A DNA stretch of 64,000 nucleotides from NCBI GenBank assembly GCA_963807965.1, contig CAWEDU010000002.1, positions 14,264 to 78,263 on the forward strand, read 5' to 3'. Source of the stretch: an uncultured Thermoplasmatales archaeon (GTDB lineage Archaea; Thermoplasmatota; Penumbrarchaeia; Penumbrarchaeales; Penumbrarchaeaceae). A model generated the notes under the pieces. The model was given only the letters and a program-made list of their open reading frames with translations, had not been told where the DNA came from and made no database searches. Made by a program: the position numbers and the translations under genes. This document shows positions 1 to 64,000 of this stretch, one piece after another. Positions within the stretch are counted from its first letter, which is position 1. Every line of letters begins with the position of its first letter.

Positions 1-991
1 AGCGTGTACATCTGAAATAACAGCGATCCTGCCCACATTCGAGTTCAATTCCATGGTGATCCGGATCGTCTCCTCCAGTCCAGACAGAATCCTATCCCCA
101 TCGATCCCATCCCAAACCTCCACGAACCTGAAGTACTCCTCATCTCTTCTCTTCTTCAGATGGGATGAGAACTCATTGAGCTCTTCCTCTCTCCCCTTAA
201 ATACACCATCTTTCGATCTTTCTAGGACCTTTCCGATCTCCTCGATCCACACATCAAGGTCATGCATCTCTCCTGCAGAATCCTGGAGCGAAACGAGAGC
301 ATCCAATTCCCTGGAAAGACCACCCGCATATATTTCGCTGAAAAGTGCTAGGGAATATCTGAGGTTCTTTGCCGCGATCCTCAACCTGTGCTGCTTTTTT
401 GTACGCTTCCTCAACATGGACACAACCTGAAAGCTTCTTCAGTTCATCCACTCTGCTTAAGATCTCATTCCTGGCCCTTTGGTATAGGGAAAAGGGGTAT
501 GGACCTTTCCTCCCTACGGGTTGGTCAAATTCACCGAGAACTGTTCTGATCTCATCCAGAAATCCGCTTCTGATCGCAACATCGAGGGAGGCTTTGACCA
601 ATTCCTGCTCCTTGATACGTTCATCGAAATAGAGGCCCCTCATCCCCTTTAGAATCTGGTAATACTTCTTGTTCTCATCAAGTGAGAGCCACTCGTCCAG
701 CTTGATGATCCTCACATCGAGGTCCCTTGCATTTCCCAGACCTTTCATCATCCTTTTTGTTTCTAAGATCCAACCCTCGGCCCCATCGAAGATATCACGG
801 AACACGGAAAGCGCGGTCCTCAGCCTTCTGGAGTTGGTCCTGGCCTTATGGACATCTTCCGGGTCCTCCCCTGTAATTGCTCCATCGATGTGCTTTTCGA
901 TCTGGGTGACATAGCCAAGGACCGATCCAGACCCATATCCAGCTTCCGTTATCCAATCTGCTGCAGCCATTTCAAGCCCTACTTGCACCAT
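1..991 (-). CDS. CHAD domain protein, frameshifted as sequenced; reading frame runs off the window start
   Basis: ORF 260..991 carries a CHAD-like helix motif (HKARTNSRRLRTALSVF). After the A6 run (T6 on + strand, 395-400) homology is lost. The +1 frame then reads HRLRIAAKNLRYSLALFSEIY...LQDSAGEMHDLDVW, a typical second CHAD half, and stays open to nt 1. The last residues, GRIAVISDVHA, resemble metallophosphoesterase motif I. The start overlaps the ppk stop by 13 nt. Confidence 0.75.
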
Positions 992-3117
992 AGGCCCCTA
1001 TTCTCTATCATCCATTTCTGGGAGTCTCTGACCTCTTCTCCCTTCCCGGCTACTACCTTCTCATAGGCACCATCAGGTTTGAGTTTCCAGGAGTTTACAT
1101 TATCACCAAGGTGGACCTGGAGGATCTTGTTGAAGAGGTCCTTCTTGATCTTGGGCATCCGTATGGGATATAGGACCTCGACCCTTCTGTCCAGATTCCG
1201 TGGCATCATATCAGCGCTTCCGATAATAATCTCACCGTCCCCATTATTCCTGAAATAATAGACCCTGGCATGTTCTAGGAACCTGCCAACTATTGAAGTG
1301 ACCGTAATATTCTCACTGATCCCACGCATCCCCGGTCTTATACAGCAAAGGCCGCGAACATTGAGGTCCACCCTCACTCCTGCCATTGAAGCTTTGTATA
1401 AAGCCTTGATCACATCTCTATCCACCAGCTGGTTCATCTTCATCGCGATGTATCCTCCACCCTTCTTCTTGTGGAGGGAGATCTCCCTTTCTATTCGTTC
1501 GATCATACCAGTCCTGATCATCCGGGGAGCCACGATCAATCTCTTGAAATCCTCCATAGAGGAATACCCTGTAAGATAGTTGAAAAGTCTTGTGACATCC
1601 TCACCTGTCTCTTTATCAGCTGTGAGATAACCGATATCAGCATATACCCTGGCAGTTGCGGCATTATAGTTTCCGGTACCGATATGGGTATACCTTGAGA
1701 TACCATCTCCTTCCTTCCTGATGACCTGGCACATCTTGGCATGGACCTTGAAGTCGGTATGACCATACACGACATGGACACCTTCGCGCTCGAGAGCTCT
1801 GGCCCAGTTGATATTGTTCTCCTCATCGAACCTGGCCTTCAATTCCACAATGGCGGCCACTGCTTTTCCGTTCTCCCTTGCATCCAGCAGGGCCTTGATG
1901 ATCCTTGATTTCGGGTCCACTCTGTAAAGACAGATCTTGATCGAAAGGACATCAGGGTCCTCTGCTGCTTGTTCGAGGAACTTGATTATCAATTCAAAAC
2001 TATCATAGGGATGATAGAGAAGAATGTCCCTCTTGCTGATCTCGAGGAAAATATCCTCAACCTTCTTGAAACGAGAAGGCCTGAATGGCAAGAAGGGTGT
2101 ATCCTTGAGATCTGGTCTGTCCAATTTCTGGATCTGCATCAGGTCAGAAAGTCCTAGCGGAATGCACATACGGTAAACTTGGTCCTGTTCGATGAGCAGG
2201 TTCCTCGCAAAAAGACCAAGCAGATCATCCGGTATGGATTCCTCTACCTCAAGTCTGATCGGTCTTCCGATCCTTCGGGTCTCGATCGAATCCTCTATGG
2301 CGGTCAAAAGGTCGGATGCTTCATCGATCTCGATCTCCACCTCGGCATTCCTGGTGATCCTGAATGGAAAGTAGCTCAGGACGGTCATACCGGGAAACAG
2401 CATATCGAGGTTCAATGCCAGGAGGTCCTCCAGGAGGATCAATCTCTCTTTCTTCTTCCCCTCACCGCTTCCTGGGACCCTGATGAACCTTGGAAACAGG
2501 TCAGTGGGAACTTTGATCCTGGCATATTTTTCACCCTTTTTCATTCCCTTGATCACCACAGCCAGATTCAGGCTTAGATTGGAAATGAAGGGGAATGGAT
2601 GTGCAAGGTCCATTGCAAGGGGGGTCAGTGTGGGAAATATATGATCCTCGAAATAGATCCTGAGCTGCTCCTTCTCATGGTCCTTGAGGTCTTTAACACC
2701 GCATATCTCGATACCCTCAGCTTTTAACTGGGGAAGGAGTTTCATCTTCCAGCTTGTATCGGCCTTTTTTAAGATCTCATGGACCCTTATTCGGATCCTC
2801 TTGAGCTGTTCCTGCGGGGTTAGGCCGTCCGGGGGAGGGCGAAGGGCACCCTTTTTCATCTGCCTCATGAGGGCGGCAACCCTGACCATAAAGAACTCAT
2901 CCAGATTGCTGTGGGTGATGGCCAAGAACTTGGTCTTTTCCAGAAGGGGATGGGATTCGCCCAGGGCTTCTTCCAAGACATGGCTGTTGAACTCAAGCCA
3001 GCTGAGCTCCCTGTTGATGTACAACGATCTATCATCCAGAGAGATCTCACTGGGATCATCCGGGGTCGATGTCTTCCTACCAACCTTCTTCCTTGCTTTA
3101 CGATTACTGGGAGTCAT
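979..3117 (-). CDS. ppk: polyphosphate kinase 1
   Basis: 727-aa ORF with a classic PPK1 N-terminus (DRSLYINRELSWLEFNSHVLEEA) and full-length PPK1-like sequence. The ORF opens at TTG 3162; ATG 3117 is more likely, lying about 30 nt downstream of an AT-rich TATA-like box. Confidence 0.9.
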   Translation of the reverse strand: MTPSNRKARKKVGRKTSTPDDPSEISLDDRSLYINRELSWLEFNSHVLEEALGESHPLLEKTKFLAITHSNLDEFFMVRVAALMRQMKKGALRPPPDGLTPQEQLKRIRIRVHEILKKADTSWKMKLLPQLKAEGIEICGVKDLKDHEKEQLRIYFEDHIFPTLTPLAMDLAHPFPFISNLSLNLAVVIKGMKKGEKYARIKVPTDLFPRFIRVPGSGEGKKKERLILLEDLLALNLDMLFPGMTVLSYFPFRITRNAEVEIEIDEASDLLTAIEDSIETRRIGRPIRLEVEESIPDDLLGLFARNLLIEQDQVYRMCIPLGLSDLMQIQKLDRPDLKDTPFLPFRPSRFKKVEDIFLEISKRDILLYHPYDSFELIIKFLEQAAEDPDVLSIKICLYRVDPKSRIIKALLDARENGKAVAAIVELKARFDEENNINWARALEREGVHVVYGHTDFKVHAKMCQVIRKEGDGISRYTHIGTGNYNAATARVYADIGYLTADKETGEDVTRLFNYLTGYSSMEDFKRLIVAPRMIRTGMIERIEREISLHKKKGGGYIAMKMNQLVDRDVIKALYKASMAGVRVDLNVRGLCCIRPGMRGISENITVTSIVGRFLEHARVYYFRNNGDGEIIIGSADMMPRNLDRRVEVLYPIRMPKIKKDLFNKILQVHLGDNVNSWKLKPDGAYEKVVAGKGEEVRDSQKWMIENRGLWCK

Positions 3118-3270
3118 GATCTTCACGGGAGTGTGATAATAGGATGCATATGATATTTTCAATTTGCCCTGGGTTTTTTTTTACAGATCAAAGGAATGGA
3201 GCATTTGCAAATATGAGCCAGAACCTGATTCCAATGAACTCTTTATTAATCGGAACCACATTTACCTTCC

Positions 3271-4657
3271 ATGGATGAAGAGATGTTCTCCGAAGTGGAA
3301 CCGTTCAGGATAAAAATGGTGGAACCGATCTCCATGCCGACCAGAAAGGATAGGGAGAAGTTCATCGAAGAAGCCGGACTCAACGTTTTTCTGATCAAGG
3401 GGGAGAACATCTTCATTGATCTTCTGACAGACTCTGGAACAGGTGCAATGTCAGACCGGCAGTGGGCAGGATTGATGATGGGTGACGAGACATATGCCGG
3501 ATCAAGGAACTTCTACAATCTTGAATCTGCAGTGAGGGATATTTTGGATTTCGAATATCTCCTTCCCTGCCACCAGGGAAGGGGTGCTGAGAACGTCCTT
3601 CATACTGCCCTGATAAAAGATGGTGACGTGATCCCGGGAAACACACATTTCGACACGACAAAGGCCCATATCGAACACAATCTGGGAAAAGCCATGGATT
3701 GTACGATAGAGGAGGCGGCAGATCCCTACAAGGACCATCCGTTCAAAGGAAACCTGGACCTTGAGAAAGTTGGAATCCATTTACAAGGAATATGGAAAGG
3801 GATCGATCCCGTTCACTGTTGTAACTGCCACTTGTAACAGTGGAGGCGGGCAACCGGTTTCTTTGGAGAACATGAGAGCTGTGAAAGCACTCTCTGACAA
3901 ATATGGGATCCCGGTCTGTCTCGATGGTGCAAGGTACGCGGAAAACTGCTACTTCATCAAGAGAAGGGAACCGGGGATGGAAAAATACTCCATCAAGGAG
4001 ATCGCCAAGTTGCAGGCTGACTGCTTCGATATCATGACCATGTCAGCAAAAAAAGATGCTATCGTCAACATTGGTGGTTTCGTTGCTACCAGACATGCTG
4101 ACATTTACGACAAGATCAAGAACTTCGGCATTCTCTTCGAAGGTTTTGTCACCTACGGAGGTCTTGCCGGAAGGGACCTCGAAGCTATTGCCAGGGGTTT
4201 ATACGAAGGGATAGATGAGAGCTATCTCTCCTATAGAATAGGACAGGTGAGGTATCTTGGAGAGAGATTGAAGGCAGAGGGCATACCAGTCCTTTGGCCC
4301 CCCGGGGGCCATGCTATATATCTCGATATGAAGAAGTTCCTTCCCCATATTCCCCAGGACCAATTCCCCGGCATGGCTTTTTGTGCGCATTTATATGTTG
4401 AATCAGGTGTAAGAGGTGTGGAGATCGGAACTCTACTGAACGGAAGGGACCCTAAAACAGGGAAGAACAGACCTGCCAAGCTTGAACTGGTCAGATTGAC
4501 CATACCGAGAAGGGTCTATACCCACCGGCATATGGACTATGTAGTGAAATCTGTGAAGAAGGTATGGGAGATCAGAGAGTCCATCAAGGGATTCGAGCTC
4601 ACTGACGAACCTCCTGTTCTGAGGCACTTCACTGCCAGATTCAAATGGGCCGAGTGA
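3271..4657 (+). CDS. tnaA: tryptophanase / tyrosine phenol-lyase (beta-eliminating lyase), split by a frameshift
   Basis: ORFs 3271..3837 and 3761..4657 are one gene. The first reads EPFRIKMVEPI...GTGAMSDRQWAGLMMGDETYAGSRNFY. The second reads KLESIYKEYGKGSIPFTVVTATCNSGGGQPVS and contains the PLP-lysine motif MSAKKDAIVNIGG. The join is ...GNLDLEK|LESIY at A-run 3766-3768 (+1). Confidence 0.85.
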
Positions 4658-5012
4658 GATCGATCCCGAGCTCCTTTCTTACTTCCTTCCCCAAAGATGA
4701 AAACACAAGGTCGTATGAATGGTCTATCATACCAAGCACCTTTTCATCAGGTATCGATCCATCCAGTATAACAGTGTTCCAATGGCGCTTGTTCATATGA
4801 TAACCAGGAAGTATCGATCGATATTCCTCTCTCAAAGCCTCCGCCAGGAAGGGATCGCATTTCAAATTGACACGGGGGATCTTCTCTCCGAGGTCTGTCA
4901 GGGCAAATATCTTTCCACCAATACGAAAGACAAGTGTGGTCTCATCGAAGGGGAAGTCCTCTGTTGATCCTACCTTGGATCTGCAGGCCCCTAACAGATC
5001 ATTCATATCCAA
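4641..5012 (-). CDS. MmcQ/YjbR family DNA-binding protein
   Basis: 123 aa with the YjbR signature PGYHMNKRHWNTV. Abuts the upstream gene end to end. Confidence 0.75.
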   Translation of the reverse strand: MDMNDLLGACRSKVGSTEDFPFDETTLVFRIGGKIFALTDLGEKIPRVNLKCDPFLAEALREEYRSILPGYHMNKRHWNTVILDGSIPDEKVLGMIDHSYDLVFSSLGKEVRKELGIDLTRPI

Positions 5013-5810
5013 TCAGATGACCTCCCTTTCCAGGTCTTCGATCTTCGTTTGAATGGTATTGAAAGCTTCGTCAACCTTTTCTTTCCTTCCAGTAATTCTG
5101 ATGATCACCATCATCGGCCCCTGGGGATATGAACCTACATCGAGAGATGGATATGATACCTGAAGGTCCTCGAGAATGTCAGATATTTGGCTCTCCTTTC
5201 CCTTGAAAGGGATCTCACGGAACCTTTGATCATCAGGATCGGATTCAGGAAGAAGCAGTGGGAATTCATTTCCTCCGATTATGGCCTTGTATTCTACTGG
5301 AACACCAGGAACGATAAGTATGGAGGTCCTTCCGTCGCTGGTCCGACCGAAAAGGCCTTCTGCCATACCAGAGCTGTTCCTTATCGGGGAGAATCCTTCT
5401 GGAATGGTTGCCATCTTCCTGATCCCCTTACTGGAAGGAGATGTCATTTCCCGGTCTGGATACCTTTTTCTGAATTTTCTTATCATCCTATCTTCGGTCT
5501 CTCTGTGGAGCGAGAGGTCCAGTCCAAGAGCATCAGCAATTGAATCCACGGTGATATCATCGTGGGTCGGACCCATTCCTCCAGTAACCACTACAAAGTC
5601 GAATCCCTCTTCAACGATCCCCTTCAACTGTGAGGAGATCTCTCCCTTTCTGTCAGGGACGATGATCCATCTTGAAAGCCTTAGTCCCCTCTCAAGGAGG
5701 ATCTCAGTGAGGAATTGGGTATTGGTGTCCCTGGTCCTTCCAAGAAGGATCTCATTACCAACCACAAGAGTGGCGATCCAAGGCATCCTCCCGTCTGACA
5801 TTTCCTTCAT
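5013..5810 (-). CDS. CinA-like molybdopterin-binding (MoCF_biosynth) domain protein
   Basis: N-terminus reads VGNEILLGRTRDTNTQFL...VVVTGGMGPTHDDIT, typical of CinA/MoaB-fold proteins. ATGA overlap with the upstream gene. Confidence 0.75.
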   Translation of the reverse strand: MKEMSDGRMPWIATLVVGNEILLGRTRDTNTQFLTEILLERGLRLSRWIIVPDRKGEISSQLKGIVEEGFDFVVVTGGMGPTHDDITVDSIADALGLDLSLHRETEDRMIRKFRKRYPDREMTSPSSKGIRKMATIPEGFSPIRNSSGMAEGLFGRTSDGRTSILIVPGVPVEYKAIIGGNEFPLLLPESDPDDQRFREIPFKGKESQISDILEDLQVSYPSLDVGSYPQGPMMVIIRITGRKEKVDEAFNTIQTKIEDLEREVI

Positions 5811-7936
5811 TCGATCGACCTTTCAACTTTCTCCAATTCCATGTTATCGGCGGGAAGAACGGACATCACTTGTTCCATCTCCCCACCAAGTTCGGCAGCT
5901 AACGACCTTACCGCATCGGATTTCTTGGTCTTTCCAGGTCTGATCCTGAAATAAGAACCTTTGCATATGGCAGCAACTGCACTTTCCGGTCCGAACATTA
6001 TCTTGGGAACTCCTTCCACGTAAATGGTCCCGGCTGCTCCCACAAGAGGAAGTTTATCCACCATGTTCTTCTTTCCTCTGACAATAAAGGAACCTTTTGC
6101 AACGAACTCCCCGGATTGTGCGGTTCTGGATACCTGGTCGGGCAATACCCAATAAGCTCCAGCGGAACCGACCTTGGCATTCCAGGCCTTGGAATATAGT
6201 ACAGATAGATGGCAACCCTGGACCTTGGATTCCTCTACTATCTCCTGCTCATCTTCAGCCCTGATAACAACACTTGCAGCTCCGGAAATATCCGCGTGAG
6301 CATAAATGTCATTGTCCCTCATGTACTTCTTCACAACCCTCTCATTGGACCTGGCATCCCTCCCAGCTATCATGAGAGTTCCGTCCGATGAGAAGCACCA
6401 TCTGAAGGTCTCGAACCAGAACTTCCTCAACTTCTTCTTGATCTTCTCTAACTGCTCTACCCTATCATCGTCCTCTTTTTGGGCCTTTTCGATCTTATCC
6501 TTTGTCATTCTAATGGCCTTATCTATACCTTCTATCTTCTTTCTGGCCTTCTTTGAGGCTTCATAGAGCCTGTCAGCATTCTGGTTGATATCCATCGAGA
6601 GAACAAGGTCCACCTCCTCCTCCCCTCTGTCGGTTACAACCTTTACCCTTAGAGAGATGTCCCCCCTATCGTTAGAGGTAAAGGACTTAACATCGGGGAA
6701 TAAAGATCGGTCCTCCCTGAATGCTTCGATGGTGAAACCTTTGAGGAGGTCGTCGATCGCCTGATAGTGGACGTAAAGGGCATCCGCGTGAACTTTTGAG
6801 GATACCGCCTCCTCTTCCCTATCCTCCCTAGCCTTCTCCTGACTTCTCAGGAGCTTTCCAAGTTTATCCACTACCCTCTCCTTCTTCCGATCCTTTTCAG
6901 GGACCGGTGAGGTCTCCTCGAACATGAAGGTCTCGATCGCCTGGTTGATTGACCCTATTCCTCTGAAATGGTCATCAACCTCTCGGGTCACAGATGCCTC
7001 GAACCTGCTCATTGCGACATTCACATCCCGTGTATCGAAGAAAGATGTAAGGAAGAATGGTTCGAGGATGGAAGGTTCCCCTCTATGAAAATAGACATAG
7101 ACATCCATGCCTGATTCGATGTCCTCCATTATCTTGTTGAATACGGACCATAGGTCCTCTCTCTGGTCCGGTATAAGGGCTGGAATGGAGGTCTTCTTCT
7201 CAATTCCTACACGAAAACATACTTCCTCTGCGATCGCAGGAGGAAGATTTGTTCTCCTTATCAGGAATCTGACAAGATCGTCTGTTGATGAAGCCAGGAA
7301 TATGTCGAAATCCTCCTTGGTGATCTTGAAGGGGTCGGGACCAGATGGGGGAGGAGAGAATACCTCCCCTCTCTTCACTATACGTGAAGACCATGATCGA
7401 GATGTGAAAGCTGTCTCTATCTCCTCCCCCTTGACGATTATGGCATTTCCATCACCGAAGAGTTCCAGGTAGAGCTTCCTCTCCTCTTCTTCTCCCGGAA
7501 GGGGATTGAATGTAAGAACAACTATCCGGTCCATCTTCACCTGGGCGATATTGTTAAGGATCCTGTTCTTCAATGATTTTCTGAGCTTCATAGCAAAATG
7601 CGAGGGCTCCTTGGGCATATCGCTGCTTATCTGGGGAGAAAAGAACAGAAAACCACCCATTCTGAAGTACAGGTCGAACTTTGCATAACTCCCAATACCC
7701 TCATTGAGGGATATGCCTTCTACCTCTACCTCTTCATCCTTCGTTTCATTCCCAAGTATCCTCTGGATGAAAGGATGGTCTCCCCTTTCCTTTAGGAGCT
7801 CCTTCCGGATCGCGAAACGGAGGACAAGAGTGCCGTAATCAAGCTGATATGCCTTTTGAAAGAAGGCGCCCTCAAGTACCTTGGCCTCCTCTACCACCTT
7901 TCTAACAGCAATCGAGGAAAGGCTCTTCTTCATCAT
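5807..7936 (-). CDS. NFACT-family protein (archaeal Rqc2/NEMF/FbpA homologue, ribosome quality control)
   Basis: NFACT-N-like start (FFQKAYQLDYGTLVLRF), a central coiled coil, and an NFACT-R/DUF814-like DIYAHADISGAASVVIR. The ORF opens at GTG 7957; ATG 7936 lies 25-31 nt from TATA-like TTTATAA. Confidence 0.8.
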   Translation of the reverse strand: MMKKSLSSIAVRKVVEEAKVLEGAFFQKAYQLDYGTLVLRFAIRKELLKERGDHPFIQRILGNETKDEEVEVEGISLNEGIGSYAKFDLYFRMGGFLFFSPQISSDMPKEPSHFAMKLRKSLKNRILNNIAQVKMDRIVVLTFNPLPGEEEERKLYLELFGDGNAIIVKGEEIETAFTSRSWSSRIVKRGEVFSPPPSGPDPFKITKEDFDIFLASSTDDLVRFLIRRTNLPPAIAEEVCFRVGIEKKTSIPALIPDQREDLWSVFNKIMEDIESGMDVYVYFHRGEPSILEPFFLTSFFDTRDVNVAMSRFEASVTREVDDHFRGIGSINQAIETFMFEETSPVPEKDRKKERVVDKLGKLLRSQEKAREDREEEAVSSKVHADALYVHYQAIDDLLKGFTIEAFREDRSLFPDVKSFTSNDRGDISLRVKVVTDRGEEEVDLVLSMDINQNADRLYEASKKARKKIEGIDKAIRMTKDKIEKAQKEDDDRVEQLEKIKKKLRKFWFETFRWCFSSDGTLMIAGRDARSNERVVKKYMRDNDIYAHADISGAASVVIRAEDEQEIVEESKVQGCHLSVLYSKAWNAKVGSAGAYWVLPDQVSRTAQSGEFVAKGSFIVRGKKNMVDKLPLVGAAGTIYVEGVPKIMFGPESAVAAICKGSYFRIRPGKTKKSDAVRSLAAELGGEMEQVMSVLPADNMELEKVERSIE

Positions 7937-7960
7937 GTGGCCGAGACATAAGGTCACTTA

Positions 7961-7967
7961 TTTATAA
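7961..7967 (-). promoter_or_regulatory. TATA-like box upstream of the Rqc2-like gene (probable leaderless transcript)
   Basis: TTTATAA lies 25-31 nt upstream of ATG 7936, inside a 100-nt AT-rich divergent intergenic region. Confidence 0.35.
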
Positions 7968-7998
7968 TCTATGAGTGTTCGGACATTCCATAGTTGGA

Positions 7999-8052
7999 TT
8001 TATAAAAAATGTCGTGTTATACCTCTTATATAATCATAGGTTCAAAGGAGGG
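7999..8052 (+). promoter_or_regulatory. TATA-like boxes plus Shine-Dalgarno for the 662-aa gene
   Basis: TTTATAAAAAA (7999-8009) and CTTATATAATC (8025-8035), followed by AAGGAGGG (8045-8052) 6 nt before ATG 8058. Confidence 0.4.
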
Positions 8053-8057
8053 TCCTT

Positions 8058-10046
8058 ATGGAGGAAGAAGAGATAGTCGATATTGAGAGGAAGTTGGTTG
8101 GCAGGGTCCCATATGCATACAATCTGAAAAAGGGGACCACCACCCTGGAGGCCGACTCGGGTTTTGGAAGAGTGGGAGCGAAGATGGACCCGAGGACAGG
8201 AGCCCTGATGTACGAGAAGTTCGAGGACTGGATCACCAAGGAGAAAAAGGAGAGAGAAATCATAGAAGAAGCAAATATCAGGTTTTCTGATGATTCCTCG
8301 GCAATAATTGAATTCCTCGAATCAGAGAAGGTCCACCTTGGGATCGATTCCTCGATAAGGGACCACTCATCAAGGGGTGTAATTTCGGTCAACAACAGGT
8401 CTGAGAAGGACAGGGTCTGGGATGTTGGAGTTGGGATCCATGAAGAGTCCGGAGTTGCAGAACTGGATTTCAACGAGGTTACTTCCAATGAGATAGAACT
8501 CGGAAAGATGGTCTCAAGAACATATGGCATGTACCTGCCAGGACCATCTATTGCCATCGAAGAGGCTATAACCACAGATCCGGACCTGCCTGAATCAAGA
8601 GTGATCATTACCGGGAAACAGGCTCATATCGTATTCCAGATCGGAATGAAGAACCTGGCCCCCATCTCATACGGTTCCCTTGTCCTGACAAAAGAATTAC
8701 CAAAGGAGCTCAAGAACATTATTTTCCCTGGAGATATCACAGAAGATGTAAAGGTCGAAGATGGGAGACTTGTCTGGCGTATAGAGGAGTTGAGATCCCT
8801 TGATATGAAGGTTCTCAGATATGAAGCGGATATAACAGCTCCTGGCCAGGATATGATACCAGCAGGTAACATACATCTGACCGCAAAGGGTGACGATATC
8901 ATTTCCAATATCGTTGTGGACTCCTTTGAAGCAATGTGCCGGAACATGTACTTCATCGAGGCTGACGAGACCGAGGAACCAGGTGAGTGGGTATGCCGTT
9001 TCGTTGTGGAGAACACTTCAGATTTCGAGGTGGAGGTGATGATGGTGGAGGTGAAGGATTCCGAAGCAGGGAATATCTATCTGAATATGGAAAGGAACAA
9101 CATATACGTTCCTCCTGGTGAAAGGTGGGAATCCGACTCCTGGCTGGTCACAAGGTCCGAGAGACCGTCCTTCATAAAGAACCTGGTCCTCAATGTCATC
9201 CCGGGACTCATCAAGAAGACCAACTACGAACTTGAAAAGGAAGGTGGGGATCTCTTCCCTGCTGGGCTGTTGTTCAAGAAATCATTTGACAAGGCTCGAG
9301 TGGAGGCGAAGAGGGATACGGAAATAACTGCCCAGATGGTAATCGAGAATACCTCTGGGGCAGATATCGACCACCTTTTCATCAGGGACACTCTTCCTGC
9401 CTACTTCCTTCCACCATCTCCATCAATGCTTAGAGTGGAGAAAGGTGGTATCGAGCTCAGGGACAACGTGGGGATCCATGTTGAACCGGATAATGTTGAT
9501 CCTTCCAATGAACAGAAGTTCTTCATACGAATAGACGATCTTTCTGAGAATGGAGGAACTCTTGCACGTGGAGAGAAGATAATAATCAGGTATACCACCA
9601 CCATTCACAGACCTGAACCTGAACAGACCCTTCGCGCTCCCGCCGAGGTGGATGCAAGGACAATGCTTCCAGGGCCAGTTGTCTCGGCAAAAGATGAGGC
9701 CGGGGCCCCAGTTGTTCAAACCATGCAGGTCCTGAGAAGATTCTCGGTAGGGAAGTCCATAGAACAAGGAAAGGAGTCCGGAGAATACCATATAGAGCTC
9801 CTTTACCGCAACAGGGGCAACAATCCGATCTCACAGCTCATGCTCCGCGACATCATACCTGAGAACTTCAAGGCCACGAATTATTCGCTTGAACCCCGCC
9901 AGGAACCTACTCCAGAAGGTATAACCATCCTGGAATGGATCATCGAGAAGGTCCAACCTGGTCAATCGATAGTGATATCTTATTCCATCACAGGTCAGGG
10001 AGAGTTCCATCCCAGGGACGCCCAAATATTCTACAACTCAAGGTAG
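8058..10046 (+). CDS. hypothetical protein, no signal peptide, several beta-sandwich-like (DUF11/CARDB-like) modules
   Basis: Intact 662-aa ORF with a strong SD. Module-like strings recur: VENTSDFEVEVMMVEVKD, IENTSGADIDHLFIRDTLP, YRNRGNNPISQLMLRDIIPENF. The N-terminus is acidic and has no hydrophobic leader. Confidence 0.6.
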   Translation: MEEEEIVDIERKLVGRVPYAYNLKKGTTTLEADSGFGRVGAKMDPRTGALMYEKFEDWITKEKKEREIIEEANIRFSDDSSAIIEFLESEKVHLGIDSSIRDHSSRGVISVNNRSEKDRVWDVGVGIHEESGVAELDFNEVTSNEIELGKMVSRTYGMYLPGPSIAIEEAITTDPDLPESRVIITGKQAHIVFQIGMKNLAPISYGSLVLTKELPKELKNIIFPGDITEDVKVEDGRLVWRIEELRSLDMKVLRYEADITAPGQDMIPAGNIHLTAKGDDIISNIVVDSFEAMCRNMYFIEADETEEPGEWVCRFVVENTSDFEVEVMMVEVKDSEAGNIYLNMERNNIYVPPGERWESDSWLVTRSERPSFIKNLVLNVIPGLIKKTNYELEKEGGDLFPAGLLFKKSFDKARVEAKRDTEITAQMVIENTSGADIDHLFIRDTLPAYFLPPSPSMLRVEKGGIELRDNVGIHVEPDNVDPSNEQKFFIRIDDLSENGGTLARGEKIIIRYTTTIHRPEPEQTLRAPAEVDARTMLPGPVVSAKDEAGAPVVQTMQVLRRFSVGKSIEQGKESGEYHIELLYRNRGNNPISQLMLRDIIPENFKATNYSLEPRQEPTPEGITILEWIIEKVQPGQSIVISYSITGQGEFHPRDAQIFYNSR

Positions 10047-10095
10047 ATAGGAACCATTGATTCATATTTTTCAATGTGTCCTAGTTCATATCAGG

Positions 10096-11137
10096 TCAGG
10101 GTCTGCCTCGCCTAGGTGGAGGTCTCAACTTTCTAGGAACAGTGGGTCTCCTGGGATCCCTTTCAGGGATCTCTTCTTCCTTATCCTTTTTAAAAGTCTT
10201 GATTGCCATATGTATACCGATATCAAGGATGAAAGGAGTGGCAACCAGGATGATCATGGCAATGATCAGATTCCTCATGGAATTATCAGGCCAATTGTCA
10301 TTCCCCTCAAGTTTGAGCTTGATGATACCGAACCAGGGGAGTTCTCCGACAGACTTACCGATGATCCAATCGGTACTCCACAGGTTCGATCCATGGAGGA
10401 TCGTTGGAGTAGAAGTCTGAGGTCTGGTCGACTCCCGGATTGTCGTCACCCTTTGTGATGTATCCACTGTGGGGTTCGGTCTTGTAAGTATAGAAATTCC
10501 TCAGGATCTCCTGGAAGTCAATTACCAAACCACCTGGCCTGACAGTATCAGGCCATTCGTATGAATCTATGGTAATCTTATCTTTCAGATTGGTCCTTCC
10601 CATGGATGGGATGTCGTAACCACCATAGGAATCATTTTCCCAATCTAGATCGGTGCTGTTGAACTCAATATAAAGCACCGCTCTGTGAATGATGGCTGTT
10701 CTGTCATCATCACCGTTGGGTCTGAAAATTATGACATCACCAAAGGAATCATACCTCCTATGGTCCTTTTCGATCCCATCAAAGTAAGGGACAATATCCC
10801 TCATTCCGTCCACTTTCTTGACGAAAACAAGATCTCCTGTATCTATGACACCCACAAATGAAGTATCATCAGAATGCTGCATGGAACCTGACTGAACAAC
10901 AACGAGTGGTGGCCAATTGTTTGTATAGGTGTATAAACCTCCGACAAGGAGGAGGAGAACTATAAAGGCTGCAAGGATGTCGAAGAGGAAGGACCTTGCC
11001 TCCTTCTTCCACCTTGGGAGCTTTTCCTTTTCCCCATCATCGTCAGACTCATCCCTTTTTCTCCTTGCTTCGGAGTAGGTGGTCCTTTCGAATGACCTTA
11101 CCCGGGATTGGAATTCAGGTTTTGGTACAGGCATCAT
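10096..11137 (-). CDS. signal peptidase I, archaeal Sec11/S26B type, frameshifted near the C-terminus
   Basis: ORF 10355..11155 has an N-terminal TM segment, catalytic SGSMQH, GDLVFV and IIHRAV. ORF 10096..10467 continues in the +1 frame with DWIIGKSVGELPWFGIIKL plus a C-terminal TM helix. The join is ...IEPVEY|DWIIGK at GG 10372-10373 (CC on the coding strand). Confidence 0.8.
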
Positions 11138-11254
11138 TCCACCAGAAAACGTCAAGGTAACGTTGCATGTTAGATAAGTTTTATCTGGTAATATGTTGGG
11201 AAACGTACTCAGAAAGGGTTAATGTTATATCATCATGTTCTTCTCTTGAATCGA

Positions 11255-12190
11255 ATGGAAAGAGGTCTACTGGTCTGCGGGAACATGAACATTGACAGGA
11301 TATATACTGTCACGGAGATACCGACAGAGGGGCAGTCCACACCGATCTCAGAAGAAAGGAGAGTTTTTGGTGGCTGTGGTGGGAATGTTGCAATTGCTGC
11401 TGCCAGAGTTGGATTGAAGGTGAAACTTTCATCTGCTATAGGCGGGGATTTCCCTAAAAGATACAAAAAGGACCTGCTTGAAGCGGGAGTGGACCTTGAA
11501 CCTGTCTTAATATCCAAGGATCTGCCGTCCCCATATTGCATCATTCTATCAGCACCTGGGGGGAGACAGGTATATGCTTTCAATCTGGGATCAATGAAGG
11601 AACAAAGAGAGATGGATGTTCCTGTTGGACATTTGATGACCCATTGTCATATAGCAACTTCGGACCCGTTGTTCTCGATAAGATGTGCAAGAGAACTGTC
11701 TATGCGGGGAGCGTCAATTACCATTGATCCAGGGATGGAGATATTCTTCAGATGGGATAAAGACCTCTTATCAAGAGTGCTTCCCTACTGTGATCGGTTC
11801 TTCGGCAATCTGGGGGAGTGGAAGCACTTGGGTGAACTGATGGGATGGAGGGGTAATGTCCTCACTTTTTCAGGCAAGGGGGTGCCCTTCTTCGAGGAAG
11901 CTTTCGAAAGTATCGATGAAGCGGTGATCACCCTTGGAAATGAGGGATCGGTACTGATTAACACGGATGGGGTAACTCATGAGGGACCTCTTGATGTTGG
12001 GGATGTGGTGGATGCAACAGGTGCAGGGGATGCGTTCAGAGGAGGTTTCTACGGAGCTCTTATAAGAGGGTATGGTCCAAAAGAGGCTCTAAGATACGGA
12101 AATGCCATGGGTGCCCTTTCAATAAAAAGTGAAGGACCTCAGGATTATAAGGCGGATTGGAATAGAATTCGATCTATGATAAGGAATTAG
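11255..12190 (+). CDS. PfkB-family carbohydrate/nucleoside kinase
   Basis: LLVCGNMNIDRIY at the N-terminus and the ribokinase-family motif DATGAGDAFRGGF near the C-terminus. ATG 11255 is preferred over the upstream 11222. Confidence 0.8.
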   Translation: MERGLLVCGNMNIDRIYTVTEIPTEGQSTPISEERRVFGGCGGNVAIAAARVGLKVKLSSAIGGDFPKRYKKDLLEAGVDLEPVLISKDLPSPYCIILSAPGGRQVYAFNLGSMKEQREMDVPVGHLMTHCHIATSDPLFSIRCARELSMRGASITIDPGMEIFFRWDKDLLSRVLPYCDRFFGNLGEWKHLGELMGWRGNVLTFSGKGVPFFEEAFESIDEAVITLGNEGSVLINTDGVTHEGPLDVGDVVDATGAGDAFRGGFYGALIRGYGPKEALRYGNAMGALSIKSEGPQDYKADWNRIRSMIRN

Positions 12191-12378
12191 ATCCCGCTCA
12201 GCTCGCCCATCATTCATCACAGGTCAGTTAAGTCTCTTACATCATTGCGGGATAGGGGGAAAAGGAACGAAGTTATTAAACCCTGACCTGGATCGGTTTT
12301 ATTTCAAGTAAGTGGAAAAATCTTTAGTCACTTTCATTCTGTAAACTTTAAATAATCACATCCGATTGGCAAGTCAAC

Positions 12379-13138
12379 ATGTCCATACTGGGAACCTTCT
12401 ATGACCTATTGAGGAAAGGTCCGGTTCATATGACCCTCTTGGACCCGGACAAACAGGACCCCCAGATCGCCGGTTCAATGGCAAAGGGTGCCTGCGAAGG
12501 AGGATCTGACATAATTTTAGTTGGAGGGACAACTGGTGTGGATGTCGGAAAGCAGGAAAAGACACTCTGTGCGGTAAGGGATGCAACAGATCTTCCAATC
12601 GTTATCTTCCCAACTTCAGCAGACATACTCTCCTGCAACGCTGATGCAGTTTTCTACATGTCACTACTCAACTCCAGGAATCTGAGATATGTGGTTGGTG
12701 AAGCGGTTAGATCCTCGATCAAGCTGGCAGAGATGGATATCGAGGTAATACCGGTTGGATATCTCGTTTTCGAACCAGGTATGCTTGTGGGAGAGGTCGG
12801 CGAGGTGGACCTGATAGGCAGGACAGATCTCGCTTTAGGAAGGTCCTATGCAAAGGCAGTGGAACTCATGGGAATGGATATCTGCTACCTTGAAGGGGGT
12901 TCAGGTGTCGGAACACCCATACCGGATCCAATGATATCTGCTATAAGAGATGTCATCGACATACCTTTGATCGTTGGAGGAGGCATTAATTCTCCGGAAA
13001 GGGCCGCATCTGCGGTCAGAGCAGGTGCTGATATTGTTGTGACAGGGTACAATGGTCGAGAAGTCCGAGAATATCCCCGCTTCGATCTCTCAAATGATCA
13101 AGGCCATGAAAATGGCCTGGAAGGAGAGAAACCATTGA
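12379..13138 (+). CDS. geranylgeranylglyceryl phosphate synthase (PcrB/GGGPS family), frameshifted about 30 codons before the stop
   Basis: HMTLLDPDK, GGSDIILVGGT, YLEGGSG and PLIVGGGI are GGGPS hallmarks. After ADIVVTG the +1 frame reads TMVEKSENIPASISQMIKAMKMAWKERNH-stop (TGA 13136-13138). The extra base is in GGGT at 13045-13048. Confidence 0.85.
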
Positions 13139-13653
13139 AGACCTATGACTGTTCGATAACAACACCTCTAGGTCCGATGAAAGCAGTTTTCTCCAAGCAA
13201 GGACTTGTTTCATTCGGTATTCAGGATGAAGGAGAATGTCCCAGATGGTCTGATCCATACAGTCATGAGGATGATGACAGATTGGCTGCATTGAAGACCT
13301 TTGTAACCGATTATTTCTACGGCAGGGACCCTGGGACCAGGGACATCCCCCTTGATATGACTGGAATTTCACCTTTCAGGACAAAGGTCTACAGGGAGCT
13401 GATGAAGATCACCTACGGAGAGGTGATATCCTATGGAGAGCTTGCCTGGAATGTAGGATCACCAGGAGGAGCAAGGGCTGTTGGTAATGCCATGAACTCG
13501 AATCCTTTCCTGCTGATAGTCCCCTGTCATCGGGTATTGGCTTCAGGGGGCAAGGGGAAGTATTCCATCGGAGGTTTCGGGATAGGTCTTGATGTAAAGA
13601 GATTCCTGCTCAGGTCCGAAGGACATAACGAAACGGACATCATTGGAATTTAA
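13135..13653 (+). CDS. ogt: O6-methylguanine/alkylguanine-DNA methyltransferase
   Basis: Active-site motif IVPCHRV together with YGELA...GSPGGARAVGNA. The proposed TTG start at 13135 overlaps the GGGPS stop (TTGA). In the ORF track this gene appears fused to GGGPS. Confidence 0.8.
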   Translation: MKTYDCSITTPLGPMKAVFSKQGLVSFGIQDEGECPRWSDPYSHEDDDRLAALKTFVTDYFYGRDPGTRDIPLDMTGISPFRTKVYRELMKITYGEVISYGELAWNVGSPGGARAVGNAMNSNPFLLIVPCHRVLASGGKGKYSIGGFGIGLDVKRFLLRSEGHNETDIIGI

Positions 13654-13752
13654 GATCGTTTATTCCAATTTGTGATACCTGTTCCAACAAAGATTTATAT
13701 CACACTAATAGATTTAGGTATACCTAAAACAGTTTCTAAAGGAGCCAAAGAC

Positions 13753-13995
13753 TTGAATCCTATAGCGATCCCCGCAAGGAGAAGGACACTTTCCCACGTC
13801 CGTGAAGGAGAGGATGTAATGGTCATCCAGGTCGAGGGGGGAAGAGGTGTTCATAGAAGGCTCAGGGAGCTTGGGATAGGTACTGGGTCACGTGTGAAGG
13901 TTATCCAGAACACCGGAGGACCAGTGATCGTCATGGTAGGCGATTCCAGGATGGGACTAGGAAGAGGTGTGGCGGAAAAAATTGTAGTGGAATGA
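13753..13995 (+). CDS. FeoA-domain (SH3-like) small protein
   Basis: REGEDVMVIQVEGGRGVHRRLRELGIGTGSRVKVIQN...VMVGDSRMGLGRGVAEKIVV is FeoA-like. TTG 13753 is preceded by AAGGAG 9 nt upstream. No feoB lies nearby. Confidence 0.65.
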   Translation: MNPIAIPARRRTLSHVREGEDVMVIQVEGGRGVHRRLRELGIGTGSRVKVIQNTGGPVIVMVGDSRMGLGRGVAEKIVVE

Positions 13996-14025
13996 TCTTA
14001 GTGGATCGTTAACCATCATTATATT

Positions 14026-14499
14026 CTATCTATTTCTAAAATTATGATTGCGGGGGTCCTCAAAGAGAACCCCCGGCTTGGTTCCGGGCGGGGTGTGCAT
14101 TTCCCTCCGGAGGCAGGTGCTTGGGGGGTTCTTTGTGATCCTTTCCCTTTGGGTTCCCCTTACTGCGAAATCCATAGGAAGCATTGCATTTTCCAGTGCT
14201 GTCAGAGTGGAAAATAGCTGAAAGAACTGGAAGATGATGCCGATGTTCTTCCCTCTCCATTTTGCCAGCTTGTTCTCCTTCATGTTGTCTATCCTCTGAC
14301 CGTTGATCCTGACCATTCCATTAGTAGGTCTGTCGATCCCGGTTATCATGTTGAGTATGGTTGACTTCCCAGATCCTGAAGGTCCGACGATCGCTGTCAA
14401 TTCACCTTTCTCTATCTTGAGGTCCACCTTTTTCAGGGCCTCGAACTTCATCTATCCGGTCCTGTAGACCTTGGCGATGAATTTATAGCAAAGGGTCAC
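14026..14499 (-). pseudogene. relic ABC transporter ATP-binding protein (MacB/LolD-like): in-frame TAG and 3' truncation
   Basis: Walker A (GPSGSGKST) and the Q-loop (IIFQFFQL) are present. The upstream in-frame sequence reads ...YKFIAKVYRTG-TAG-MKFEALKKVDL (TAG 14452-14454). After ENAMLPMDFA similarity is lost. There is no LSGGQ signature or Walker B in any frame before the FeoA gene. Confidence 0.7.
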
Positions 14500-14533
14500 A
14501 AGAAGAAAGCGCTTCGGCTCAAAGGATGGGAGC

Positions 14534-14554
14534 GGGGCGGAAAAATACCGCCCC
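14534..14554 (-). terminator. hairpin downstream of the 81-aa gene (putative terminator)
   Basis: GGGGCGG-AAAAATA-CCGCCCC: a perfect 7-bp stem, 17 nt past the stop at 14571. Confidence 0.35.
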
Positions 14555-14570
14555 AATGGAAAATCCCGTT

Positions 14571-14816
14571 TCAGTGGTCCTTTCTGGGGTTCAAGGAACA
14601 GGATCCTTTCATGGATGCATATGGAGATGAGTATACGTTTATGCTTCCAATAATTTCATCAAGTTCCTCTTTAGAGTGGAACTCATAGTTCTTTGATGGG
14701 AACACATTCAATGTTCCCATTATCTCATATTCGCTGTCTATCAGGGATTCCAGCTGTCCTCTAACCCGCAGAAGGTCCGTGTAACGGTTTATGGTTTCTG
14801 GGGTCTGGGGTCTCAT
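14571..14816 (-). CDS. hypothetical small protein (81 aa)
   Basis: ATG 14816 is preceded by AAGGAG 8 nt upstream. No recognisable motif. Confidence 0.45.
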   Translation of the reverse strand: MRPQTPETINRYTDLLRVRGQLESLIDSEYEIMGTLNVFPSKNYEFHSKEELDEIIGSINVYSSPYASMKGSCSLNPRKDH

Positions 14817-15040
14817 ATGTTTTCTCCTTTCTGTTCGGGATTTGAACGGTGAGTTCACTTCATGTCGAAGTTGAATCAACGTTCCGGGGTTTCGGGCGGG
14901 GGGATGCCATCAATTCTGGAGATCTGAAAAGGCTCCCGTCCTAATATAGTATATAGGGTTATGAGAATATGAATCTTTCCTTAGTGGTAGATTTGTTATT
15001 GGTAGATCGATAATAGATGAGTGAAAAGTATGTACCTTCT

Positions 15041-18000
15041 TCATTCCTCAAAATATTGTAAGGACCTGTATTTTCGGACAAGAACGAAAACAAGAATGAT
15101 CATTATCAGGACCAGAAGGATAGATATGATTATCGAGATCAACATGGTTCCTTCATCTTTGGATCCTTCTTCAGGTGTCTCTTCCGGTCTGAGGATCAGA
15201 TCACCGATATTGGTAGTTCTTCCGACCCTTGATTCTGCATAACCTTTGGTTAGGGCAAAACCCTCCTTCTCCACTATGATACGATAACTGCCATCGGAGA
15301 CCATGATGGAGAAAGTGCCATCGCTTGCGGTTTCGATCTCCTGACCGTTTTCAAAAACCACCAAAGCTCCTTTCACAGGATTGAAAGATTCGTCAACCAC
15401 CCTGCCCCGGACCTCACCTTCATCTGTGATGGTGAATACATATGAAAATGGTTCAAGGGAATTGCCAGCAAGGTCCTTTCCCATCACTTCCACCCATACT
15501 TCTTGCCCGTACTGGAACTCATTTAGTCTGTCAAAATATGCCCTGCTGCCATCCCAGATAGGAGGTCCGGACCATAGATTCACAAATATTTCCACGGATG
15601 ATCTGTTCATCTTCTCGGAGAATTCGACATATATCGGAGTGTCAATCGGAACATTATCTCCTATCGGATAGTAGTTCGTCACACTTGGTGCGATCGTATC
15701 GATTGTGAAGTTAACTGTGTCAACGAATTCGTCTCCCGCAGTGTTCGCTGCCTTGATCGTTATCGTATGATTCCCTTCCGAATCGAACACCTGGAATCTC
15801 TGTCCGTCCTTGGTAATAACAAAGAAAGGACCACCGTCTAAGGACATGTACGATTCTTGCACCCAGTCGGCATTTCCGGTCTCCCATAGTATCTCAATTT
15901 CTCTGGAATTGAAGAAATCTCCCTCCCGGGGTGAGATTATACTTATTGGAGTGATGTAATATTCCACATGTATGTCGATATTTCTCTCGTTGTAATTTCC
16001 CACCGAATCGTAGGCATTGATATAGATCTTATGATGGCCCTCTTCAAGTCCTTCGATCCTTGTTGTATTCAAACCTGTGACGTTGATCCAGGGCCTCCCA
16101 TCGATCCGGATGGATACGTTCTTAACATCCAGGAATTCGTCCTCAACTTTCCAGTAAACATCCACAAATTTTTTCTGAATGTTCCCATATTGTTCGGTGT
16201 TCAGGAACTCGATTTCAGGACCGTAATAATCAATCACGAACTTCACTGAATCATTGAAGGTCCTTCCAAGGTAATCGGTTCCCTGCACCTCGAATTGGTG
16301 CCATCCGTAATCCAACCGGTAATGCCAGTAGTAGTCGTAGTAATCATCCTTTCCCCATTCGGTATCATTTCCAACATCCTTCCAGTCTCTGTCATCTATT
16401 CTTACTCTGAAATGGACAAATGATGGATCCAATCCCGTTAGCTCCCAGGTGAACAGGATTTCAGGACGACCGTTTGTAAATATATCCCCGTTTCCAGGAT
16501 TAGTAATTTTTACAGCCGGAGTGCAGTTGTCGTGTATTATGGTTGCCGGATTGGACCAGTATCCCTGTCCCGAGTCGAAATTTGGAACCGCCACGAAGAC
16601 ATATTTCTTCATGTCACCGGTATTTTCAAAAGAGTAACAGGTTGTATCGGGATCGAACGTATCCACTGTGACCGGGTCGCTTCCTTCCTCCATTATTAAT
16701 AAGGGTTACGGATTCTATATCTCCGAGAAAATCGTATTCTGGGAGGATCCAGCATAGGCGAATTATATCCTGGCTGATATTCGAATGAAGGGTAATGTGT
16801 GCGGATTCCACAGGTTCTGTTAGGGGTTTGGAATCAACGATTTCAGTGCCATCAGACATTATATCGACAACAAGTGGATCATCAACGATTCCGTCTCTGT
16901 TCGCATCAAGCCAACCCGAATCGGACCAGAAGTTACCTCGTCCATATTCATCTCTTGGATTGTAGAATTTCAGATAATTGTATGAACCCAGATGATTGAT
17001 GCCCTGGAATCTTCCATCATCCCACCTCATCCTGCTGCCGTTGTTGTAGAAGAAATTATTGGAATATATATTAGACGTTCTGGAATAAACATCAAAAACG
17101 GGACCGGAGGATCCGATAATATCATTAAAGAAGAAATCACACTCGTCAACCGAGTAGAAAACAGCAGCTTCATCACATTCATAGAATATATTCTTGAAAA
17201 TGTCAAATCGGGAATTATAACTGTAACCTAAGCCTATATACAACCCGGATGAGCATTTGTGGAAAACATTCCCGTAGATGTACCAAACGAAGGTCATCAT
17301 ATCGGGACCTGTGATATTGATGCCGACTTCTGTATTTGAAAATCTATTTCCTGAAAGATTCACAACGGAATTTCCCTGCATCCAGATCGATTCGCCATCA
17401 TCATCAAAGTAACAATTCGAGATACGAATCAGATCGCAGTATACAACAGTGATCGAGTTCGTACCACCGCTCATGGAAAGGTTTGATATTGAGACTTTGG
17501 TGCAGTCAACCGCAATATACTGCCCCCTGTTTCCGGTTCCATCTTCCACCATTTCATTCTGATATCTGTACATTATCGGAAGACCGTTGACTGTGTTGTT
17601 CTCCGACAATCCTGCATCGAAGATATTATTATTGTTCGGATAGACACGGAATGAGCATCCGATCAGTCTATTCCGCCATATCTCGCATCCACCCCCCATG
17701 ATCCCCACACCTTGTTTTCTCGAGTCGATTACAATATTATCCAGGATTCGACAATTATTTGGATAGGATCCAATAAGGATCCCGGATTCCCCATTCATAA
17801 ATTTGCAATTAACAATATCACATTCATTGTTGTACTCCAACAGGATTCCAATTAGATTTTCAATGAATGTGCAATTCCCAACTGAAGAACCTGTCACACT
17901 GGATAATGTGAGACCGTCACCATCCTGAACTGAGAAACCATTATATCCCCCATATTCCTCCCATCTGACATTTGAAACGAATGAAGTATTTGTAATCCTG

Positions 18001-19861
18001 ATATGGTTACCTGTAATAAGATTGATTCCCCTTCCGCAATCGGTAATCGATGAATTCTCGATCAGGAGTTCATTTGTGTTGTAGGATTGGATCCCTTTTC
18101 TGCAACAGGTGATATTCGAATTTTTAATGATGATATTTTCCAGGTAATAACCATTGATTCCGTAGTATGATCGATTAATATTCAGCGAGTTTAAAACAAG
18201 ATTTTTCACGTTATGCAGTATTACCTGCCCCGGATCCATTTCAAGTGTACTGTTATCCATATTCTTGTCCCTGAGGTAAACAAGAGTTTTTCCATTTACG
18301 GTATTGTTGGAAGTGATGATATTACCGATAATGGGATAAGGGATTTCCAAGCCGGACCAGATGAAAGAATTATTTTCCATTCTGAGATTATTCGGTCTGC
18401 CGATATATGCTCCATCCATTCCGTCCGATTGAAATGTGCAATTTGTCAAGTTCAGATCACCGGAGTGAGAGGAATACAAGAGGCTGTGATCACCCTTGAA
18501 TGTAGAGTGGTTGATCTCGGCCTCAAGTCTGGTACTTGATAATCTCAATCCGCCATAGTTATTCGAGAAAAGACAGTTCCTTACGGAGATCTTATCGCAG
18601 GAATCCAAAGAGATGCCAAATCCCATATTATCCGTAGTGATACAGTTCTCGACCTGAATAGTACTTGAACTCTGGATCTCCAATCCTATATCGAGATTAT
18701 CTGAAGAGACCAAGCCCTTGACAGATACATTCTCGCATGAATACAGAAGGATAGGAGATTTGATTTCTGAAAAATGACCTCCTGTAATATTGACATTCTT
18801 ACAATAGAAGATGAATAGCTGACCTGCATCCTCCGGCATCTTCCAGGTTGAGAGATCCTCCTCCAATTTGAATATGAGAGGCTTTCCGTTGATTGTGTTA
18901 TCCCTGACCCTGATATCCTTACCTTGCATGGTATATGTGTAAATATAAATGCCAGTGGTCCAGAATTCACTGTAATAAACGTGAAATCTGTCTGTATATC
19001 TGACATTGATACCCGAGTTGGTGTTATTAATCAGGGATGAATGAATGAAGGTTACATTGTGAGAGCTATCCACGATAACTCCATTTCCATCGCAATTCCT
19101 GATGATGGACCATTCCAATCTGAGGTTCAGACAGCTTTCAATGCGGAATCCAACATATCTGCAATCTTCAATCGTGCAGTTTGCGATTTTGGGATCATCG
19201 ATATCATTCATATAGATTCCCTGGGCACCTCTTGAGAAAAGGCAGTTTTCTATCAACATTCTATTTGAGCCACGAGTGGTATAAATTCCACAATTACAAT
19301 TGACGAATGTGGAATCCGAGATTGAAATATCTGAAGTTTCACTTATTACGATACCTTGATCCGATCCGTTTATAATAGCTCCTTGAACTTCGATGTTACT
19401 TTCCGAGGAATCTATCGTTATTCCATTCTGGCAGTTTGAAATGAACGAATCGGAAATTGCAACATTGGAACATTCATCGATGGATATTCCCCTGTAGGAA
19501 TTCAGGAGAGTGAGATTTAGTGAAACTAGTATACAGGGATGTTTCCTTGATGGATATGCATTCTTCATAATGCATGCTCCCTTCCATATCGATCTTCAAA
19601 TCGCTTATGATGTAAGGATCCTCTTCCGTCCCATTTCCCTCGCAGTCCATTATCCTCAACATATTCGATAAGGTCATCATCTCCCCTGATGTAGATGTCG
19701 TCGTAATCATATGGATATCTTCCAGACCTTGTATCGGGTGATACCCCGATACCTTTGCCTGTGTTATCAATATCATTAGATGTTCCCGAATAAAAGAAAG
19801 CTGTAGCTAACAGAATGCCAACTACTATTATCGAATGGAAGGCCCTCTTCATTCCGATCAT
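15041..19861 (-). pseudogene. giant cell-surface protein A (signal peptide, PbH1/NosD-like beta-helix repeats, Ig-like domains, CarboxypepD_reg-like domain, C-terminal TM); 3 frameshifts
   Basis: ORFs 19565..19861 (signal MKRAFHSIIVVGILLATAFF), 19474..19776 (GNGTEEDPYIISDLKID), 16626..19568 (980 aa of beta-helix repeats) and 15041..16693 (Ig-like, SbsA-like IDTIAPSV, GRVVDESFNPVKGALV, TM LISIIISILLVLIMIILVFVLV) form one gene. It is colinear with the intact paralogue at 34963..39180. The breaks lie near 19643-19650, 19514-19524 and 16688-16705, and all are +1. Confidence 0.8.
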
Positions 19862-19951
19862 CCCGGGTGGATATAATATCCTGGCCTCTGGTACTTTATC
19901 CTTTTTGTAATATGTGCTGTTTCCCTGTCAAATATACCTTATTTTATCTCT

Positions 19952-22900
19952 ATGAAACTGAAGTATGGAGAGACTTTCAATTCCTCTAGTGTAAAAGAAC
20001 AAATACGGAACGGGGGATTTAGTCACATGGGCAGGTCCTTACACGACGACCATGATCACAATATCGACTATGATGCAGACTACAGACCTGTCTTCCATGA
20101 TTTCTACGAACTGATGAAATGGAGGGTATCAAAGATACTTCTTGTATCCTCCCTTTATGATGCATTCACTCTTGAAGAAGAGGGTTTGCTCTTCGAACAG
20201 ATCTCGAGCGATAACCCGGGACCTTGCTCTACCCTTCCCCCCCCAGGTTATCAGGGTATCGACTGCAAAAAAGGCACTTCTGGAACTCAAGAAGACCCCC
20301 TATGATCTGGTAATTACAATGGCAAGGCTGCCTGATATGGACCCGTTCCAGTTCGGTAAGAAGGCCAAGAATGTCCAGAAAGATATCTCCGTTGTACTTC
20401 TCCTGACGGATGCGGGAGATATACCCCAATTCCATATTCCAGGGGAATACATCGGCATCGACAAGATCTTCTTCTGGACAGGTGACTCGGCACTTTTCCT
20501 TGCCATCGTTAAGTACATCGAGGACCAGAAGAACATCGAAAGGGACACATCGACAGGACTTGTAAGGGTCCTCCTTGTTGTGGAGAACAGTCCACGTTTC
20601 TTTTCAATATTCCTGCCCCTTATCTACACAGTTATAGTCAGACAGACCAAGAACCTCATCCAGGAAGGATTGAACGAACAGGAGAAGATGCTCAGAAAAA
20701 GGGCAAGACCCAAGATTATTCTTGCTGAGACCTACGATGAGGCCATGGAGATGTACAGGAAGTACAAGGACAATATCCTAGGCATAATATCCGATGTAGC
20801 CTATCCACGAAAAGGGATCAAAGATGAGAAGGCAGGGTTCAGGCTTGTCAAGCATACAGATCCTGATATTCCAAAGGTCCTCCAATCCAATCAGATGGAA
20901 CACAAGGTGACTGCGGAGAAACTAAACGTCCCCTTCATCGACAAAGGCTCCGAGACCCTTCTCCTGGAACTCCGGGAATGGTTCCAGAATAATCTGGGAT
21001 TCGGTTCGTTCATTTTCAGGACCCCTGAGGGGGTGGAGATTGGACAGGCCTATGACCTAAAGGAGTTCCTTGCCTTGATAGAAGGAGTGCCCGCGGAATC
21101 AATGAACTTCCATGGAAGGGCAAATGACTTTTCCAACTGGTTCTTCGCCAGGGGTGAGATAGACCTTGCTTTCAGTCTAAGAAAGAAGAAGGTATCGGAC
21201 TTCAAATCCGGAGAGGCTATGAAGAGGTTTCTCGTGGACTCTATCAAAGACTCTCAGAAAAGAAAACAGCAGGGTATAATCATTGACTTCGAGAACCAGA
21301 CCTACGAGTTCCAGGGAACCATTACACGTCTTGGTGGAGGATCGCTTGGTGGCAAGGGTCGAGGCATAGCTTTCCTTATCCACACTGCTTCACCAGTCCA
21401 AACTGGATACGCTGATCAAGGAATGTTCAATAAAGGTTCCTGACAGTTTGATAATCGGAACAGATGTCTTCACACTGTTCATGGAGAGCAACTCCCTTGA
21501 CGAACTTGTTATGGAAGGCCTTTCAGATGAGGACATTAATGAGATCTTCCTCAATGCCAGTCTGGATGCAGGGACACTATCCTCCCTGAGGACCTACCTT
21601 GAACATGTTGATGAACCGATCGCTGTCAGATCATCATCTCTTCTGGAGGATTCCCAGAACCAGCCATTTGCGGGTATCTATTCTACCTATATCCTTCCTA
21701 ACAGCTGCGAAGATGTCGATCAGAGATTGAATGAACTGGCAAAGGCGATCAAACTCGTCTATTCCTCGACTTTCATGAAGGAGGCCAGGTCCTACATCCA
21801 GACAACGGTCCACGTTCAAGAGGAGGAGAAGATGGCTGTTGTTTTACAGAAGCTGGTAGGTAGAAAGTACGGAGACAGGTTCTACCCATCTTCTCTGGTG
21901 TGGCACAATCCTTCAATTTCTATCCGGTCTCACCTTTGAAACGAGAAGATGGGATAACTTCCATTGCACTGAGGTCTCGGCAGGATAGTTGTGGAGGGTG
22001 AAAAGGTAATGAGCTTCTCGCCCGAATACCCGAAGGTGATACCGGGTTTCTCAAGCGTTGAGGATATCCTGTCAAATTCCCAGATGCACTTCTATGCACT
22101 TGATATGTCAGATGCATGCTTCGACCTGAGAAAAGGAGAGGATTCTACACTTGTCAAATTGAGTGTAAATGAGGGTGAAAAAGATGGAACCCTGGATTAC
22201 CTGGCTTCCACTTATGATGCGAACGACAACAGGATCAGGGATGGAACAGGGAGACAGGGTCCCAAAGTGATAACATTCTCAGGGATACTCAATTACAAGA
22301 TCATACCGCTTGACAGGATATTGAAGGCCATCCTGCAGATCGGACGAAGAGGTATGGGAAGACCAGTTGAGATCGAATTCGCTGGAATAATCGATGAGGA
22401 GAACAAACCGGAATTCTACATACTCCAGATCAGACCTCTTGTCACCCAGAAAGAGAGGGCTCAGGTGGAGATACTCAGAAAAAGAGGATATGGGAGCCAT
22501 TATAAGATCGGATAAGGCAATGGGAAATTGTCTTCTAGAAGGGATCTTCGATATCGTTCTGATCCCACCTGAAACATTCAACAACACCAGGACCGTGGAG
22601 ATCGCAAACGATATCGGAAGGATAAACAAGGAATTGAAGGGAAGACCTTATATTCTGATGGGACCGGGAAGGTGGGGAACCCGTGACAGGTTCCTTGGAA
22701 TCCCTGTAAATGGAATGATATCTCCTATGCAAAGACCATAGTGGAGATCCAGCTGAAGGACTTCCGGGTGGATCCGTCCCATGGAACGCATTTCTTCCAT
22801 AATCTTACATCCATGGGGACCCCGTACTTCACCATCCAGTATTCTTCAAAGCAGCACAAGGTTGACTGGGAGTGGCTTCAGAAGCAGGAATATACTCCAT

Positions 22901-23001
22901 ACGGGGATATGGTCCGTCATATCAGGACGGAGAGGCCTTTGTTGGTAAAGGTCGATGGTAAGACAGGGAATGGAGTTGTTGTCCAGCAAGAATTGGAATG
23001 A
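19952..23001 (+). pseudogene. receiver-like domain plus PEP/pyruvate-binding (PPDK_N-like) domain protein, about 1010 aa, broken 6 times
   Basis: Six ORF-track pieces (19952..20305, 20142..21443, 21448..21939, 21991..22515, 22394..22741, 22741..23001) read continuously once joined. Key strings are KILLVSSLYDAFTLEEEG...DLVITMARLPDMD, GGGSLGGKGRGIAFL|TLLHQSKL, AVRSSSLLEDS, FSGVAQSFNFYPVSPLKREDGITSIAL|GLGRIVVEG, ILMGPGRWGTRDRFLGIPV.W.DISYAKTIVE and PSHGTHFFHNL. Confidence 0.75.
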
Positions 23002-23072
23002 TACCCTTCAATACACCATTGATAACTGTTATTATACCTCCGAGGACAATATTGATTGGAAGGGGGTCTTGA

Positions 23073-23809
23073 ATGGATTATTTCAAGAATACCAAAGAAG
23101 AGTGGCAGGAGTTCCTAAATATCCCGGAGCAGGACATCCCGGAGAAATTGATAATCGATGGTAAGATTGATTACCCGAAATGGACCAGGATCGTTCTGGA
23201 TAGAATGGATAACGGAAGGATCGCCTGGATGCCGAATCTGACCTTCGGCGATCACAATGGAAAATTAACCGGATACGGTGTCTGTTTCGGAGGACCTGTG
23301 GCATCTCAATTTACTCATATCTATTGCAAAATGGGTACAAGAAGATGATACAGATCGGATGCGGAGGGGGGATGCAGCCCGAGATCGAACTTGGAGATAT
23401 AATAGTCAGTGAAGGTGTCCTTTGCATAGATGGTGTTTCAAGCCTCTACAAGCAGAGATCTGATTTCATAGATTTCGACAGGAGTCTTATCGAGGATGTA
23501 AAAGAACGAATTGGAGAAAAGAGGAATTCCTTACCATCTGGAAGGACTGTCTGCACCTACGACATCCTCCTCTGGGGGAGAAGTCCTCCTTCATGGATCT
23601 GAGTAATAAAAGGATATATTGGGTCGGATATGGAATCCGGTGCGGTGGGTTCCGTTTCAAAGTACTTCAATGTCCCTGCGGTTTCCTTCTATGTCTGCTC
23701 TGATAACTCAGCCTCAGGAAAGGACCTTTTCTACAAACAGTCAGATGAAGAGATGAGATGTGTGAGGAGAGGGTTCGATACTGTCTTAGATATGGCATTG
23801 GACCTATGA
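23073..23809 (+). pseudogene. nucleoside phosphorylase (PNP_UDP_1 family, uridine/purine phosphorylase-like), 3 frame breaks
   Basis: The pieces are GYGVCFGGPVASQFTHIYCKMGT|KKMIQIGCGGGMQPEIELGDIIVSEG, ...TYDILLWG|EKSSFMDLSNK|GYIGSDMESGAVGSVSKYFNVPAVSFYVCSDNS and stop 23807-23809. The apparent in-frame TGA at 23600 lies between two compensating indels (G5 at 23574-23578, A4 at 23608-23611). Confidence 0.7.
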
Positions 23810-23967
23810 TGATGGACCTTAGATGATCTTTGAGATAAAAAAATACTATGTTCCTGGAAAGGGTAGGGATTATTAAATGGATCCATGTAATATTTTACAT
23901 CCATTTCAATTCAGTAAATGATTCGTTCCAAAAGGGCCTTATATGCCGCACACCAATACTTCTTGGA

Positions 23968-25018
23968 ATGGAGGCGTTTGGAAAGAGGATAATTACAATA
24001 GTTGCTCTGTTCCTCCTTGTAGCTTTGATATTCCTGGGGATATTTTCAGTTACCATTCTTCTATTGGATAATGGGACCGAGGACCATTCTATCCGGTTCC
24101 TTGATATTTTTGATGATGAACCTATCCAGAATGTCACAGTAACCATCTTTAAAAGGTCATATGAAGATGGATATTACATACCGTTTCTTGGAAATGATAT
24201 GATCCCTTATGAACAAAAACTTTTAAAAACTGTTCATTCGGACAGACATGGTTGGGTAAATTTCACTGTCCCAAAGATGAAAGAGGGTAGAGGATATTAT
24301 TATGCTCGTATAGAGAAAACTGGATATATCTCAACAACTGGTCATTCGATATTCTGCGGTGGCATTGCAAAGGACCATTGGACCACCCGTGATGGCTCCA
24401 GGACCTATTATTTCCATTCTTCATCATATATGACCGGAACCGTATCCTTCAGCAATGGAGAGCCAGTGAATGGAATATCGGTAACAGTCCGCCATTCAAA
24501 CCTGGAAGTTGACAATTTCGATATTACGGATGGATCTGGTGGATTTGGATTGGAAAACATCAGGTCCGGAGTAGTGAACTTGACAGTATCAGGGTCAGGG
24601 ATCGAAACCAAGAACATATCGACCTTTTTAGATAAATTCAGCGGGAAGGAACTTGATATCTTTGTAAATAGAACATCCACACCATCTTTCAATATCACAA
24701 TTGTACCTGATACACAGTATAATGGGAAACCTGTGTTCTTATCAGATCATCAGATGGTCTTATTCTTAATGAAGACCGATGAAGAAAAAGATACTGATTA
24801 CTGCCGGGGAGCTTCGTATTCTCAAGAATGGAACCTTCAATCTGAGGATACAAAATGGTGAATATGAGCTGAAGTGGTATTATCTGGGAAATGAGGATTA
24901 TAATAGAATTGACCTCCCAAGGATGCAAGATGTGTATCCATCCAATCAGATCATTATTGACTCGGAAGAGAGGAGAGAGATCATTGTTGAATTAATGATG
25001 ATCGAAACTGATATCTGA
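23968..25018 (+). CDS. membrane-anchored protein with CarboxypepD_reg-like beta-sandwich region; one frameshift
   Basis: N-terminal anchor MEAFGKRIITIVALFLLVALIFLGIF, followed by GTVSFSNGEPVNGISVTV.. The piece 24779..25018 continues after the A5 run at 24785-24789 (...KTDEEK|ILITAGELRILKNG). Confidence 0.55.
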
Positions 25019-25681
25019 GATCAGAGGTCGATCACAGTTAAGGTCCTCAATCTCCTCAACGAGGAACCTCACCTTCGTCCCTTTTGCCTTTGACATCATT
25101 CCACAATAAGGACATCTATCCACCTCTCCGGAAGCCGGAGCTTGCTGATTATTTGCACCGCATCCAGAGCACTGCCAGCCGATCTGGACATCATCAATCT
25201 GGTCCAGATAATCCATGGTGAAGAAGACCCGGGACCTCTTTGAAATATATCCCCGGACCAATCCATCCTCCAGACATTCCAGAATGATCCTTTCGGCCGA
25301 ATTCTCATCCATTCTAATCTTCGTTCCGAAATCCGAGATCGTGATCCTTCTGTAAGCTTTCAAAATATCTGCTATATCTATGAGATATTCCCTTCTTTGA
25401 AGGTTCTTCATCGATACATCCAGATATGTTTGGGAATAATAGACGTCGTTCTTGATCTTTCCCTTAACGGTCCCTTTCTTTATGCATCTTGCTGTCTCCA
25501 AGCGGGCTTTATCAACACTTGTCTCCAAAGTCCTGGCAATGTCTTCCATCCTCATTGTCTCATGAGCATGGAGGAGGTCCGCAACCAAACTATGATCCTT
25601 CTTATCGTGGGATGTCCTGAATCCAATAAAGAGTATGATCACGGCTGGTATGATGAACATGGGGGCGCAGGTAAAGAGCAT
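24992..25681 (-). CDS. membrane protein with winged-helix-like repeats and a C-terminal zinc ribbon
   Basis: A TM helix (FIIPAVIILFIGF), two HTH-like segments, and CSGC...CPYCG. The gene may start at TTG 25848. An upstream frame encodes a second TM segment (VLLIIGVFLLITGLLVAAI) that would join across a -1 break near 25744-25750. Confidence 0.5.
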   Translation of the reverse strand: MLFTCAPMFIIPAVIILFIGFRTSHDKKDHSLVADLLHAHETMRMEDIARTLETSVDKARLETARCIKKGTVKGKIKNDVYYSQTYLDVSMKNLQRREYLIDIADILKAYRRITISDFGTKIRMDENSAERIILECLEDGLVRGYISKRSRVFFTMDYLDQIDDVQIGWQCSGCGANNQQAPASGEVDRCPYCGMMSKAKGTKVRFLVEEIEDLNCDRPLISDISFDHH

Positions 25682-25984
25682 TATGCAACCTGATGCTGCG
25701 GGATCTGTTTCCTCTTTATCAGGATCAGGATTCTCCTCTGTTGACTTCCTTCGCTGGATGTCATCATGCTTATACTGATGGCAGCGACCAGAAGTCCCGT
25801 TATCAACAGGAATACACCAATTATTAGCAGGACCTTTCTATTGCTCAAGATCTCCCCTATTCTAGAAAATCAACCATATTATTTAACTATAAGACACAAC
25901 AGAAATCAAATGATCAGATAAAACTATATCAACATGATACAATAGATGATCACAATGGAGATTGTCATTTTCGTATTGTTTTAC

Positions 25985-27216
25985 TTATTCTCCAATGAAA
26001 AGAGCGGCAAGGACCTTAGAATCATTGATCAGATTGTCGATCAATATATATTCATCCGAGGAGTGGGCCCTGTTGTGGATTGTCTCCCACACAGCGACCT
26101 CGAAACCTTTGTTTCGCAGAAGCGCCGCGCATGTTCCTCCTCCGATACCACCATTGATATGATCCTTTCCGGTGGTCCTCTTGATCGCAGATGAGAGCAT
26201 TCTTACAATATCCGCATCAGGTGAGGTGGGGTGAAGGGTGGTCTCTGTGAATTCAGTCTCGATGACGATCTGTGTTCCGGTAGTGCTCTCGATCCCATCG
26301 GCCACCTCTCTCATAGCAGCTAGGACCTCATCGATGGTGTATCCCGGAAGGAGCCTGCAGTCCATGTAGAAGGTATCCTCTCCCGGAAGAACGTTTATTC
26401 CATCCACACCAGGACCTTTCTTTGTAGGTTCAAAACTGGAGATCGGATGATCGAAACCCGGATCCTTTTTATCGAACCTCTGGTGAAGGACCTTGTCAAC
26501 CTCGGATCCAAAAAGCATGGAAGCCCTTAATGCATTATTTCCCAAACCGGGCATGCTTAGCATGACACTGTTTTCCCTTAACCGTGATCTTGACCCACAG
26601 AAGTGTCTTCTCACAAAGCTCGATGACCCTCCCCTCCGGTTCTCCGTGATCCGGGACAAGGATCAGGTCCTCTTTATTGAAAAGATCCTTATCCAGCAGA
26701 TGGCCGATCCCTTTGAGATTGGTCTCTTCCTCATCGGATACAAGGAAAATGGAAACATCATAGACCGGTTTTATATCCAGGTCCTTTAGGGCCTTCATGG
26801 CGAAGAGTGATGCTGTAAGGGCTTGACCGTTATCCTCCACCCCTCTTCCAATGAGCTTGTCCCCTTCCCTTTTCAAAATGAAAGGATCCCCGGTCCATGA
26901 TTTAGGGTCTCCAGGAGGAACGACATCCATATGGGCCATTATCACGATCCTTCTGGAATGGTCCTTCCCCGAGACCTTTAATTCCAGATTTGGTCTTTTC
27001 CCCGATGGGACCTTATCATCCATTGCATCATGGTGGATATATTCCTTATATTCCCCATTCGGTCAATTTCCTTTGGATAAGATCAGCTTTTTCCTGCTCC
27101 CCTTTCCCCGAAGAATTGGGACCTATAGCAGGTATACCGATGATATTTGAAAGGAATTGGATCATCTCCTCTGAAGAAGCCTCTATGGTGTGGAAAACAG
27201 ATCCAAGTTCATCCAT
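25985..27216 (-). CDS. M20-family metallopeptidase (ArgE/DapE/dipeptidase-like); 2 frameshifts
   Basis: An N-terminal piece starts at ATG 27216 (MDELGSVFHTIEASSEEMIQFLSNIIGIPAI). ORF 26535..27023 carries HMDVVPPGD, GRGVEDNGQAL and VSDEEE. ORF 25985..26659 carries PGLGNNAL...NGGIGGGTCA...AHSSDEY. The breaks are at C4 27053-27056 and TT 26557-26558. The start lies 2 nt after the cphA stop. Confidence 0.75.
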
Positions 27217-27218
27217 AT

Positions 27219-29879
27219 TCAATCCTCACCAAACGGTATCTCTTCTTCCTTCTTCGAGATACCCTGACGGATCTCCAGGAGCCTAGTTTCCTTGTAGTCA
27301 AGGACATCCTGAAGAACGGTTTGAACATCATCTGCCTGGAGGACTATGATATCGCCCTTCTTTGCCATATCAAGGGTCGCCTGGGTTGCCTCCCTGCCGT
27401 CGTAGACAAGGGAGATGTTCTCTTCTTTTAGACCTCCCTCCATCAACCCTTGCTTCACAAGGTCGGCAACCTCACCTAATGGCCTTCCCCTTGTGTCAGT
27501 ATCCGCGATGACCACATGATCGTAGAATCTGGAAATTGTCAGACCGTATTCCTTTATATCCTCATCCCTTCTGTTTCCGGTCCCGGCAGCCATCCTGATC
27601 CTCCGTCCGGGAGCCAAGTGGGGAAGGAGCTTTCCAGTGGCAGTTATTGCTCCTATATTGTGGCCAAAATCCACAATGACCTTGAAATCATCAATGTCAA
27701 TTACATTCATCCTTCCCGGAGAAAGTCCGATCGATGGGCTGAAGCTCACAAGCCCCGCTCTGATCTGCTTTCCGTTCAATCCCATTGCCGAAGCAGCTCC
27801 AACTGCTGCCATCGCATTCTGGATGTTGAAGGTGGCCTTTCCCCCGTAGGTGATGGGAACCTCGATAACCTTGGCGATCAATGATGTCCATCCCCCCTTC
27901 TGGATGATTATCGATTCATCCTTCAAGGTAATGTTCATATTACCTTTGTCCAGGTTCTCCTTTAGGGCTGGATTTTGGGGGTCCATGGAAAAAAGAATGA
28001 CCTTTCCTTTGGTATTCTCTTTCTGACCCATGACCAACGGATCATCAGCGTTTAAAACAGCATGACCTGTTGGTTTAACTACATCTACTATTGTACCTTT
28101 TAACCTCGCCAGATCCTCCAATGTATTTATCCCGCCTTCTCCAAGGTGGTCAGAAGTAACATTGAGGAAGACGCTGACATCCGTCTCATCGAATCCAAGA
28201 CCTCTCCTGAGTATGCCACCCCTTGCTACCTCCATTACAGCGTGGTCAATGGTGGAATCCATAAGGACGACCTTTGCCCCTCCAGGTCCGCTGTAGTCTC
28301 CTTCCAGGATAGGGGTATTATTGATCACCACAGAATCTGTCGAGGTCATACCGACCCTGCACCCGTTTAGCTCCAGTATATGGGAGATCAATCTAACTGT
28401 AGTGGTCTTTCCATTCGTACCTGTGACAGCAATGATCGGGACCTGATATTCCGCTCCAGGAGGGAAAAGCATATCGACTACGTTCTCCCCAATGTTCCTG
28501 GGTTTCCCTTCTGAAGGACTTAGATGCATTCTGAGCCCGGGAGCAGCGTTCACCTCGATAATACCCGAGCATTCAGGGTCCAGAGGGGTGGTCAGATCCT
28601 GAGCGATAAGATCGATCCCCATTACGTTCAATCCAATGATCTGAGATATCCTTTCCGCCATGGAACTTACCATGGGATGAACATCATCTGTAACATCGAC
28701 CGCTCTGCCACCAGCACTTAGATTTGCTGTGGATTTAATGTAAAGCTTCTCTCCATCTGGAAGGACATCCTCCAGGGTCAGATCCCTCATCTTGAGCAGT
28801 CTTTCGGTCATATAATCGATCTTCACTCTGGTGAGGTTCTTCTCATGCCCGAATCCTCTATCGGGGTCCCTGTTCATTTCCTCTATAAGGTCCTTGATGG
28901 TCGTTTTTCCATCTCCAGTGATGAAAGCAGGTTCTCTCTTGGCAGCAGCCGCGAACTTGCCGTCAATGACAAGCATTCTGAAATCTATTCCAGTAAGGTT
29001 CTTTTCAACCAGAACGGTGTCGTATACCTTCTTTGCGTTCATGAAGGCGATCTCAAGCTCCTCCGGGGTTTGGACATTGGTCGTTATCCCTCGTCCGTGA
29101 TTTCCAATTAGAGGTTTGACCGTAACTGGATATCCGATCCTCTTCGCCATCCTCAACCCATCCTCGAGGTCCCAAACAGAGTATCCTTTCGGAACAGGTA
29201 TTCCCATTGTGGAAAGGAGTTCCTTGGTCCTCTCCTTGTCATCTGCGATCTCCACACCAATAGAGGATGTATTGTCCATCATGGATGCCTGAATTCGCCT
29301 TTGATGGACACCATATCCAAGCTGGACATAGCTCTCTTTATTGAGCCTGATAACCGGGATGTCCCTCTTCTTTGCTTCGTCCACAATGGATTGGGTTGAA
29401 GGACCGAAGAGGTTCCTTTCCCTCATTTCCTTGAGCTTTAAGACCATGGGTTTGATATCCATGGTCCTGAAATTGAAGAGCTCCTCAACGATCTGGACAG
29501 CATATCTTCCTGCCTGGATCCCAACCTCCTCATCCCTGTAACGGTAGACTACATCGTAAACACCCTTTTCCAGGGTATTGATGGACTTTCCAAATCCCAC
29601 CTCTGTCTTTGCCAGACACTGAAGTTCAATTGCAATGTGCTCAACAAGGTGACCTGCCCAGGTCCCTTTCTCAACCCTCTCAAAGAAACCTCCCCTTCTT
29701 CCCATAGAGCAGCGGTGTTCCACCAGGGTGGGTATCATTTCCTCCAACCTCTCCCTGAAACCGGGAACATCGTTTGTGGGTTTGTTTTCCAGTTCCCCTA
29801 TGTCCAGTTTCATAAAAATGGTAGGATATCTGCTGTAGTAATTAGGACCTCTGAGTGCCCTTATCTCCCGAATCTCCAT
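27219..29879 (-). CDS. cphA: cyanophycin synthetase
   Basis: Intact 886 aa. It has the characteristic N-terminus IRALRGPNYYSRYP, an ATP-grasp core, and a Mur-ligase-like module with VTGTNGKTTT. Confidence 0.9.
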   Translation of the reverse strand: MEIREIRALRGPNYYSRYPTIFMKLDIGELENKPTNDVPGFRERLEEMIPTLVEHRCSMGRRGGFFERVEKGTWAGHLVEHIAIELQCLAKTEVGFGKSINTLEKGVYDVVYRYRDEEVGIQAGRYAVQIVEELFNFRTMDIKPMVLKLKEMRERNLFGPSTQSIVDEAKKRDIPVIRLNKESYVQLGYGVHQRRIQASMMDNTSSIGVEIADDKERTKELLSTMGIPVPKGYSVWDLEDGLRMAKRIGYPVTVKPLIGNHGRGITTNVQTPEELEIAFMNAKKVYDTVLVEKNLTGIDFRMLVIDGKFAAAAKREPAFITGDGKTTIKDLIEEMNRDPDRGFGHEKNLTRVKIDYMTERLLKMRDLTLEDVLPDGEKLYIKSTANLSAGGRAVDVTDDVHPMVSSMAERISQIIGLNVMGIDLIAQDLTTPLDPECSGIIEVNAAPGLRMHLSPSEGKPRNIGENVVDMLFPPGAEYQVPIIAVTGTNGKTTTVRLISHILELNGCRVGMTSTDSVVINNTPILEGDYSGPGGAKVVLMDSTIDHAVMEVARGGILRRGLGFDETDVSVFLNVTSDHLGEGGINTLEDLARLKGTIVDVVKPTGHAVLNADDPLVMGQKENTKGKVILFSMDPQNPALKENLDKGNMNITLKDESIIIQKGGWTSLIAKVIEVPITYGGKATFNIQNAMAAVGAASAMGLNGKQIRAGLVSFSPSIGLSPGRMNVIDIDDFKVIVDFGHNIGAITATGKLLPHLAPGRRIRMAAGTGNRRDEDIKEYGLTISRFYDHVVIADTDTRGRPLGEVADLVKQGLMEGGLKEENISLVYDGREATQATLDMAKKGDIIVLQADDVQTVLQDVLDYKETRLLEIRQGISKKEEEIPFGED

Positions 29880-29896
29880 TTTAAATGTCCCCTATC

Positions 29897-30781
29897 TCAT
29901 TGACAAGCCAAATCGAGACATTCCATATCAGCAGGCTTAAGATATCTTCTTTCCCATAGATCGTATCCTAAACCCTTCACGATAGTATGAACATGCATAT
30001 TCTCAATGGCAATTGCTTCGCCATCAGAAACCTCTGTTATATTAGTATATCGGAGGTCCTGTCCGTCAAAGATCACCACTAAACCTGTACCAATTGCTTT
30101 AATGTACCGATTTTGTTCTATTACAACACCGGTATCTTCACCAAGACCTATACCTATGTTGACAGGATTGGAACTGACTATTTGCATCAATCTTGAAAAA
30201 CGACCCCTTTTAATGAAATGGCTGTCGATTATGACCTTCCCGATAAGACCTATACCGGTGGTCATGTGAACTGCACCTTTGAGGAGGGCCTCGGTGGCTA
30301 GACCTCCATAGATCATGGTATCCGGCATCACCGCCGCTCCTGCACTTGTTCCGGTAACAATGACCTTCTCGTTGAAGTATCTCCTTCTGATCTCCTTCAG
30401 GACAGGAGAACCACCGAGGATCGTGGTTATACGGAGCTGATCGCCACCTGAAAAGAAAATTATATCTGCTTTACTCAATCTTTCCACAAGGGCAGGGTTC
30501 TGTGCTTCCTCCCTGGTATTGATATGCATTATTCCCAGGTCGTTCCCTTCGATTATGGAAAATGCTTTTTTATAATTCTCTGCCACTTCCAGAGGGATCT
30601 CTGAAGCAGTGGTGATAAGTTCGATCTTTACAGGTTCATTCCCATCCTTCATTACAAGGGAGATAATGCTACGAAGAATTGAGAGGTCCTGGTCCTTATC
30701 CTCGTTACCACCCACTGCTACCAGAAGTCCTAATGGAGTCTTACGGTTGGAAGAATTAGTTAGATCAGGATCTTGGAGCAT
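29897..30781 (-). CDS. cphB: cyanophycinase (peptidase S51)
   Basis: 294 aa with VGGNEDK, FFSGGDQLR and the nucleophile motif GTSAGAAVM. Lies 17 nt upstream of cphA on the same strand. Confidence 0.85.
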   Translation of the reverse strand: MLQDPDLTNSSNRKTPLGLLVAVGGNEDKDQDLSILRSIISLVMKDGNEPVKIELITTASEIPLEVAENYKKAFSIIEGNDLGIMHINTREEAQNPALVERLSKADIIFFSGGDQLRITTILGGSPVLKEIRRRYFNEKVIVTGTSAGAAVMPDTMIYGGLATEALLKGAVHMTTGIGLIGKVIIDSHFIKRGRFSRLMQIVSSNPVNIGIGLGEDTGVVIEQNRYIKAIGTGLVVIFDGQDLRYTNITEVSDGEAIAIENMHVHTIVKGLGYDLWERRYLKPADMECLDLACQ

Positions 30782-31008
30782 TATGAATTACTGAACTGAG
30801 GTTCCTATTTAAAGTGATGGATAGGGGTATCAAATTTTCTATCTATTGAATTACATACTTATCAGTTCACGATAACGCAATAATTATCGGAATATTATTT
30901 TTAATAGAAAAATAATAATTTAAGATTTTGAAAAAATTACAATTGGAATCTCACATGTCCATGATACAAACCTTTATCCGGTCGATCTCAATAACATCGG
31001 CAGTTACC

Positions 31009-31824
31009 ATGGAATGGCTTGCAGTATCGGACCTTCACGGAAGACCGAACCGCTATAGGAGTCTGTTCAGAGAAGTATCGAAAAGGAATCCTCCAGCAGT
31101 GCTGATGGGAGGGGACCTATTCCCGAGAAGAGGGAACATAAAGGAATTCCTGGAGGATTACCTATTCAAACCCATAGAGCAATTGAGAAGGGGGGGCATC
31201 AGGACAAGGTTCCTTGTGATCTTAGGGAATGATGATCCGAAAGAATATGAGCCCATTCTTATTAAAGCAAATGAGGAACAACTGATCGATTACATCCCGA
31301 TGAAGGCTGAAAAGGTTGAAGATATTCAGGTTGTTGGTTATCCATTTGTCACTCCCTCTCCATTCTTATTAAAGGATTGGGAGCGTTATGATAAGGACAA
31401 GTCCATTAGATCCGGATGTATACCATTGGAAGAAGGTATTCGAACCACCCCGGTTGATCTTGATCTGATCCTAAAGAGAACGATAGAGGGCGATATGTTC
31501 AGAGTGAAGGAATTGAGCGACCCTAAAAAAACTCTCTACATGTTCCATTCACCTCCCTATGGGACGCATCTCGATGTACTTGGATCAAGACAAGTCCAGG
31601 ATCCTCATATTGGATCCCATGCGATCAGGGACTTCATTGAGACATATCAACCACCTGTCACCCTTCACGGACATATTCATGAGTCCTATCATGTATCAGG
31701 TAGATTCTATGAGAGGATCGGAATTACAATATCAATTTCAACATGTGGAATAGAGGAAGGTCTCGTCCTGATCTCCTTTGACCCATCAGGGAAGGTGGAT
31801 CCTAAGAGGGAAGTAATTAATTGA
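31009..31824 (+). CDS. metallophosphoesterase
   Basis: Calcineurin-like motifs VSDLHG, GGDLF, GNDD and HGHIHES. Upstream in-frame starts exist at 30955 and 30928. Confidence 0.7.
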   Translation: MEWLAVSDLHGRPNRYRSLFREVSKRNPPAVLMGGDLFPRRGNIKEFLEDYLFKPIEQLRRGGIRTRFLVILGNDDPKEYEPILIKANEEQLIDYIPMKAEKVEDIQVVGYPFVTPSPFLLKDWERYDKDKSIRSGCIPLEEGIRTTPVDLDLILKRTIEGDMFRVKELSDPKKTLYMFHSPPYGTHLDVLGSRQVQDPHIGSHAIRDFIETYQPPVTLHGHIHESYHVSGRFYERIGITISISTCGIEEGLVLISFDPSGKVDPKREVIN

Positions 31825-31896
31825 TTATATTGGAAAAAGCAGAATTTCAGTATATTGGATCGAAATCAAATTACATTAATTAAAATGAAAAAAAAG

Positions 31897-31917
31897 GAGC
31901 CCCATTTTCAGGGGCTC
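31897..31917 (-). terminator. intrinsic-terminator-like hairpin plus T8 for gdhA, between convergent genes
   Basis: GAGCCCC-ATTTTCA-GGGGCTC is a 7-bp stem. On the minus strand it is followed by T8 (A8 at 31888-31895). Confidence 0.55.
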
Positions 31918-31939
31918 TTGATACATCAAATCGATCGTT

Positions 31940-33400
<1,461 letters not shown>

Positions 33401-33623
33401 CTATCGATTTTAATTAAAAAAAAAGTGAATATTCCAATTATTGCCTATTTTTTAAAAGGAAATATTGATGGTTTAATTTTTCACCCCAAATTTGCGATTT
33501 GAGGATAATATCAAGAAAATGTAAAAGAAATTGTTTGACAGTAGAACCTGAATTGGAATAATATCTTGAGACCTTCATCAAATCAGAGGTCCTGGAGATT
33601 GGTTGTTATTGGGTATATGAATT

Positions 33624-34886
33624 TCATGGGAATATACCACGAAGCTCTATCGCCCTTGATATCTTTCCGATTCCATTCTGGAATGCCGAATCCCTCATTG
33701 ACATATTTTCCTTCAACGCCAGGTCCCACACCTCTGCGAACGATCTCTCCATTATCCGGTTCAGGTTCCGGTTCACTTCATCCAGGTCCCAGAAGAAGGA
33801 TTGAATACCCTGGACCCATTCAAAATATGATACGACCACTCCACCGCTGTTAGCAAGGATGTCCGGGACCACGTGGATCTCCTTCTCATTGATGATCCCG
33901 TCTGCATTCTGTGTGATAGGCCCATTGGCGCCCTCAACGATCACCTTGGCTTTCACATCATCAGCATTATCCACTGTTATCTGATTCTCCAATGCTGCAG
34001 GGATGAGCATATCTACATCCATGATGAGAATTTCTTTTCCATTCTCCAAGAAATCCGTCCCCTGATCCTCATAATCCTTAAAGAGCCTGGGTTTACCACC
34101 CTGATATACCCATTCTATCATCTTATGGATATCCAGACCATCAGGATTATAAAGGACTCCCGAAACATCACTGAGGGCAACAACCCTTGCCCCTTTTTCT
34201 GACAGCAGATGAGCAGCTGTGGATCCCACATTGCCAAAACCCTGGACGGCAACACTGCTTCCCTTGGGATCCATTCCAAGCCGTTTCATGATCTGCAGGG
34301 AATTGAGCATTACACCTCTTCCGGTCGCCTCGTTCCTTCCCAGGGAACCACCTAGGTCCAGGGGTTTTCCTGTCACTATCTCCAACATGGCATTTCCCCT
34401 GAACATCGAAGCTGCATCCATGAACCATCCCATTGTCTCGGGATTGGTATTGACATCAGGGGCTGGGATATCAGTCTTGGGACCGATAATTGGCATTATT
34501 GCAGCTGCGTACCTCTTTGTAAGCTTCTGGAGCTCACAGGGAGATCTGTTAGTGGGATCTATTGTAATTCCACCCTTTGCTCCTCCATATGGCACGTTGG
34601 CTACTGCACATTTCAATGACATGAGGGTCGCGAGTGCTTTCACCTCATCAATATCCGTATCGGGGTGATACCTGATACCTCCCTTGCAAGGACCCCTGGC
34701 CGACGAATGTTGGACCCTGTAACCTTTGAAAACATCTATCTCACCATTGTCCATCACTATCGGTATGTGCACAGTTAATTCCCTTTCTGGCATCTTTATC
34801 ATCTTCACGATGCCCTTATCGATGCACATCCTCTCAACAGTGGTATCTATCTGCTGAAGGACACTATCATAGAATGATTGTACCAT
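33624..34886 (-). CDS. gdh: glutamate dehydrogenase (about 420-aa Glu/Leu/Phe/Val dehydrogenase class)
   Basis: GYRVQHSSARGPCKGGIRYHPD, PYGGAKGGI and QGFGNVGS. Intact 420 aa. Confidence 0.9.
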   Translation of the reverse strand: MVQSFYDSVLQQIDTTVERMCIDKGIVKMIKMPERELTVHIPIVMDNGEIDVFKGYRVQHSSARGPCKGGIRYHPDTDIDEVKALATLMSLKCAVANVPYGGAKGGITIDPTNRSPCELQKLTKRYAAAIMPIIGPKTDIPAPDVNTNPETMGWFMDAASMFRGNAMLEIVTGKPLDLGGSLGRNEATGRGVMLNSLQIMKRLGMDPKGSSVAVQGFGNVGSTAAHLLSEKGARVVALSDVSGVLYNPDGLDIHKMIEWVYQGGKPRLFKDYEDQGTDFLENGKEILIMDVDMLIPAALENQITVDNADDVKAKVIVEGANGPITQNADGIINEKEIHVVPDILANSGGVVVSYFEWVQGIQSFFWDLDEVNRNLNRIMERSFAEVWDLALKENMSMRDSAFQNGIGKISRAIELRGIFP

Positions 34887-34962
34887 GTTCTCACTCCATA
34901 AACTTCAGGCTCACAGGAACATTCAATAAATAAATATTATACTACAAATGGAGATGAGGACC

Positions 34963-37900
34963 TCATTCCTCTTCCAGAGGGCCTCCCTTCCTTGTGAAAG
35001 CAGAAATGGCAATGAAAACTGTGAGGAGGATCAAAGCTATTCCCAAAACGAACATTAGATACGGGGGGTCCTCATTTTCTTTATTATCATCGATGCTTTG
35101 AAGTTCGATCGATCCTACGTCGTAGGGACCTCCCCCGTAGGGTACCTCTATTATTATCGAGGCATTCCTGTATCCTTCCTTGAAGAATGAAAGACCATAT
35201 GATCCTTCACTTATTTCGATAGTGAATGTACCATTGGAATCTGAGAATGCCACATCCGTCCCATTTACCGTTATCTTGGTCCCTTCAAGGGGATCACCGT
35301 TCTCATTGGTGACCCTCCCAACGGTAATTGTCGTTCTCAATGGATCCTTGGTGGTTTTAAAGGACCAGCTAGCCGATATTGGATTTCCTGCCAGGTCCTC
35401 ACCATAGAATACGATATTAAATTCTGAATTGTCCCCCAGGTCCCCATCAATAATGAACTGGTATGTATTGTTCCGGACCTCTACCCAATCACCTTGAAGA
35501 CCGGAGAGATTGAAATATATCGATAAGGGAGAAAGCTGTTCGGAGACCTCGATCTTTACTTCTTCATCATATCCGACAATAACACCTGTTGGATGGATCG
35601 AGATGATCATGGGAGACGTCCTGTCAACTCCAATTGGGATATGGCCAATTGCCGAGTTTCCAGAAAGATCGTATACAATTATCACAAACGAGAAATTCCC
35701 CTCCGGCAATTCGATGGAGATATTGTTATAGCCATCTTCCACTCGACCATCCAAGATCCGCTGGAGGGGAGGGGGTGGAATCACTCCGTTCCTGGTGATC
35801 TCGTGTTGATAATAATTCATCTCCAGATCATAGTCAGCAATCTCCTCGAGGCTCAGATCTGTCATATTCCAAACTTCATACCAGGTACCTACCACTTCCA
35901 TATTGTCAGTAGAGTTCCAGACGAATTCTGCCAGATCATTCGTCCAATTCATCTGTGGAATCAATTCAACCTGTGGTGCCTGCCAGTCGGAATAGAAGGA
36001 TATACTCCCGATTGCATTGAATCCCCTGTTGTCTCTGATACTAACTGTAAGAACGTGCCAGCCCATCTCATCAAGCTCGATCGTTCGTTCTCTTGGTGTT
36101 CCGTTCAGAGGAACTGACTCATTGTCAAGATACAGCTCAACATGGGTGATATGCGACCATTCCATGGATGAGGTCCAGGATACATTCACCATTCTTGTAT
36201 TCAGGACCTCTCCGTCCTCCATCTCAAAGAACACTCCCAATTGGGTCCTGTTGAGAATTGCGATCTCATAAACTGGAAGTCCTTCTCCAAGTACAGATCT
36301 TGCTTGAATAGAATAGAGGACCTCATTTTCCGGTCCTGGATCAACATCGATGAATGCTTCGACCGGCCCTATAACCCAGGATATTGGATTGGTATCTCCT
36401 CCACCTATTCTCCTGACAGTATAACCCAACACAGGAGCGAATGGATTTGCAGAATTTGGGGGAGACCAGGAAATAATTACCCTGTCCATGAACTGTTCAG
36501 AATCAGGACCTGTGGGTGATCCGAGGATCCCATAGGGGAGATCCACTGATGGTTCGATATCCGAGAGGTTTCCTTTCCCCGGGATTATATCATAGGGCAG
36601 GTCCACTTTTCCATCATGGTCCAGATCAGGCGAGGTATGGTTCCAGTAGTAGTTATTCAAAACCTTGGTTGTCTTCTCATTTATGTAGAGGTCCGCTGGA
36701 TGGGTAATAAACCTCCCGTTGTTGACGAAAGCATTCTTCTCTATCCTGTTGAATCGACCGGATAGGACCGAGATCGGGATATCACCATTTTCCATGAATC
36801 CGTTGTACTGTATCCTGTTACTCTCGGAATCGATATCCAGGATTATTCCCCTATCCCCTTCCCGGAACATGTTGTTCATGATCATGGAATCATCTGTTGC
36901 CAATAAGGACAAACCCTCCCTTGATCCGTTGAAGAGGCAGGAATCTATGGTGCACTCTCCTATATTGGAAAGGTTAACAGATGTCTCTGTTATATCATGG
37001 AACCTACAATCCTTGATCTCCCAACTTCTATCTCCATTGACAAGGATACCGGAGTTCAGATCATGGAATTCACTATCAACGACAGTAACTCTCCATGAAT
37101 TATGTCCTGATATCCCGATATTATTTGATGTGAATGAACAATTCCTGATTAAAAGGTCCCGGGATCTGGATAGGAGGACATTGATCGAACCGGTATCCAT
37201 CTTCATATCCTCGATCACACCATCCACGCAGTTGAGAAGGATATACTGGCCACCATCCTTCTTCATCTCGGTCCCCTCCAGGTCAAGACCATTGTAGAAC
37301 CTGACAGGTTTCCCATCTACTGTATTATTCTCAGGGATCTTAATATTGGATGAAGATCCGATAATATCGTAAAGATCTATCGAGGTATGGATCAATTCAT
37401 TTGAATAGACCATGGAAGAAGCAAATCTCTCGAGCAATATTCCTGGGTCCCCATCGTCCTCAATCCTGTTCTCCATGATCATGTTAGTCGATCCGGAGTC
37501 AACGATCCCAAAACCTCCATTGATATCAGAAATCCGGTTATCTGAAATATTCGTATATGAACCTGAGCTCATTATCCCCTTTTCACAACCGGATACCGAA
37601 TTTCCATATGCAGAACCGTATCTTGAATAAATATCAAATTCTATACCTTTTTTTATATCTAATACTTGATTATCATCAATAATACATCCCCAACCTTTAA
37701 TGTAGATACCCGAGGAAGGGGAACCGCTGGAATATATGTTATTTCTGGAAATGGTACATTGATCTGAATATACTGCAATACCCCTGAAGAACGATCCACT
37801 GATCTCATTGTCCGAAACTGTGATGTTTTCACACTCTTCAAGGATCCTTACCCCATCATTTCCGTTGACTATTGAACAACCTGAAACAAATGATCTGTCT

Positions 37901-39180
37901 ACTTTGGAAAGCGATATGCTGTCTGTACCATTGTTGAATTCACCTTCAGTGATCTCAACATCCCTGCATCCATGAAAATGAACTCCCGCAATACCTACCT
38001 CGGATACGGTGGTGTTCGTGATCGTTATATTATCACAGGAATCGGCCAGTACACCGTAATACACCTGATCTGATATCCTTGACTTATTGATCAAGGTCCT
38101 TGTGCAATCAAAGAGAATGATACCAGCTGTACCACCATTGATATCTGAATAGTATATCGAAAGATTTGATGCCTCCCAGACTATCCACTGGCCAACCACC
38201 AATGGGACCACCCACCCACCGTAGTCCATGTTGCCGATGAAGTAAACAGGTTTTCCTCCGACTGTATTGTTCTCTGGTATGATCTGGGTTGCGAAATTAT
38301 CCCTGATCATTTCCAAGAAGAAGGAACATCTGAACATCTTATTCCCGTAAAACTCGTTGAAACTCCCGTCAAAAACATACAATCCTTCTTCACAATCTTC
38401 GATGGTGTTGTTGAGGATCCTGTTCTTGGAAGACCCATACTTCAAGAACACACCATCATCATTGTGAGCGGCATAATTCCCAATGACAGTATTATTATGG
38501 CTATTGTCCAGTCTAATACCATGATCATCAATGTTGATCATGGTATTGTTCTCTATCCTGTTATCGTAGGATCCCATCAGATATAAGCCGAAATCCCAGT
38601 TATCTACAGTATTGTCCAAGAAAAGGGAGTTGTTCCCCCCGTAATGGATAGCATGGTTCTTACCATCTATCATATTGTTACCAATGACGGTCATACCATC
38701 AGAATATAGCCAGAGGCCATTGTGGCAATCTAATATGGTATTACCAATGATCCGACATGTGTCCAGGGCCCTGATCCCGTATCCGGAGCTATTGACCGTG
38801 CATCCTGTGATCGTCCCGTTCCCGGAAAGAATGGCAATACCTCCGATGGGTGAACCACCGCCATCAGCTTTCATGACGGTGCAATTGTTGATTATAAAAC
38901 TGTAGGATGTGGAGATCGCAATGCCGTAACCCGTCCTATTGGCATCGATGATCAGGTCCGTAATCATATAGGGGTCCTCTTCCGAACCGTTGCCTCCCCA
39001 CCCCATTTCCAGTGCCTTTTGATCAAAAGCGGTATCGTTCATCATCAGAATGGGGCCTATGGCGCCAGTTCTTGTCCGATCAGGATCTTCAGGTTTCTTA
39101 TAAAAATCTCCACCTTCGACAGTTGCCGATAATCCCTGAAGGACCATGAGAATCAATATCAAAGACGTTAAGGATCTCAT
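34963..39180 (-). CDS. giant cell-surface protein B (signal peptide, beta-helix PbH1 repeats, Ig-like domains, CarboxypepD_reg-like domain, C-terminal TM); intact
   Basis: 1405 aa. Signal MRSLTSLILILMVLQGLSA, then GNGSEEDPYMITDLIID, many N-x-I/V-x-N/D-N beta-helix rungs, GRVTNENGDPLEGTKITV and TM LMFVLGIALILLTVFIAISAF. Confidence 0.8.
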   Translation of the reverse strand: MRSLTSLILILMVLQGLSATVEGGDFYKKPEDPDRTRTGAIGPILMMNDTAFDQKALEMGWGGNGSEEDPYMITDLIIDANRTGYGIAISTSYSFIINNCTVMKADGGGSPIGGIAILSGNGTITGCTVNSSGYGIRALDTCRIIGNTILDCHNGLWLYSDGMTVIGNNMIDGKNHAIHYGGNNSLFLDNTVDNWDFGLYLMGSYDNRIENNTMINIDDHGIRLDNSHNNTVIGNYAAHNDDGVFLKYGSSKNRILNNTIEDCEEGLYVFDGSFNEFYGNKMFRCSFFLEMIRDNFATQIIPENNTVGGKPVYFIGNMDYGGWVVPLVVGQWIVWEASNLSIYYSDINGGTAGIILFDCTRTLINKSRISDQVYYGVLADSCDNITITNTTVSEVGIAGVHFHGCRDVEITEGEFNNGTDSISLSKVDRSFVSGCSIVNGNDGVRILEECENITVSDNEISGSFFRGIAVYSDQCTISRNNIYSSGSPSSGIYIKGWGCIIDDNQVLDIKKGIEFDIYSRYGSAYGNSVSGCEKGIMSSGSYTNISDNRISDINGGFGIVDSGSTNMIMENRIEDDGDPGILLERFASSMVYSNELIHTSIDLYDIIGSSSNIKIPENNTVDGKPVRFYNGLDLEGTEMKKDGGQYILLNCVDGVIEDMKMDTGSINVLLSRSRDLLIRNCSFTSNNIGISGHNSWRVTVVDSEFHDLNSGILVNGDRSWEIKDCRFHDITETSVNLSNIGECTIDSCLFNGSREGLSLLATDDSMIMNNMFREGDRGIILDIDSESNRIQYNGFMENGDIPISVLSGRFNRIEKNAFVNNGRFITHPADLYINEKTTKVLNNYYWNHTSPDLDHDGKVDLPYDIIPGKGNLSDIEPSVDLPYGILGSPTGPDSEQFMDRVIISWSPPNSANPFAPVLGYTVRRIGGGDTNPISWVIGPVEAFIDVDPGPENEVLYSIQARSVLGEGLPVYEIAILNRTQLGVFFEMEDGEVLNTRMVNVSWTSSMEWSHITHVELYLDNESVPLNGTPRERTIELDEMGWHVLTVSIRDNRGFNAIGSISFYSDWQAPQVELIPQMNWTNDLAEFVWNSTDNMEVVGTWYEVWNMTDLSLEEIADYDLEMNYYQHEITRNGVIPPPPLQRILDGRVEDGYNNISIELPEGNFSFVIIVYDLSGNSAIGHIPIGVDRTSPMIISIHPTGVIVGYDEEVKIEVSEQLSPLSIYFNLSGLQGDWVEVRNNTYQFIIDGDLGDNSEFNIVFYGEDLAGNPISASWSFKTTKDPLRTTITVGRVTNENGDPLEGTKITVNGTDVAFSDSNGTFTIEISEGSYGLSFFKEGYRNASIIIEVPYGGGPYDVGSIELQSIDDNKENEDPPYLMFVLGIALILLTVFIAISAFTRKGGPLEEE

Positions 39181-39348
39181 CCTATCTCCTGTATCTTTAA
39201 GGTGGAGATCGAGATTTATACTGTTCGGTCTCCCGTACCATTTTCAGCTTCTTATCCACCCTGGACAACCTCCCCCGGTATCAGGTCCTTTGCCATCAAC
39301 AATCTCTAAAGTAGAGGTAAACCAATCGACTAATATCCACTCATATGG

Positions 39349-40290
39349 TCAGGGTCCTTCTCCAAGTTTCCAGCTCTCGATCTGTGACTGAGCGATCTTG
39401 ATATCCTTATGCTCAGAGACCTCTTTAAGGATTTTTCTGTGAATACTGTCCGATATCAACCTACGAGACCTTGCTTCGGTTACGAACCTCACATGTAAAT
39501 TGATCCACGATGAATCGAAATTGACATAGACCATTGGTTGAACATCCTTCTTTGGAAGATAGTATTTCTCTCCGATCCTCTCTATCTCGGAAGATGCTTT
39601 CTCTGTCATTACTGCAACTTCCTTCAAAGTGATCCGATGGATCGGATCGATAATGGAACTCCAATTGCTATCGTAGGTCAGATGAATGTTGATCTCATCC
39701 CAAAGGAAGCTATGGTCCTTTGTATAATTGAAGATATCATCGGTCAGGACCTTAGCGTTGGTTGCCATGACGATCCTCCCTGATGCCTGGTCCCCTCCAA
39801 CCCAGCCTCTGGTTTCCATCAAGGTCGTATAGAAGAGGCCAATATCCATGACATCCCCATATACCTGCCCTATCTGGACACGGTCTCCGACCCGGTAAAT
39901 ATTGTTGAAAAGTATCAATAGACCCCCTGCGAATCCTTTGAAGAAGTCCTGCAGGGAAATTGCAATGCCAGCTGCGATCAATCCGTAAGCAACCACGATG
40001 GCCTGTGTGTTCTTGACCCAAACGGTCACGACAACCGAAATAACTGCTACCATGAATATAATTGAAATGGCCTTCCTGAAGGTGTACCTTATCTTGTAAT
40101 CCTTGACATTTGCACCTGCAATTTCTTCCAATACGACTTTCAAGAAAAGATAGAGGAGTGAGGAAATGAAAAATGTAATGAAGAATTTCCACAAGTAGTC
40201 GTGATCAACTAAAATTGATAGAAGCAGCAAACCGGAGGTGATGAGGATCAGGAAAATCAGGATTAAAACCTTCTTCAGGATCCGTCCCAT
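39349..40290 (-). CDS. small-conductance mechanosensitive channel (MscS family)
   Basis: Several N-terminal TM helices followed by the MscS core YRVGDRVQIGQVYGDVMDIGLFYTTL. Confidence 0.8.
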   Translation of the reverse strand: MGRILKKVLILIFLILITSGLLLLSILVDHDYLWKFFITFFISSLLYLFLKVVLEEIAGANVKDYKIRYTFRKAISIIFMVAVISVVVTVWVKNTQAIVVAYGLIAAGIAISLQDFFKGFAGGLLILFNNIYRVGDRVQIGQVYGDVMDIGLFYTTLMETRGWVGGDQASGRIVMATNAKVLTDDIFNYTKDHSFLWDEINIHLTYDSNWSSIIDPIHRITLKEVAVMTEKASSEIERIGEKYYLPKKDVQPMVYVNFDSSWINLHVRFVTEARSRRLISDSIHRKILKEVSEHKDIKIAQSQIESWKLGEGP

Positions 40291-40385
40291 ACTCCCATGA
40301 AAGGTTCTTGTTAAATATAAAAGGGTTCTTAATAACTCACCTGTTCAAGGAAAAGGTTCATTTGTCCCTCCTCATTGATATAAAT

Positions 40386-40778
40386 ATGGAAAAATTGAAA
40401 CTCTCCGAAGAAGAATGGAAAAGACGGCTCTCCCCTGACCGTTTTGATGTATTAAGGAATAAGGGAACAGAACTCCCATTCACAGGCGGACTTCTCCACA
40501 ATAAAGAAAAGGGGATCTATGTATGTGGAGGCTGTGGATCTGGGCTTTTCTCCTCGGATTCCAAATTCGATTCGGGATCTGGGTGGCCGTCCTTCTCTGA
40601 TGTCATTGCAAAAGGAAACATAGAGATCAAAATTGATTCCAGTCACGGGATGACCAGGACGGAAATTTCCTGTAGGCAATGTGGAGGACATCTGGGACAT
40701 GTTTTCGAAGATGGTCCTGAACCAACAGGTCTGAGGTATTGTGTTAATTCCCTATCCTTGGAATTCAAGTCAAAATAA
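40386..40778 (+). CDS. msrB: peptide-methionine (R)-S-oxide reductase
   Basis: CxxC...CxxC zinc site (CGGCGSGLF, CRQCGGHLGHVFEDGP) and SGWPSF. ATG 40386 lies within a longer ORF. Confidence 0.9.
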   Translation: MEKLKLSEEEWKRRLSPDRFDVLRNKGTELPFTGGLLHNKEKGIYVCGGCGSGLFSSDSKFDSGSGWPSFSDVIAKGNIEIKIDSSHGMTRTEISCRQCGGHLGHVFEDGPEPTGLRYCVNSLSLEFKSK

Positions 40779-40856
40779 CCTATATGGCAAAAGTAACCGT
40801 TCCTTTTTAATATAATTTAATATTTTAAAAATCATAGGCGGAGGGGAAAGATCGTC

Positions 40857-41435
40857 ATGAAGGTTCTCGGTATAAACGGCAGCTCAAGATCGGATGGTAA
40901 TACTTCCTTGCTGATCGAGTGGGTTTTCAACGAATTAAGGAAGGAGGGCATCGACTGCGAAATGATACAGCTGGCCAATCAAACGATCAAAGGATGCAAA
41001 GCATGCGGTATCTGCATGATAAAAAAGAATGGAAAGTGTGCCATTGACGATGACATTGTCAATCCTCTGATCGAGAAGATGTCCTCATCTGATGGGATGA
41101 TTCTGGGATCACCTGTTTATTTTTCTAATATCACACCTGAGCTTAAGGCCCTCATTGACAGATCCGGGAGGGTTGCAAAGGCCAATAACTACCAATTCAA
41201 GAAAAAGATCGGTGCGGCAGTTGTTGCGGTAAGAAGGACCGGAGCCATGCCTGCATTCAATGCCATGAACCACTTCTTTCTTGTTGAACAGATGATCGTC
41301 CCGGGTTCTTCCTACTGGAATATAGGCATGGGAATGGAACCAGGCGATGTGAAAGAGGACCTGGAAGCAAAAAGGACCATGACAGATCTGGGTAAGAACA
41401 TGGCCTGGCTTATCAAAAAGTTGAATGAAGATTGA
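40857..41435 (+). CDS. NADPH-dependent FMN reductase / iron-sulfur flavoprotein-like
   Basis: MKVLGINGSSRSDGNT, a cysteine cluster (CKACGIC...C) and GSPVYFSNITPELKALIDR. An SD (GGAGGGG) lies upstream. Confidence 0.75.
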   Translation: MKVLGINGSSRSDGNTSLLIEWVFNELRKEGIDCEMIQLANQTIKGCKACGICMIKKNGKCAIDDDIVNPLIEKMSSSDGMILGSPVYFSNITPELKALIDRSGRVAKANNYQFKKKIGAAVVAVRRTGAMPAFNAMNHFFLVEQMIVPGSSYWNIGMGMEPGDVKEDLEAKRTMTDLGKNMAWLIKKLNED

Positions 41436-41569
41436 ATTGAACAAAATCCTTTCCAAGGGTATGAAAGTTTGAATCATTGAGCATTTTAGAGGGTCGAAAG
41501 ACTGACTATATTACTATTAATGGTCATGGTTATATAGTAGTCTGGACAATATATGAATGGGGAAATTAC

Positions 41570-41818
41570 ATGCCAGAAGAAGAAAACCCATTCTTGGTGA
41601 CTCCAAAGAAGGTGAAAATTGAAGAAAAAAAAGAGAACTTCGGTTCGGATGAGTTGGTCTCCTTCATGGTCTCACCTGAAAATACAAAGAAAAATGAAGA
41701 ACGAAAGGTCGAAACATCCTCTGAAACACCACATTGGGAGTCCTCCGGAACTCCGATCTGGGACAGAAAGGTAAAAAATGTTGATGATGAAGACTATGAA
41801 GTAGTGGATCACAAGTAG
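41570..41818 (+). CDS. hypothetical Lys/Glu-rich, probably disordered small protein
   Basis: No motif found. ATG 41570 lies within ORF 41477..41818. The coding call itself is uncertain. Confidence 0.3.
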   Translation: MPEEENPFLVTPKKVKIEEKKENFGSDELVSFMVSPENTKKNEERKVETSSETPHWESSGTPIWDRKVKNVDDEDYEVVDHK

Positions 41819-41841
41819 AGATGAAATAAGGGTTCAATTTA

Positions 41842-44187
41842 TCAACGATCCTTCTTAGTCCCTCTTTCTGCACCCTCCATCAGACCGTGTGTTGTTTCCT
41901 GGTTCAAAATGTTATAAATATCTCTGGCCTTCCCCTTGCCGATACCTTCTACCTTCTCCAATTCCTCCACCTTTGCCAAAAATACGTTCTTCAAAGATCT
42001 GAATTCCCTAAGTAGCTTTCTTGCCGTTATATTCGATATACCAGGAAATCCGCAAAGGACACTTTCCGAGATTCCCGTAATGGTTCTTCCCGGCTTTCTC
42101 TTCTCATGTGAAGAAAGAGGCCCGACCGTCCCTTCCCTCCTATGGACAGCAAGCATGAAATCTGCAGTTTCTCCAGGATCCCTTGTAAACATCAAACCAA
42201 TATTGTAGTCAATTGAAAGGGAGGCCAAGGCTCCTAATAGTGAATTCTTGTTGATGTTCCTTCGGTTGAAGATATCATCACCTTCGACGATTACCATAGG
42301 TCTCTCACAAGATGAGACCAGTCTACCAGCCTGATCGAAGAGTCTGCCATCAATAAGCGAATCTGATAGGTCCTGAGCCGTTTTCCTTTCGATAGTAACC
42401 CTTTCCGATATTCGATAGTCTCCCTCACCTAAAGGGGCTGGTATGATCTTGAATCCTCTCCTTATAAGCTCCTCGGCAACGGAGGAAGTGAGTTCCCTTC
42501 TATCCACTATCAACTCTGGTAATTGTCCGGACTCCACCTTAGGAGCCTCTGAAAATGATTCCAGGGTTGGAGCATTCTGTTGTTCCCCTTCCTCGACAGG
42601 TTTGGAATGCTTCCTCCTCTCCGGAAGTGGCATCTTGGTAAGCATCCTTCTCAAAGCAAGGAGCTGTCTTTCCATCTTCACCTCCTTGTCCCTGGCTGAG
42701 AAAGAATAGGCAATATCCCTTGTATCATTTGACATTAGGACTATGACCTTCCCGGATGAATGTCTTCCAGTACGGCCTCTCCTCTGGATCGTCCTAATCT
42801 CGGATGGGATCGGTTCATAGAATATCACAAGGTCCGCTCCGGGAATGTCGAGGCCCTCCTCTGCAACGGAAGTTGCGATCAGGAGATTGAAATCACCTCT
42901 CCTGAAGGCCTCGAGGACCTCCTTCTGTTCCTTCTGGGATAACCCAGAATCCTCGCCTCTTGACGCCTGTCCGACGAACCTTACAGGTCTTATTCCTTTT
43001 TGGGACTGTTCATTCATCCTCCGGAAAACCACAGAAGCAGTGTCCCTGAAATGAGTGAAGGCTATTACCCTCGCTTCCGGATCCTCTCTAAGTTTCTGGA
43101 TCACAGCCCTTTCAAGCGCAAGTACCTTGGAAGGGAGCTCACCTCGAAGGGCTTCGGTCTTGTTCATGACCATACTGAAAAGGGGATCCGAAACTACCTT
43201 CCGTGTAGCCTTGGAGCTATCCGGATTTCCTGTTTCCTTCAATAATCTATCAAGGTATTGATATAAAGCCCCAGCTCCCTGTGTCTCCGCCATCTCCATG
43301 GCATGGGATATCTTCATCGCCTGCGCCTGTACGGACATGGCCTGATAGTAGGATCCGCCATCCTTCCCTGACCTCCTGATCATTTCCTGGATTCGACCTG
43401 CAGCGCCCAGGAGCTCTTTGATGGATGTGTTGGGCCCTTTCCTGATAACACCCATACGTTGTAGTCTTCCGACCCTGTCCATGAACATCCTCTGAAGGAC
43501 CTGGATGATGGACCTCATCCCGTCAGAGAGTTCAACTTTGACCCTTGTTACCTCCATTTCCTGAATGTAAGGTTTCACATCTTCATCGGTATCTATCCTG
43601 ACCTCTATCTGCTCAATTCCAAGGTTCTTGCATACCTCATAGATCCTGGAAACATCATGACCCGGGGAAGCAGTGAGACCAAGGGTCAACCCCTCCGGTC
43701 TCTTCTCAAAGAACATCTCGGAAATGAATACGTATGGATAATCCCCCACTGCTCTGTGGGCTTCATCAACAAGGATCAGATCGAACATACCAATGTCAAG
43801 GTCCCCGGAAATGATATCGTTCTTCACAACCTGAGGGGTCGAGATCACCATATCCCCTCCACCGTAGATCTCCTTCCTTTTAGAAGGAGGCACCTCCCCA
43901 GTGAGCATCACGATCTCCTTTTCCTTAAGGTTCGATCGCATAAAGTCAAAATGCTGCTCTACAAGAGGCTTTGTGGGGGCCATCATCAACGTAGGCCCCT
44001 TTCCTTGCGCTATTCTTTCCGCTACCACAATGAGTGCGACCACTGTCTTACCGAGTCCGGTTGGTAGAACAACAAGAGTTGGTTTCAGGAGGGCTTTTGT
44101 GGCAATTTTGACCTGATATTCCCTCCTGGTCATCGCCTCCTCCCTGATGAAAGGATGGACCAAGAACTCCTCATTAGAACCTGTCAC
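41842..44187 (-). CDS. hef: Hef: helicase-associated ERCC4/XPF-type endonuclease (FANCM/XPF homologue)
   Basis: SF2 helicase motifs PTGLGKT and VDEAHR, the ERCC4 nuclease motif GDYRISERVTIERKTAQDL, and a C-terminal (HhH)2 region. Intact 781 aa. Confidence 0.9.
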   Translation of the reverse strand: MTGSNEEFLVHPFIREEAMTRREYQVKIATKALLKPTLVVLPTGLGKTVVALIVVAERIAQGKGPTLMMAPTKPLVEQHFDFMRSNLKEKEIVMLTGEVPPSKRKEIYGGGDMVISTPQVVKNDIISGDLDIGMFDLILVDEAHRAVGDYPYVFISEMFFEKRPEGLTLGLTASPGHDVSRIYEVCKNLGIEQIEVRIDTDEDVKPYIQEMEVTRVKVELSDGMRSIIQVLQRMFMDRVGRLQRMGVIRKGPNTSIKELLGAAGRIQEMIRRSGKDGGSYYQAMSVQAQAMKISHAMEMAETQGAGALYQYLDRLLKETGNPDSSKATRKVVSDPLFSMVMNKTEALRGELPSKVLALERAVIQKLREDPEARVIAFTHFRDTASVVFRRMNEQSQKGIRPVRFVGQASRGEDSGLSQKEQKEVLEAFRRGDFNLLIATSVAEEGLDIPGADLVIFYEPIPSEIRTIQRRGRTGRHSSGKVIVLMSNDTRDIAYSFSARDKEVKMERQLLALRRMLTKMPLPERRKHSKPVEEGEQQNAPTLESFSEAPKVESGQLPELIVDRRELTSSVAEELIRRGFKIIPAPLGEGDYRISERVTIERKTAQDLSDSLIDGRLFDQAGRLVSSCERPMVIVEGDDIFNRRNINKNSLLGALASLSIDYNIGLMFTRDPGETADFMLAVHRREGTVGPLSSHEKRKPGRTITGISESVLCGFPGISNITARKLLREFRSLKNVFLAKVEELEKVEGIGKGKARDIYNILNQETTHGLMEGAERGTKKDR

Positions 44188-44310
44188 GGGGTTATATTCC
44201 CGGGAACTGATATTAAGGCAATCCGAGGGGGTGAACCGAAACTTCTGAACAATTCAGGCTACAATACAATATCCAAGGTATTTCCATGACCCCATCATAG
44301 GTGTTTGCCC

Positions 44311-44727
44311 ATGGCTGCAGCAGATTGTTTCGAACTGATGATAGACGGACCTGATATCCACTGCCCTAAATGCGAGACCGCAATGATCGCTTGGAACTGG
44401 GGAGGTCAGATCCTCTATACGTGCCAGGGATGCAGTGCTCTTGGTTTCAATATTGAAAGGGCCAAGATCGATATGAACAGGTTCAAGATCACCGAGATTC
44501 TGGAAGGTCATGAATGCAAGGGCTGTTCCTCGACATTTGAGAAGAGGGAAGCACCAAAGGTCGATCTCTTCACGTGTTCAGGATGCAACGTCGGACTTTT
44601 CTCCGATGTGAAAGACATTGAGGAATTGAAATTTGATTTCAGTAATCCTGAAAGTTGTGCCAACCACTTGGAGATGAGGACCCTTATTGGTGAGACATAC
44701 GATAGATTGATCGAATTCCTCAAATAA
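44311..44727 (+). CDS. hypothetical double zinc-ribbon protein
   Basis: Four CxxC pairs: CPKC/CQGC and CKGC/CSGC. Confidence 0.5.
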   Translation: MAAADCFELMIDGPDIHCPKCETAMIAWNWGGQILYTCQGCSALGFNIERAKIDMNRFKITEILEGHECKGCSSTFEKREAPKVDLFTCSGCNVGLFSDVKDIEELKFDFSNPESCANHLEMRTLIGETYDRLIEFLK

Positions 44728-44745
44728 AAATTAAAATAAAAAATT

Positions 44746-44768
44746 AGAAGGGGGTGTAACCCCCCTTC
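44746..44768. terminator. bidirectional terminator-like hairpin between convergent genes
   Basis: AGAAGGGGG-TGTAA-CCCCCTTCT is a perfect 9-bp stem, flanked by an A/T-rich stretch on the left. Confidence 0.55.
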
Positions 44769-44774
44769 TTCATC

Positions 44775-46184
44775 TCACTCTCTCTTTCTTCTGAAGATAC
44801 CTATCAAGGCAATTACAGCTATGCTCCCGATCAACAATGGAATACCAAGACCTGGAGAATCATTATCTCCACCACCTGTTTGATCTCCTCCCCAGAAATC
44901 CATGATCTCTTCAGTGATATCCTTTGAATCCTGATTCCAATTGGCCTCAGAAGCATCGGAATAGGCCCTAACGACAACGAATATCTTTGATATTTCAGGT
45001 CCATCATCATCTGTTGTGTTATCCTCATCTGAAGGACCTACCAATTTATCATACCAGGACATTGGTGCTTTGGCATACATATACCAGGCCCATTCAGACC
45101 AGTCTGTATTTCCACCTGGACCAGTTCCCTTGAAGTACATCTCCGTGGTGATGCCGAGCATGGTCGACCTTGGTTCCTCGTCAGGGCCAACCTGCCAATC
45201 ATCGGCTTCGTATGTTCCGTCATCGTAGTAGGTGACCATTGTCATGGAGCAATGATGGACTGTTCCGGTTGTTGTACCATCGATCGTATGTTCCATCTCG
45301 AAAGTATCATCTCCAGCGTCTACGGAATAATCAACATTGTTGATGGTTACTGTGATCGAGTCGTCAGTTGGAGTCTCCGCTGTGGGATCCGGATTGTCAT
45401 TGGTGTCATCATCATCGTCATCATCATCAAATCCCATATCCGGATAACTGTTGATATCATCCGGAGCTGTTCCCCAAACATATTCTTCAAAGTTCGTATA
45501 ACCGTCACCATCATGATCTTCGTCAGCATCATTGATCGATGTATCCAGACCATGTAATTGTTCCCAGGAATCGGGCATCAGGTCCCCATCGGCGTCCGTT
45601 TCTTCATCATCATCGTCGTCATCGTCATCGGTGGATGTTCCCTCTCCGAAATCCTCATTGATGACATCACTCAGAACCACCATTTGACCAATGACTGTCA
45701 TATCAATCTCAGCATAAACATCCATAATTGGATGATTTGATTCATCTATATCCGACTTGTTGACCTTGAGGGTCAGAGTATCGGTTCCGTTTCCTGTAAC
45801 CTCAGGAGTAGGACCTAAGCCAATGAATTCTCCATTTAGACTTGCTGTACCCATGTAAATTATTGCAGAGGTACTTTCTGACCCATCACCGACCTGGTCT
45901 AAAAAGAAATAATACATGTACATCCCGTTGCTACCGGAATAATCTATCAACCCATCCACTTTAAGGGTAAGTACAATTGGATCGGATGATCTATCAAGTG
46001 TCAGAGCAAGGATGTCCGTATTCTTAACCATCTGGGCGTCACCACCGGTATTATCAACATCCCCGGAAGGATCTATGTATGATATCGTGTTATCCGCCCT
46101 TGTCTGGGCAAAGGATCCCATGGATAGGACCGAGATCGCCATTATTGTTATTACAAAACCTGCCATTAGAGAACTTATCTTCAT
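44775..46184 (-). CDS. secreted, highly acidic surface protein with TSP3-like Ca-binding repeats and a PGF-CTERM-like anchor
   Basis: Signal MKISSLMAGFVITIMAISVLSMGSFA. The string DADGDLMPDSWEQLHGLD..DADEDHDGDGYTNFEEYVWGTAPDD is TSP3-like. Two D8 runs are present. The C-terminus is SPGLGIPLLIGSIAVIALIGIFRRKRE. Confidence 0.65.
   Translation of the reverse strand: MKISSLMAGFVITIMAISVLSMGSFAQTRADNTISYIDPSGDVDNTGGDAQMVKNTDILALTLDRSSDPIVLTLKVDGLIDYSGSNGMYMYYFFLDQVGDGSESTSAIIYMGTASLNGEFIGLGPTPEVTGNGTDTLTLKVNKSDIDESNHPIMDVYAEIDMTVIGQMVVLSDVINEDFGEGTSTDDDDDDDDEETDADGDLMPDSWEQLHGLDTSINDADEDHDGDGYTNFEEYVWGTAPDDINSYPDMGFDDDDDDDDTNDNPDPTAETPTDDSITVTINNVDYSVDAGDDTFEMEHTIDGTTTGTVHHCSMTMVTYYDDGTYEADDWQVGPDEEPRSTMLGITTEMYFKGTGPGGNTDWSEWAWYMYAKAPMSWYDKLVGPSDEDNTTDDDGPEISKIFVVVRAYSDASEANWNQDSKDITEEIMDFWGGDQTGGGDNDSPGLGIPLLIGSIAVIALIGIFRRKRE
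45405..45428 (-). repeat. GAT/GAC trinucleotide tract encoding poly-Asp
   Basis: gtcatcatcatcgtcatcatcatc on the + strand, encoding D8 in the acidic surface protein. Confidence 0.8.
45603..45629 (-). repeat. second GAT/GAC trinucleotide tract encoding poly-Asp
   Basis: ttcatcatcatcgtcgtcatcgtcatc on the + strand, encoding DDDDDDDDE. Confidence 0.8.
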
Positions 46185-46381
46185 TTTATACCCCCATTAG
46201 GACTTTCGAAAAGGACCTTCGATGTATTTATTTATTCCCAAGAACAGACCAGTTCCACTGGAAATGTAGGTCTTGGAGTAACGATCCTATTACTACTAGC
46301 CAGTTTCAGATCATCTATAAATCTCTTGGTTGGAATATTTCAAGAATATTATTTTAAAGGACAAAGGACGGTTGAATCTCT

Positions 46382-46816
46382 ATGAGGATTGAGGACGTTG
46401 GGTCCTTGTCTCCGTCAGGGGACCTATTAGCTTTCAGTATAGCTCTGGCCCTGACCATCGGATTGATGGGGATCCTGGTTATCGATGATGATGGAGAATC
46501 TGATGATCTTCCATTTTCAACCTGGTTAAACATTCTGAAGAAAAGCGACCTTCTGGACCCTGACGATGACGGACTGATAGGACCTTTGGAAGGTGACATT
46601 TCAAACACCGGAAGGACCATACCTGTCATTGAACAGGACCTTTATATTGAATTGAGATCGAATGATATCAATCTAACTTTCATATTGAAGGACGGGACCT
46701 GCTTTTACGGGGATACGGACTACGTCCTTGATTCACCGATACATTCTACCCTTGTCCTCTTCGAGGGACCATATCCGGGATCGATCACCATAGGGATTGT
46801 GGAGGTGATCTCCTGA
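46382..46816 (+). CDS. hypothetical small protein with a pilin-like or anchor-like N-terminus
   Basis: MRIEDVGSLSPSG-DLLAFSIALALTIGLMGILV followed by an acidic soluble part. First gene of a same-strand cluster. Confidence 0.5.
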   Translation: MRIEDVGSLSPSGDLLAFSIALALTIGLMGILVIDDDGESDDLPFSTWLNILKKSDLLDPDDDGLIGPLEGDISNTGRTIPVIEQDLYIELRSNDINLTFILKDGTCFYGDTDYVLDSPIHSTLVLFEGPYPGSITIGIVEVIS

Positions 46817-46929
46817 GGTCTATTGTATCATTCCAAGGAATAGAAACCCCCCTTTCCCTCACGTTACTGGTCATTTCCGTATCACTGCTTGCCTCAGGGT
46901 CATCATTACTCTTCCATTCTGATCCAACC

Positions 46930-47304
46930 ATGGGAAATCAGGATCTAAGATATGATCAAACAAGGGACATCGGTAGATGTCTTTCCGACCTTATCGTGGC
47001 AAGACATCCTTTTCTTTCGAACATTTCAAAGTCTACAAATAATTGGTCCATGATAATTTGGACCGGAAGTACCTTTTTAGATATTGGCGAAGATTCATTC
47101 CTTATACCTGTAATAAAAGAGGTCCTCAAATGGACTCCTGACGGACTCTGGTCCATGGTCCTTGTATTCATAGACATCGAACCCTCGATCTTAATTGAAA
47201 CACCCATCTCGACATTTGTAAGGGAAATTACACCGGGCCTGTCATTGAAGGTTGTTCTACCCTTGGAAAGGTCTCCACACCCGGTCCCGGAGGTCTTTTC
47301 TTGA
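46930..47304 (+). CDS. hypothetical small protein; the true start is probably upstream
   Basis: The frame is open from about 46790 and there encodes SIVSFQG-IETPLSLTLLVISVSLLASG, with no ATG/GTG/TTG. This suggests a missed start or another indel. The stop overlaps the next start (TTGA at 47301-47304). Confidence 0.4.
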   Translation: MGNQDLRYDQTRDIGRCLSDLIVARHPFLSNISKSTNNWSMIIWTGSTFLDIGEDSFLIPVIKEVLKWTPDGLWSMVLVFIDIEPSILIETPISTFVREITPGLSLKVVLPLERSPHPVPEVFS

Positions 47305-49823
47305 AGTTCGGAAGGACCTGGATCGATAGATCAGGGAAAACAGCATTTGCTTACCTTGCTGTTGTACTCATGGTCTTGACGTCCACATTCATTTCATACA
47401 TGGTCTGGATCCAAAGGACGGATGAAGAAGCTGAGATGTCATCCTTGTCCATCTCTCTGATGTCCAAGGATCTGGATTCCCTTGAGTCCGATCTAAGGAC
47501 CGGTTTGATAGAGCTGCATGATAGGATCTTCCTTGACCTGGTGACCAAACCCCAAAACTGGAATTCCACAAGACTGGACGGAGCCCTCGAGAGTAGGTTA
47601 TCTTTTTTAATTGAAGATGAGATCAATAGGACCTTCGAAAGGAACCTGCCTGGAAACGGCAAATGGCGTTATGCAATTGATGACCTCTCCATCTCCGTAG
47701 TTCCCCTTCCTGTCTCATTCCTATCCCCAACTACTTCGGGTAGAGAGATAGCACCGAACGGGACAGGACCTTGGACATATGGATGGAGGTCAGGAGCAAT
47801 GGGGGCCAACACTACGATCTCCATTGGGATCTCATGCTCGACCTCCAACAATGGTGTATCCCTGGTGAGAACTGTTGATGTCAATATCGTAAGGGAGTCC
47901 CTGACAGATCTACTGTATCAGAGAATTGAAAGACTGATCATGGCACTGGAAGGACCGGAAATGGCGGAGCTCTATCAGCATATGATAGGAACAGTTGCAG
48001 AGGCAAAAGCATATCTTGGCAGGGGAAGGTCCATGTCAGTTTCCGGAGGATCATCTATAGAACCTTTGCTAACGGATGATGAGATCTCCTCATGTATGGA
48101 CCTCAGTGTCCATCTATTGTCAAAAGCTTATTTGGGAGTATTCGATGAGAGAGGTCTTCTTGGGATCGAGAATGAGCTCCGATCCGTAGAAGGATCATTC
48201 GATTCATCGCCCGGTATCATGGAATTGCTATCTTCCCACGATGATGCGATCGATCCAGGAATGTTAGCACTGATCATTGAAGGTTTGTTCTCGGAGATGA
48301 CCCCTCCGGATGCAGAAGACCTCTTACGTCCGCTTCTTTTCTCCCTTCTTGAGAGATTGGCCCTTGGCCTTGTTGACTACATTGGCCTGGACACCGGCAT
48401 TCTGGAGACATTCGGAGGAGTGACAGGTCTATTCAGGGGGATCACTGAGAAAGTGGATTCCTTCTGGGAGGATGCTTTTGGTTACCATCTGATAGACACC
48501 AGAGATGTGGGAGTAGCGTCACTAATAAGGGACCTGTATCGAACCTCCCCCTACCTCCATGGGTATGAGGGGATGGCAATGATAGAGGAGGTTAGAGGAC
48601 TGAAATGGATGGGAGATTATGTGGATGGATATCCGGAGATCACACCAGATCCCATCGAACGCACCTTCGATGTGGGCATTTGGGAGGAAAATGGGACAGT
48701 TACGGTTCATTCCATCGAGGCGGTATTTCAGTTCCCACCGGAAGAGCCGGATTTTGAACCGATCAACATCCTGACTAATGAAAGGTCCATACAGGGGATC
48801 TCCGAGGTCCTGGGGATCGATGAGGGAATAATATCAGCCGAGGTTGCTCTAAGGGAATCTGCGGAGAAGGTCCTCAGAGATGCTGTCGAAAGAGTGATGG
48901 AAAGACTTGTTTCGGATGCCCCCGAGGTATGGGACAGGATCTGGGAAGGCTGGGAATATGATTCCCCCCCACCGCTGAATGGAGAGATGTGTCCCACTTC
49001 TTTCCTCACATTCCTCACTCTTACATCAATCCCTGATGTGATCGACGAGCTGATGACCATGCTGGTCAATTCTCCGGAACTAATTGACCTGAAGGAGGGT
49101 TTGTCGGACATCATCAGGATCCTGGGCGGACCTATCTCGGACTGGGTCTATGATAATTATTATACTGTTGTGAAAGCGGATTATCAGATCGACAATGCTT
49201 TGGAAGATTACTTCGAGCACCTCTATGGCACCATAGATGTTGCTATCATTTCCTCGAACAGGATAGGGACAAGGCCTTTCGAAAAAGGATATGCCACAGA
49301 TTTTAGTGGAAGACCTCTGGATTTCGATGAGTTACTAGACCATCCTTACATCCTGTCCGATCTGGGTCTGAACTTGTCTTCGGAAGGAGATCAGGACCCC
49401 GAATTGAGGGAGAATATCCTGAAAACGATCGTCTCCTCCATGGATCTGATGAAGGAAAGGGAGTTCGGAAATGGGGACATATTGTCAGAGACTGGATACA
49501 TCAGAAAAGCTCTGTCAGGCATTACAACCCGTGGAGGATCTCGGGTTGTGCCAGGATCGGTAGGATCTCCCAATTTATCAAGGTTTCAAGAGACTGTCAA
49601 CGACACCATACACCGCATCATGGCAGGTGTGATCAACGATACATCAGGAGCAGAGATGATGTCGGCGTCCAGACACTTCCTTCCTCCTTTGAACATGTCG
49701 GGAGCCGTTAAGATAAGAAAGAGTACTTCCGGGTCACCCAGTATGGGAGCTTGTTCCGACCCTAAATATTACCTGCGGTTCCAGGAAGGATACCATATAC
49801 GAGATGACTGGAGGCTTCCATGA
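47301..49823 (+). CDS. large hypothetical protein (840 aa) with a single N-terminal hydrophobic helix
   Basis: MKFGRTWIDRSG-KTAFAYLAVVLMVLTSTFISYMVW, then about 800 aa with no motif I recognise. The ORF is intact. Confidence 0.6.
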   Translation: MKFGRTWIDRSGKTAFAYLAVVLMVLTSTFISYMVWIQRTDEEAEMSSLSISLMSKDLDSLESDLRTGLIELHDRIFLDLVTKPQNWNSTRLDGALESRLSFLIEDEINRTFERNLPGNGKWRYAIDDLSISVVPLPVSFLSPTTSGREIAPNGTGPWTYGWRSGAMGANTTISIGISCSTSNNGVSLVRTVDVNIVRESLTDLLYQRIERLIMALEGPEMAELYQHMIGTVAEAKAYLGRGRSMSVSGGSSIEPLLTDDEISSCMDLSVHLLSKAYLGVFDERGLLGIENELRSVEGSFDSSPGIMELLSSHDDAIDPGMLALIIEGLFSEMTPPDAEDLLRPLLFSLLERLALGLVDYIGLDTGILETFGGVTGLFRGITEKVDSFWEDAFGYHLIDTRDVGVASLIRDLYRTSPYLHGYEGMAMIEEVRGLKWMGDYVDGYPEITPDPIERTFDVGIWEENGTVTVHSIEAVFQFPPEEPDFEPINILTNERSIQGISEVLGIDEGIISAEVALRESAEKVLRDAVERVMERLVSDAPEVWDRIWEGWEYDSPPPLNGEMCPTSFLTFLTLTSIPDVIDELMTMLVNSPELIDLKEGLSDIIRILGGPISDWVYDNYYTVVKADYQIDNALEDYFEHLYGTIDVAIISSNRIGTRPFEKGYATDFSGRPLDFDELLDHPYILSDLGLNLSSEGDQDPELRENILKTIVSSMDLMKEREFGNGDILSETGYIRKALSGITTRGGSRVVPGSVGSPNLSRFQETVNDTIHRIMAGVINDTSGAEMMSASRHFLPPLNMSGAVKIRKSTSGSPSMGACSDPKYYLRFQEGYHIRDDWRLP

Positions 49824-51828
49824 TCCGGATCCCAGGTTCGAAGGAGCTCCCTACAGAACCGACCTTACTGTTTCCGGTGAAAGGAACTACCGTTTCGTCT
49901 ATTCTCTGAATGGCAGTTCTCCCTTGACCCGGGAATTGAGCATCGACCCCCAGGCCTACATCTCCGTCCATACTGTATGGCCTCTTCAAGGAGCGTCATA
50001 TGAGGAGGGAACCACGCTTTACGACATAGCATCGGACAATGTCAAACAGGCAGCTATGGACATAGGGGAACGTCTTCTGAACAGTTCAACCTCGATCTTC
50101 TCTGGTACATTGAGGTCCCTCCAGGAGGTTCCTCCTCTGGTGAACGATATCGTTCAGAACAAGGACCTTGACCTGGCAGAGGCAAGCAGGGTCCTTTCCA
50201 ATGTATCCATGGACCTGTCATCGACACTGAGGAACGGGGTCAAGGACCTTATTCAGAAACTGATGGAAATGGGTTTGACCGGGGTCCTTTCCGCATTCCT
50301 GGACATTCTTGGGGTCGATGAGTTCCGATCGCTTAGGAAGTTCGGTCCCCTCGATCTGTGTCTGAGGACCGAAAAGGAAGCTCTCCTTGGTGAAAAAGGG
50401 ACCCTGATCGGAATGGAAATGAACGTTCCTTCCATCGGTCTTAATGGATACCTGACCGTGACAAGGGTGGACAACTCCTCCATGAGGTTCAACGGGACTG
50501 TCATTATTGAAAAAGGACCACTCTACATCAGAGCAGAATTGGATCCGTTCATGGAGGACAGACCTCACATGTTCTCTGTTGAAGGAAGATATGGTGGTAA
50601 TAACGGCAACATTTCCTTCTCTTTTTCAGTACCGACCCTTGAAGAATACAAGGTCACAGAGGTATCCCTATCTTCCTCACTTGGAGTGGAACCCATGATC
50701 CCAATCCCCCCTCTCGGGATCAATGCGGTGATAGACGGTGGTTTCAGATTGAGATACAGGATGCCAGAGGATCTCCCTCCGGTCCTGAACGAGGTCGAAT
50801 TCATGGACAACAATATCTCAAATGTCGAGATATTCGATCCGGGTCTGCACCCTTTCAGCGGTTCCACACTGGAATTGAGAAGCGGTTCGGATGACCTCAT
50901 CTGCTCCTGGAAGATCGAAGGTTCCCCAGAAAGATATTTCGTAATAAACCTAACACGTGAAAATATGTGGAGGTGGAAGGGTCCATTACCGAATGATGGA
51001 AATGTACACATTGTTCTCAGGTCCCCTTCCGGAGTGATAATGGACGATCTGTGGTTGGATGATATGAAAGACGGTTCGATCGGAAGGGAAAATGACGGCT
51101 ACGGTGTCTGGAGATGGGGGGAGTCAACATTCGGATCCACCAATGGCGGAAGTGTGAAGGTTTCCATATCCTCATTGATAGTCTCACTGGCATTTTCTGC
51201 CATCAAAGATGCATGGAATGAGGCCTACGATCTCTACGGACTATCTTTCGACACACTTGTCCATTTCCTTGAAAGGACCATTGAGCTTTTCATGGAAAGG
51301 TTCCTTGCCATGATCTCCGAGCTGATAGTCGATGCGAGGCTATTCCTCAAGCTTGAGGTCGAAGATGCAACTGGAAGTGCGGGGGCTGGCCTTGAGCTTT
51401 CATTAAGGGCCGAGGGTGAAGCAGTTGCCCTTTTTCTAGGCTGGCTTTATGAAAATATTGTGGTCATGATAAACAATATCAAGGATCCAAAGAGCTCCGG
51501 AAATATGGTGGATTTCCCTTTGAACATATTGGAGAAATGCTGGATAACCCTCCTTGTTTTCACAGAGGTGGAAACACCCGTTTCATTGGGGAACCTTGCC
51601 CCTGAGGGAACGGAGATCCCCGATTCCCTCACATACGGGATCACGGGGTCTGTAAACCTGGCACTTCCCCTCGAACTCATGGGAAAGGATATCGGATCCT
51701 GGCATGTTGTCTTCGGGTTGCAGGTGCTCGAAGCTCCCCCGTCTATAGTCTCGTTGTTCTATGATGTACGAAGCTTCGAAGGAACAACAGATCTTTGGCT
51801 GCTTAAAGGCGAGATATGGGAGGATTAA
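49804..51828 (+). CDS. large hypothetical protein (674 aa)
   Basis: Intact ORF overlapping the previous one by 20 nt. No TM segment or recognisable motif. Its frame is open from about 49715, so fusion with the 840-aa ORF is possible. Confidence 0.55.
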   Translation: MTGGFHDPDPRFEGAPYRTDLTVSGERNYRFVYSLNGSSPLTRELSIDPQAYISVHTVWPLQGASYEEGTTLYDIASDNVKQAAMDIGERLLNSSTSIFSGTLRSLQEVPPLVNDIVQNKDLDLAEASRVLSNVSMDLSSTLRNGVKDLIQKLMEMGLTGVLSAFLDILGVDEFRSLRKFGPLDLCLRTEKEALLGEKGTLIGMEMNVPSIGLNGYLTVTRVDNSSMRFNGTVIIEKGPLYIRAELDPFMEDRPHMFSVEGRYGGNNGNISFSFSVPTLEEYKVTEVSLSSSLGVEPMIPIPPLGINAVIDGGFRLRYRMPEDLPPVLNEVEFMDNNISNVEIFDPGLHPFSGSTLELRSGSDDLICSWKIEGSPERYFVINLTRENMWRWKGPLPNDGNVHIVLRSPSGVIMDDLWLDDMKDGSIGRENDGYGVWRWGESTFGSTNGGSVKVSISSLIVSLAFSAIKDAWNEAYDLYGLSFDTLVHFLERTIELFMERFLAMISELIVDARLFLKLEVEDATGSAGAGLELSLRAEGEAVALFLGWLYENIVVMINNIKDPKSSGNMVDFPLNILEKCWITLLVFTEVETPVSLGNLAPEGTEIPDSLTYGITGSVNLALPLELMGKDIGSWHVVFGLQVLEAPPSIVSLFYDVRSFEGTTDLWLLKGEIWED

Positions 51829-52640
51829 TCGAACTCCACTCTCCATGTATCGATGAGAAGGTCATTTGATATATTGACGGCTTCACGGATGATCTTGAAC
51901 GATCCATTTACTTGATCTGATGATCTTGAGACCTCTGACTCTGATGGAAGTATGAATGGAAGGGGACAGTATCCCCTGGATGTGGCACCCTCTTCTCCCT
52001 TCCAGATCAACATTCGATCTGATATGAGAAGGACCTCATCCTCCTCATTGAAAAGGACCTCCTGATGAAAATCAGGAGATGGTTGGAAGATCATATCCTC
52101 TAGCTGGAGCAATTCATCCAATGGTCCCGCTGAATCGAAGATGGGGTGAATGAAAACAGTGACATTGCCTGAAAGGACCCTAGACTCAACGATGATGGAA
52201 ACCGGTGTGGACATGGTATAACCACCAGACATTCTCCCGATGGTCTTTGCCTGCTCGAATGATAAAGACCTTTCATTCACTGGGGGATGTATCGGAAAGA
52301 CCTTCTGGTCCTCGATCACTGTTGCCCTCTTTCCATCCCATTCCAGGATCATCAATCCAGGAAGGACCTTCAGCTTGAAGATCTGATTTCCGATCCTCCC
52401 TGGAAATTCCAATATACCTTCACCATCACTTGAAGTGGTTCCGAAGGAAAGGGTAATCCGGGATCCTGGTTCCGACCTGAGGACCCCTTGGATAAGCGAT
52501 CCTATGTCTTCTGCCAGGTCCTCCATTGACATATCAACGGATCCGGTCGTCCTTTCCACAAGGGATCCTGCAAATATACCAAGTAGAATTGAAACCGATA
52601 TAAGCAAACCTCCCCGTAGTATAAGATCCGAACCTGTCAT
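51825..52640 (-). CDS. hypothetical protein (271 aa) with a pilin-like N-terminus
   Basis: MTGSDLILRG-GLLISVSILLGIFAGSLV: a basic residue plus Gly, then a hydrophobic helix. Its stop overlaps the convergent gene's stop (TTAA). Confidence 0.5.
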   Translation of the reverse strand: MTGSDLILRGGLLISVSILLGIFAGSLVERTTGSVDMSMEDLAEDIGSLIQGVLRSEPGSRITLSFGTTSSDGEGILEFPGRIGNQIFKLKVLPGLMILEWDGKRATVIEDQKVFPIHPPVNERSLSFEQAKTIGRMSGGYTMSTPVSIIVESRVLSGNVTVFIHPIFDSAGPLDELLQLEDMIFQPSPDFHQEVLFNEEDEVLLISDRMLIWKGEEGATSRGYCPLPFILPSESEVSRSSDQVNGSFKIIREAVNISNDLLIDTWRVEFD

Positions 52641-52725
52641 CGCACTCGATGAAAAAACCTAAACACTTCTATTTGGGTTTTTCTCGTTGAAAACTTATAT
52701 TAGGAAATATCCGGTTGAAGGGACC

Positions 52726-53421
52726 ATGGCCAAAAAGAGGTCCTCTATAGACATCGTCTCATCAGGGATCCCGGCCCTGGACAATGCCCTTCATTATGGA
52801 GGATTCAAGAAAGGTGCGATACATCTCATTGTAGGGGATCCTTCTTCTCGAAAGGACCTCTTCGGTTTTCATTTCCTTCAGAAGGGATTGAAGAAAGGAG
52901 AGAATGTCGCATTCTACGATGTGGAGGCCTCATCCGATGAGATAATGGACCTCCTTAACGAGGAAGTGGAAGGGGACCTCATCAAGAATGTGGAATTCGT
53001 CAACGCTTGTCCGGAATATTCCAAATTCTTCATTCAGGCGGTTCCGGCAAGGATCATAGAACACATGAGAGGACTGGATGGGAAGAAGATCAACAGGGTC
53101 CTTATCAATCCGCTAACATTCTTCATGGAGCAGTTCGGGAACAAGGACGCCGGGGATTTCGTCATAATGGTCCGAGATATCGCTATGAAGAAGAAGCTCT
53201 CGGTGGTCTTTCTAATGGCGGACATTCTCTCCGAAAGGGACATGCAGTCCATTATCGACAAGTTCGACGGACTCTTAGAGCTCAGGACCGTCAGGATCAT
53301 CGAAGGCATCTACCACACGATCCAGGTGAGGAAGTTCTCAATTCAGCAGAAGAACATCCAGCTCACCTATCATATTGATGATACAACAGTAAGGATCACA
53401 TCGACAGGGAAGATAGTGTAA
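52726..53421 (+). CDS. KaiC/RecA-superfamily fold protein with degenerate Walker A and B motifs
   Basis: SSGIPALDNALHYGGFKKGAIHLIVGDPSSRKDLFGFHFL matches the KaiC/RadA/ArlH layout. The P-loop, however, reads GDPSSRKD instead of GxxGxGKT, and the Walker B position reads RVLINPLT, with no Asp. Confidence 0.6.
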   Translation: MAKKRSSIDIVSSGIPALDNALHYGGFKKGAIHLIVGDPSSRKDLFGFHFLQKGLKKGENVAFYDVEASSDEIMDLLNEEVEGDLIKNVEFVNACPEYSKFFIQAVPARIIEHMRGLDGKKINRVLINPLTFFMEQFGNKDAGDFVIMVRDIAMKKKLSVVFLMADILSERDMQSIIDKFDGLLELRTVRIIEGIYHTIQVRKFSIQQKNIQLTYHIDDTTVRITSTGKIV

Positions 53422-53466
53422 GGGTTTCCGATTTCATTAGAATGATCTTATAAACAAGGACCTTTC

Positions 53467-54201
53467 TCAATTCTCTTTGAAATAGGTATCAGCTTCATGA
53501 TATACTTCAAGGGATCCTATATCGAACCATTTGCCATTAAACCTCCATGCGACAACGGACCGGTTCTCCACTAGATATCGAATGAAGAATCCTAGCGCAT
53601 CCGGTTTCCCGCCATCCTCCAGATATTTCAGGACCAATCTCAGGGAATCTGCTTTGAAGATGTAGAAGGCCGTTGCAGCCAATGTTGATGGTGGATCCTC
53701 CGGTTTCTCTAAGAAGTTCCTAATAACACCGTTATCCGCGACATCAACGATCCCATAGAGCCTTGCCTTCTCCGGTGAACCAACATCATAGACCGCAACA
53801 ATATCGCGGTCAACCTTCCGGAATACCTCAAGGGCCTCGATCGGATGGAATTCGAAAAGATTATCCCCTCCGATTATCATTGTATCATCTTGGAGGTCCT
53901 CCTTCTCAATGAGGTAACCAAGTCCTCCGATGGATCCCAGTTTCTTATCTTCTGTGGGTGATGGTTCGATAATAAGGGTGACCTTCATATCATCATAATC
54001 ATTCAAGAATTTGGAGAAGTGATCGCTAAACGCCTCATTAGTGGATACAAAGATCCTTCCGATTCCCTTCATCTCGACCAGAGTATCCAGGGTATAGCTC
54101 AACATGGGTTTTCCCGCAATATCAAGCAGATGCTTTGGCATATTCTTCGTTAAAGGCCACATCCTCTTTGCGAATCCACCGGCAAGAACTATCACATCCA
54201 T
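53467..54201 (-). CDS. sugar-phosphate nucleotidyltransferase
   Basis: MDVIVLAGGFAKRMWPLTKNMPKHLL is the GxGxR(x)nK motif. The length and the ...EKP motif fit the NTP_transferase family. Confidence 0.8.
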   Translation of the reverse strand: MDVIVLAGGFAKRMWPLTKNMPKHLLDIAGKPMLSYTLDTLVEMKGIGRIFVSTNEAFSDHFSKFLNDYDDMKVTLIIEPSPTEDKKLGSIGGLGYLIEKEDLQDDTMIIGGDNLFEFHPIEALEVFRKVDRDIVAVYDVGSPEKARLYGIVDVADNGVIRNFLEKPEDPPSTLAATAFYIFKADSLRLVLKYLEDGGKPDALGFFIRYLVENRSVVAWRFNGKWFDIGSLEVYHEADTYFKEN

Positions 54202-54202
54202 C

Positions 54203-54685
54203 CTAACACCTTCCCAATTTCGACCATTTCATGATCATGGACTCTTGTGAACGGGTCTGGATGGAACCCGGCCTTTTCTTTCTTACGGTCTTAATAGCCT
54301 CTATCGGATCCATCCCATGATGAACTAGATATAATCCGATCACGGTCCCGGTCCTTCCTATCCCTGCCGCACAATGGACCATTACCGGACCGTCATGCAT
54401 GTCGATCTCAGATATGATCCTCCTTACATCGGAAGGTCTTGGGGTGGCCATATCAACCACCGGGGAATGCAAACATCTGATACCGGATGATCCCTCCCAA
54501 CCTTCAGGCCATGGGCTCTCTGTAAGATTGATAGCGAGGGTGATACCCTCCTCATTCCTCAAGTATCCAAGATAAGAGTCATCAATCGGATATACGGACG
54601 CGATAACCTTGCCGTCAACGATCCAGTTGAAAGGATACATGCCGTACCTGGAGTAAAATACCTCCTGATCGGGTGAAAGAGGCAT
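54203..54685 (-). CDS. dual-specificity / tyrosine protein phosphatase
   Basis: HCX5R(S/T) active site: VHCAAGIGRTGT. Confidence 0.8.
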   Translation of the reverse strand: MPLSPDQEVFYSRYGMYPFNWIVDGKVIASVYPIDDSYLGYLRNEEGITLAINLTESPWPEGWEGSSGIRCLHSPVVDMATPRPSDVRRIISEIDMHDGPVMVHCAAGIGRTGTVIGLYLVHHGMDPIEAIKTVRKKRPGSIQTRSQESMIMKWSKLGRC

Positions 54686-57600
54686 CAGATCTCCTCCAAT
54701 TCATCGAACTCCTCCAATTCCTCCATATCCGACCAATCCTCGATATCATCATCGTTCCCTGAGGTCTCCGTTGTCCCTATCGATCGATCAGGAACAGTAT
54801 GCATTCTATTTTTTGGAGGAGGTGCTTTCTTCCGTTCAGGTCGGATGTAAGAATCGTCCTGCTCCCCAATGCTGGTGGTCCTGGAACGAACCTGTGGAGG
54901 TGAAGGCATCTTAGCAGGAGCCAGAGGTCGCTGTTTCCTAGCGGGCATAGGACCGATGGAGATCCTTTCCGGTTTTGAGGGCAACTTAGCACCGTTTTCC
55001 TCTTTTTTATCATCCTTCTTTCTTCCCCTGACCCAGATGAAAATGAAAACTCCAACTATCACCAAGATGAGTATTATCGGAATTAGAATGATGATCGAAT
55101 CCACTCCCCCTTTTTCTTCTTTACTTTTATCTGAACCCTTTACCTCGAAATCGAATGTGATAACCTTTGAATTCCCTGCTAGATCAGTGAAGGTCAGGTT
55201 CATGGAATGCTTTCCTGGGATCACCTCCCTGAAGACAGACATGCCCGCAGCGTGATCATGCTGTCCGGTTATCTCCATCCCATCCATTTCCACAGAGACC
55301 TGCAACTCCACCTCCCCTTCATCCCGGATCCAGTTCACTGTTATTACATCTCCATTTACTTCGAGATCTCCTGGAGTTATCTCGGGATCGACCCTATCAA
55401 GAACGAATTGAACACTCTCGTTTGTCATCCATCCGCCAATATCGGTCACCGTGATGGAGATCGTGTGCAGGCCGTCATCCAAGTCGATCATCTGATGCCT
55501 GGTCTCATTCGAAAGTGGGGTATCTACACCATCTATGCCCAGTATCAGCGAGGTGATCCCCATGTATTCCGTGATCGACCATTCCAGGACACCTGACCAT
55601 GTGTTTGTATAACCATCCTTGATGTTGGTCAAGGCAACTTCAGGTGGGTTGAGGTCCACCATGAAGGTCTTCTTGATAGAACGGGCATTACCGGCGTTGT
55701 CCATACATCTCAGGATGAAGATATGCTGTCCTTCGGGTACCTGAAGTTCCCTGGAAGTCGACATTCCCAGACCGAAGGGACCATTCCCATCAAGTGAATA
55801 GTTATAATGAACGATACCATTGACATCATTACCTTCCCATTCGAAGGTCATTGTCGGTTCGGTTATCACATCATCCAAAGGTGAGATCAGATCCAGCTGG
55901 GGTGGAGTGATATCGATAATTATTTCGATCTGGCCCTCCCCAATATTTCCAGCAATGTCATGAGCAAGAACCTTTAAGATGTGCTCCCCTTCTTGAAGTG
56001 TGACCGTTCTTTCCGTATCTTTCACTCCAAGTGCGACATTCACATCATCGATGAAGAGATCGTATCCGGTGATCCCGGATTCTTCCAAGGCTCCCCATTG
56101 TATGGTGACCTTTGTTGTGTTGATCAAGATTCCACTTTCGATGTCAATGAATCCAGTGGAGGGTGGTTTCCTGTCTACAATGATCTCTACGGAATCTGAA
56201 AAGATATTCCCGGCTGGATCACGAGCCTCGACAGTAACGGTATGGAGGCCATCATCGGAAAAGGAAACTGGGTAGGATAATCGGTCCATGGGAAGTGAGA
56301 CCGGGCTGTTCTCATCCAATGAGATCTGGATATTATCGATCTCCAGGTGTGTAAGGTATTCCCATTCGATCAAGAAGGAGGTCTCCTGTGTGGGAATAGA
56401 AAGCCTGGGAGATATGATGTGGAGTGATGTGTTCTCGGCTATCCTGAATGTAATGGCCGATGTGGCCCGGTTCCCTGCCATATCGTAGACCTCAACCGAA
56501 AAGGAATGCCAATTCCTGCTCAGAAAGGAGGTGTGTGTCTTTCCAACGATCCCTGTGATCTTCTCTCCATCGATGGTCACGTTCGTGGACCTCATTTCTG
56601 TCAGGTCATCTATATTCCATTCGAAGTTGACAAGACCATTCGAGATAACAGAGGATTCAATGGGATAAAGGATATCTATCTCTGGATCCGTGGTATCAAT
56701 AGTAAATGTGATCGACCTTCGAACGGAATTATTGTAATGATCGGTGAATTCCATCCTGAGATCATGTGATCCATCGTCAAGGTCAAGATCAAATCCATGG
56801 TTTGGATCTTTCTCCACCCAGGAACCTCCATCCAGTTGATATGCAAGGGACTTGGGCACGAATCCGTCTTCCAGGTCCCAGATCACATCAACATTTCCCT
56901 TGCTATAGAATCTGCCAGCATTTGGCGATAAGACATTGAAGGGTTCCTTCCCCTCCTCGATCACGATCGTAAGTGAGATGGATGTCCTCAACCCGGCCAT
57001 ATCAACTGCCCTAAGAACGATTTGAAACTGCCCATCTGTCAGGTATAGGCCATGGTGATCTCTCCTTGAGACATTTATCCAGGGGTCTATACCCTTCTTT
57101 ATCTGGATCATTGAAATACCGGTCTCGTTGTCTGAAGCATCCCAGCTGAAGTTCACATATCGGGTATCCAAGAACCTTGTTGTCGGTGTGAGGACCTGGA
57201 ATAGAGGTCTGTTAAAATCGAAATACCGATTGGATACCGGGGAAGGATCTGTCTGTCCTGTGTTGGAAGACAGCCTGTAACCCGTTTCATCCGAGAATCC
57301 ATCGCTATTTTCATCTGAATTATCCCAGTCCAACCAGAAATTCCCCACATCGGACCTTTGCCACCTGAACTGAGAATATCCATCCCTAGCCTGGGAATTA
57401 CTTAAAGAAAAATCCTCTCCTGATCCGTGATTGTACATGAAAATGTTGCGATATACATTGCTCGTGGCCGATCCGCCATTGTTCAGTTCTATGGCATAAT
57501 CCTGTACAACCGATGAACCGATTGTGGTGGATGTCCATATAATAAATGTAGGGATGGCCGGTAGTCCAGTAAAAATAGATCCCCCTTCCACCAGTTTGAT

Positions 57601-58559
57601 TGAAGAGATTGTATTCGAATGTCAATGATGACCAGGATTCATAACTTGTTCTGACCGGGTTGTATGTATTTGGATGCTGGACCCATATTGCGTCCATTCC
57701 CCCCGAGAAGGAGTTATTTGCGATCTTGATCCGGTTACAGTCAAAGAGCCAAGTGATAGTATCGCTCGATGAATGCCCGTGGAGGATATTACCCTGGAAA
57801 TCAGAGTAATATCCTGCATACAACTTCACTGTTCTAACGTCTAGTGTGTTATTGGAAATATCAGAGGTACTGGAACCGGTTCTGAACTATATCTCTGATA
57901 GAACCCTTGTTCCTTGTAAAGTCTAAATAATAAGTACCATCAAAATCGATATCCATATCAGGTGCGTTAAAGGTATTATTGTAGATATCCACATAATAGC
58001 CAAGATAGAAGTGAATAAGGTCTCCGTTCCCCCCTGGATTGGAGAAATTGCACCCGGAAATGTATACCCTTCTTGGATTAGACATATCAAGCTGGGTCCC
58101 ACCTCCTATTACCGTGATGTTTATCAGTTTTAAATTGAGATAATAATATGTCGTCCCTGATTGATATGGTCTAATATAGATTGCCGGAGATAATGATGAG
58201 GCGTATATCGTGACATTCCGGATCTCAAGATTATAAGTGGTATTCCGAAGATATATCCCGGTCTTTCCCGAGCTCCTGCAATCTATGCTCAGGTCTGAAA
58301 TGATGAAAGGTTCGGTCACAGTCCCTTTCCCGGAATCGATCTCGGGATGGTAGTAGAGTTCCGTATTGCTCTCGATACTGATGGGACCCACACTGTCCAG
58401 ACCATTGACAAGAAGATCCTTTTCAAGGTCCTCAAAGATATGAGGGGCAATGTCCAATAATGGCAGTAATAAAAATGCGATGACAAATGGAACAAGATAT
58501 TTTTTAGAAAAGTGGATCTTTAATTCCATAGGATCGCCGTACCCTTGATTAAACCCCAT
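54685..58559 (-). CDS. giant cell-surface protein C (N-terminal anchor/signal, beta-helix repeats, many Ig-like domains, TM, about 110-aa cytoplasmic tail); 2 frameshifts
   Basis: ORFs 57861..58559 (GKGTVTEPFIISDLSID), 57398..57829 and 54685..57591 join at about 57877 (...VQN|GSSTSDISNNTL) and about 57508 (...HHNRFIG|VQDYAIELNNGG). Both are +1. The TM helix IIILIPIILILVIVGVFIFIWV is followed by a basic then acidic tail ending DMEELEEFDELEEI. Confidence 0.75.
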
Positions 58560-58644
58560 TTAAAATAAGATATCGGTTATATTTGAACATCCCAGAAATA
58601 ACATGGGAAAAATATGATAGTTCGGAATAGCAATAGGGTTTCTG

Positions 58645-59499
58645 TTGGCTAGAAAGATAGATGTCTACTATCCTGGGAATTCCTTCCCTTCGGTTTCTAT
58701 TACCGGCGGACGTTGCTCTCTTTCCTGCGCCCATTGTGACGGAAGATACTTGGGGGGAATGGTTGATGTCAGCGAAGGCCAGAGTTTGTATGAATTCGGA
58801 CTAACCCTTTGGAATAAAGCCGGTATTGGAATACTTGTTTCAGGAGGGTGCGGACCGGGTGGGGCATTACCGATCAATGACAACATACTTGACCAGATAA
58901 GTAGATTGAAATCTGAGACCGGCCTGAAGATCAATATGCATACGGGTCTCGTAGGAAGAAAGACAGCGGAATCAATAGCTGCCTCTGGTGTGGATGCAAT
59001 ATCCTATGATATCCTTGGTGACGATTCCACTATCAAGGAGGTCCTTAAGCTTGATAAAAAAGTGGAGGATTACATACGTTCATATCAGGCCCTGGAGGAT
59101 GCCGGACTTCATGTTGTTCCACATATACTGGCTGGGTTCAATTATGGAAAGGAAAGGGGTGAAAGGAGGGCAATTGGGATCGCTGCCTCGTTCGAACCGA
59201 AAAGAGTTGTCCTGATCATACTTATACCAACACCAGGAACACCCATGGAAAACGTTAGACCTCTGGATAAAGTAACGGTCCTTTCACTTGCAGAATATAT
59301 GAGAGGATCTTTGAAGGGAAATCTGGTCCTCGGATGTATGAGACCGAAAGGGTCCCATGGGATCGAGTTCGGTGTCCTTGAAAAGGGTTTCAATGGGATC
59401 GTACTTCCTTCGAAAAGGACCATGACCCGGATCTCTGAATCGGGGTGGGAGACGAAAAGATACGAACACTGTTGTGCCATTGATCCGATCGATCCATAA
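58645..59499 (+). CDS. radical SAM domain protein
   Basis: CxxxCxxC cluster motif in ITGGRCSLSCAHCDG. 284 aa. The subfamily was not determined. Confidence 0.7.
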   Translation: MARKIDVYYPGNSFPSVSITGGRCSLSCAHCDGRYLGGMVDVSEGQSLYEFGLTLWNKAGIGILVSGGCGPGGALPINDNILDQISRLKSETGLKINMHTGLVGRKTAESIAASGVDAISYDILGDDSTIKEVLKLDKKVEDYIRSYQALEDAGLHVVPHILAGFNYGKERGERRAIGIAASFEPKRVVLIILIPTPGTPMENVRPLDKVTVLSLAEYMRGSLKGNLVLGCMRPKGSHGIEFGVLEKGFNGIVLPSKRTMTRISESGWETKRYEHCCAIDPIDP

Positions 59500-59595
59500 A
59501 TTTCCGATTTTAATTTTTATCTAGGTTTATTTAAGTATCTTTTTTCAAATACTAATATGGGAAATGGTTTGAACCTTCCCTGAGGTAGATGAAAA

Positions 59596-61089
59596 TTGAG
59601 GTCTGTCCTGTTGTATGATTCGAAAATCTATTCCATCATCATTCTTAGCGTAGCCCCTGAAACAGAGAGGGACATTCTAACGGTCATGAAGGAAGAGGCC
59701 CCAAAAATGGGCGATACAAAGATGGACATTTCTTTCAAGTCGGGCTGGGCTGTTATTGAGCTAATGAAGACCGCATCACCAACCCAGAAAGATGTCTCCG
59801 AGATTTCCCCGGAATATCTTAAAATGAGATATGATGAGATCATTCTGTTATCACGAAAGGTGATGGAAAGAATTGGAAGGTTTGGAAGGTCAGGTTGTAG
59901 GCCACACAGGTATACTATCCTGACAAATGGATCAAGGGACAATGTATGGTTGAAGACATATTCGGATATGACCTTCCTCTACAAGGAAGGAGAAGCTGAT
60001 CAACCGGAGATACTACAGACCAATATCTCATACCTCAACAGGATCCTCCTAGGAAAAGGCGAGGTCGTTGTGAACTCCATAAAGCATGGAAAGGTAGGAG
60101 CCACCCTCTACTTGCTGGGAAGGTCCGGACAGGTTTCCGAGGAGACCTTCCCAAATGATCTTGTCCTGGAATTGAATATATCAGATATCAGAAACACCTA
60201 CTCATATGGCGATGGTCCGATAAACGTCACCGGTTCCACTCCTTATATCTCCGCGGACGGACCGGAGAAGAGATTGTACCAGACCAGACAGAATTACCTT
60301 ATCAATCATCTTGCCATCAAATCAAAATTGATGGAGCTTTTCTTCATGCAATCCAGGTTCCTGGACATGAAGGAGAACGATCTCCGAAAGGTCCAGGAAA
60401 GAGGCAAAGGTTTGAAAGATGACATCTACAAGCTCCAGAATGATATCAATGAACACATGAAGCTCTACATACCCAAAGACGGTGAGAAGAAGGAGAAGAA
60501 GAAAGAAAAAGCGTTCCTGGCCAAGGAATCCTTTCGGACCGAAAAACAGCTACTTACAACAACATCCGTAAGGTTCTCACTAGTATCAGAGGTTGAACAT
60601 GAGTTGATGAGGAGTGCTTCCCACCTCCTCGAAATGGGTCAGAGGACCAGGGAGGTGAAGAACAGCCTTTCCCTGGAGACAGATGACCAAACCATTGATG
60701 GAGTTGGATTCTCACTGGGAGAGATCACACTCAGGGTTATGGAAAAGGACAGAAGGGACCTTCAGACTCTACTTGACGAGCTTTCCCATTCCAGGGATAT
60801 CCTCTCATCAACCATTGAGGTCCTCAGGACGTTCATAGACACCAGGCAGAGGGAGATCTCCGAGAATATGAGCAGATTGATGAACCTCCTCTTCCTTGTA
60901 TTTGCATGCATCGGTCTTGCGGATGCTGCTGGAAATTTTGTAATATTTATACTTCAATTTGGAATTCTATCAGATAATCCTTCTTTCACGGAGGTCCTCT
61001 CCTACACAATGATAGGATTATTCATTACCATCATTCCTCTCTCAATTGGTGCTTTTTTCCTTTATAAGGCGTTCAAGAGGAAGGACTGA
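59596..61089 (+). CDS. hypothetical coiled-coil membrane protein with a CorA-like C-terminal two-TM hairpin
   Basis: A long helical region is followed by ENMSRLMNLLFLVFACIGLADAAGNF and a second TM helix. AAGNF sits where CorA has YGMNF. The start is uncertain (TTG 59596 or ATG 59686). Confidence 0.5.
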   Translation: MRSVLLYDSKIYSIIILSVAPETERDILTVMKEEAPKMGDTKMDISFKSGWAVIELMKTASPTQKDVSEISPEYLKMRYDEIILLSRKVMERIGRFGRSGCRPHRYTILTNGSRDNVWLKTYSDMTFLYKEGEADQPEILQTNISYLNRILLGKGEVVVNSIKHGKVGATLYLLGRSGQVSEETFPNDLVLELNISDIRNTYSYGDGPINVTGSTPYISADGPEKRLYQTRQNYLINHLAIKSKLMELFFMQSRFLDMKENDLRKVQERGKGLKDDIYKLQNDINEHMKLYIPKDGEKKEKKKEKAFLAKESFRTEKQLLTTTSVRFSLVSEVEHELMRSASHLLEMGQRTREVKNSLSLETDDQTIDGVGFSLGEITLRVMEKDRRDLQTLLDELSHSRDILSSTIEVLRTFIDTRQREISENMSRLMNLLFLVFACIGLADAAGNFVIFILQFGILSDNPSFTEVLSYTMIGLFITIIPLSIGAFFLYKAFKRKD

Positions 61090-61164
61090 ATTTCTTTCGC
61101 TTACCCCTCCCCATTGATTTATAACGCCCTCTCAATACTGTGCATTCTTGTACGGGGGTAGGTA

Positions 61165-63039
61165 ATGGCAGTTCCCTACGCAGAGAAGATGGCAGAGAGC
61201 CAGAAGGAGATATCCATATCGGATTTCTTCGCCAAGAACAGACAGATCCTTGGATTCGACAATCCATCAAAGGCACTTCTTGTATCGGTGAAGGAGGCAG
61301 TTGACAATTCATTGGATGCATGCGAGGAAGCGGGTATCCTTCCAATTGTACATGTTACTTTAGAAAAGGTAAATGAAAAGGACCGCTACATAATGACAGT
61401 AAGGGACAACGGACCTGGAATTGTCAAGAAACAGATCCCCAATGTCTTTGGGAGGCTTCTATATGGTTCCAGATTCCATGCCATACGGCAGTCCAGGGGA
61501 CAACAAGGTATCGGTATATCTTCCGTGGTCCTCTATTCACAGTTAACTACCGGAAAAGCGGCTATCATAACTTCCAAGATAGGAGAGGACCACCCATGCC
61601 ACCGTATGGAGGTCCACATCAACACGAAGACCAACAGACCTCAGATAGAGAAAAGTGAGGTCGTCCTTTGGGACCATCCACATGGTACAGAGATCACGGT
61701 GGAGATGGAGGGAAAGTACCACAAGAACAAGAAACAATCCGTTATTGAATATCTCAGGGCAACTGCGATCGTCAATCCCCATGTAGAGATCACATTTATT
61801 GAACCCGATGGCGAGGTCAACACATTCCAGAGGGTTGTGGAGATACTTCCGGAACCACCGAAAGAGTCAAAACCTCATCCCCACGGGATCGAGTTAGGCG
61901 TTCTGAAAAATATGTTGAAATACACTGAGGCCAGAAAGTTGACCTCCTTCCTGACCAATGAGTTCACAAGAGTTTCACCCAGAGGAGCCAGGGAGGTCCT
62001 GGAAAGTGTTGGTCTGGATGAGAAGAGGGTTCCGAAGTATCTTGCCCTTGATGATATCCAGAACCTCTACGATAAGATCCAAGAGATCAACTTCATGTCC
62101 CCTCCAACTGACTGCCTTTCACCCATTGGGGACATGCTTATCCGGAAAGGATTGAGGAAGGAGATAGATTCCAAGTTCGCATATACTGTCACAAGGGAGC
62201 CAAAGGTGTTCAGGGGGACACCTTTTCAGGTAGAGGCGGGGATCGTCTATGGCGGGGACCTTCCTCCCGGTGATACAGTGAAAATTCTGAGATTCGCTAA
62301 CAGGGTACCCCTTCTCTACCAGCAGGGAGGCTGTGTGATCACCCATGCTATAGAGAGGATCAACTGGAGGCCATACGGTCTGGAACAGAGAGGTGGGAAA
62401 GGCATTCCGGTCGGACCGGCAGCTATCCTGGTCCATGTGGCTTCCACCAATGCTCCGTTCACATCGGAATCAAAGGAAGCTATCGCAGATGTGGATGAGA
62501 TAATGGATGAGATCGGAAGGGCCCTCATGGACTGTGGCAGAAGGGTCCGGGCACACATAAACAAGAAAAAGAAGCTCAAGAAGGTCTCGGAAAAATATGA
62601 TATCATCAGGGATATTCTCCCTGAGATCTCAAAGAAAAGTTCATCCATCCTTGGTCTTCCTGAACCCCCCCTGGACCCGATCATCACCAAGATAATGAAC
62701 GTCCATGTCATAGACAGTGGTGTTGTCTATCACGAGAGAGGAGAGGGAGAGATCAAGGAAAAGGTAACTGAGGTCACTATAAAATATCAAAACTATACAC
62801 AAAAGGAGAGGAGCATGAAGCTCCATGTGAAGGTTCCCAGAGCCCTGATCCAAGGTATTTATCCTGAGACATACTCAATGAAAAAGGACATTATTGAATG
62901 GGACATCGGGCCCATTGCGCCTGCTCGTTCCCAGAGACTTGGATTCTCCCTTCTGGGTCTGGACAAGGACGATTATGATGACGTTGAGATCTATTATTCC
63001 AAGCTTCCAGGAGAGGTTATCGGAGCAGACCCGCTCTGA
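61165..63039 (+). CDS. top6B: DNA topoisomerase VI subunit B
   Basis: GHKL/Bergerat motifs EAVDNSLDA and VRDNGPGI, the N-terminal ISISDFFAKNRQILGFD, and an intact 624 aa. Confidence 0.92.
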   Translation: MAVPYAEKMAESQKEISISDFFAKNRQILGFDNPSKALLVSVKEAVDNSLDACEEAGILPIVHVTLEKVNEKDRYIMTVRDNGPGIVKKQIPNVFGRLLYGSRFHAIRQSRGQQGIGISSVVLYSQLTTGKAAIITSKIGEDHPCHRMEVHINTKTNRPQIEKSEVVLWDHPHGTEITVEMEGKYHKNKKQSVIEYLRATAIVNPHVEITFIEPDGEVNTFQRVVEILPEPPKESKPHPHGIELGVLKNMLKYTEARKLTSFLTNEFTRVSPRGAREVLESVGLDEKRVPKYLALDDIQNLYDKIQEINFMSPPTDCLSPIGDMLIRKGLRKEIDSKFAYTVTREPKVFRGTPFQVEAGIVYGGDLPPGDTVKILRFANRVPLLYQQGGCVITHAIERINWRPYGLEQRGGKGIPVGPAAILVHVASTNAPFTSESKEAIADVDEIMDEIGRALMDCGRRVRAHINKKKKLKKVSEKYDIIRDILPEISKKSSSILGLPEPPLDPIITKIMNVHVIDSGVVYHERGEGEIKEKVTEVTIKYQNYTQKERSMKLHVKVPRALIQGIYPETYSMKKDIIEWDIGPIAPARSQRLGFSLLGLDKDDYDDVEIYYSKLPGEVIGADPL

Positions 63040-63048
63040 GGTGGCAAT

Positions 63049-64000
63049 ATGGCAGCGAAAAAGATATCAAAGGGAAACAAGGAAGCCCAGGTAAAACTGA
63101 GGAAGGTTGCCGAACACATCTACGGCCAGCTTAAGGACCAGGATGTCCCGCACCTCGAGGTGTCATCAAGGACCAAATCCAACATCGTACTCTCCAAGGA
63201 CCTGAAGGTCTGGAAATACGGGAAAGATACAGTCAAAAGATCAGCAAAGGACCTGGGAGGAGCTACCAACATCCTCCGTTCACTTTACACAGTGGACTTC
63301 ATTGATGAGATGATCAAGGCCGGAAAATCCTCCACATTGAGGGAGATGTACTACATTTCCGAAGGATGGAGTCGTGGCAAGTTCCCAACCCAGGATGAAT
63401 CAAATCGACTGGCAGAGGACCTCGAGATAATCACCCACTGTATGAGGGAGGATTTCAAGCTAAGACCTGAAGAGGATGGAGCAAGGGTGATAGGGGACCT
63501 TACAATCGAGGAGATGAACCGTAAAGGCGAGAGGAAGAACATCAACTGCAAGGACGATGTGGGGGATTCAGGATACGGGATCCCGTATAATGTCGAGCAG
63601 GAGAAACTGAGGTTCAAGAACGTCAATGCAAAGTTCATCATCGCCATAGAGACCGGCGGTATGTTCGACAGGCTTGCCGAGAACGGATTCGATGAGAGCC
63701 ACAATGCCATCCTGGTCCATCTTAAGGGCCAACCTGCCCGGTCAACCAGGAGGTTCATGAAGAGGCTTCACACGCATTCCAAACTTCCTGTGATAGTGTT
63801 CACCGATGGAGATCCATGGTCCTACAGGATCTTCGCTTCCATTGCTTACGGAGCCATCAAGACCGCGCATATATCGGAATACCTGGCGACCCCGGAGGCT
63901 GTATATCTCGGGATAACTCCCTCAGATATCGTGAATTACGAACTTCCCTCTGATTCCTTGACGGATCAGGATGTGAACGCTCTGAAATCCGAGCTCTCTG
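63049..64000 (+). CDS. top6A: DNA topoisomerase VI subunit A (Spo11 family), 3' end outside the window
   Basis: ATG 63049 lies 9 nt after the top6B stop. My translation gives the catalytic-Tyr region STLREMYYISEGW and the Toprim motif VIVFTDGDPWSYRI. The gene is absent from the ORF track because it runs off the end. Confidence 0.9.
   Translation, partial: MAAKKISKGNKEAQVKLRKVAEHIYGQLKDQDVPHLEVSSRTKSNIVLSKDLKVWKYGKDTVKRSAKDLGGATNILRSLYTVDFIDEMIKAGKSSTLREMYYISEGWSRGKFPTQDESNRLAEDLEIITHCMREDFKLRPEEDGARVIGDLTIEEMNRKGERKNINCKDDVGDSGYGIPYNVEQEKLRFKNVNAKFIIAIETGGMFDRLAENGFDESHNAILVHLKGQPARSTRRFMKRLHTHSKLPVIVFTDGDPWSYRIFASIAYGAIKTAHISEYLATPEAVYLGITPSDIVNYELPSDSLTDQDVNALKSELS

Follow-up and report, generated by a model that had tools for sequence, protein, structure and literature searches.

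A conserved gene module for predicted membrane-anchored envelope proteins, one of them giant, in sediment Thermoplasmatota

Three adjacent genes of an uncultured Thermoplasmatales archaeon (Penumbrarchaeaceae), called A, B and C here, are kept together in its relatives, often with a fourth gene, D, beside them. On the strength of sequences and predicted structures we propose, with a probability of about one half, that their products make up a membrane-anchored extracellular complex of sediment Thermoplasmatota which displays a giant adhesin or scaffold. The genes lie in a stretch of 64,000 nt (assembly GCA_963807965.1, contig CAWEDU010000002.1, positions 14,264-78,263 of the forward strand), the whole of which is called the window below. 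Six open reading frames (ORFs) are concerned, at 46382-46816(+), 46930-47304(+), 47301-49823(+), 49804-51828(+), 51825-52640(-) and 52687-53421(+). Together with an upstream neighbor, gene S, they are read as follows:

44775..46184, minus strand: gene S, 469 aa; divergent from A; acidic secreted protein
46382..46816, plus strand: gene A, 144 aa; leader, hydrophobic helix, acidic ectodomain
46813..47304, plus strand: gene B, 163 aa; probable CTG start at 46813, in a CTGA overlap with the stop of A
47301..49823, plus strand: gene C, N-terminal part; 840-aa ORF; TTG start in a TTGA overlap with the stop of B
49716..49726, plus strand: frameshift site in gene C; 2-nt gap relative to the closest relative, L002
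49717..51828, plus strand: gene C, C-terminal part; 674-aa ORF from ATG 49804
51825..52640, minus strand: gene D, 271 aa; convergent with C, stop codons overlapping
52726..53421, plus strand: gene E, KaiC/RecA-fold, 231 aa from ATG 52726; ORF open from TTG 52687

The initial annotation counted six or seven genes here; the number is five, A to E, because the 840-aa and 674-aa ORFs are one gene.

Gene order in relatives and the small proteins

A, B and C were found together in 11 of the 11 related loci which have DNA upstream of C, all from Thermoplasmatota and representing about nine independent lineages. The start of a gene overlaps the stop of the preceding one, in the form NTGA, at the A/B junction in 8 of 8 loci and at the B/C junction in 7 of 8. 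This co-occurrence and these overlaps support the earlier suggestion of a conserved undescribed module of N-terminally anchored envelope proteins, and the gene order is indeed kept in relatives, often with D adjacent. The TTGA overlap at 47301-47304 and the overlap of two stop codons (TTAA) at 51825-51828, both reported before, are present in the sequence. Neither Pfam nor NCBIfam gave a single family match for any of A-D (E<=1 in one scan, E<=0.1 in the other).

The frame upstream of 46930 is, as had been noticed, open through a hydrophobic helix and devoid of any ATG, GTG or TTG start: the frame of B is open from 46732 and contains none of these codons before 46930. The position aligned to the CTG at 46813 reads ATGA in L001 and L002 and GTGA in L003 (the loci of relatives are numbered L001, L002 and so on), and B probably starts at this CTG.

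D adjoins C in about two-thirds of the lineages (the window, L001-3, L006, L011-13 and L016), and in L006 the module, D included, recurs between unrelated flanking genes. The fact that D is absent from about a third of the lineages means that the stoichiometric complex may be A-B-C alone. Homologues of gene S stand upstream of A in L001-3, L005, L007 and L012 and not in L006. The hydrophobic segments of the S protein, at 1-28 and 442-466, are those of a signal peptide and of a C-terminal membrane anchor; it also contains linkers rich in Asp and D-x-D-x-D-G repeats of the Ca-binding type, and is very acidic (103 D+E for 18 K+R). We regard it as a frequent neighbor and a possible partner of the module.

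The four proteins singled out by the initial annotation do have exactly one N-terminal hydrophobic segment each, which begins between residues 4 and 14 and is kept in all their orthologues, and the residue directly before the helix is Gly or Ala in all of them. The leader of A, MRIEDVGSLSPSG (7-13 residues), is followed by one hydrophobic helix at residues 12-36 and by an acidic ectodomain (D+E 26 vs K+R 6) with a conserved DxDxDG loop (LDPDDDGLI), on which weak EF-hand matches land. In B the helix, kept in all orthologues, follows a conserved G-[IFM]-E-T motif; in C the membrane helix carries the conserved N-terminal motif D-x-x-G-K-x-A-F-A-Y-L-A-V; in D a leader of the form M-x-x-x-D-[ILV]-x-[LYF]-R-[GA] precedes the helix and an acidic ectodomain. 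D+E amounts to about twice K+R or more in A, C and D, B being the exception (17 vs 11), whereas the two counts balance for E and Hef. In B, C and D, N-x-S/T sequons occur at 1.8-3 times the expected frequency. The 25 N-terminal columns of the alignments have the top conservation in A and D and the equal-highest in C (73-74% column identity); in A their identity is 74%, compared with 36-57% in the rest of the alignment. No paralogy between A, B and D is detectable.

The giant protein C

Two giant proteins overlapping by 20 nt had been described. Both ORFs and the 20-nt overlap exist, but they form a single gene C of about 1,510 aa, which is intact in relatives, where it is one ORF (1510 aa in L002, 1515 aa in L003). 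Three-frame translation of the window continues in frame +1 from about 49717, the DNA alignment with L002 has its 2-nt gap near 49722, and the L002 protein matches the window (tblastn) in frame 3 to 49721 and in frame 1 from 49726. The last ~30 codons of the 840-aa ORF, after about 49722, are out of frame. At least three further frameshifts occur elsewhere in the 64-kb window, and the practical lesson is that what looks like giant ORFs in tight overlap is, in this contig, a frameshift artefact. If the frameshift in C were real, the C-terminal half would be left without an export signal, which would count against the complex proposed here.

The earlier remark that the giant proteins lack recognisable domains holds, as Pfam and NCBIfam scans of window C were empty; apart from the lamin-tail-like region described below, we could detect in it no domain of an adhesin, a lectin or an enzyme, a point against the proposed role. 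The family is small and specific: a search of 1.84 billion representatives gave 26 clusters at E<=1e-3, with a typical length of ~1,500 aa. The C-terminal half is the best conserved (37-92% identity to relatives) and contains conserved helical hairpins, and the nearly invariant residues of the protein are mostly Gly, Pro and Asp.

The AlphaFold models of C are fairly confident (pLDDT 77.0 and pTM 0.54 for the N-terminal ORF, C1; 81.6 and 0.73 for the C-terminal ORF, C2). In the C1 model, helices at 13-82 and 92-114 and three long strands at 122-144, 159-181 and 187-198 are followed by helical domains. Foldseek gave no match in the PDB for C1 (no pilin, best E=0.17) and none in the PDB or BFVD for C2. 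Residues 326-440 of C2 align with the lamin-tail domain (LTD, PF00932) of the relative P0043, where this region scores 43.5 bits for a cut-off of 34.3; the alignment contains a motif pair, NEVE…VEIFDPG in window C and NEVE…VELYNP in P0043, and strands of the C2 model at 327-439 form a β-sandwich at this place. Window C has no direct Pfam match to PF00932, staying under the threshold on its own, and the alignment and the model suggest a lamin-tail-like β-sandwich at about 326-440 of C2. When C is compared with prokaryotic LTD surface proteins, one must note that the LTD-like part represents less than 10% of window C.

In the reading which we propose, C is an acidic, probably glycosylated surface protein of ~1,510 aa and would form the main body of the complex. 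A, B and C would be translated as a coupled unit through the NTGA overlaps given above, and each product would insert in the membrane with its very short N-terminus inside and the remainder outside. The conserved N-terminal helices, preceded by Gly/Ala and mostly bearing an acidic residue, may then pack in the membrane into a fixed A:B:C(:D) assembly. The ectodomain of C, built from a long helix serving as stalk, from helical and β-rich domains and from the putative lamin-tail-like β-sandwich, would project from a cell possibly without a rigid S-layer (the cultured Thermoplasmatales relatives have, in place of an S-layer, an undefined glycoprotein layer) and might act as a Ca2+-dependent adhesin or scaffold. 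The same scaffold would bear hydrolase heads in distant relatives. To our knowledge, the envelopes of uncultured sediment Thermoplasmatota are essentially uncharted. C, encoded in a conserved and probably coupled operon, with no family or structural analogue and with fairly confident models, is therefore a tangible candidate when one looks for major components of the envelope or of adhesion, and its family would be a new entry in protein family and fold catalogues.

The N-termini compared with those of pilins

According to a second reading, A-D belong with the type IV pilin-like proteins, their class III signals having diverged: a prepilin peptidase would cleave them after Gly/Ala and a machine of the PilB/PilC type would assemble them through their N-terminal helices as a minor-pilin or tip complex, both being encoded elsewhere. 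C would then be a tip adhesin, as in GspHIJK or PilVWX-PilY1, or belong to a bindosome-like pseudopilus. We find this reading unlikely, while recognising that several features invite it. All four proteins have leaders of 7-13 residues with Gly/Ala just before a hydrophobic helix of ~20 residues, and in D positions -2/-1 read R-[GA] in all nine orthologues, with G at +1. A conserved acidic residue stands close to where the helix starts (D/E14 in A, E at +2 in B and in most C), and the C1 model begins with a 70-residue N-terminal helix followed by a β-sheet. The conservation of the N-termini of A, D and C has its like in pilins; because ordinary signal-anchors are rarely the best-conserved part of a protein, it hints at processing or filament-type packing, and hence at the pilin-like reading over that of a plain anchor.

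Distant members of the C family also match, weakly, the N-terminus of DUF7286 (PF23957, an uncharacterised family with a model of ~1000 positions). The best match, obtained with an isolated N-terminus, covers positions 2-29 with 21 bits and E=1.3e-4; three distant members reach at most 14.6 bits (best E=0.011), all scores being under the gathering cut-off of 27, and the matches are limited to the first ~30-60 residues (model positions 2-61). Window C does not match DUF7286, and we found no mention of this family in the literature. The start of the distant members, DERA-RVPFAVLAV, has a pattern which we take to resemble the archaeal Pilin_N motif.

The class III signal which the initial annotation suggested for these N-termini failed the sequence tests applied here. 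A FlaFind-type rule demands G/A at -1, K/R (or D/E) at -2 and, from +1 to +4, residues of a permitted set. A regular expression of this type matched none of the 10 A, 10 B and 15 C sequences and a single one of the 9 D sequences: A, B and C have their G/A at -1 without K/R at -2, and C has in addition K/R at +1. The pilin N-terminal HMMs (Pilin_N PF07790, class III signal PF04021 and archaeal flagellin models of NCBIfam/TIGR) matched none of A-D. No match to such families, TadE and N-methyl included, was obtained for 21 orthologues at E<=5 or for isolated N-termini at E<=10 either. The absence of detectable paralogy between A, B and D and the absence of a pilin among the Foldseek results for C1 argue in the same direction. 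No PilB/ArlI, PilC/ArlJ or prepilin peptidase was found in Pfam scans of essentially all the larger ORFs of the window, in agreement with the earlier reading, nor any ATPase, platform or peptidase within ~10 kb in 17 related loci. The initial annotation had hesitated between the accessory arm of a pilus and a distinct envelope complex; the latter is the better supported. With their extreme conservation and non-canonical sequence, these N-termini could serve to test directly the extent to which archaeal signals of the prepilin type can diverge.

Published work also lends the pilin-like reading some favor: archaeal pilin genes often lie far from the machinery (PMC12448462 gives ~500 kb for Cuniculiplasma), archaeal type IV pilus (T4P) loci are accompanied by large adhesins, by minor pilins and by KaiC-family ATPases (PMC4858521), and class III signals are also found on large non-pilin proteins (PMC2910488). 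The accessory sets of archaeal T4P, which consist of minor pilins with large predicted tip adhesins and S-layer-like proteins (Makarova et al. 2016, PMC4858521), resemble our module in that small proteins and a very large one, with short leaders and one helix, have their genes grouped, in that a gene for an acidic surface protein and one of the KaiC family lie close by, and in that their genes may be remote from the machinery. They differ from it in that the [KR]-[GA] context is here found only in D, in that no pilin family and no DUF2341/PilY-type domain is matched, in that ATPase, platform and peptidase are lacking at 18 loci, and in that the fold of C has no solved analogue. The bacterial minor-pilin initiation or tip complexes, GspH-I-J-K of type II secretion and FimU-PilVWX with PilY1, likewise are small fixed sets of N-terminally anchored, non-paralogous-looking proteins with clustered genes, of which one is much larger; an acidic residue conserved at the beginning of the helix is a trait which A, B and most C share with them. 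Here, however, this residue is at +2 or +7 instead of +5, the motif G-F/M-T-L-x-E is absent, no similarity is seen in sequence or with Foldseek, and the host is an archaeon without machinery genes nearby. The Sulfolobus bindosome (BasABC, PMC2910488) shares the idea that small pilin-like proteins position large helix-anchored proteins close to the membrane without a visible pilus. In that system large sugar-binding proteins have class III signals, the BasEF ATPase and platform are encoded in the same locus and cleavage by PibD is proven (PMC2910488), whereas genes of the BasEF type are not seen in our loci and homology is absent.

It is conceivable, and in our opinion quite improbable, that A-B-C(-D) represents a new archaeal envelope apparatus, a hetero-oligomer which is held together by pilin-like N-terminal helices and assembled without a pilus motor, and in which the giant subunit, with a fold absent from solved structures, serves as a modular and polymorphic platform for an adhesive, a lytic (GH25 or C39-like) or a phosphoesterase head. 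If true, it would be to archaea what polymorphic surface or contact-dependent effector systems are to bacteria.

Distant relatives of C and the neighboring gene E

Extracellular-type enzymes (GH25, C39-like, Metallophos) occur on relatives of C. P0044 and P0045 have GH25 (residues 172-349) and Peptidase_C39_2 (892-1040) inserted in their N-terminal half, and P0025 ends with a calcineurin-like phosphoesterase (Metallophos). Such hydrolase-bearing relatives link the scaffold to a possible antagonism between archaea and bacteria, and a third reading makes C a polymorphic surface effector scaffold for cell contact, for example for attack on bacterial walls, with A and B as anchoring or maturation partners and with a head which, in window C, is unrecognisable by sequence. 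That these domains sit on full-length homologues, that the N-terminal half of C is the more variable (25-49% identity vs 37-60% for the C-terminal half) and that the gene is followed by a MazE/PIN pair in three distant-subfamily loci (in L010 by a PIN-domain gene only) would fit this idea. Yet the enzyme-bearing members constitute a distant subfamily (16-25% identity) without A and B, no catalytic domain or motif was found in proteins of the A-B-C type, and the predominance of Gly, Pro and Asp among the nearly invariant residues of C also speaks against it. We hold this reading to be very unlikely.

The anchored complex which we prefer does not include E. The initial annotation counted a KaiC-fold pseudo-ATPase in the system: the KaiC/RecA fold and the degenerate P-loop stand, and the membership is doubtful. 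E scores 45 bits against PF06745 (cut-off 26.6) over residues 24-239 of 244. Its P-loop GDPSSRKD aligns with GPESSGKT of RecA without satisfying the Walker A pattern G-x4-G-K-[ST]. The strand RVLINP, which from its motif position we take as that of Walker B, has the invariant Asn128-Pro129, with Asn in place of the Walker B Asp; R42-K43-D44 and VLINP are invariant in 21 members. Compared with single-domain RecA-fold ATPases of the KaiC/ArlH/RadB type, E is alike in its full-length KaiC domain, its size of ~230 aa (as ArlH) and its cytoplasmic location, and differs by its Walker A and its Asn at Walker B, both family-invariant. Against the ArlH equivalog NF052589 it reaches only 23.3 bits (cut-off 215), the 64-kb window has no arl genes and E is not beside arlI/arlJ.

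The idea that A-E form one machine, in which E would power or regulate the assembly of envelope proteins (the seven-gene system initially envisaged), is in our view the least credible. It draws on the divergent arrangement of E and D in the window, L001-3 and L011-13, on the persistence of a D-E pair without A-B-C in L018, on L003, where E is still beside D though the next downstream gene differs, and on the statistical association of KaiC-family ATPases with archaeal T4P loci (PMC4858521). But E, adjacent in about half of the lineages, was found neither in L006 and L016, where D is kept, nor in the A-B-C loci L005, L008 and L014/15. A homologue (54% identity) lies beside glutamate synthase genes in a gene list without the 270-280-aa divergent or ~1,500-aa genes expected for D and C. 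E also evolves far more slowly than A-D (76-97% vs 31-82% identity), both its Walker motifs are degenerate, and the cytoplasmic tails of A-D, of ~7-13 residues, would leave little for a cytoplasmic protein to bind. E is present only in lineages which share the general gene order, its family being also found far from A-D genes; because most E loci share downstream genes (NTP-transferase, phosphatase, adhesin), the adjacency is explained by inherited gene order, which, as a practical lesson, can by itself mimic a system. Hence E is most likely a separate cytoplasmic protein which happens to sit nearby. Since its family (55 clusters) is typically of 231 aa, the most likely start is the ATG at 52726. 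Relatives of E are labelled 'RAD55 family ATPase' at NCBI.

Gene models and the split gene C

The block under study was called as the following open reading frames (ORFs):

46382-46816, co-directional with the next three ORFs: gene A, small protein of 144 aa
46930-47304, co-directional with A: second small ORF, part of gene B
47301-49823, co-directional with A: first ORF of gene C (C1), 840 aa
49804-51828, co-directional with A: second ORF of gene C (C2), 674 aa
51825-52640, convergent: gene D, 271 aa
52687-53421, divergent relative to D: ORF of the KaiC-like gene E, 244 aa

The G+C content is unremarkable throughout the block, and nothing relevant came from scanning the region for Rfam families, tRNAs and repeats. 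The neighbours include genes for a Hef helicase/nuclease, topoisomerase VI B, PcrB and NFACT. These genes and the closest related contigs place the window among the uncultured Thermoplasmatota of the EX4484-6 type.

C1 and C2, which the initial annotation had counted as two giant proteins, are the two parts of a single gene. In the related loci L002 (81% identical) and L003, the orthologue is one uninterrupted ORF, of 1510 aa and 1515 aa respectively, and the typical length in the giant family is about 1,500 aa. In the window, frame +1 encodes homologous sequence from 49717 (…(E)RVLPGHPV…EMTGGFHDPDP), the DNA alignment shows a 2-nt gap near 49722, and tblastn of the L002 protein follows frame 3 to 49721 and frame 1 from 49726. 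On the intact orthologues, the DNA alignment and tblastn, we rejected the two-protein reading.

The break in C has company, as at least three further, unrelated frameshifts occur in the window. A large β-helix/Ig-repeat adhesin (54685-58559, minus strand) is spread over three frames where L002 has a single 1290-aa ORF, and a β-eliminating lyase (3271-4657, plus strand) over two frames where L006 has 462 aa, both according to tblastn. The N-domain of pyruvate phosphate dikinase (20142-22515, plus strand) and an M20 peptidase (25985-27023, minus strand) are also split, which suggests additional frameshifts. The window sequence appears to be rich in indel errors. Since the adhesin, lyase, dikinase and M20 genes are fragmented in the same window, the frameshift in C is probably an artefact; a biological pseudogene or a programmed shift is unlikely when at least three other unrelated frameshifts break genes of the window.

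Two start codons had to be reconsidered. The reading frame of B is open from 46732 and includes the hydrophobic helix, with no ATG, GTG or TTG before 46930. In its relatives, the start codon overlaps the stop codon of gene A as ATGA or GTGA; the corresponding nucleotides of the window are CTGA, so that the start of B is most likely the CTG at 46813, giving 163 aa and matching the orthologues (162-163 aa). A CTG replaces the ATG, GTG or TTG of relatives within the 4-nt NTGA overlap twice, at B in the window (46813-46816) and at gene C in L001 (9830-9833); it is either a coupled restart codon of this lineage or a base error. Gene E most likely starts at the ATG at 52726, given the family norm of 231 aa. 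At the other end of C, its stop codon overlaps that of D as TTAA (51825-51828 in the window, and equivalent sites in L001, L002, L011 and L012). This leaves no space for terminators, and hence the C and D transcripts must overlap at their 3' ends.

Three layers of linkage between A, B, C, D and E

A profile of the giant protein finds only 26 clusters at E<=1e-3 among 1.84 billion representatives. We collected the gene contexts of 17 related loci and screened them for A, B and D using HMMs and for C, E and S (the gene of an acidic secreted protein, divergent from A) using phmmer. Every one of the 11 loci with upstream DNA, representing about nine independent lineages, has A and B ahead of C, and NTGA overlaps connect A to B in 8/8 loci and B to C in 7/8. 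The MAGs that carry A-B-C include CBDDUX01, JAUVCN01, JBLIRK01 and JAUVLN01. From its sequence, A-B-C is a translationally coupled three-gene operon. L006 has A-B-C as well as the convergent D amid unrelated flanking genes (an S8 peptidase upstream, DUF6962 downstream). A-B-C(-D) is thus a real module, beyond inherited gene order. No match was found by tblastn of plasmid and phage collections, so that an origin in a mobile element is unsupported.

D adjoins C in the window and in L001-3, L006, L011-13 and L016; the screen did not find it in L005/L017, L008 or L014/15. E is rarer still: among the A-B-C-type loci screened, L001-3, L011-13 and the window are the only ones that have it, and downstream NTP-transferase, phosphatase and adhesin genes are shared by most of them. 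L016 has the same flank and a D gene, with two small genes in the place of E. The linkage is therefore in three layers: A-B-C form a tight core, D is its frequent partner, and the association of E is loose. The seven-gene "system" of the initial annotation, in which two giants are combined with a KaiC motor, is not borne out.

The initial observation on E, a divergent KaiC-like gene, was confirmed: it has a KaiC-type domain, with GDPSSRKD in place of GxxxxGK[ST]. Across 21 relatives, the R-K-D residues and the sequence VLINP, in which Asn takes the place of the Walker B Asp, do not vary. An identification as ArlH was rejected (23 bits against a cut-off of 215). The E family comprises 55 clusters. 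One homologue (54% identity) has glutamate synthase genes as neighbours, and the gene list there includes none with the size and orientation of C or D. In L018 (JBLIRH010000001.1, a Thermoplasmatota MAG, 7160-8767), a divergent D-E pair (D HMM E=1.7e-42; E 68% identical) has neither A nor B nor C in the surrounding 8-10 kb, and the pair may be an independent unit. E evolves slowly, with 76-97% identity where C has 39-81%. This slow evolution, the occurrence of E elsewhere and the fact that A-D have very short cytoplasmic tails indicate that E is likely a separate cytoplasmic protein. Its divergent pairing with D recurs across loci.

S (44775-46184, minus strand) is divergently upstream of A in seven loci, L006 not being one of them. 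Its product is extremely acidic (103 D+E against 18 K+R). It contains poly-Asp linkers and D-x-D-x-D-G repeats of the thrombospondin type, and its C-terminal anchor ends in RRKRE. The repeats also give a weak, sub-threshold match (E=1.9e-4) to the NCBIfam "Amuc_1099 family pilus-like system protein".

Proposed anchored surface proteins and the pilin-like reading

A, B, C and D each have a single hydrophobic segment, beginning at residue 4-14. All four are acidic (D+E/K+R of 26/6, 17/11, 229/121 and 40/21, respectively), whereas the charge is balanced in the cytoplasmic E (32/34) and in Hef (111/117), and N-x-S/T sequons reach about 1.8-3 times expectation in B, C and D. The single N-terminal segment, the acidity and the excess of sequons would fit proteins of N-in/C-out topology whose ectodomains are glycosylated. 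In A (74% vs 36-57%) and in D (73% vs 50-66%), conservation peaks in the N-terminal 25 alignment columns, which in C tie for the highest value (74%). The N-terminal motifs are MR[IV]x[DE]xG[ST]xSPx[GS][DE]LLAF in A, xG[IFM][EQ]T[PSA]xS in B, Dxx[GA][KR]x[AP]FAxLA in C and Dxx[LYF]R[GA][GA][LFM] in D. A also has a conserved, putatively Ca-binding DxDxDG loop. Profile-profile comparison detected no paralogy between any two of A, B and D. None of A-D belongs to a family of Pfam, NCBIfam, PADLOC or PHROGs, and profile searches of the PDB with the four families returned nothing except the EF-hand-like loop in A.

AlphaFold, given 28-31 homologues, yielded usable models of the halves of C (C1: pLDDT 77.0, pTM 0.54; C2: pLDDT 81.6, pTM 0.73). 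The C1 model starts with a single helix, residues 13-82, made of the membrane segment and a long extension, and goes on with a second helix, three long β-strands and helical domains; in C2, β-sandwiches are mixed with long helical hairpins. Foldseek gave no match at E<=1e-3 for either half against the PDB, nor for C2 against BFVD, with TM-scores of about 0.1. Residues 326-440 of C2 align with a region of the related protein P0043 which is above the LTD threshold; this putative lamin-tail-like β-sandwich is the one recognisable element of C. The model of C is fairly confident and has no solved analogue; it contains the putative LTD-like domain. Outside the closest relative, L002, identity is 37-60% for C2 against 25-49% for C1.

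A distant, P0026-like subfamily of the giants (about 16-25% identical) stands without A or B alongside. Its members either have GH25 and Peptidase_C39_2 domains as insertions within the N-terminal half or end in a calcineurin-like phosphoesterase domain. These hydrolase domains suggest that the giant scaffold is extracellular and modular. In the archaeal P0044 (L010 10001-16501) and P0045, the GH25 muramidase occupies residues 172-349 and Peptidase_C39_2 residues 892-1040; these would be peptidoglycan-directed enzymes in an archaeon, whose expected target is bacteria. A MazE-like/PIN pair is directly 3' of the giant gene in two of the three distant loci (L004 13729-14461; L009 14877-15597), and a PIN-domain gene in the third (L010 16512-16951). 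In L004 and L009, secreted proteins of about 700 aa without Pfam matches precede the giant gene.

A generic membrane-anchored complex is our leading reading, with a probability of about 0.5. A-D would be inserted co-translationally, most of each protein being outside the cell, and their conserved helices would pack into an A:B:C(:D) assembly. C would be displayed as a Ca2+-dependent adhesin or scaffold within the glycoprotein layer which cultured relatives have in place of an S-layer (PMC12448462).

The second reading, that A-D are pilin-like, we regard as a good deal less probable, a little over one chance in four. In its favour are the short leaders with Gly or Ala ahead of the helix, the R-[GA] of D, the acidic residues close to the helix start, the striking N-terminal conservation and, in the model of C, a sheet that comes after a long N-terminal helix; there is also a weak match between distant C members and the DUF7286 N-terminus (E=1.3e-4, below cut-off). 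A distance of about 500 kb can separate archaeal pilin genes from the machinery (PMC12448462), the bindosome and large non-pilin proteins also bear class III signals (PMC2910488), and archaeal T4P loci are accompanied by large adhesins and KaiC-family genes (PMC4858521). However, the class III signal peptides initially proposed here show no canonical peptidase sites: a FlaFind-type motif occurs in none of A, B and C and in one of nine D orthologues. No pilin N-terminal HMM was matched, even by isolated N-termini, and Pfam scans of 21 A/B/D orthologues and of isolated N-termini returned no pilin family. There is no ATPase, platform or peptidase in the window or in the flanks of related loci, and the Foldseek matches of the C1 model include no pilin. 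A literature search on DUF7283-7289 found no papers. We ranked the pilin-like reading second because canonical sites were not seen and yet these N-termini are not ordinary anchors either.

What emerges is an undescribed protein family and gene module, its function being putative. The general kind is familiar, namely an anchored surface-protein complex, which may be pilin-related.

Other observations

In L004, three small paralogous genes and a tubulin/FtsZ-family gene are located 2-4 kb downstream of P0026 (16509-18195, minus strand, and 15574-16497, plus strand). One of the three paralogues has a bona fide Pilin_N (PF07790) N-terminus, …EEGVSPVIATILMVAITVVLAAV….

Elsewhere in the window, a gene resembling cyanophycin synthetase (886 aa, with domains of the Cyanophycin_syn, Mur ligase and ATP-grasp types) adjoins a cyanophycinase-type S51 peptidase (27219-30781, minus strand), a predicted pair for the synthesis and breakdown of cyanophycin in a Thermoplasmatota genome. 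A further pair, associated with polyphosphate, lies at 260-3162 (minus strand), where the gene for a CHAD-domain protein comes after that for polyphosphate kinase 1 (727 aa).
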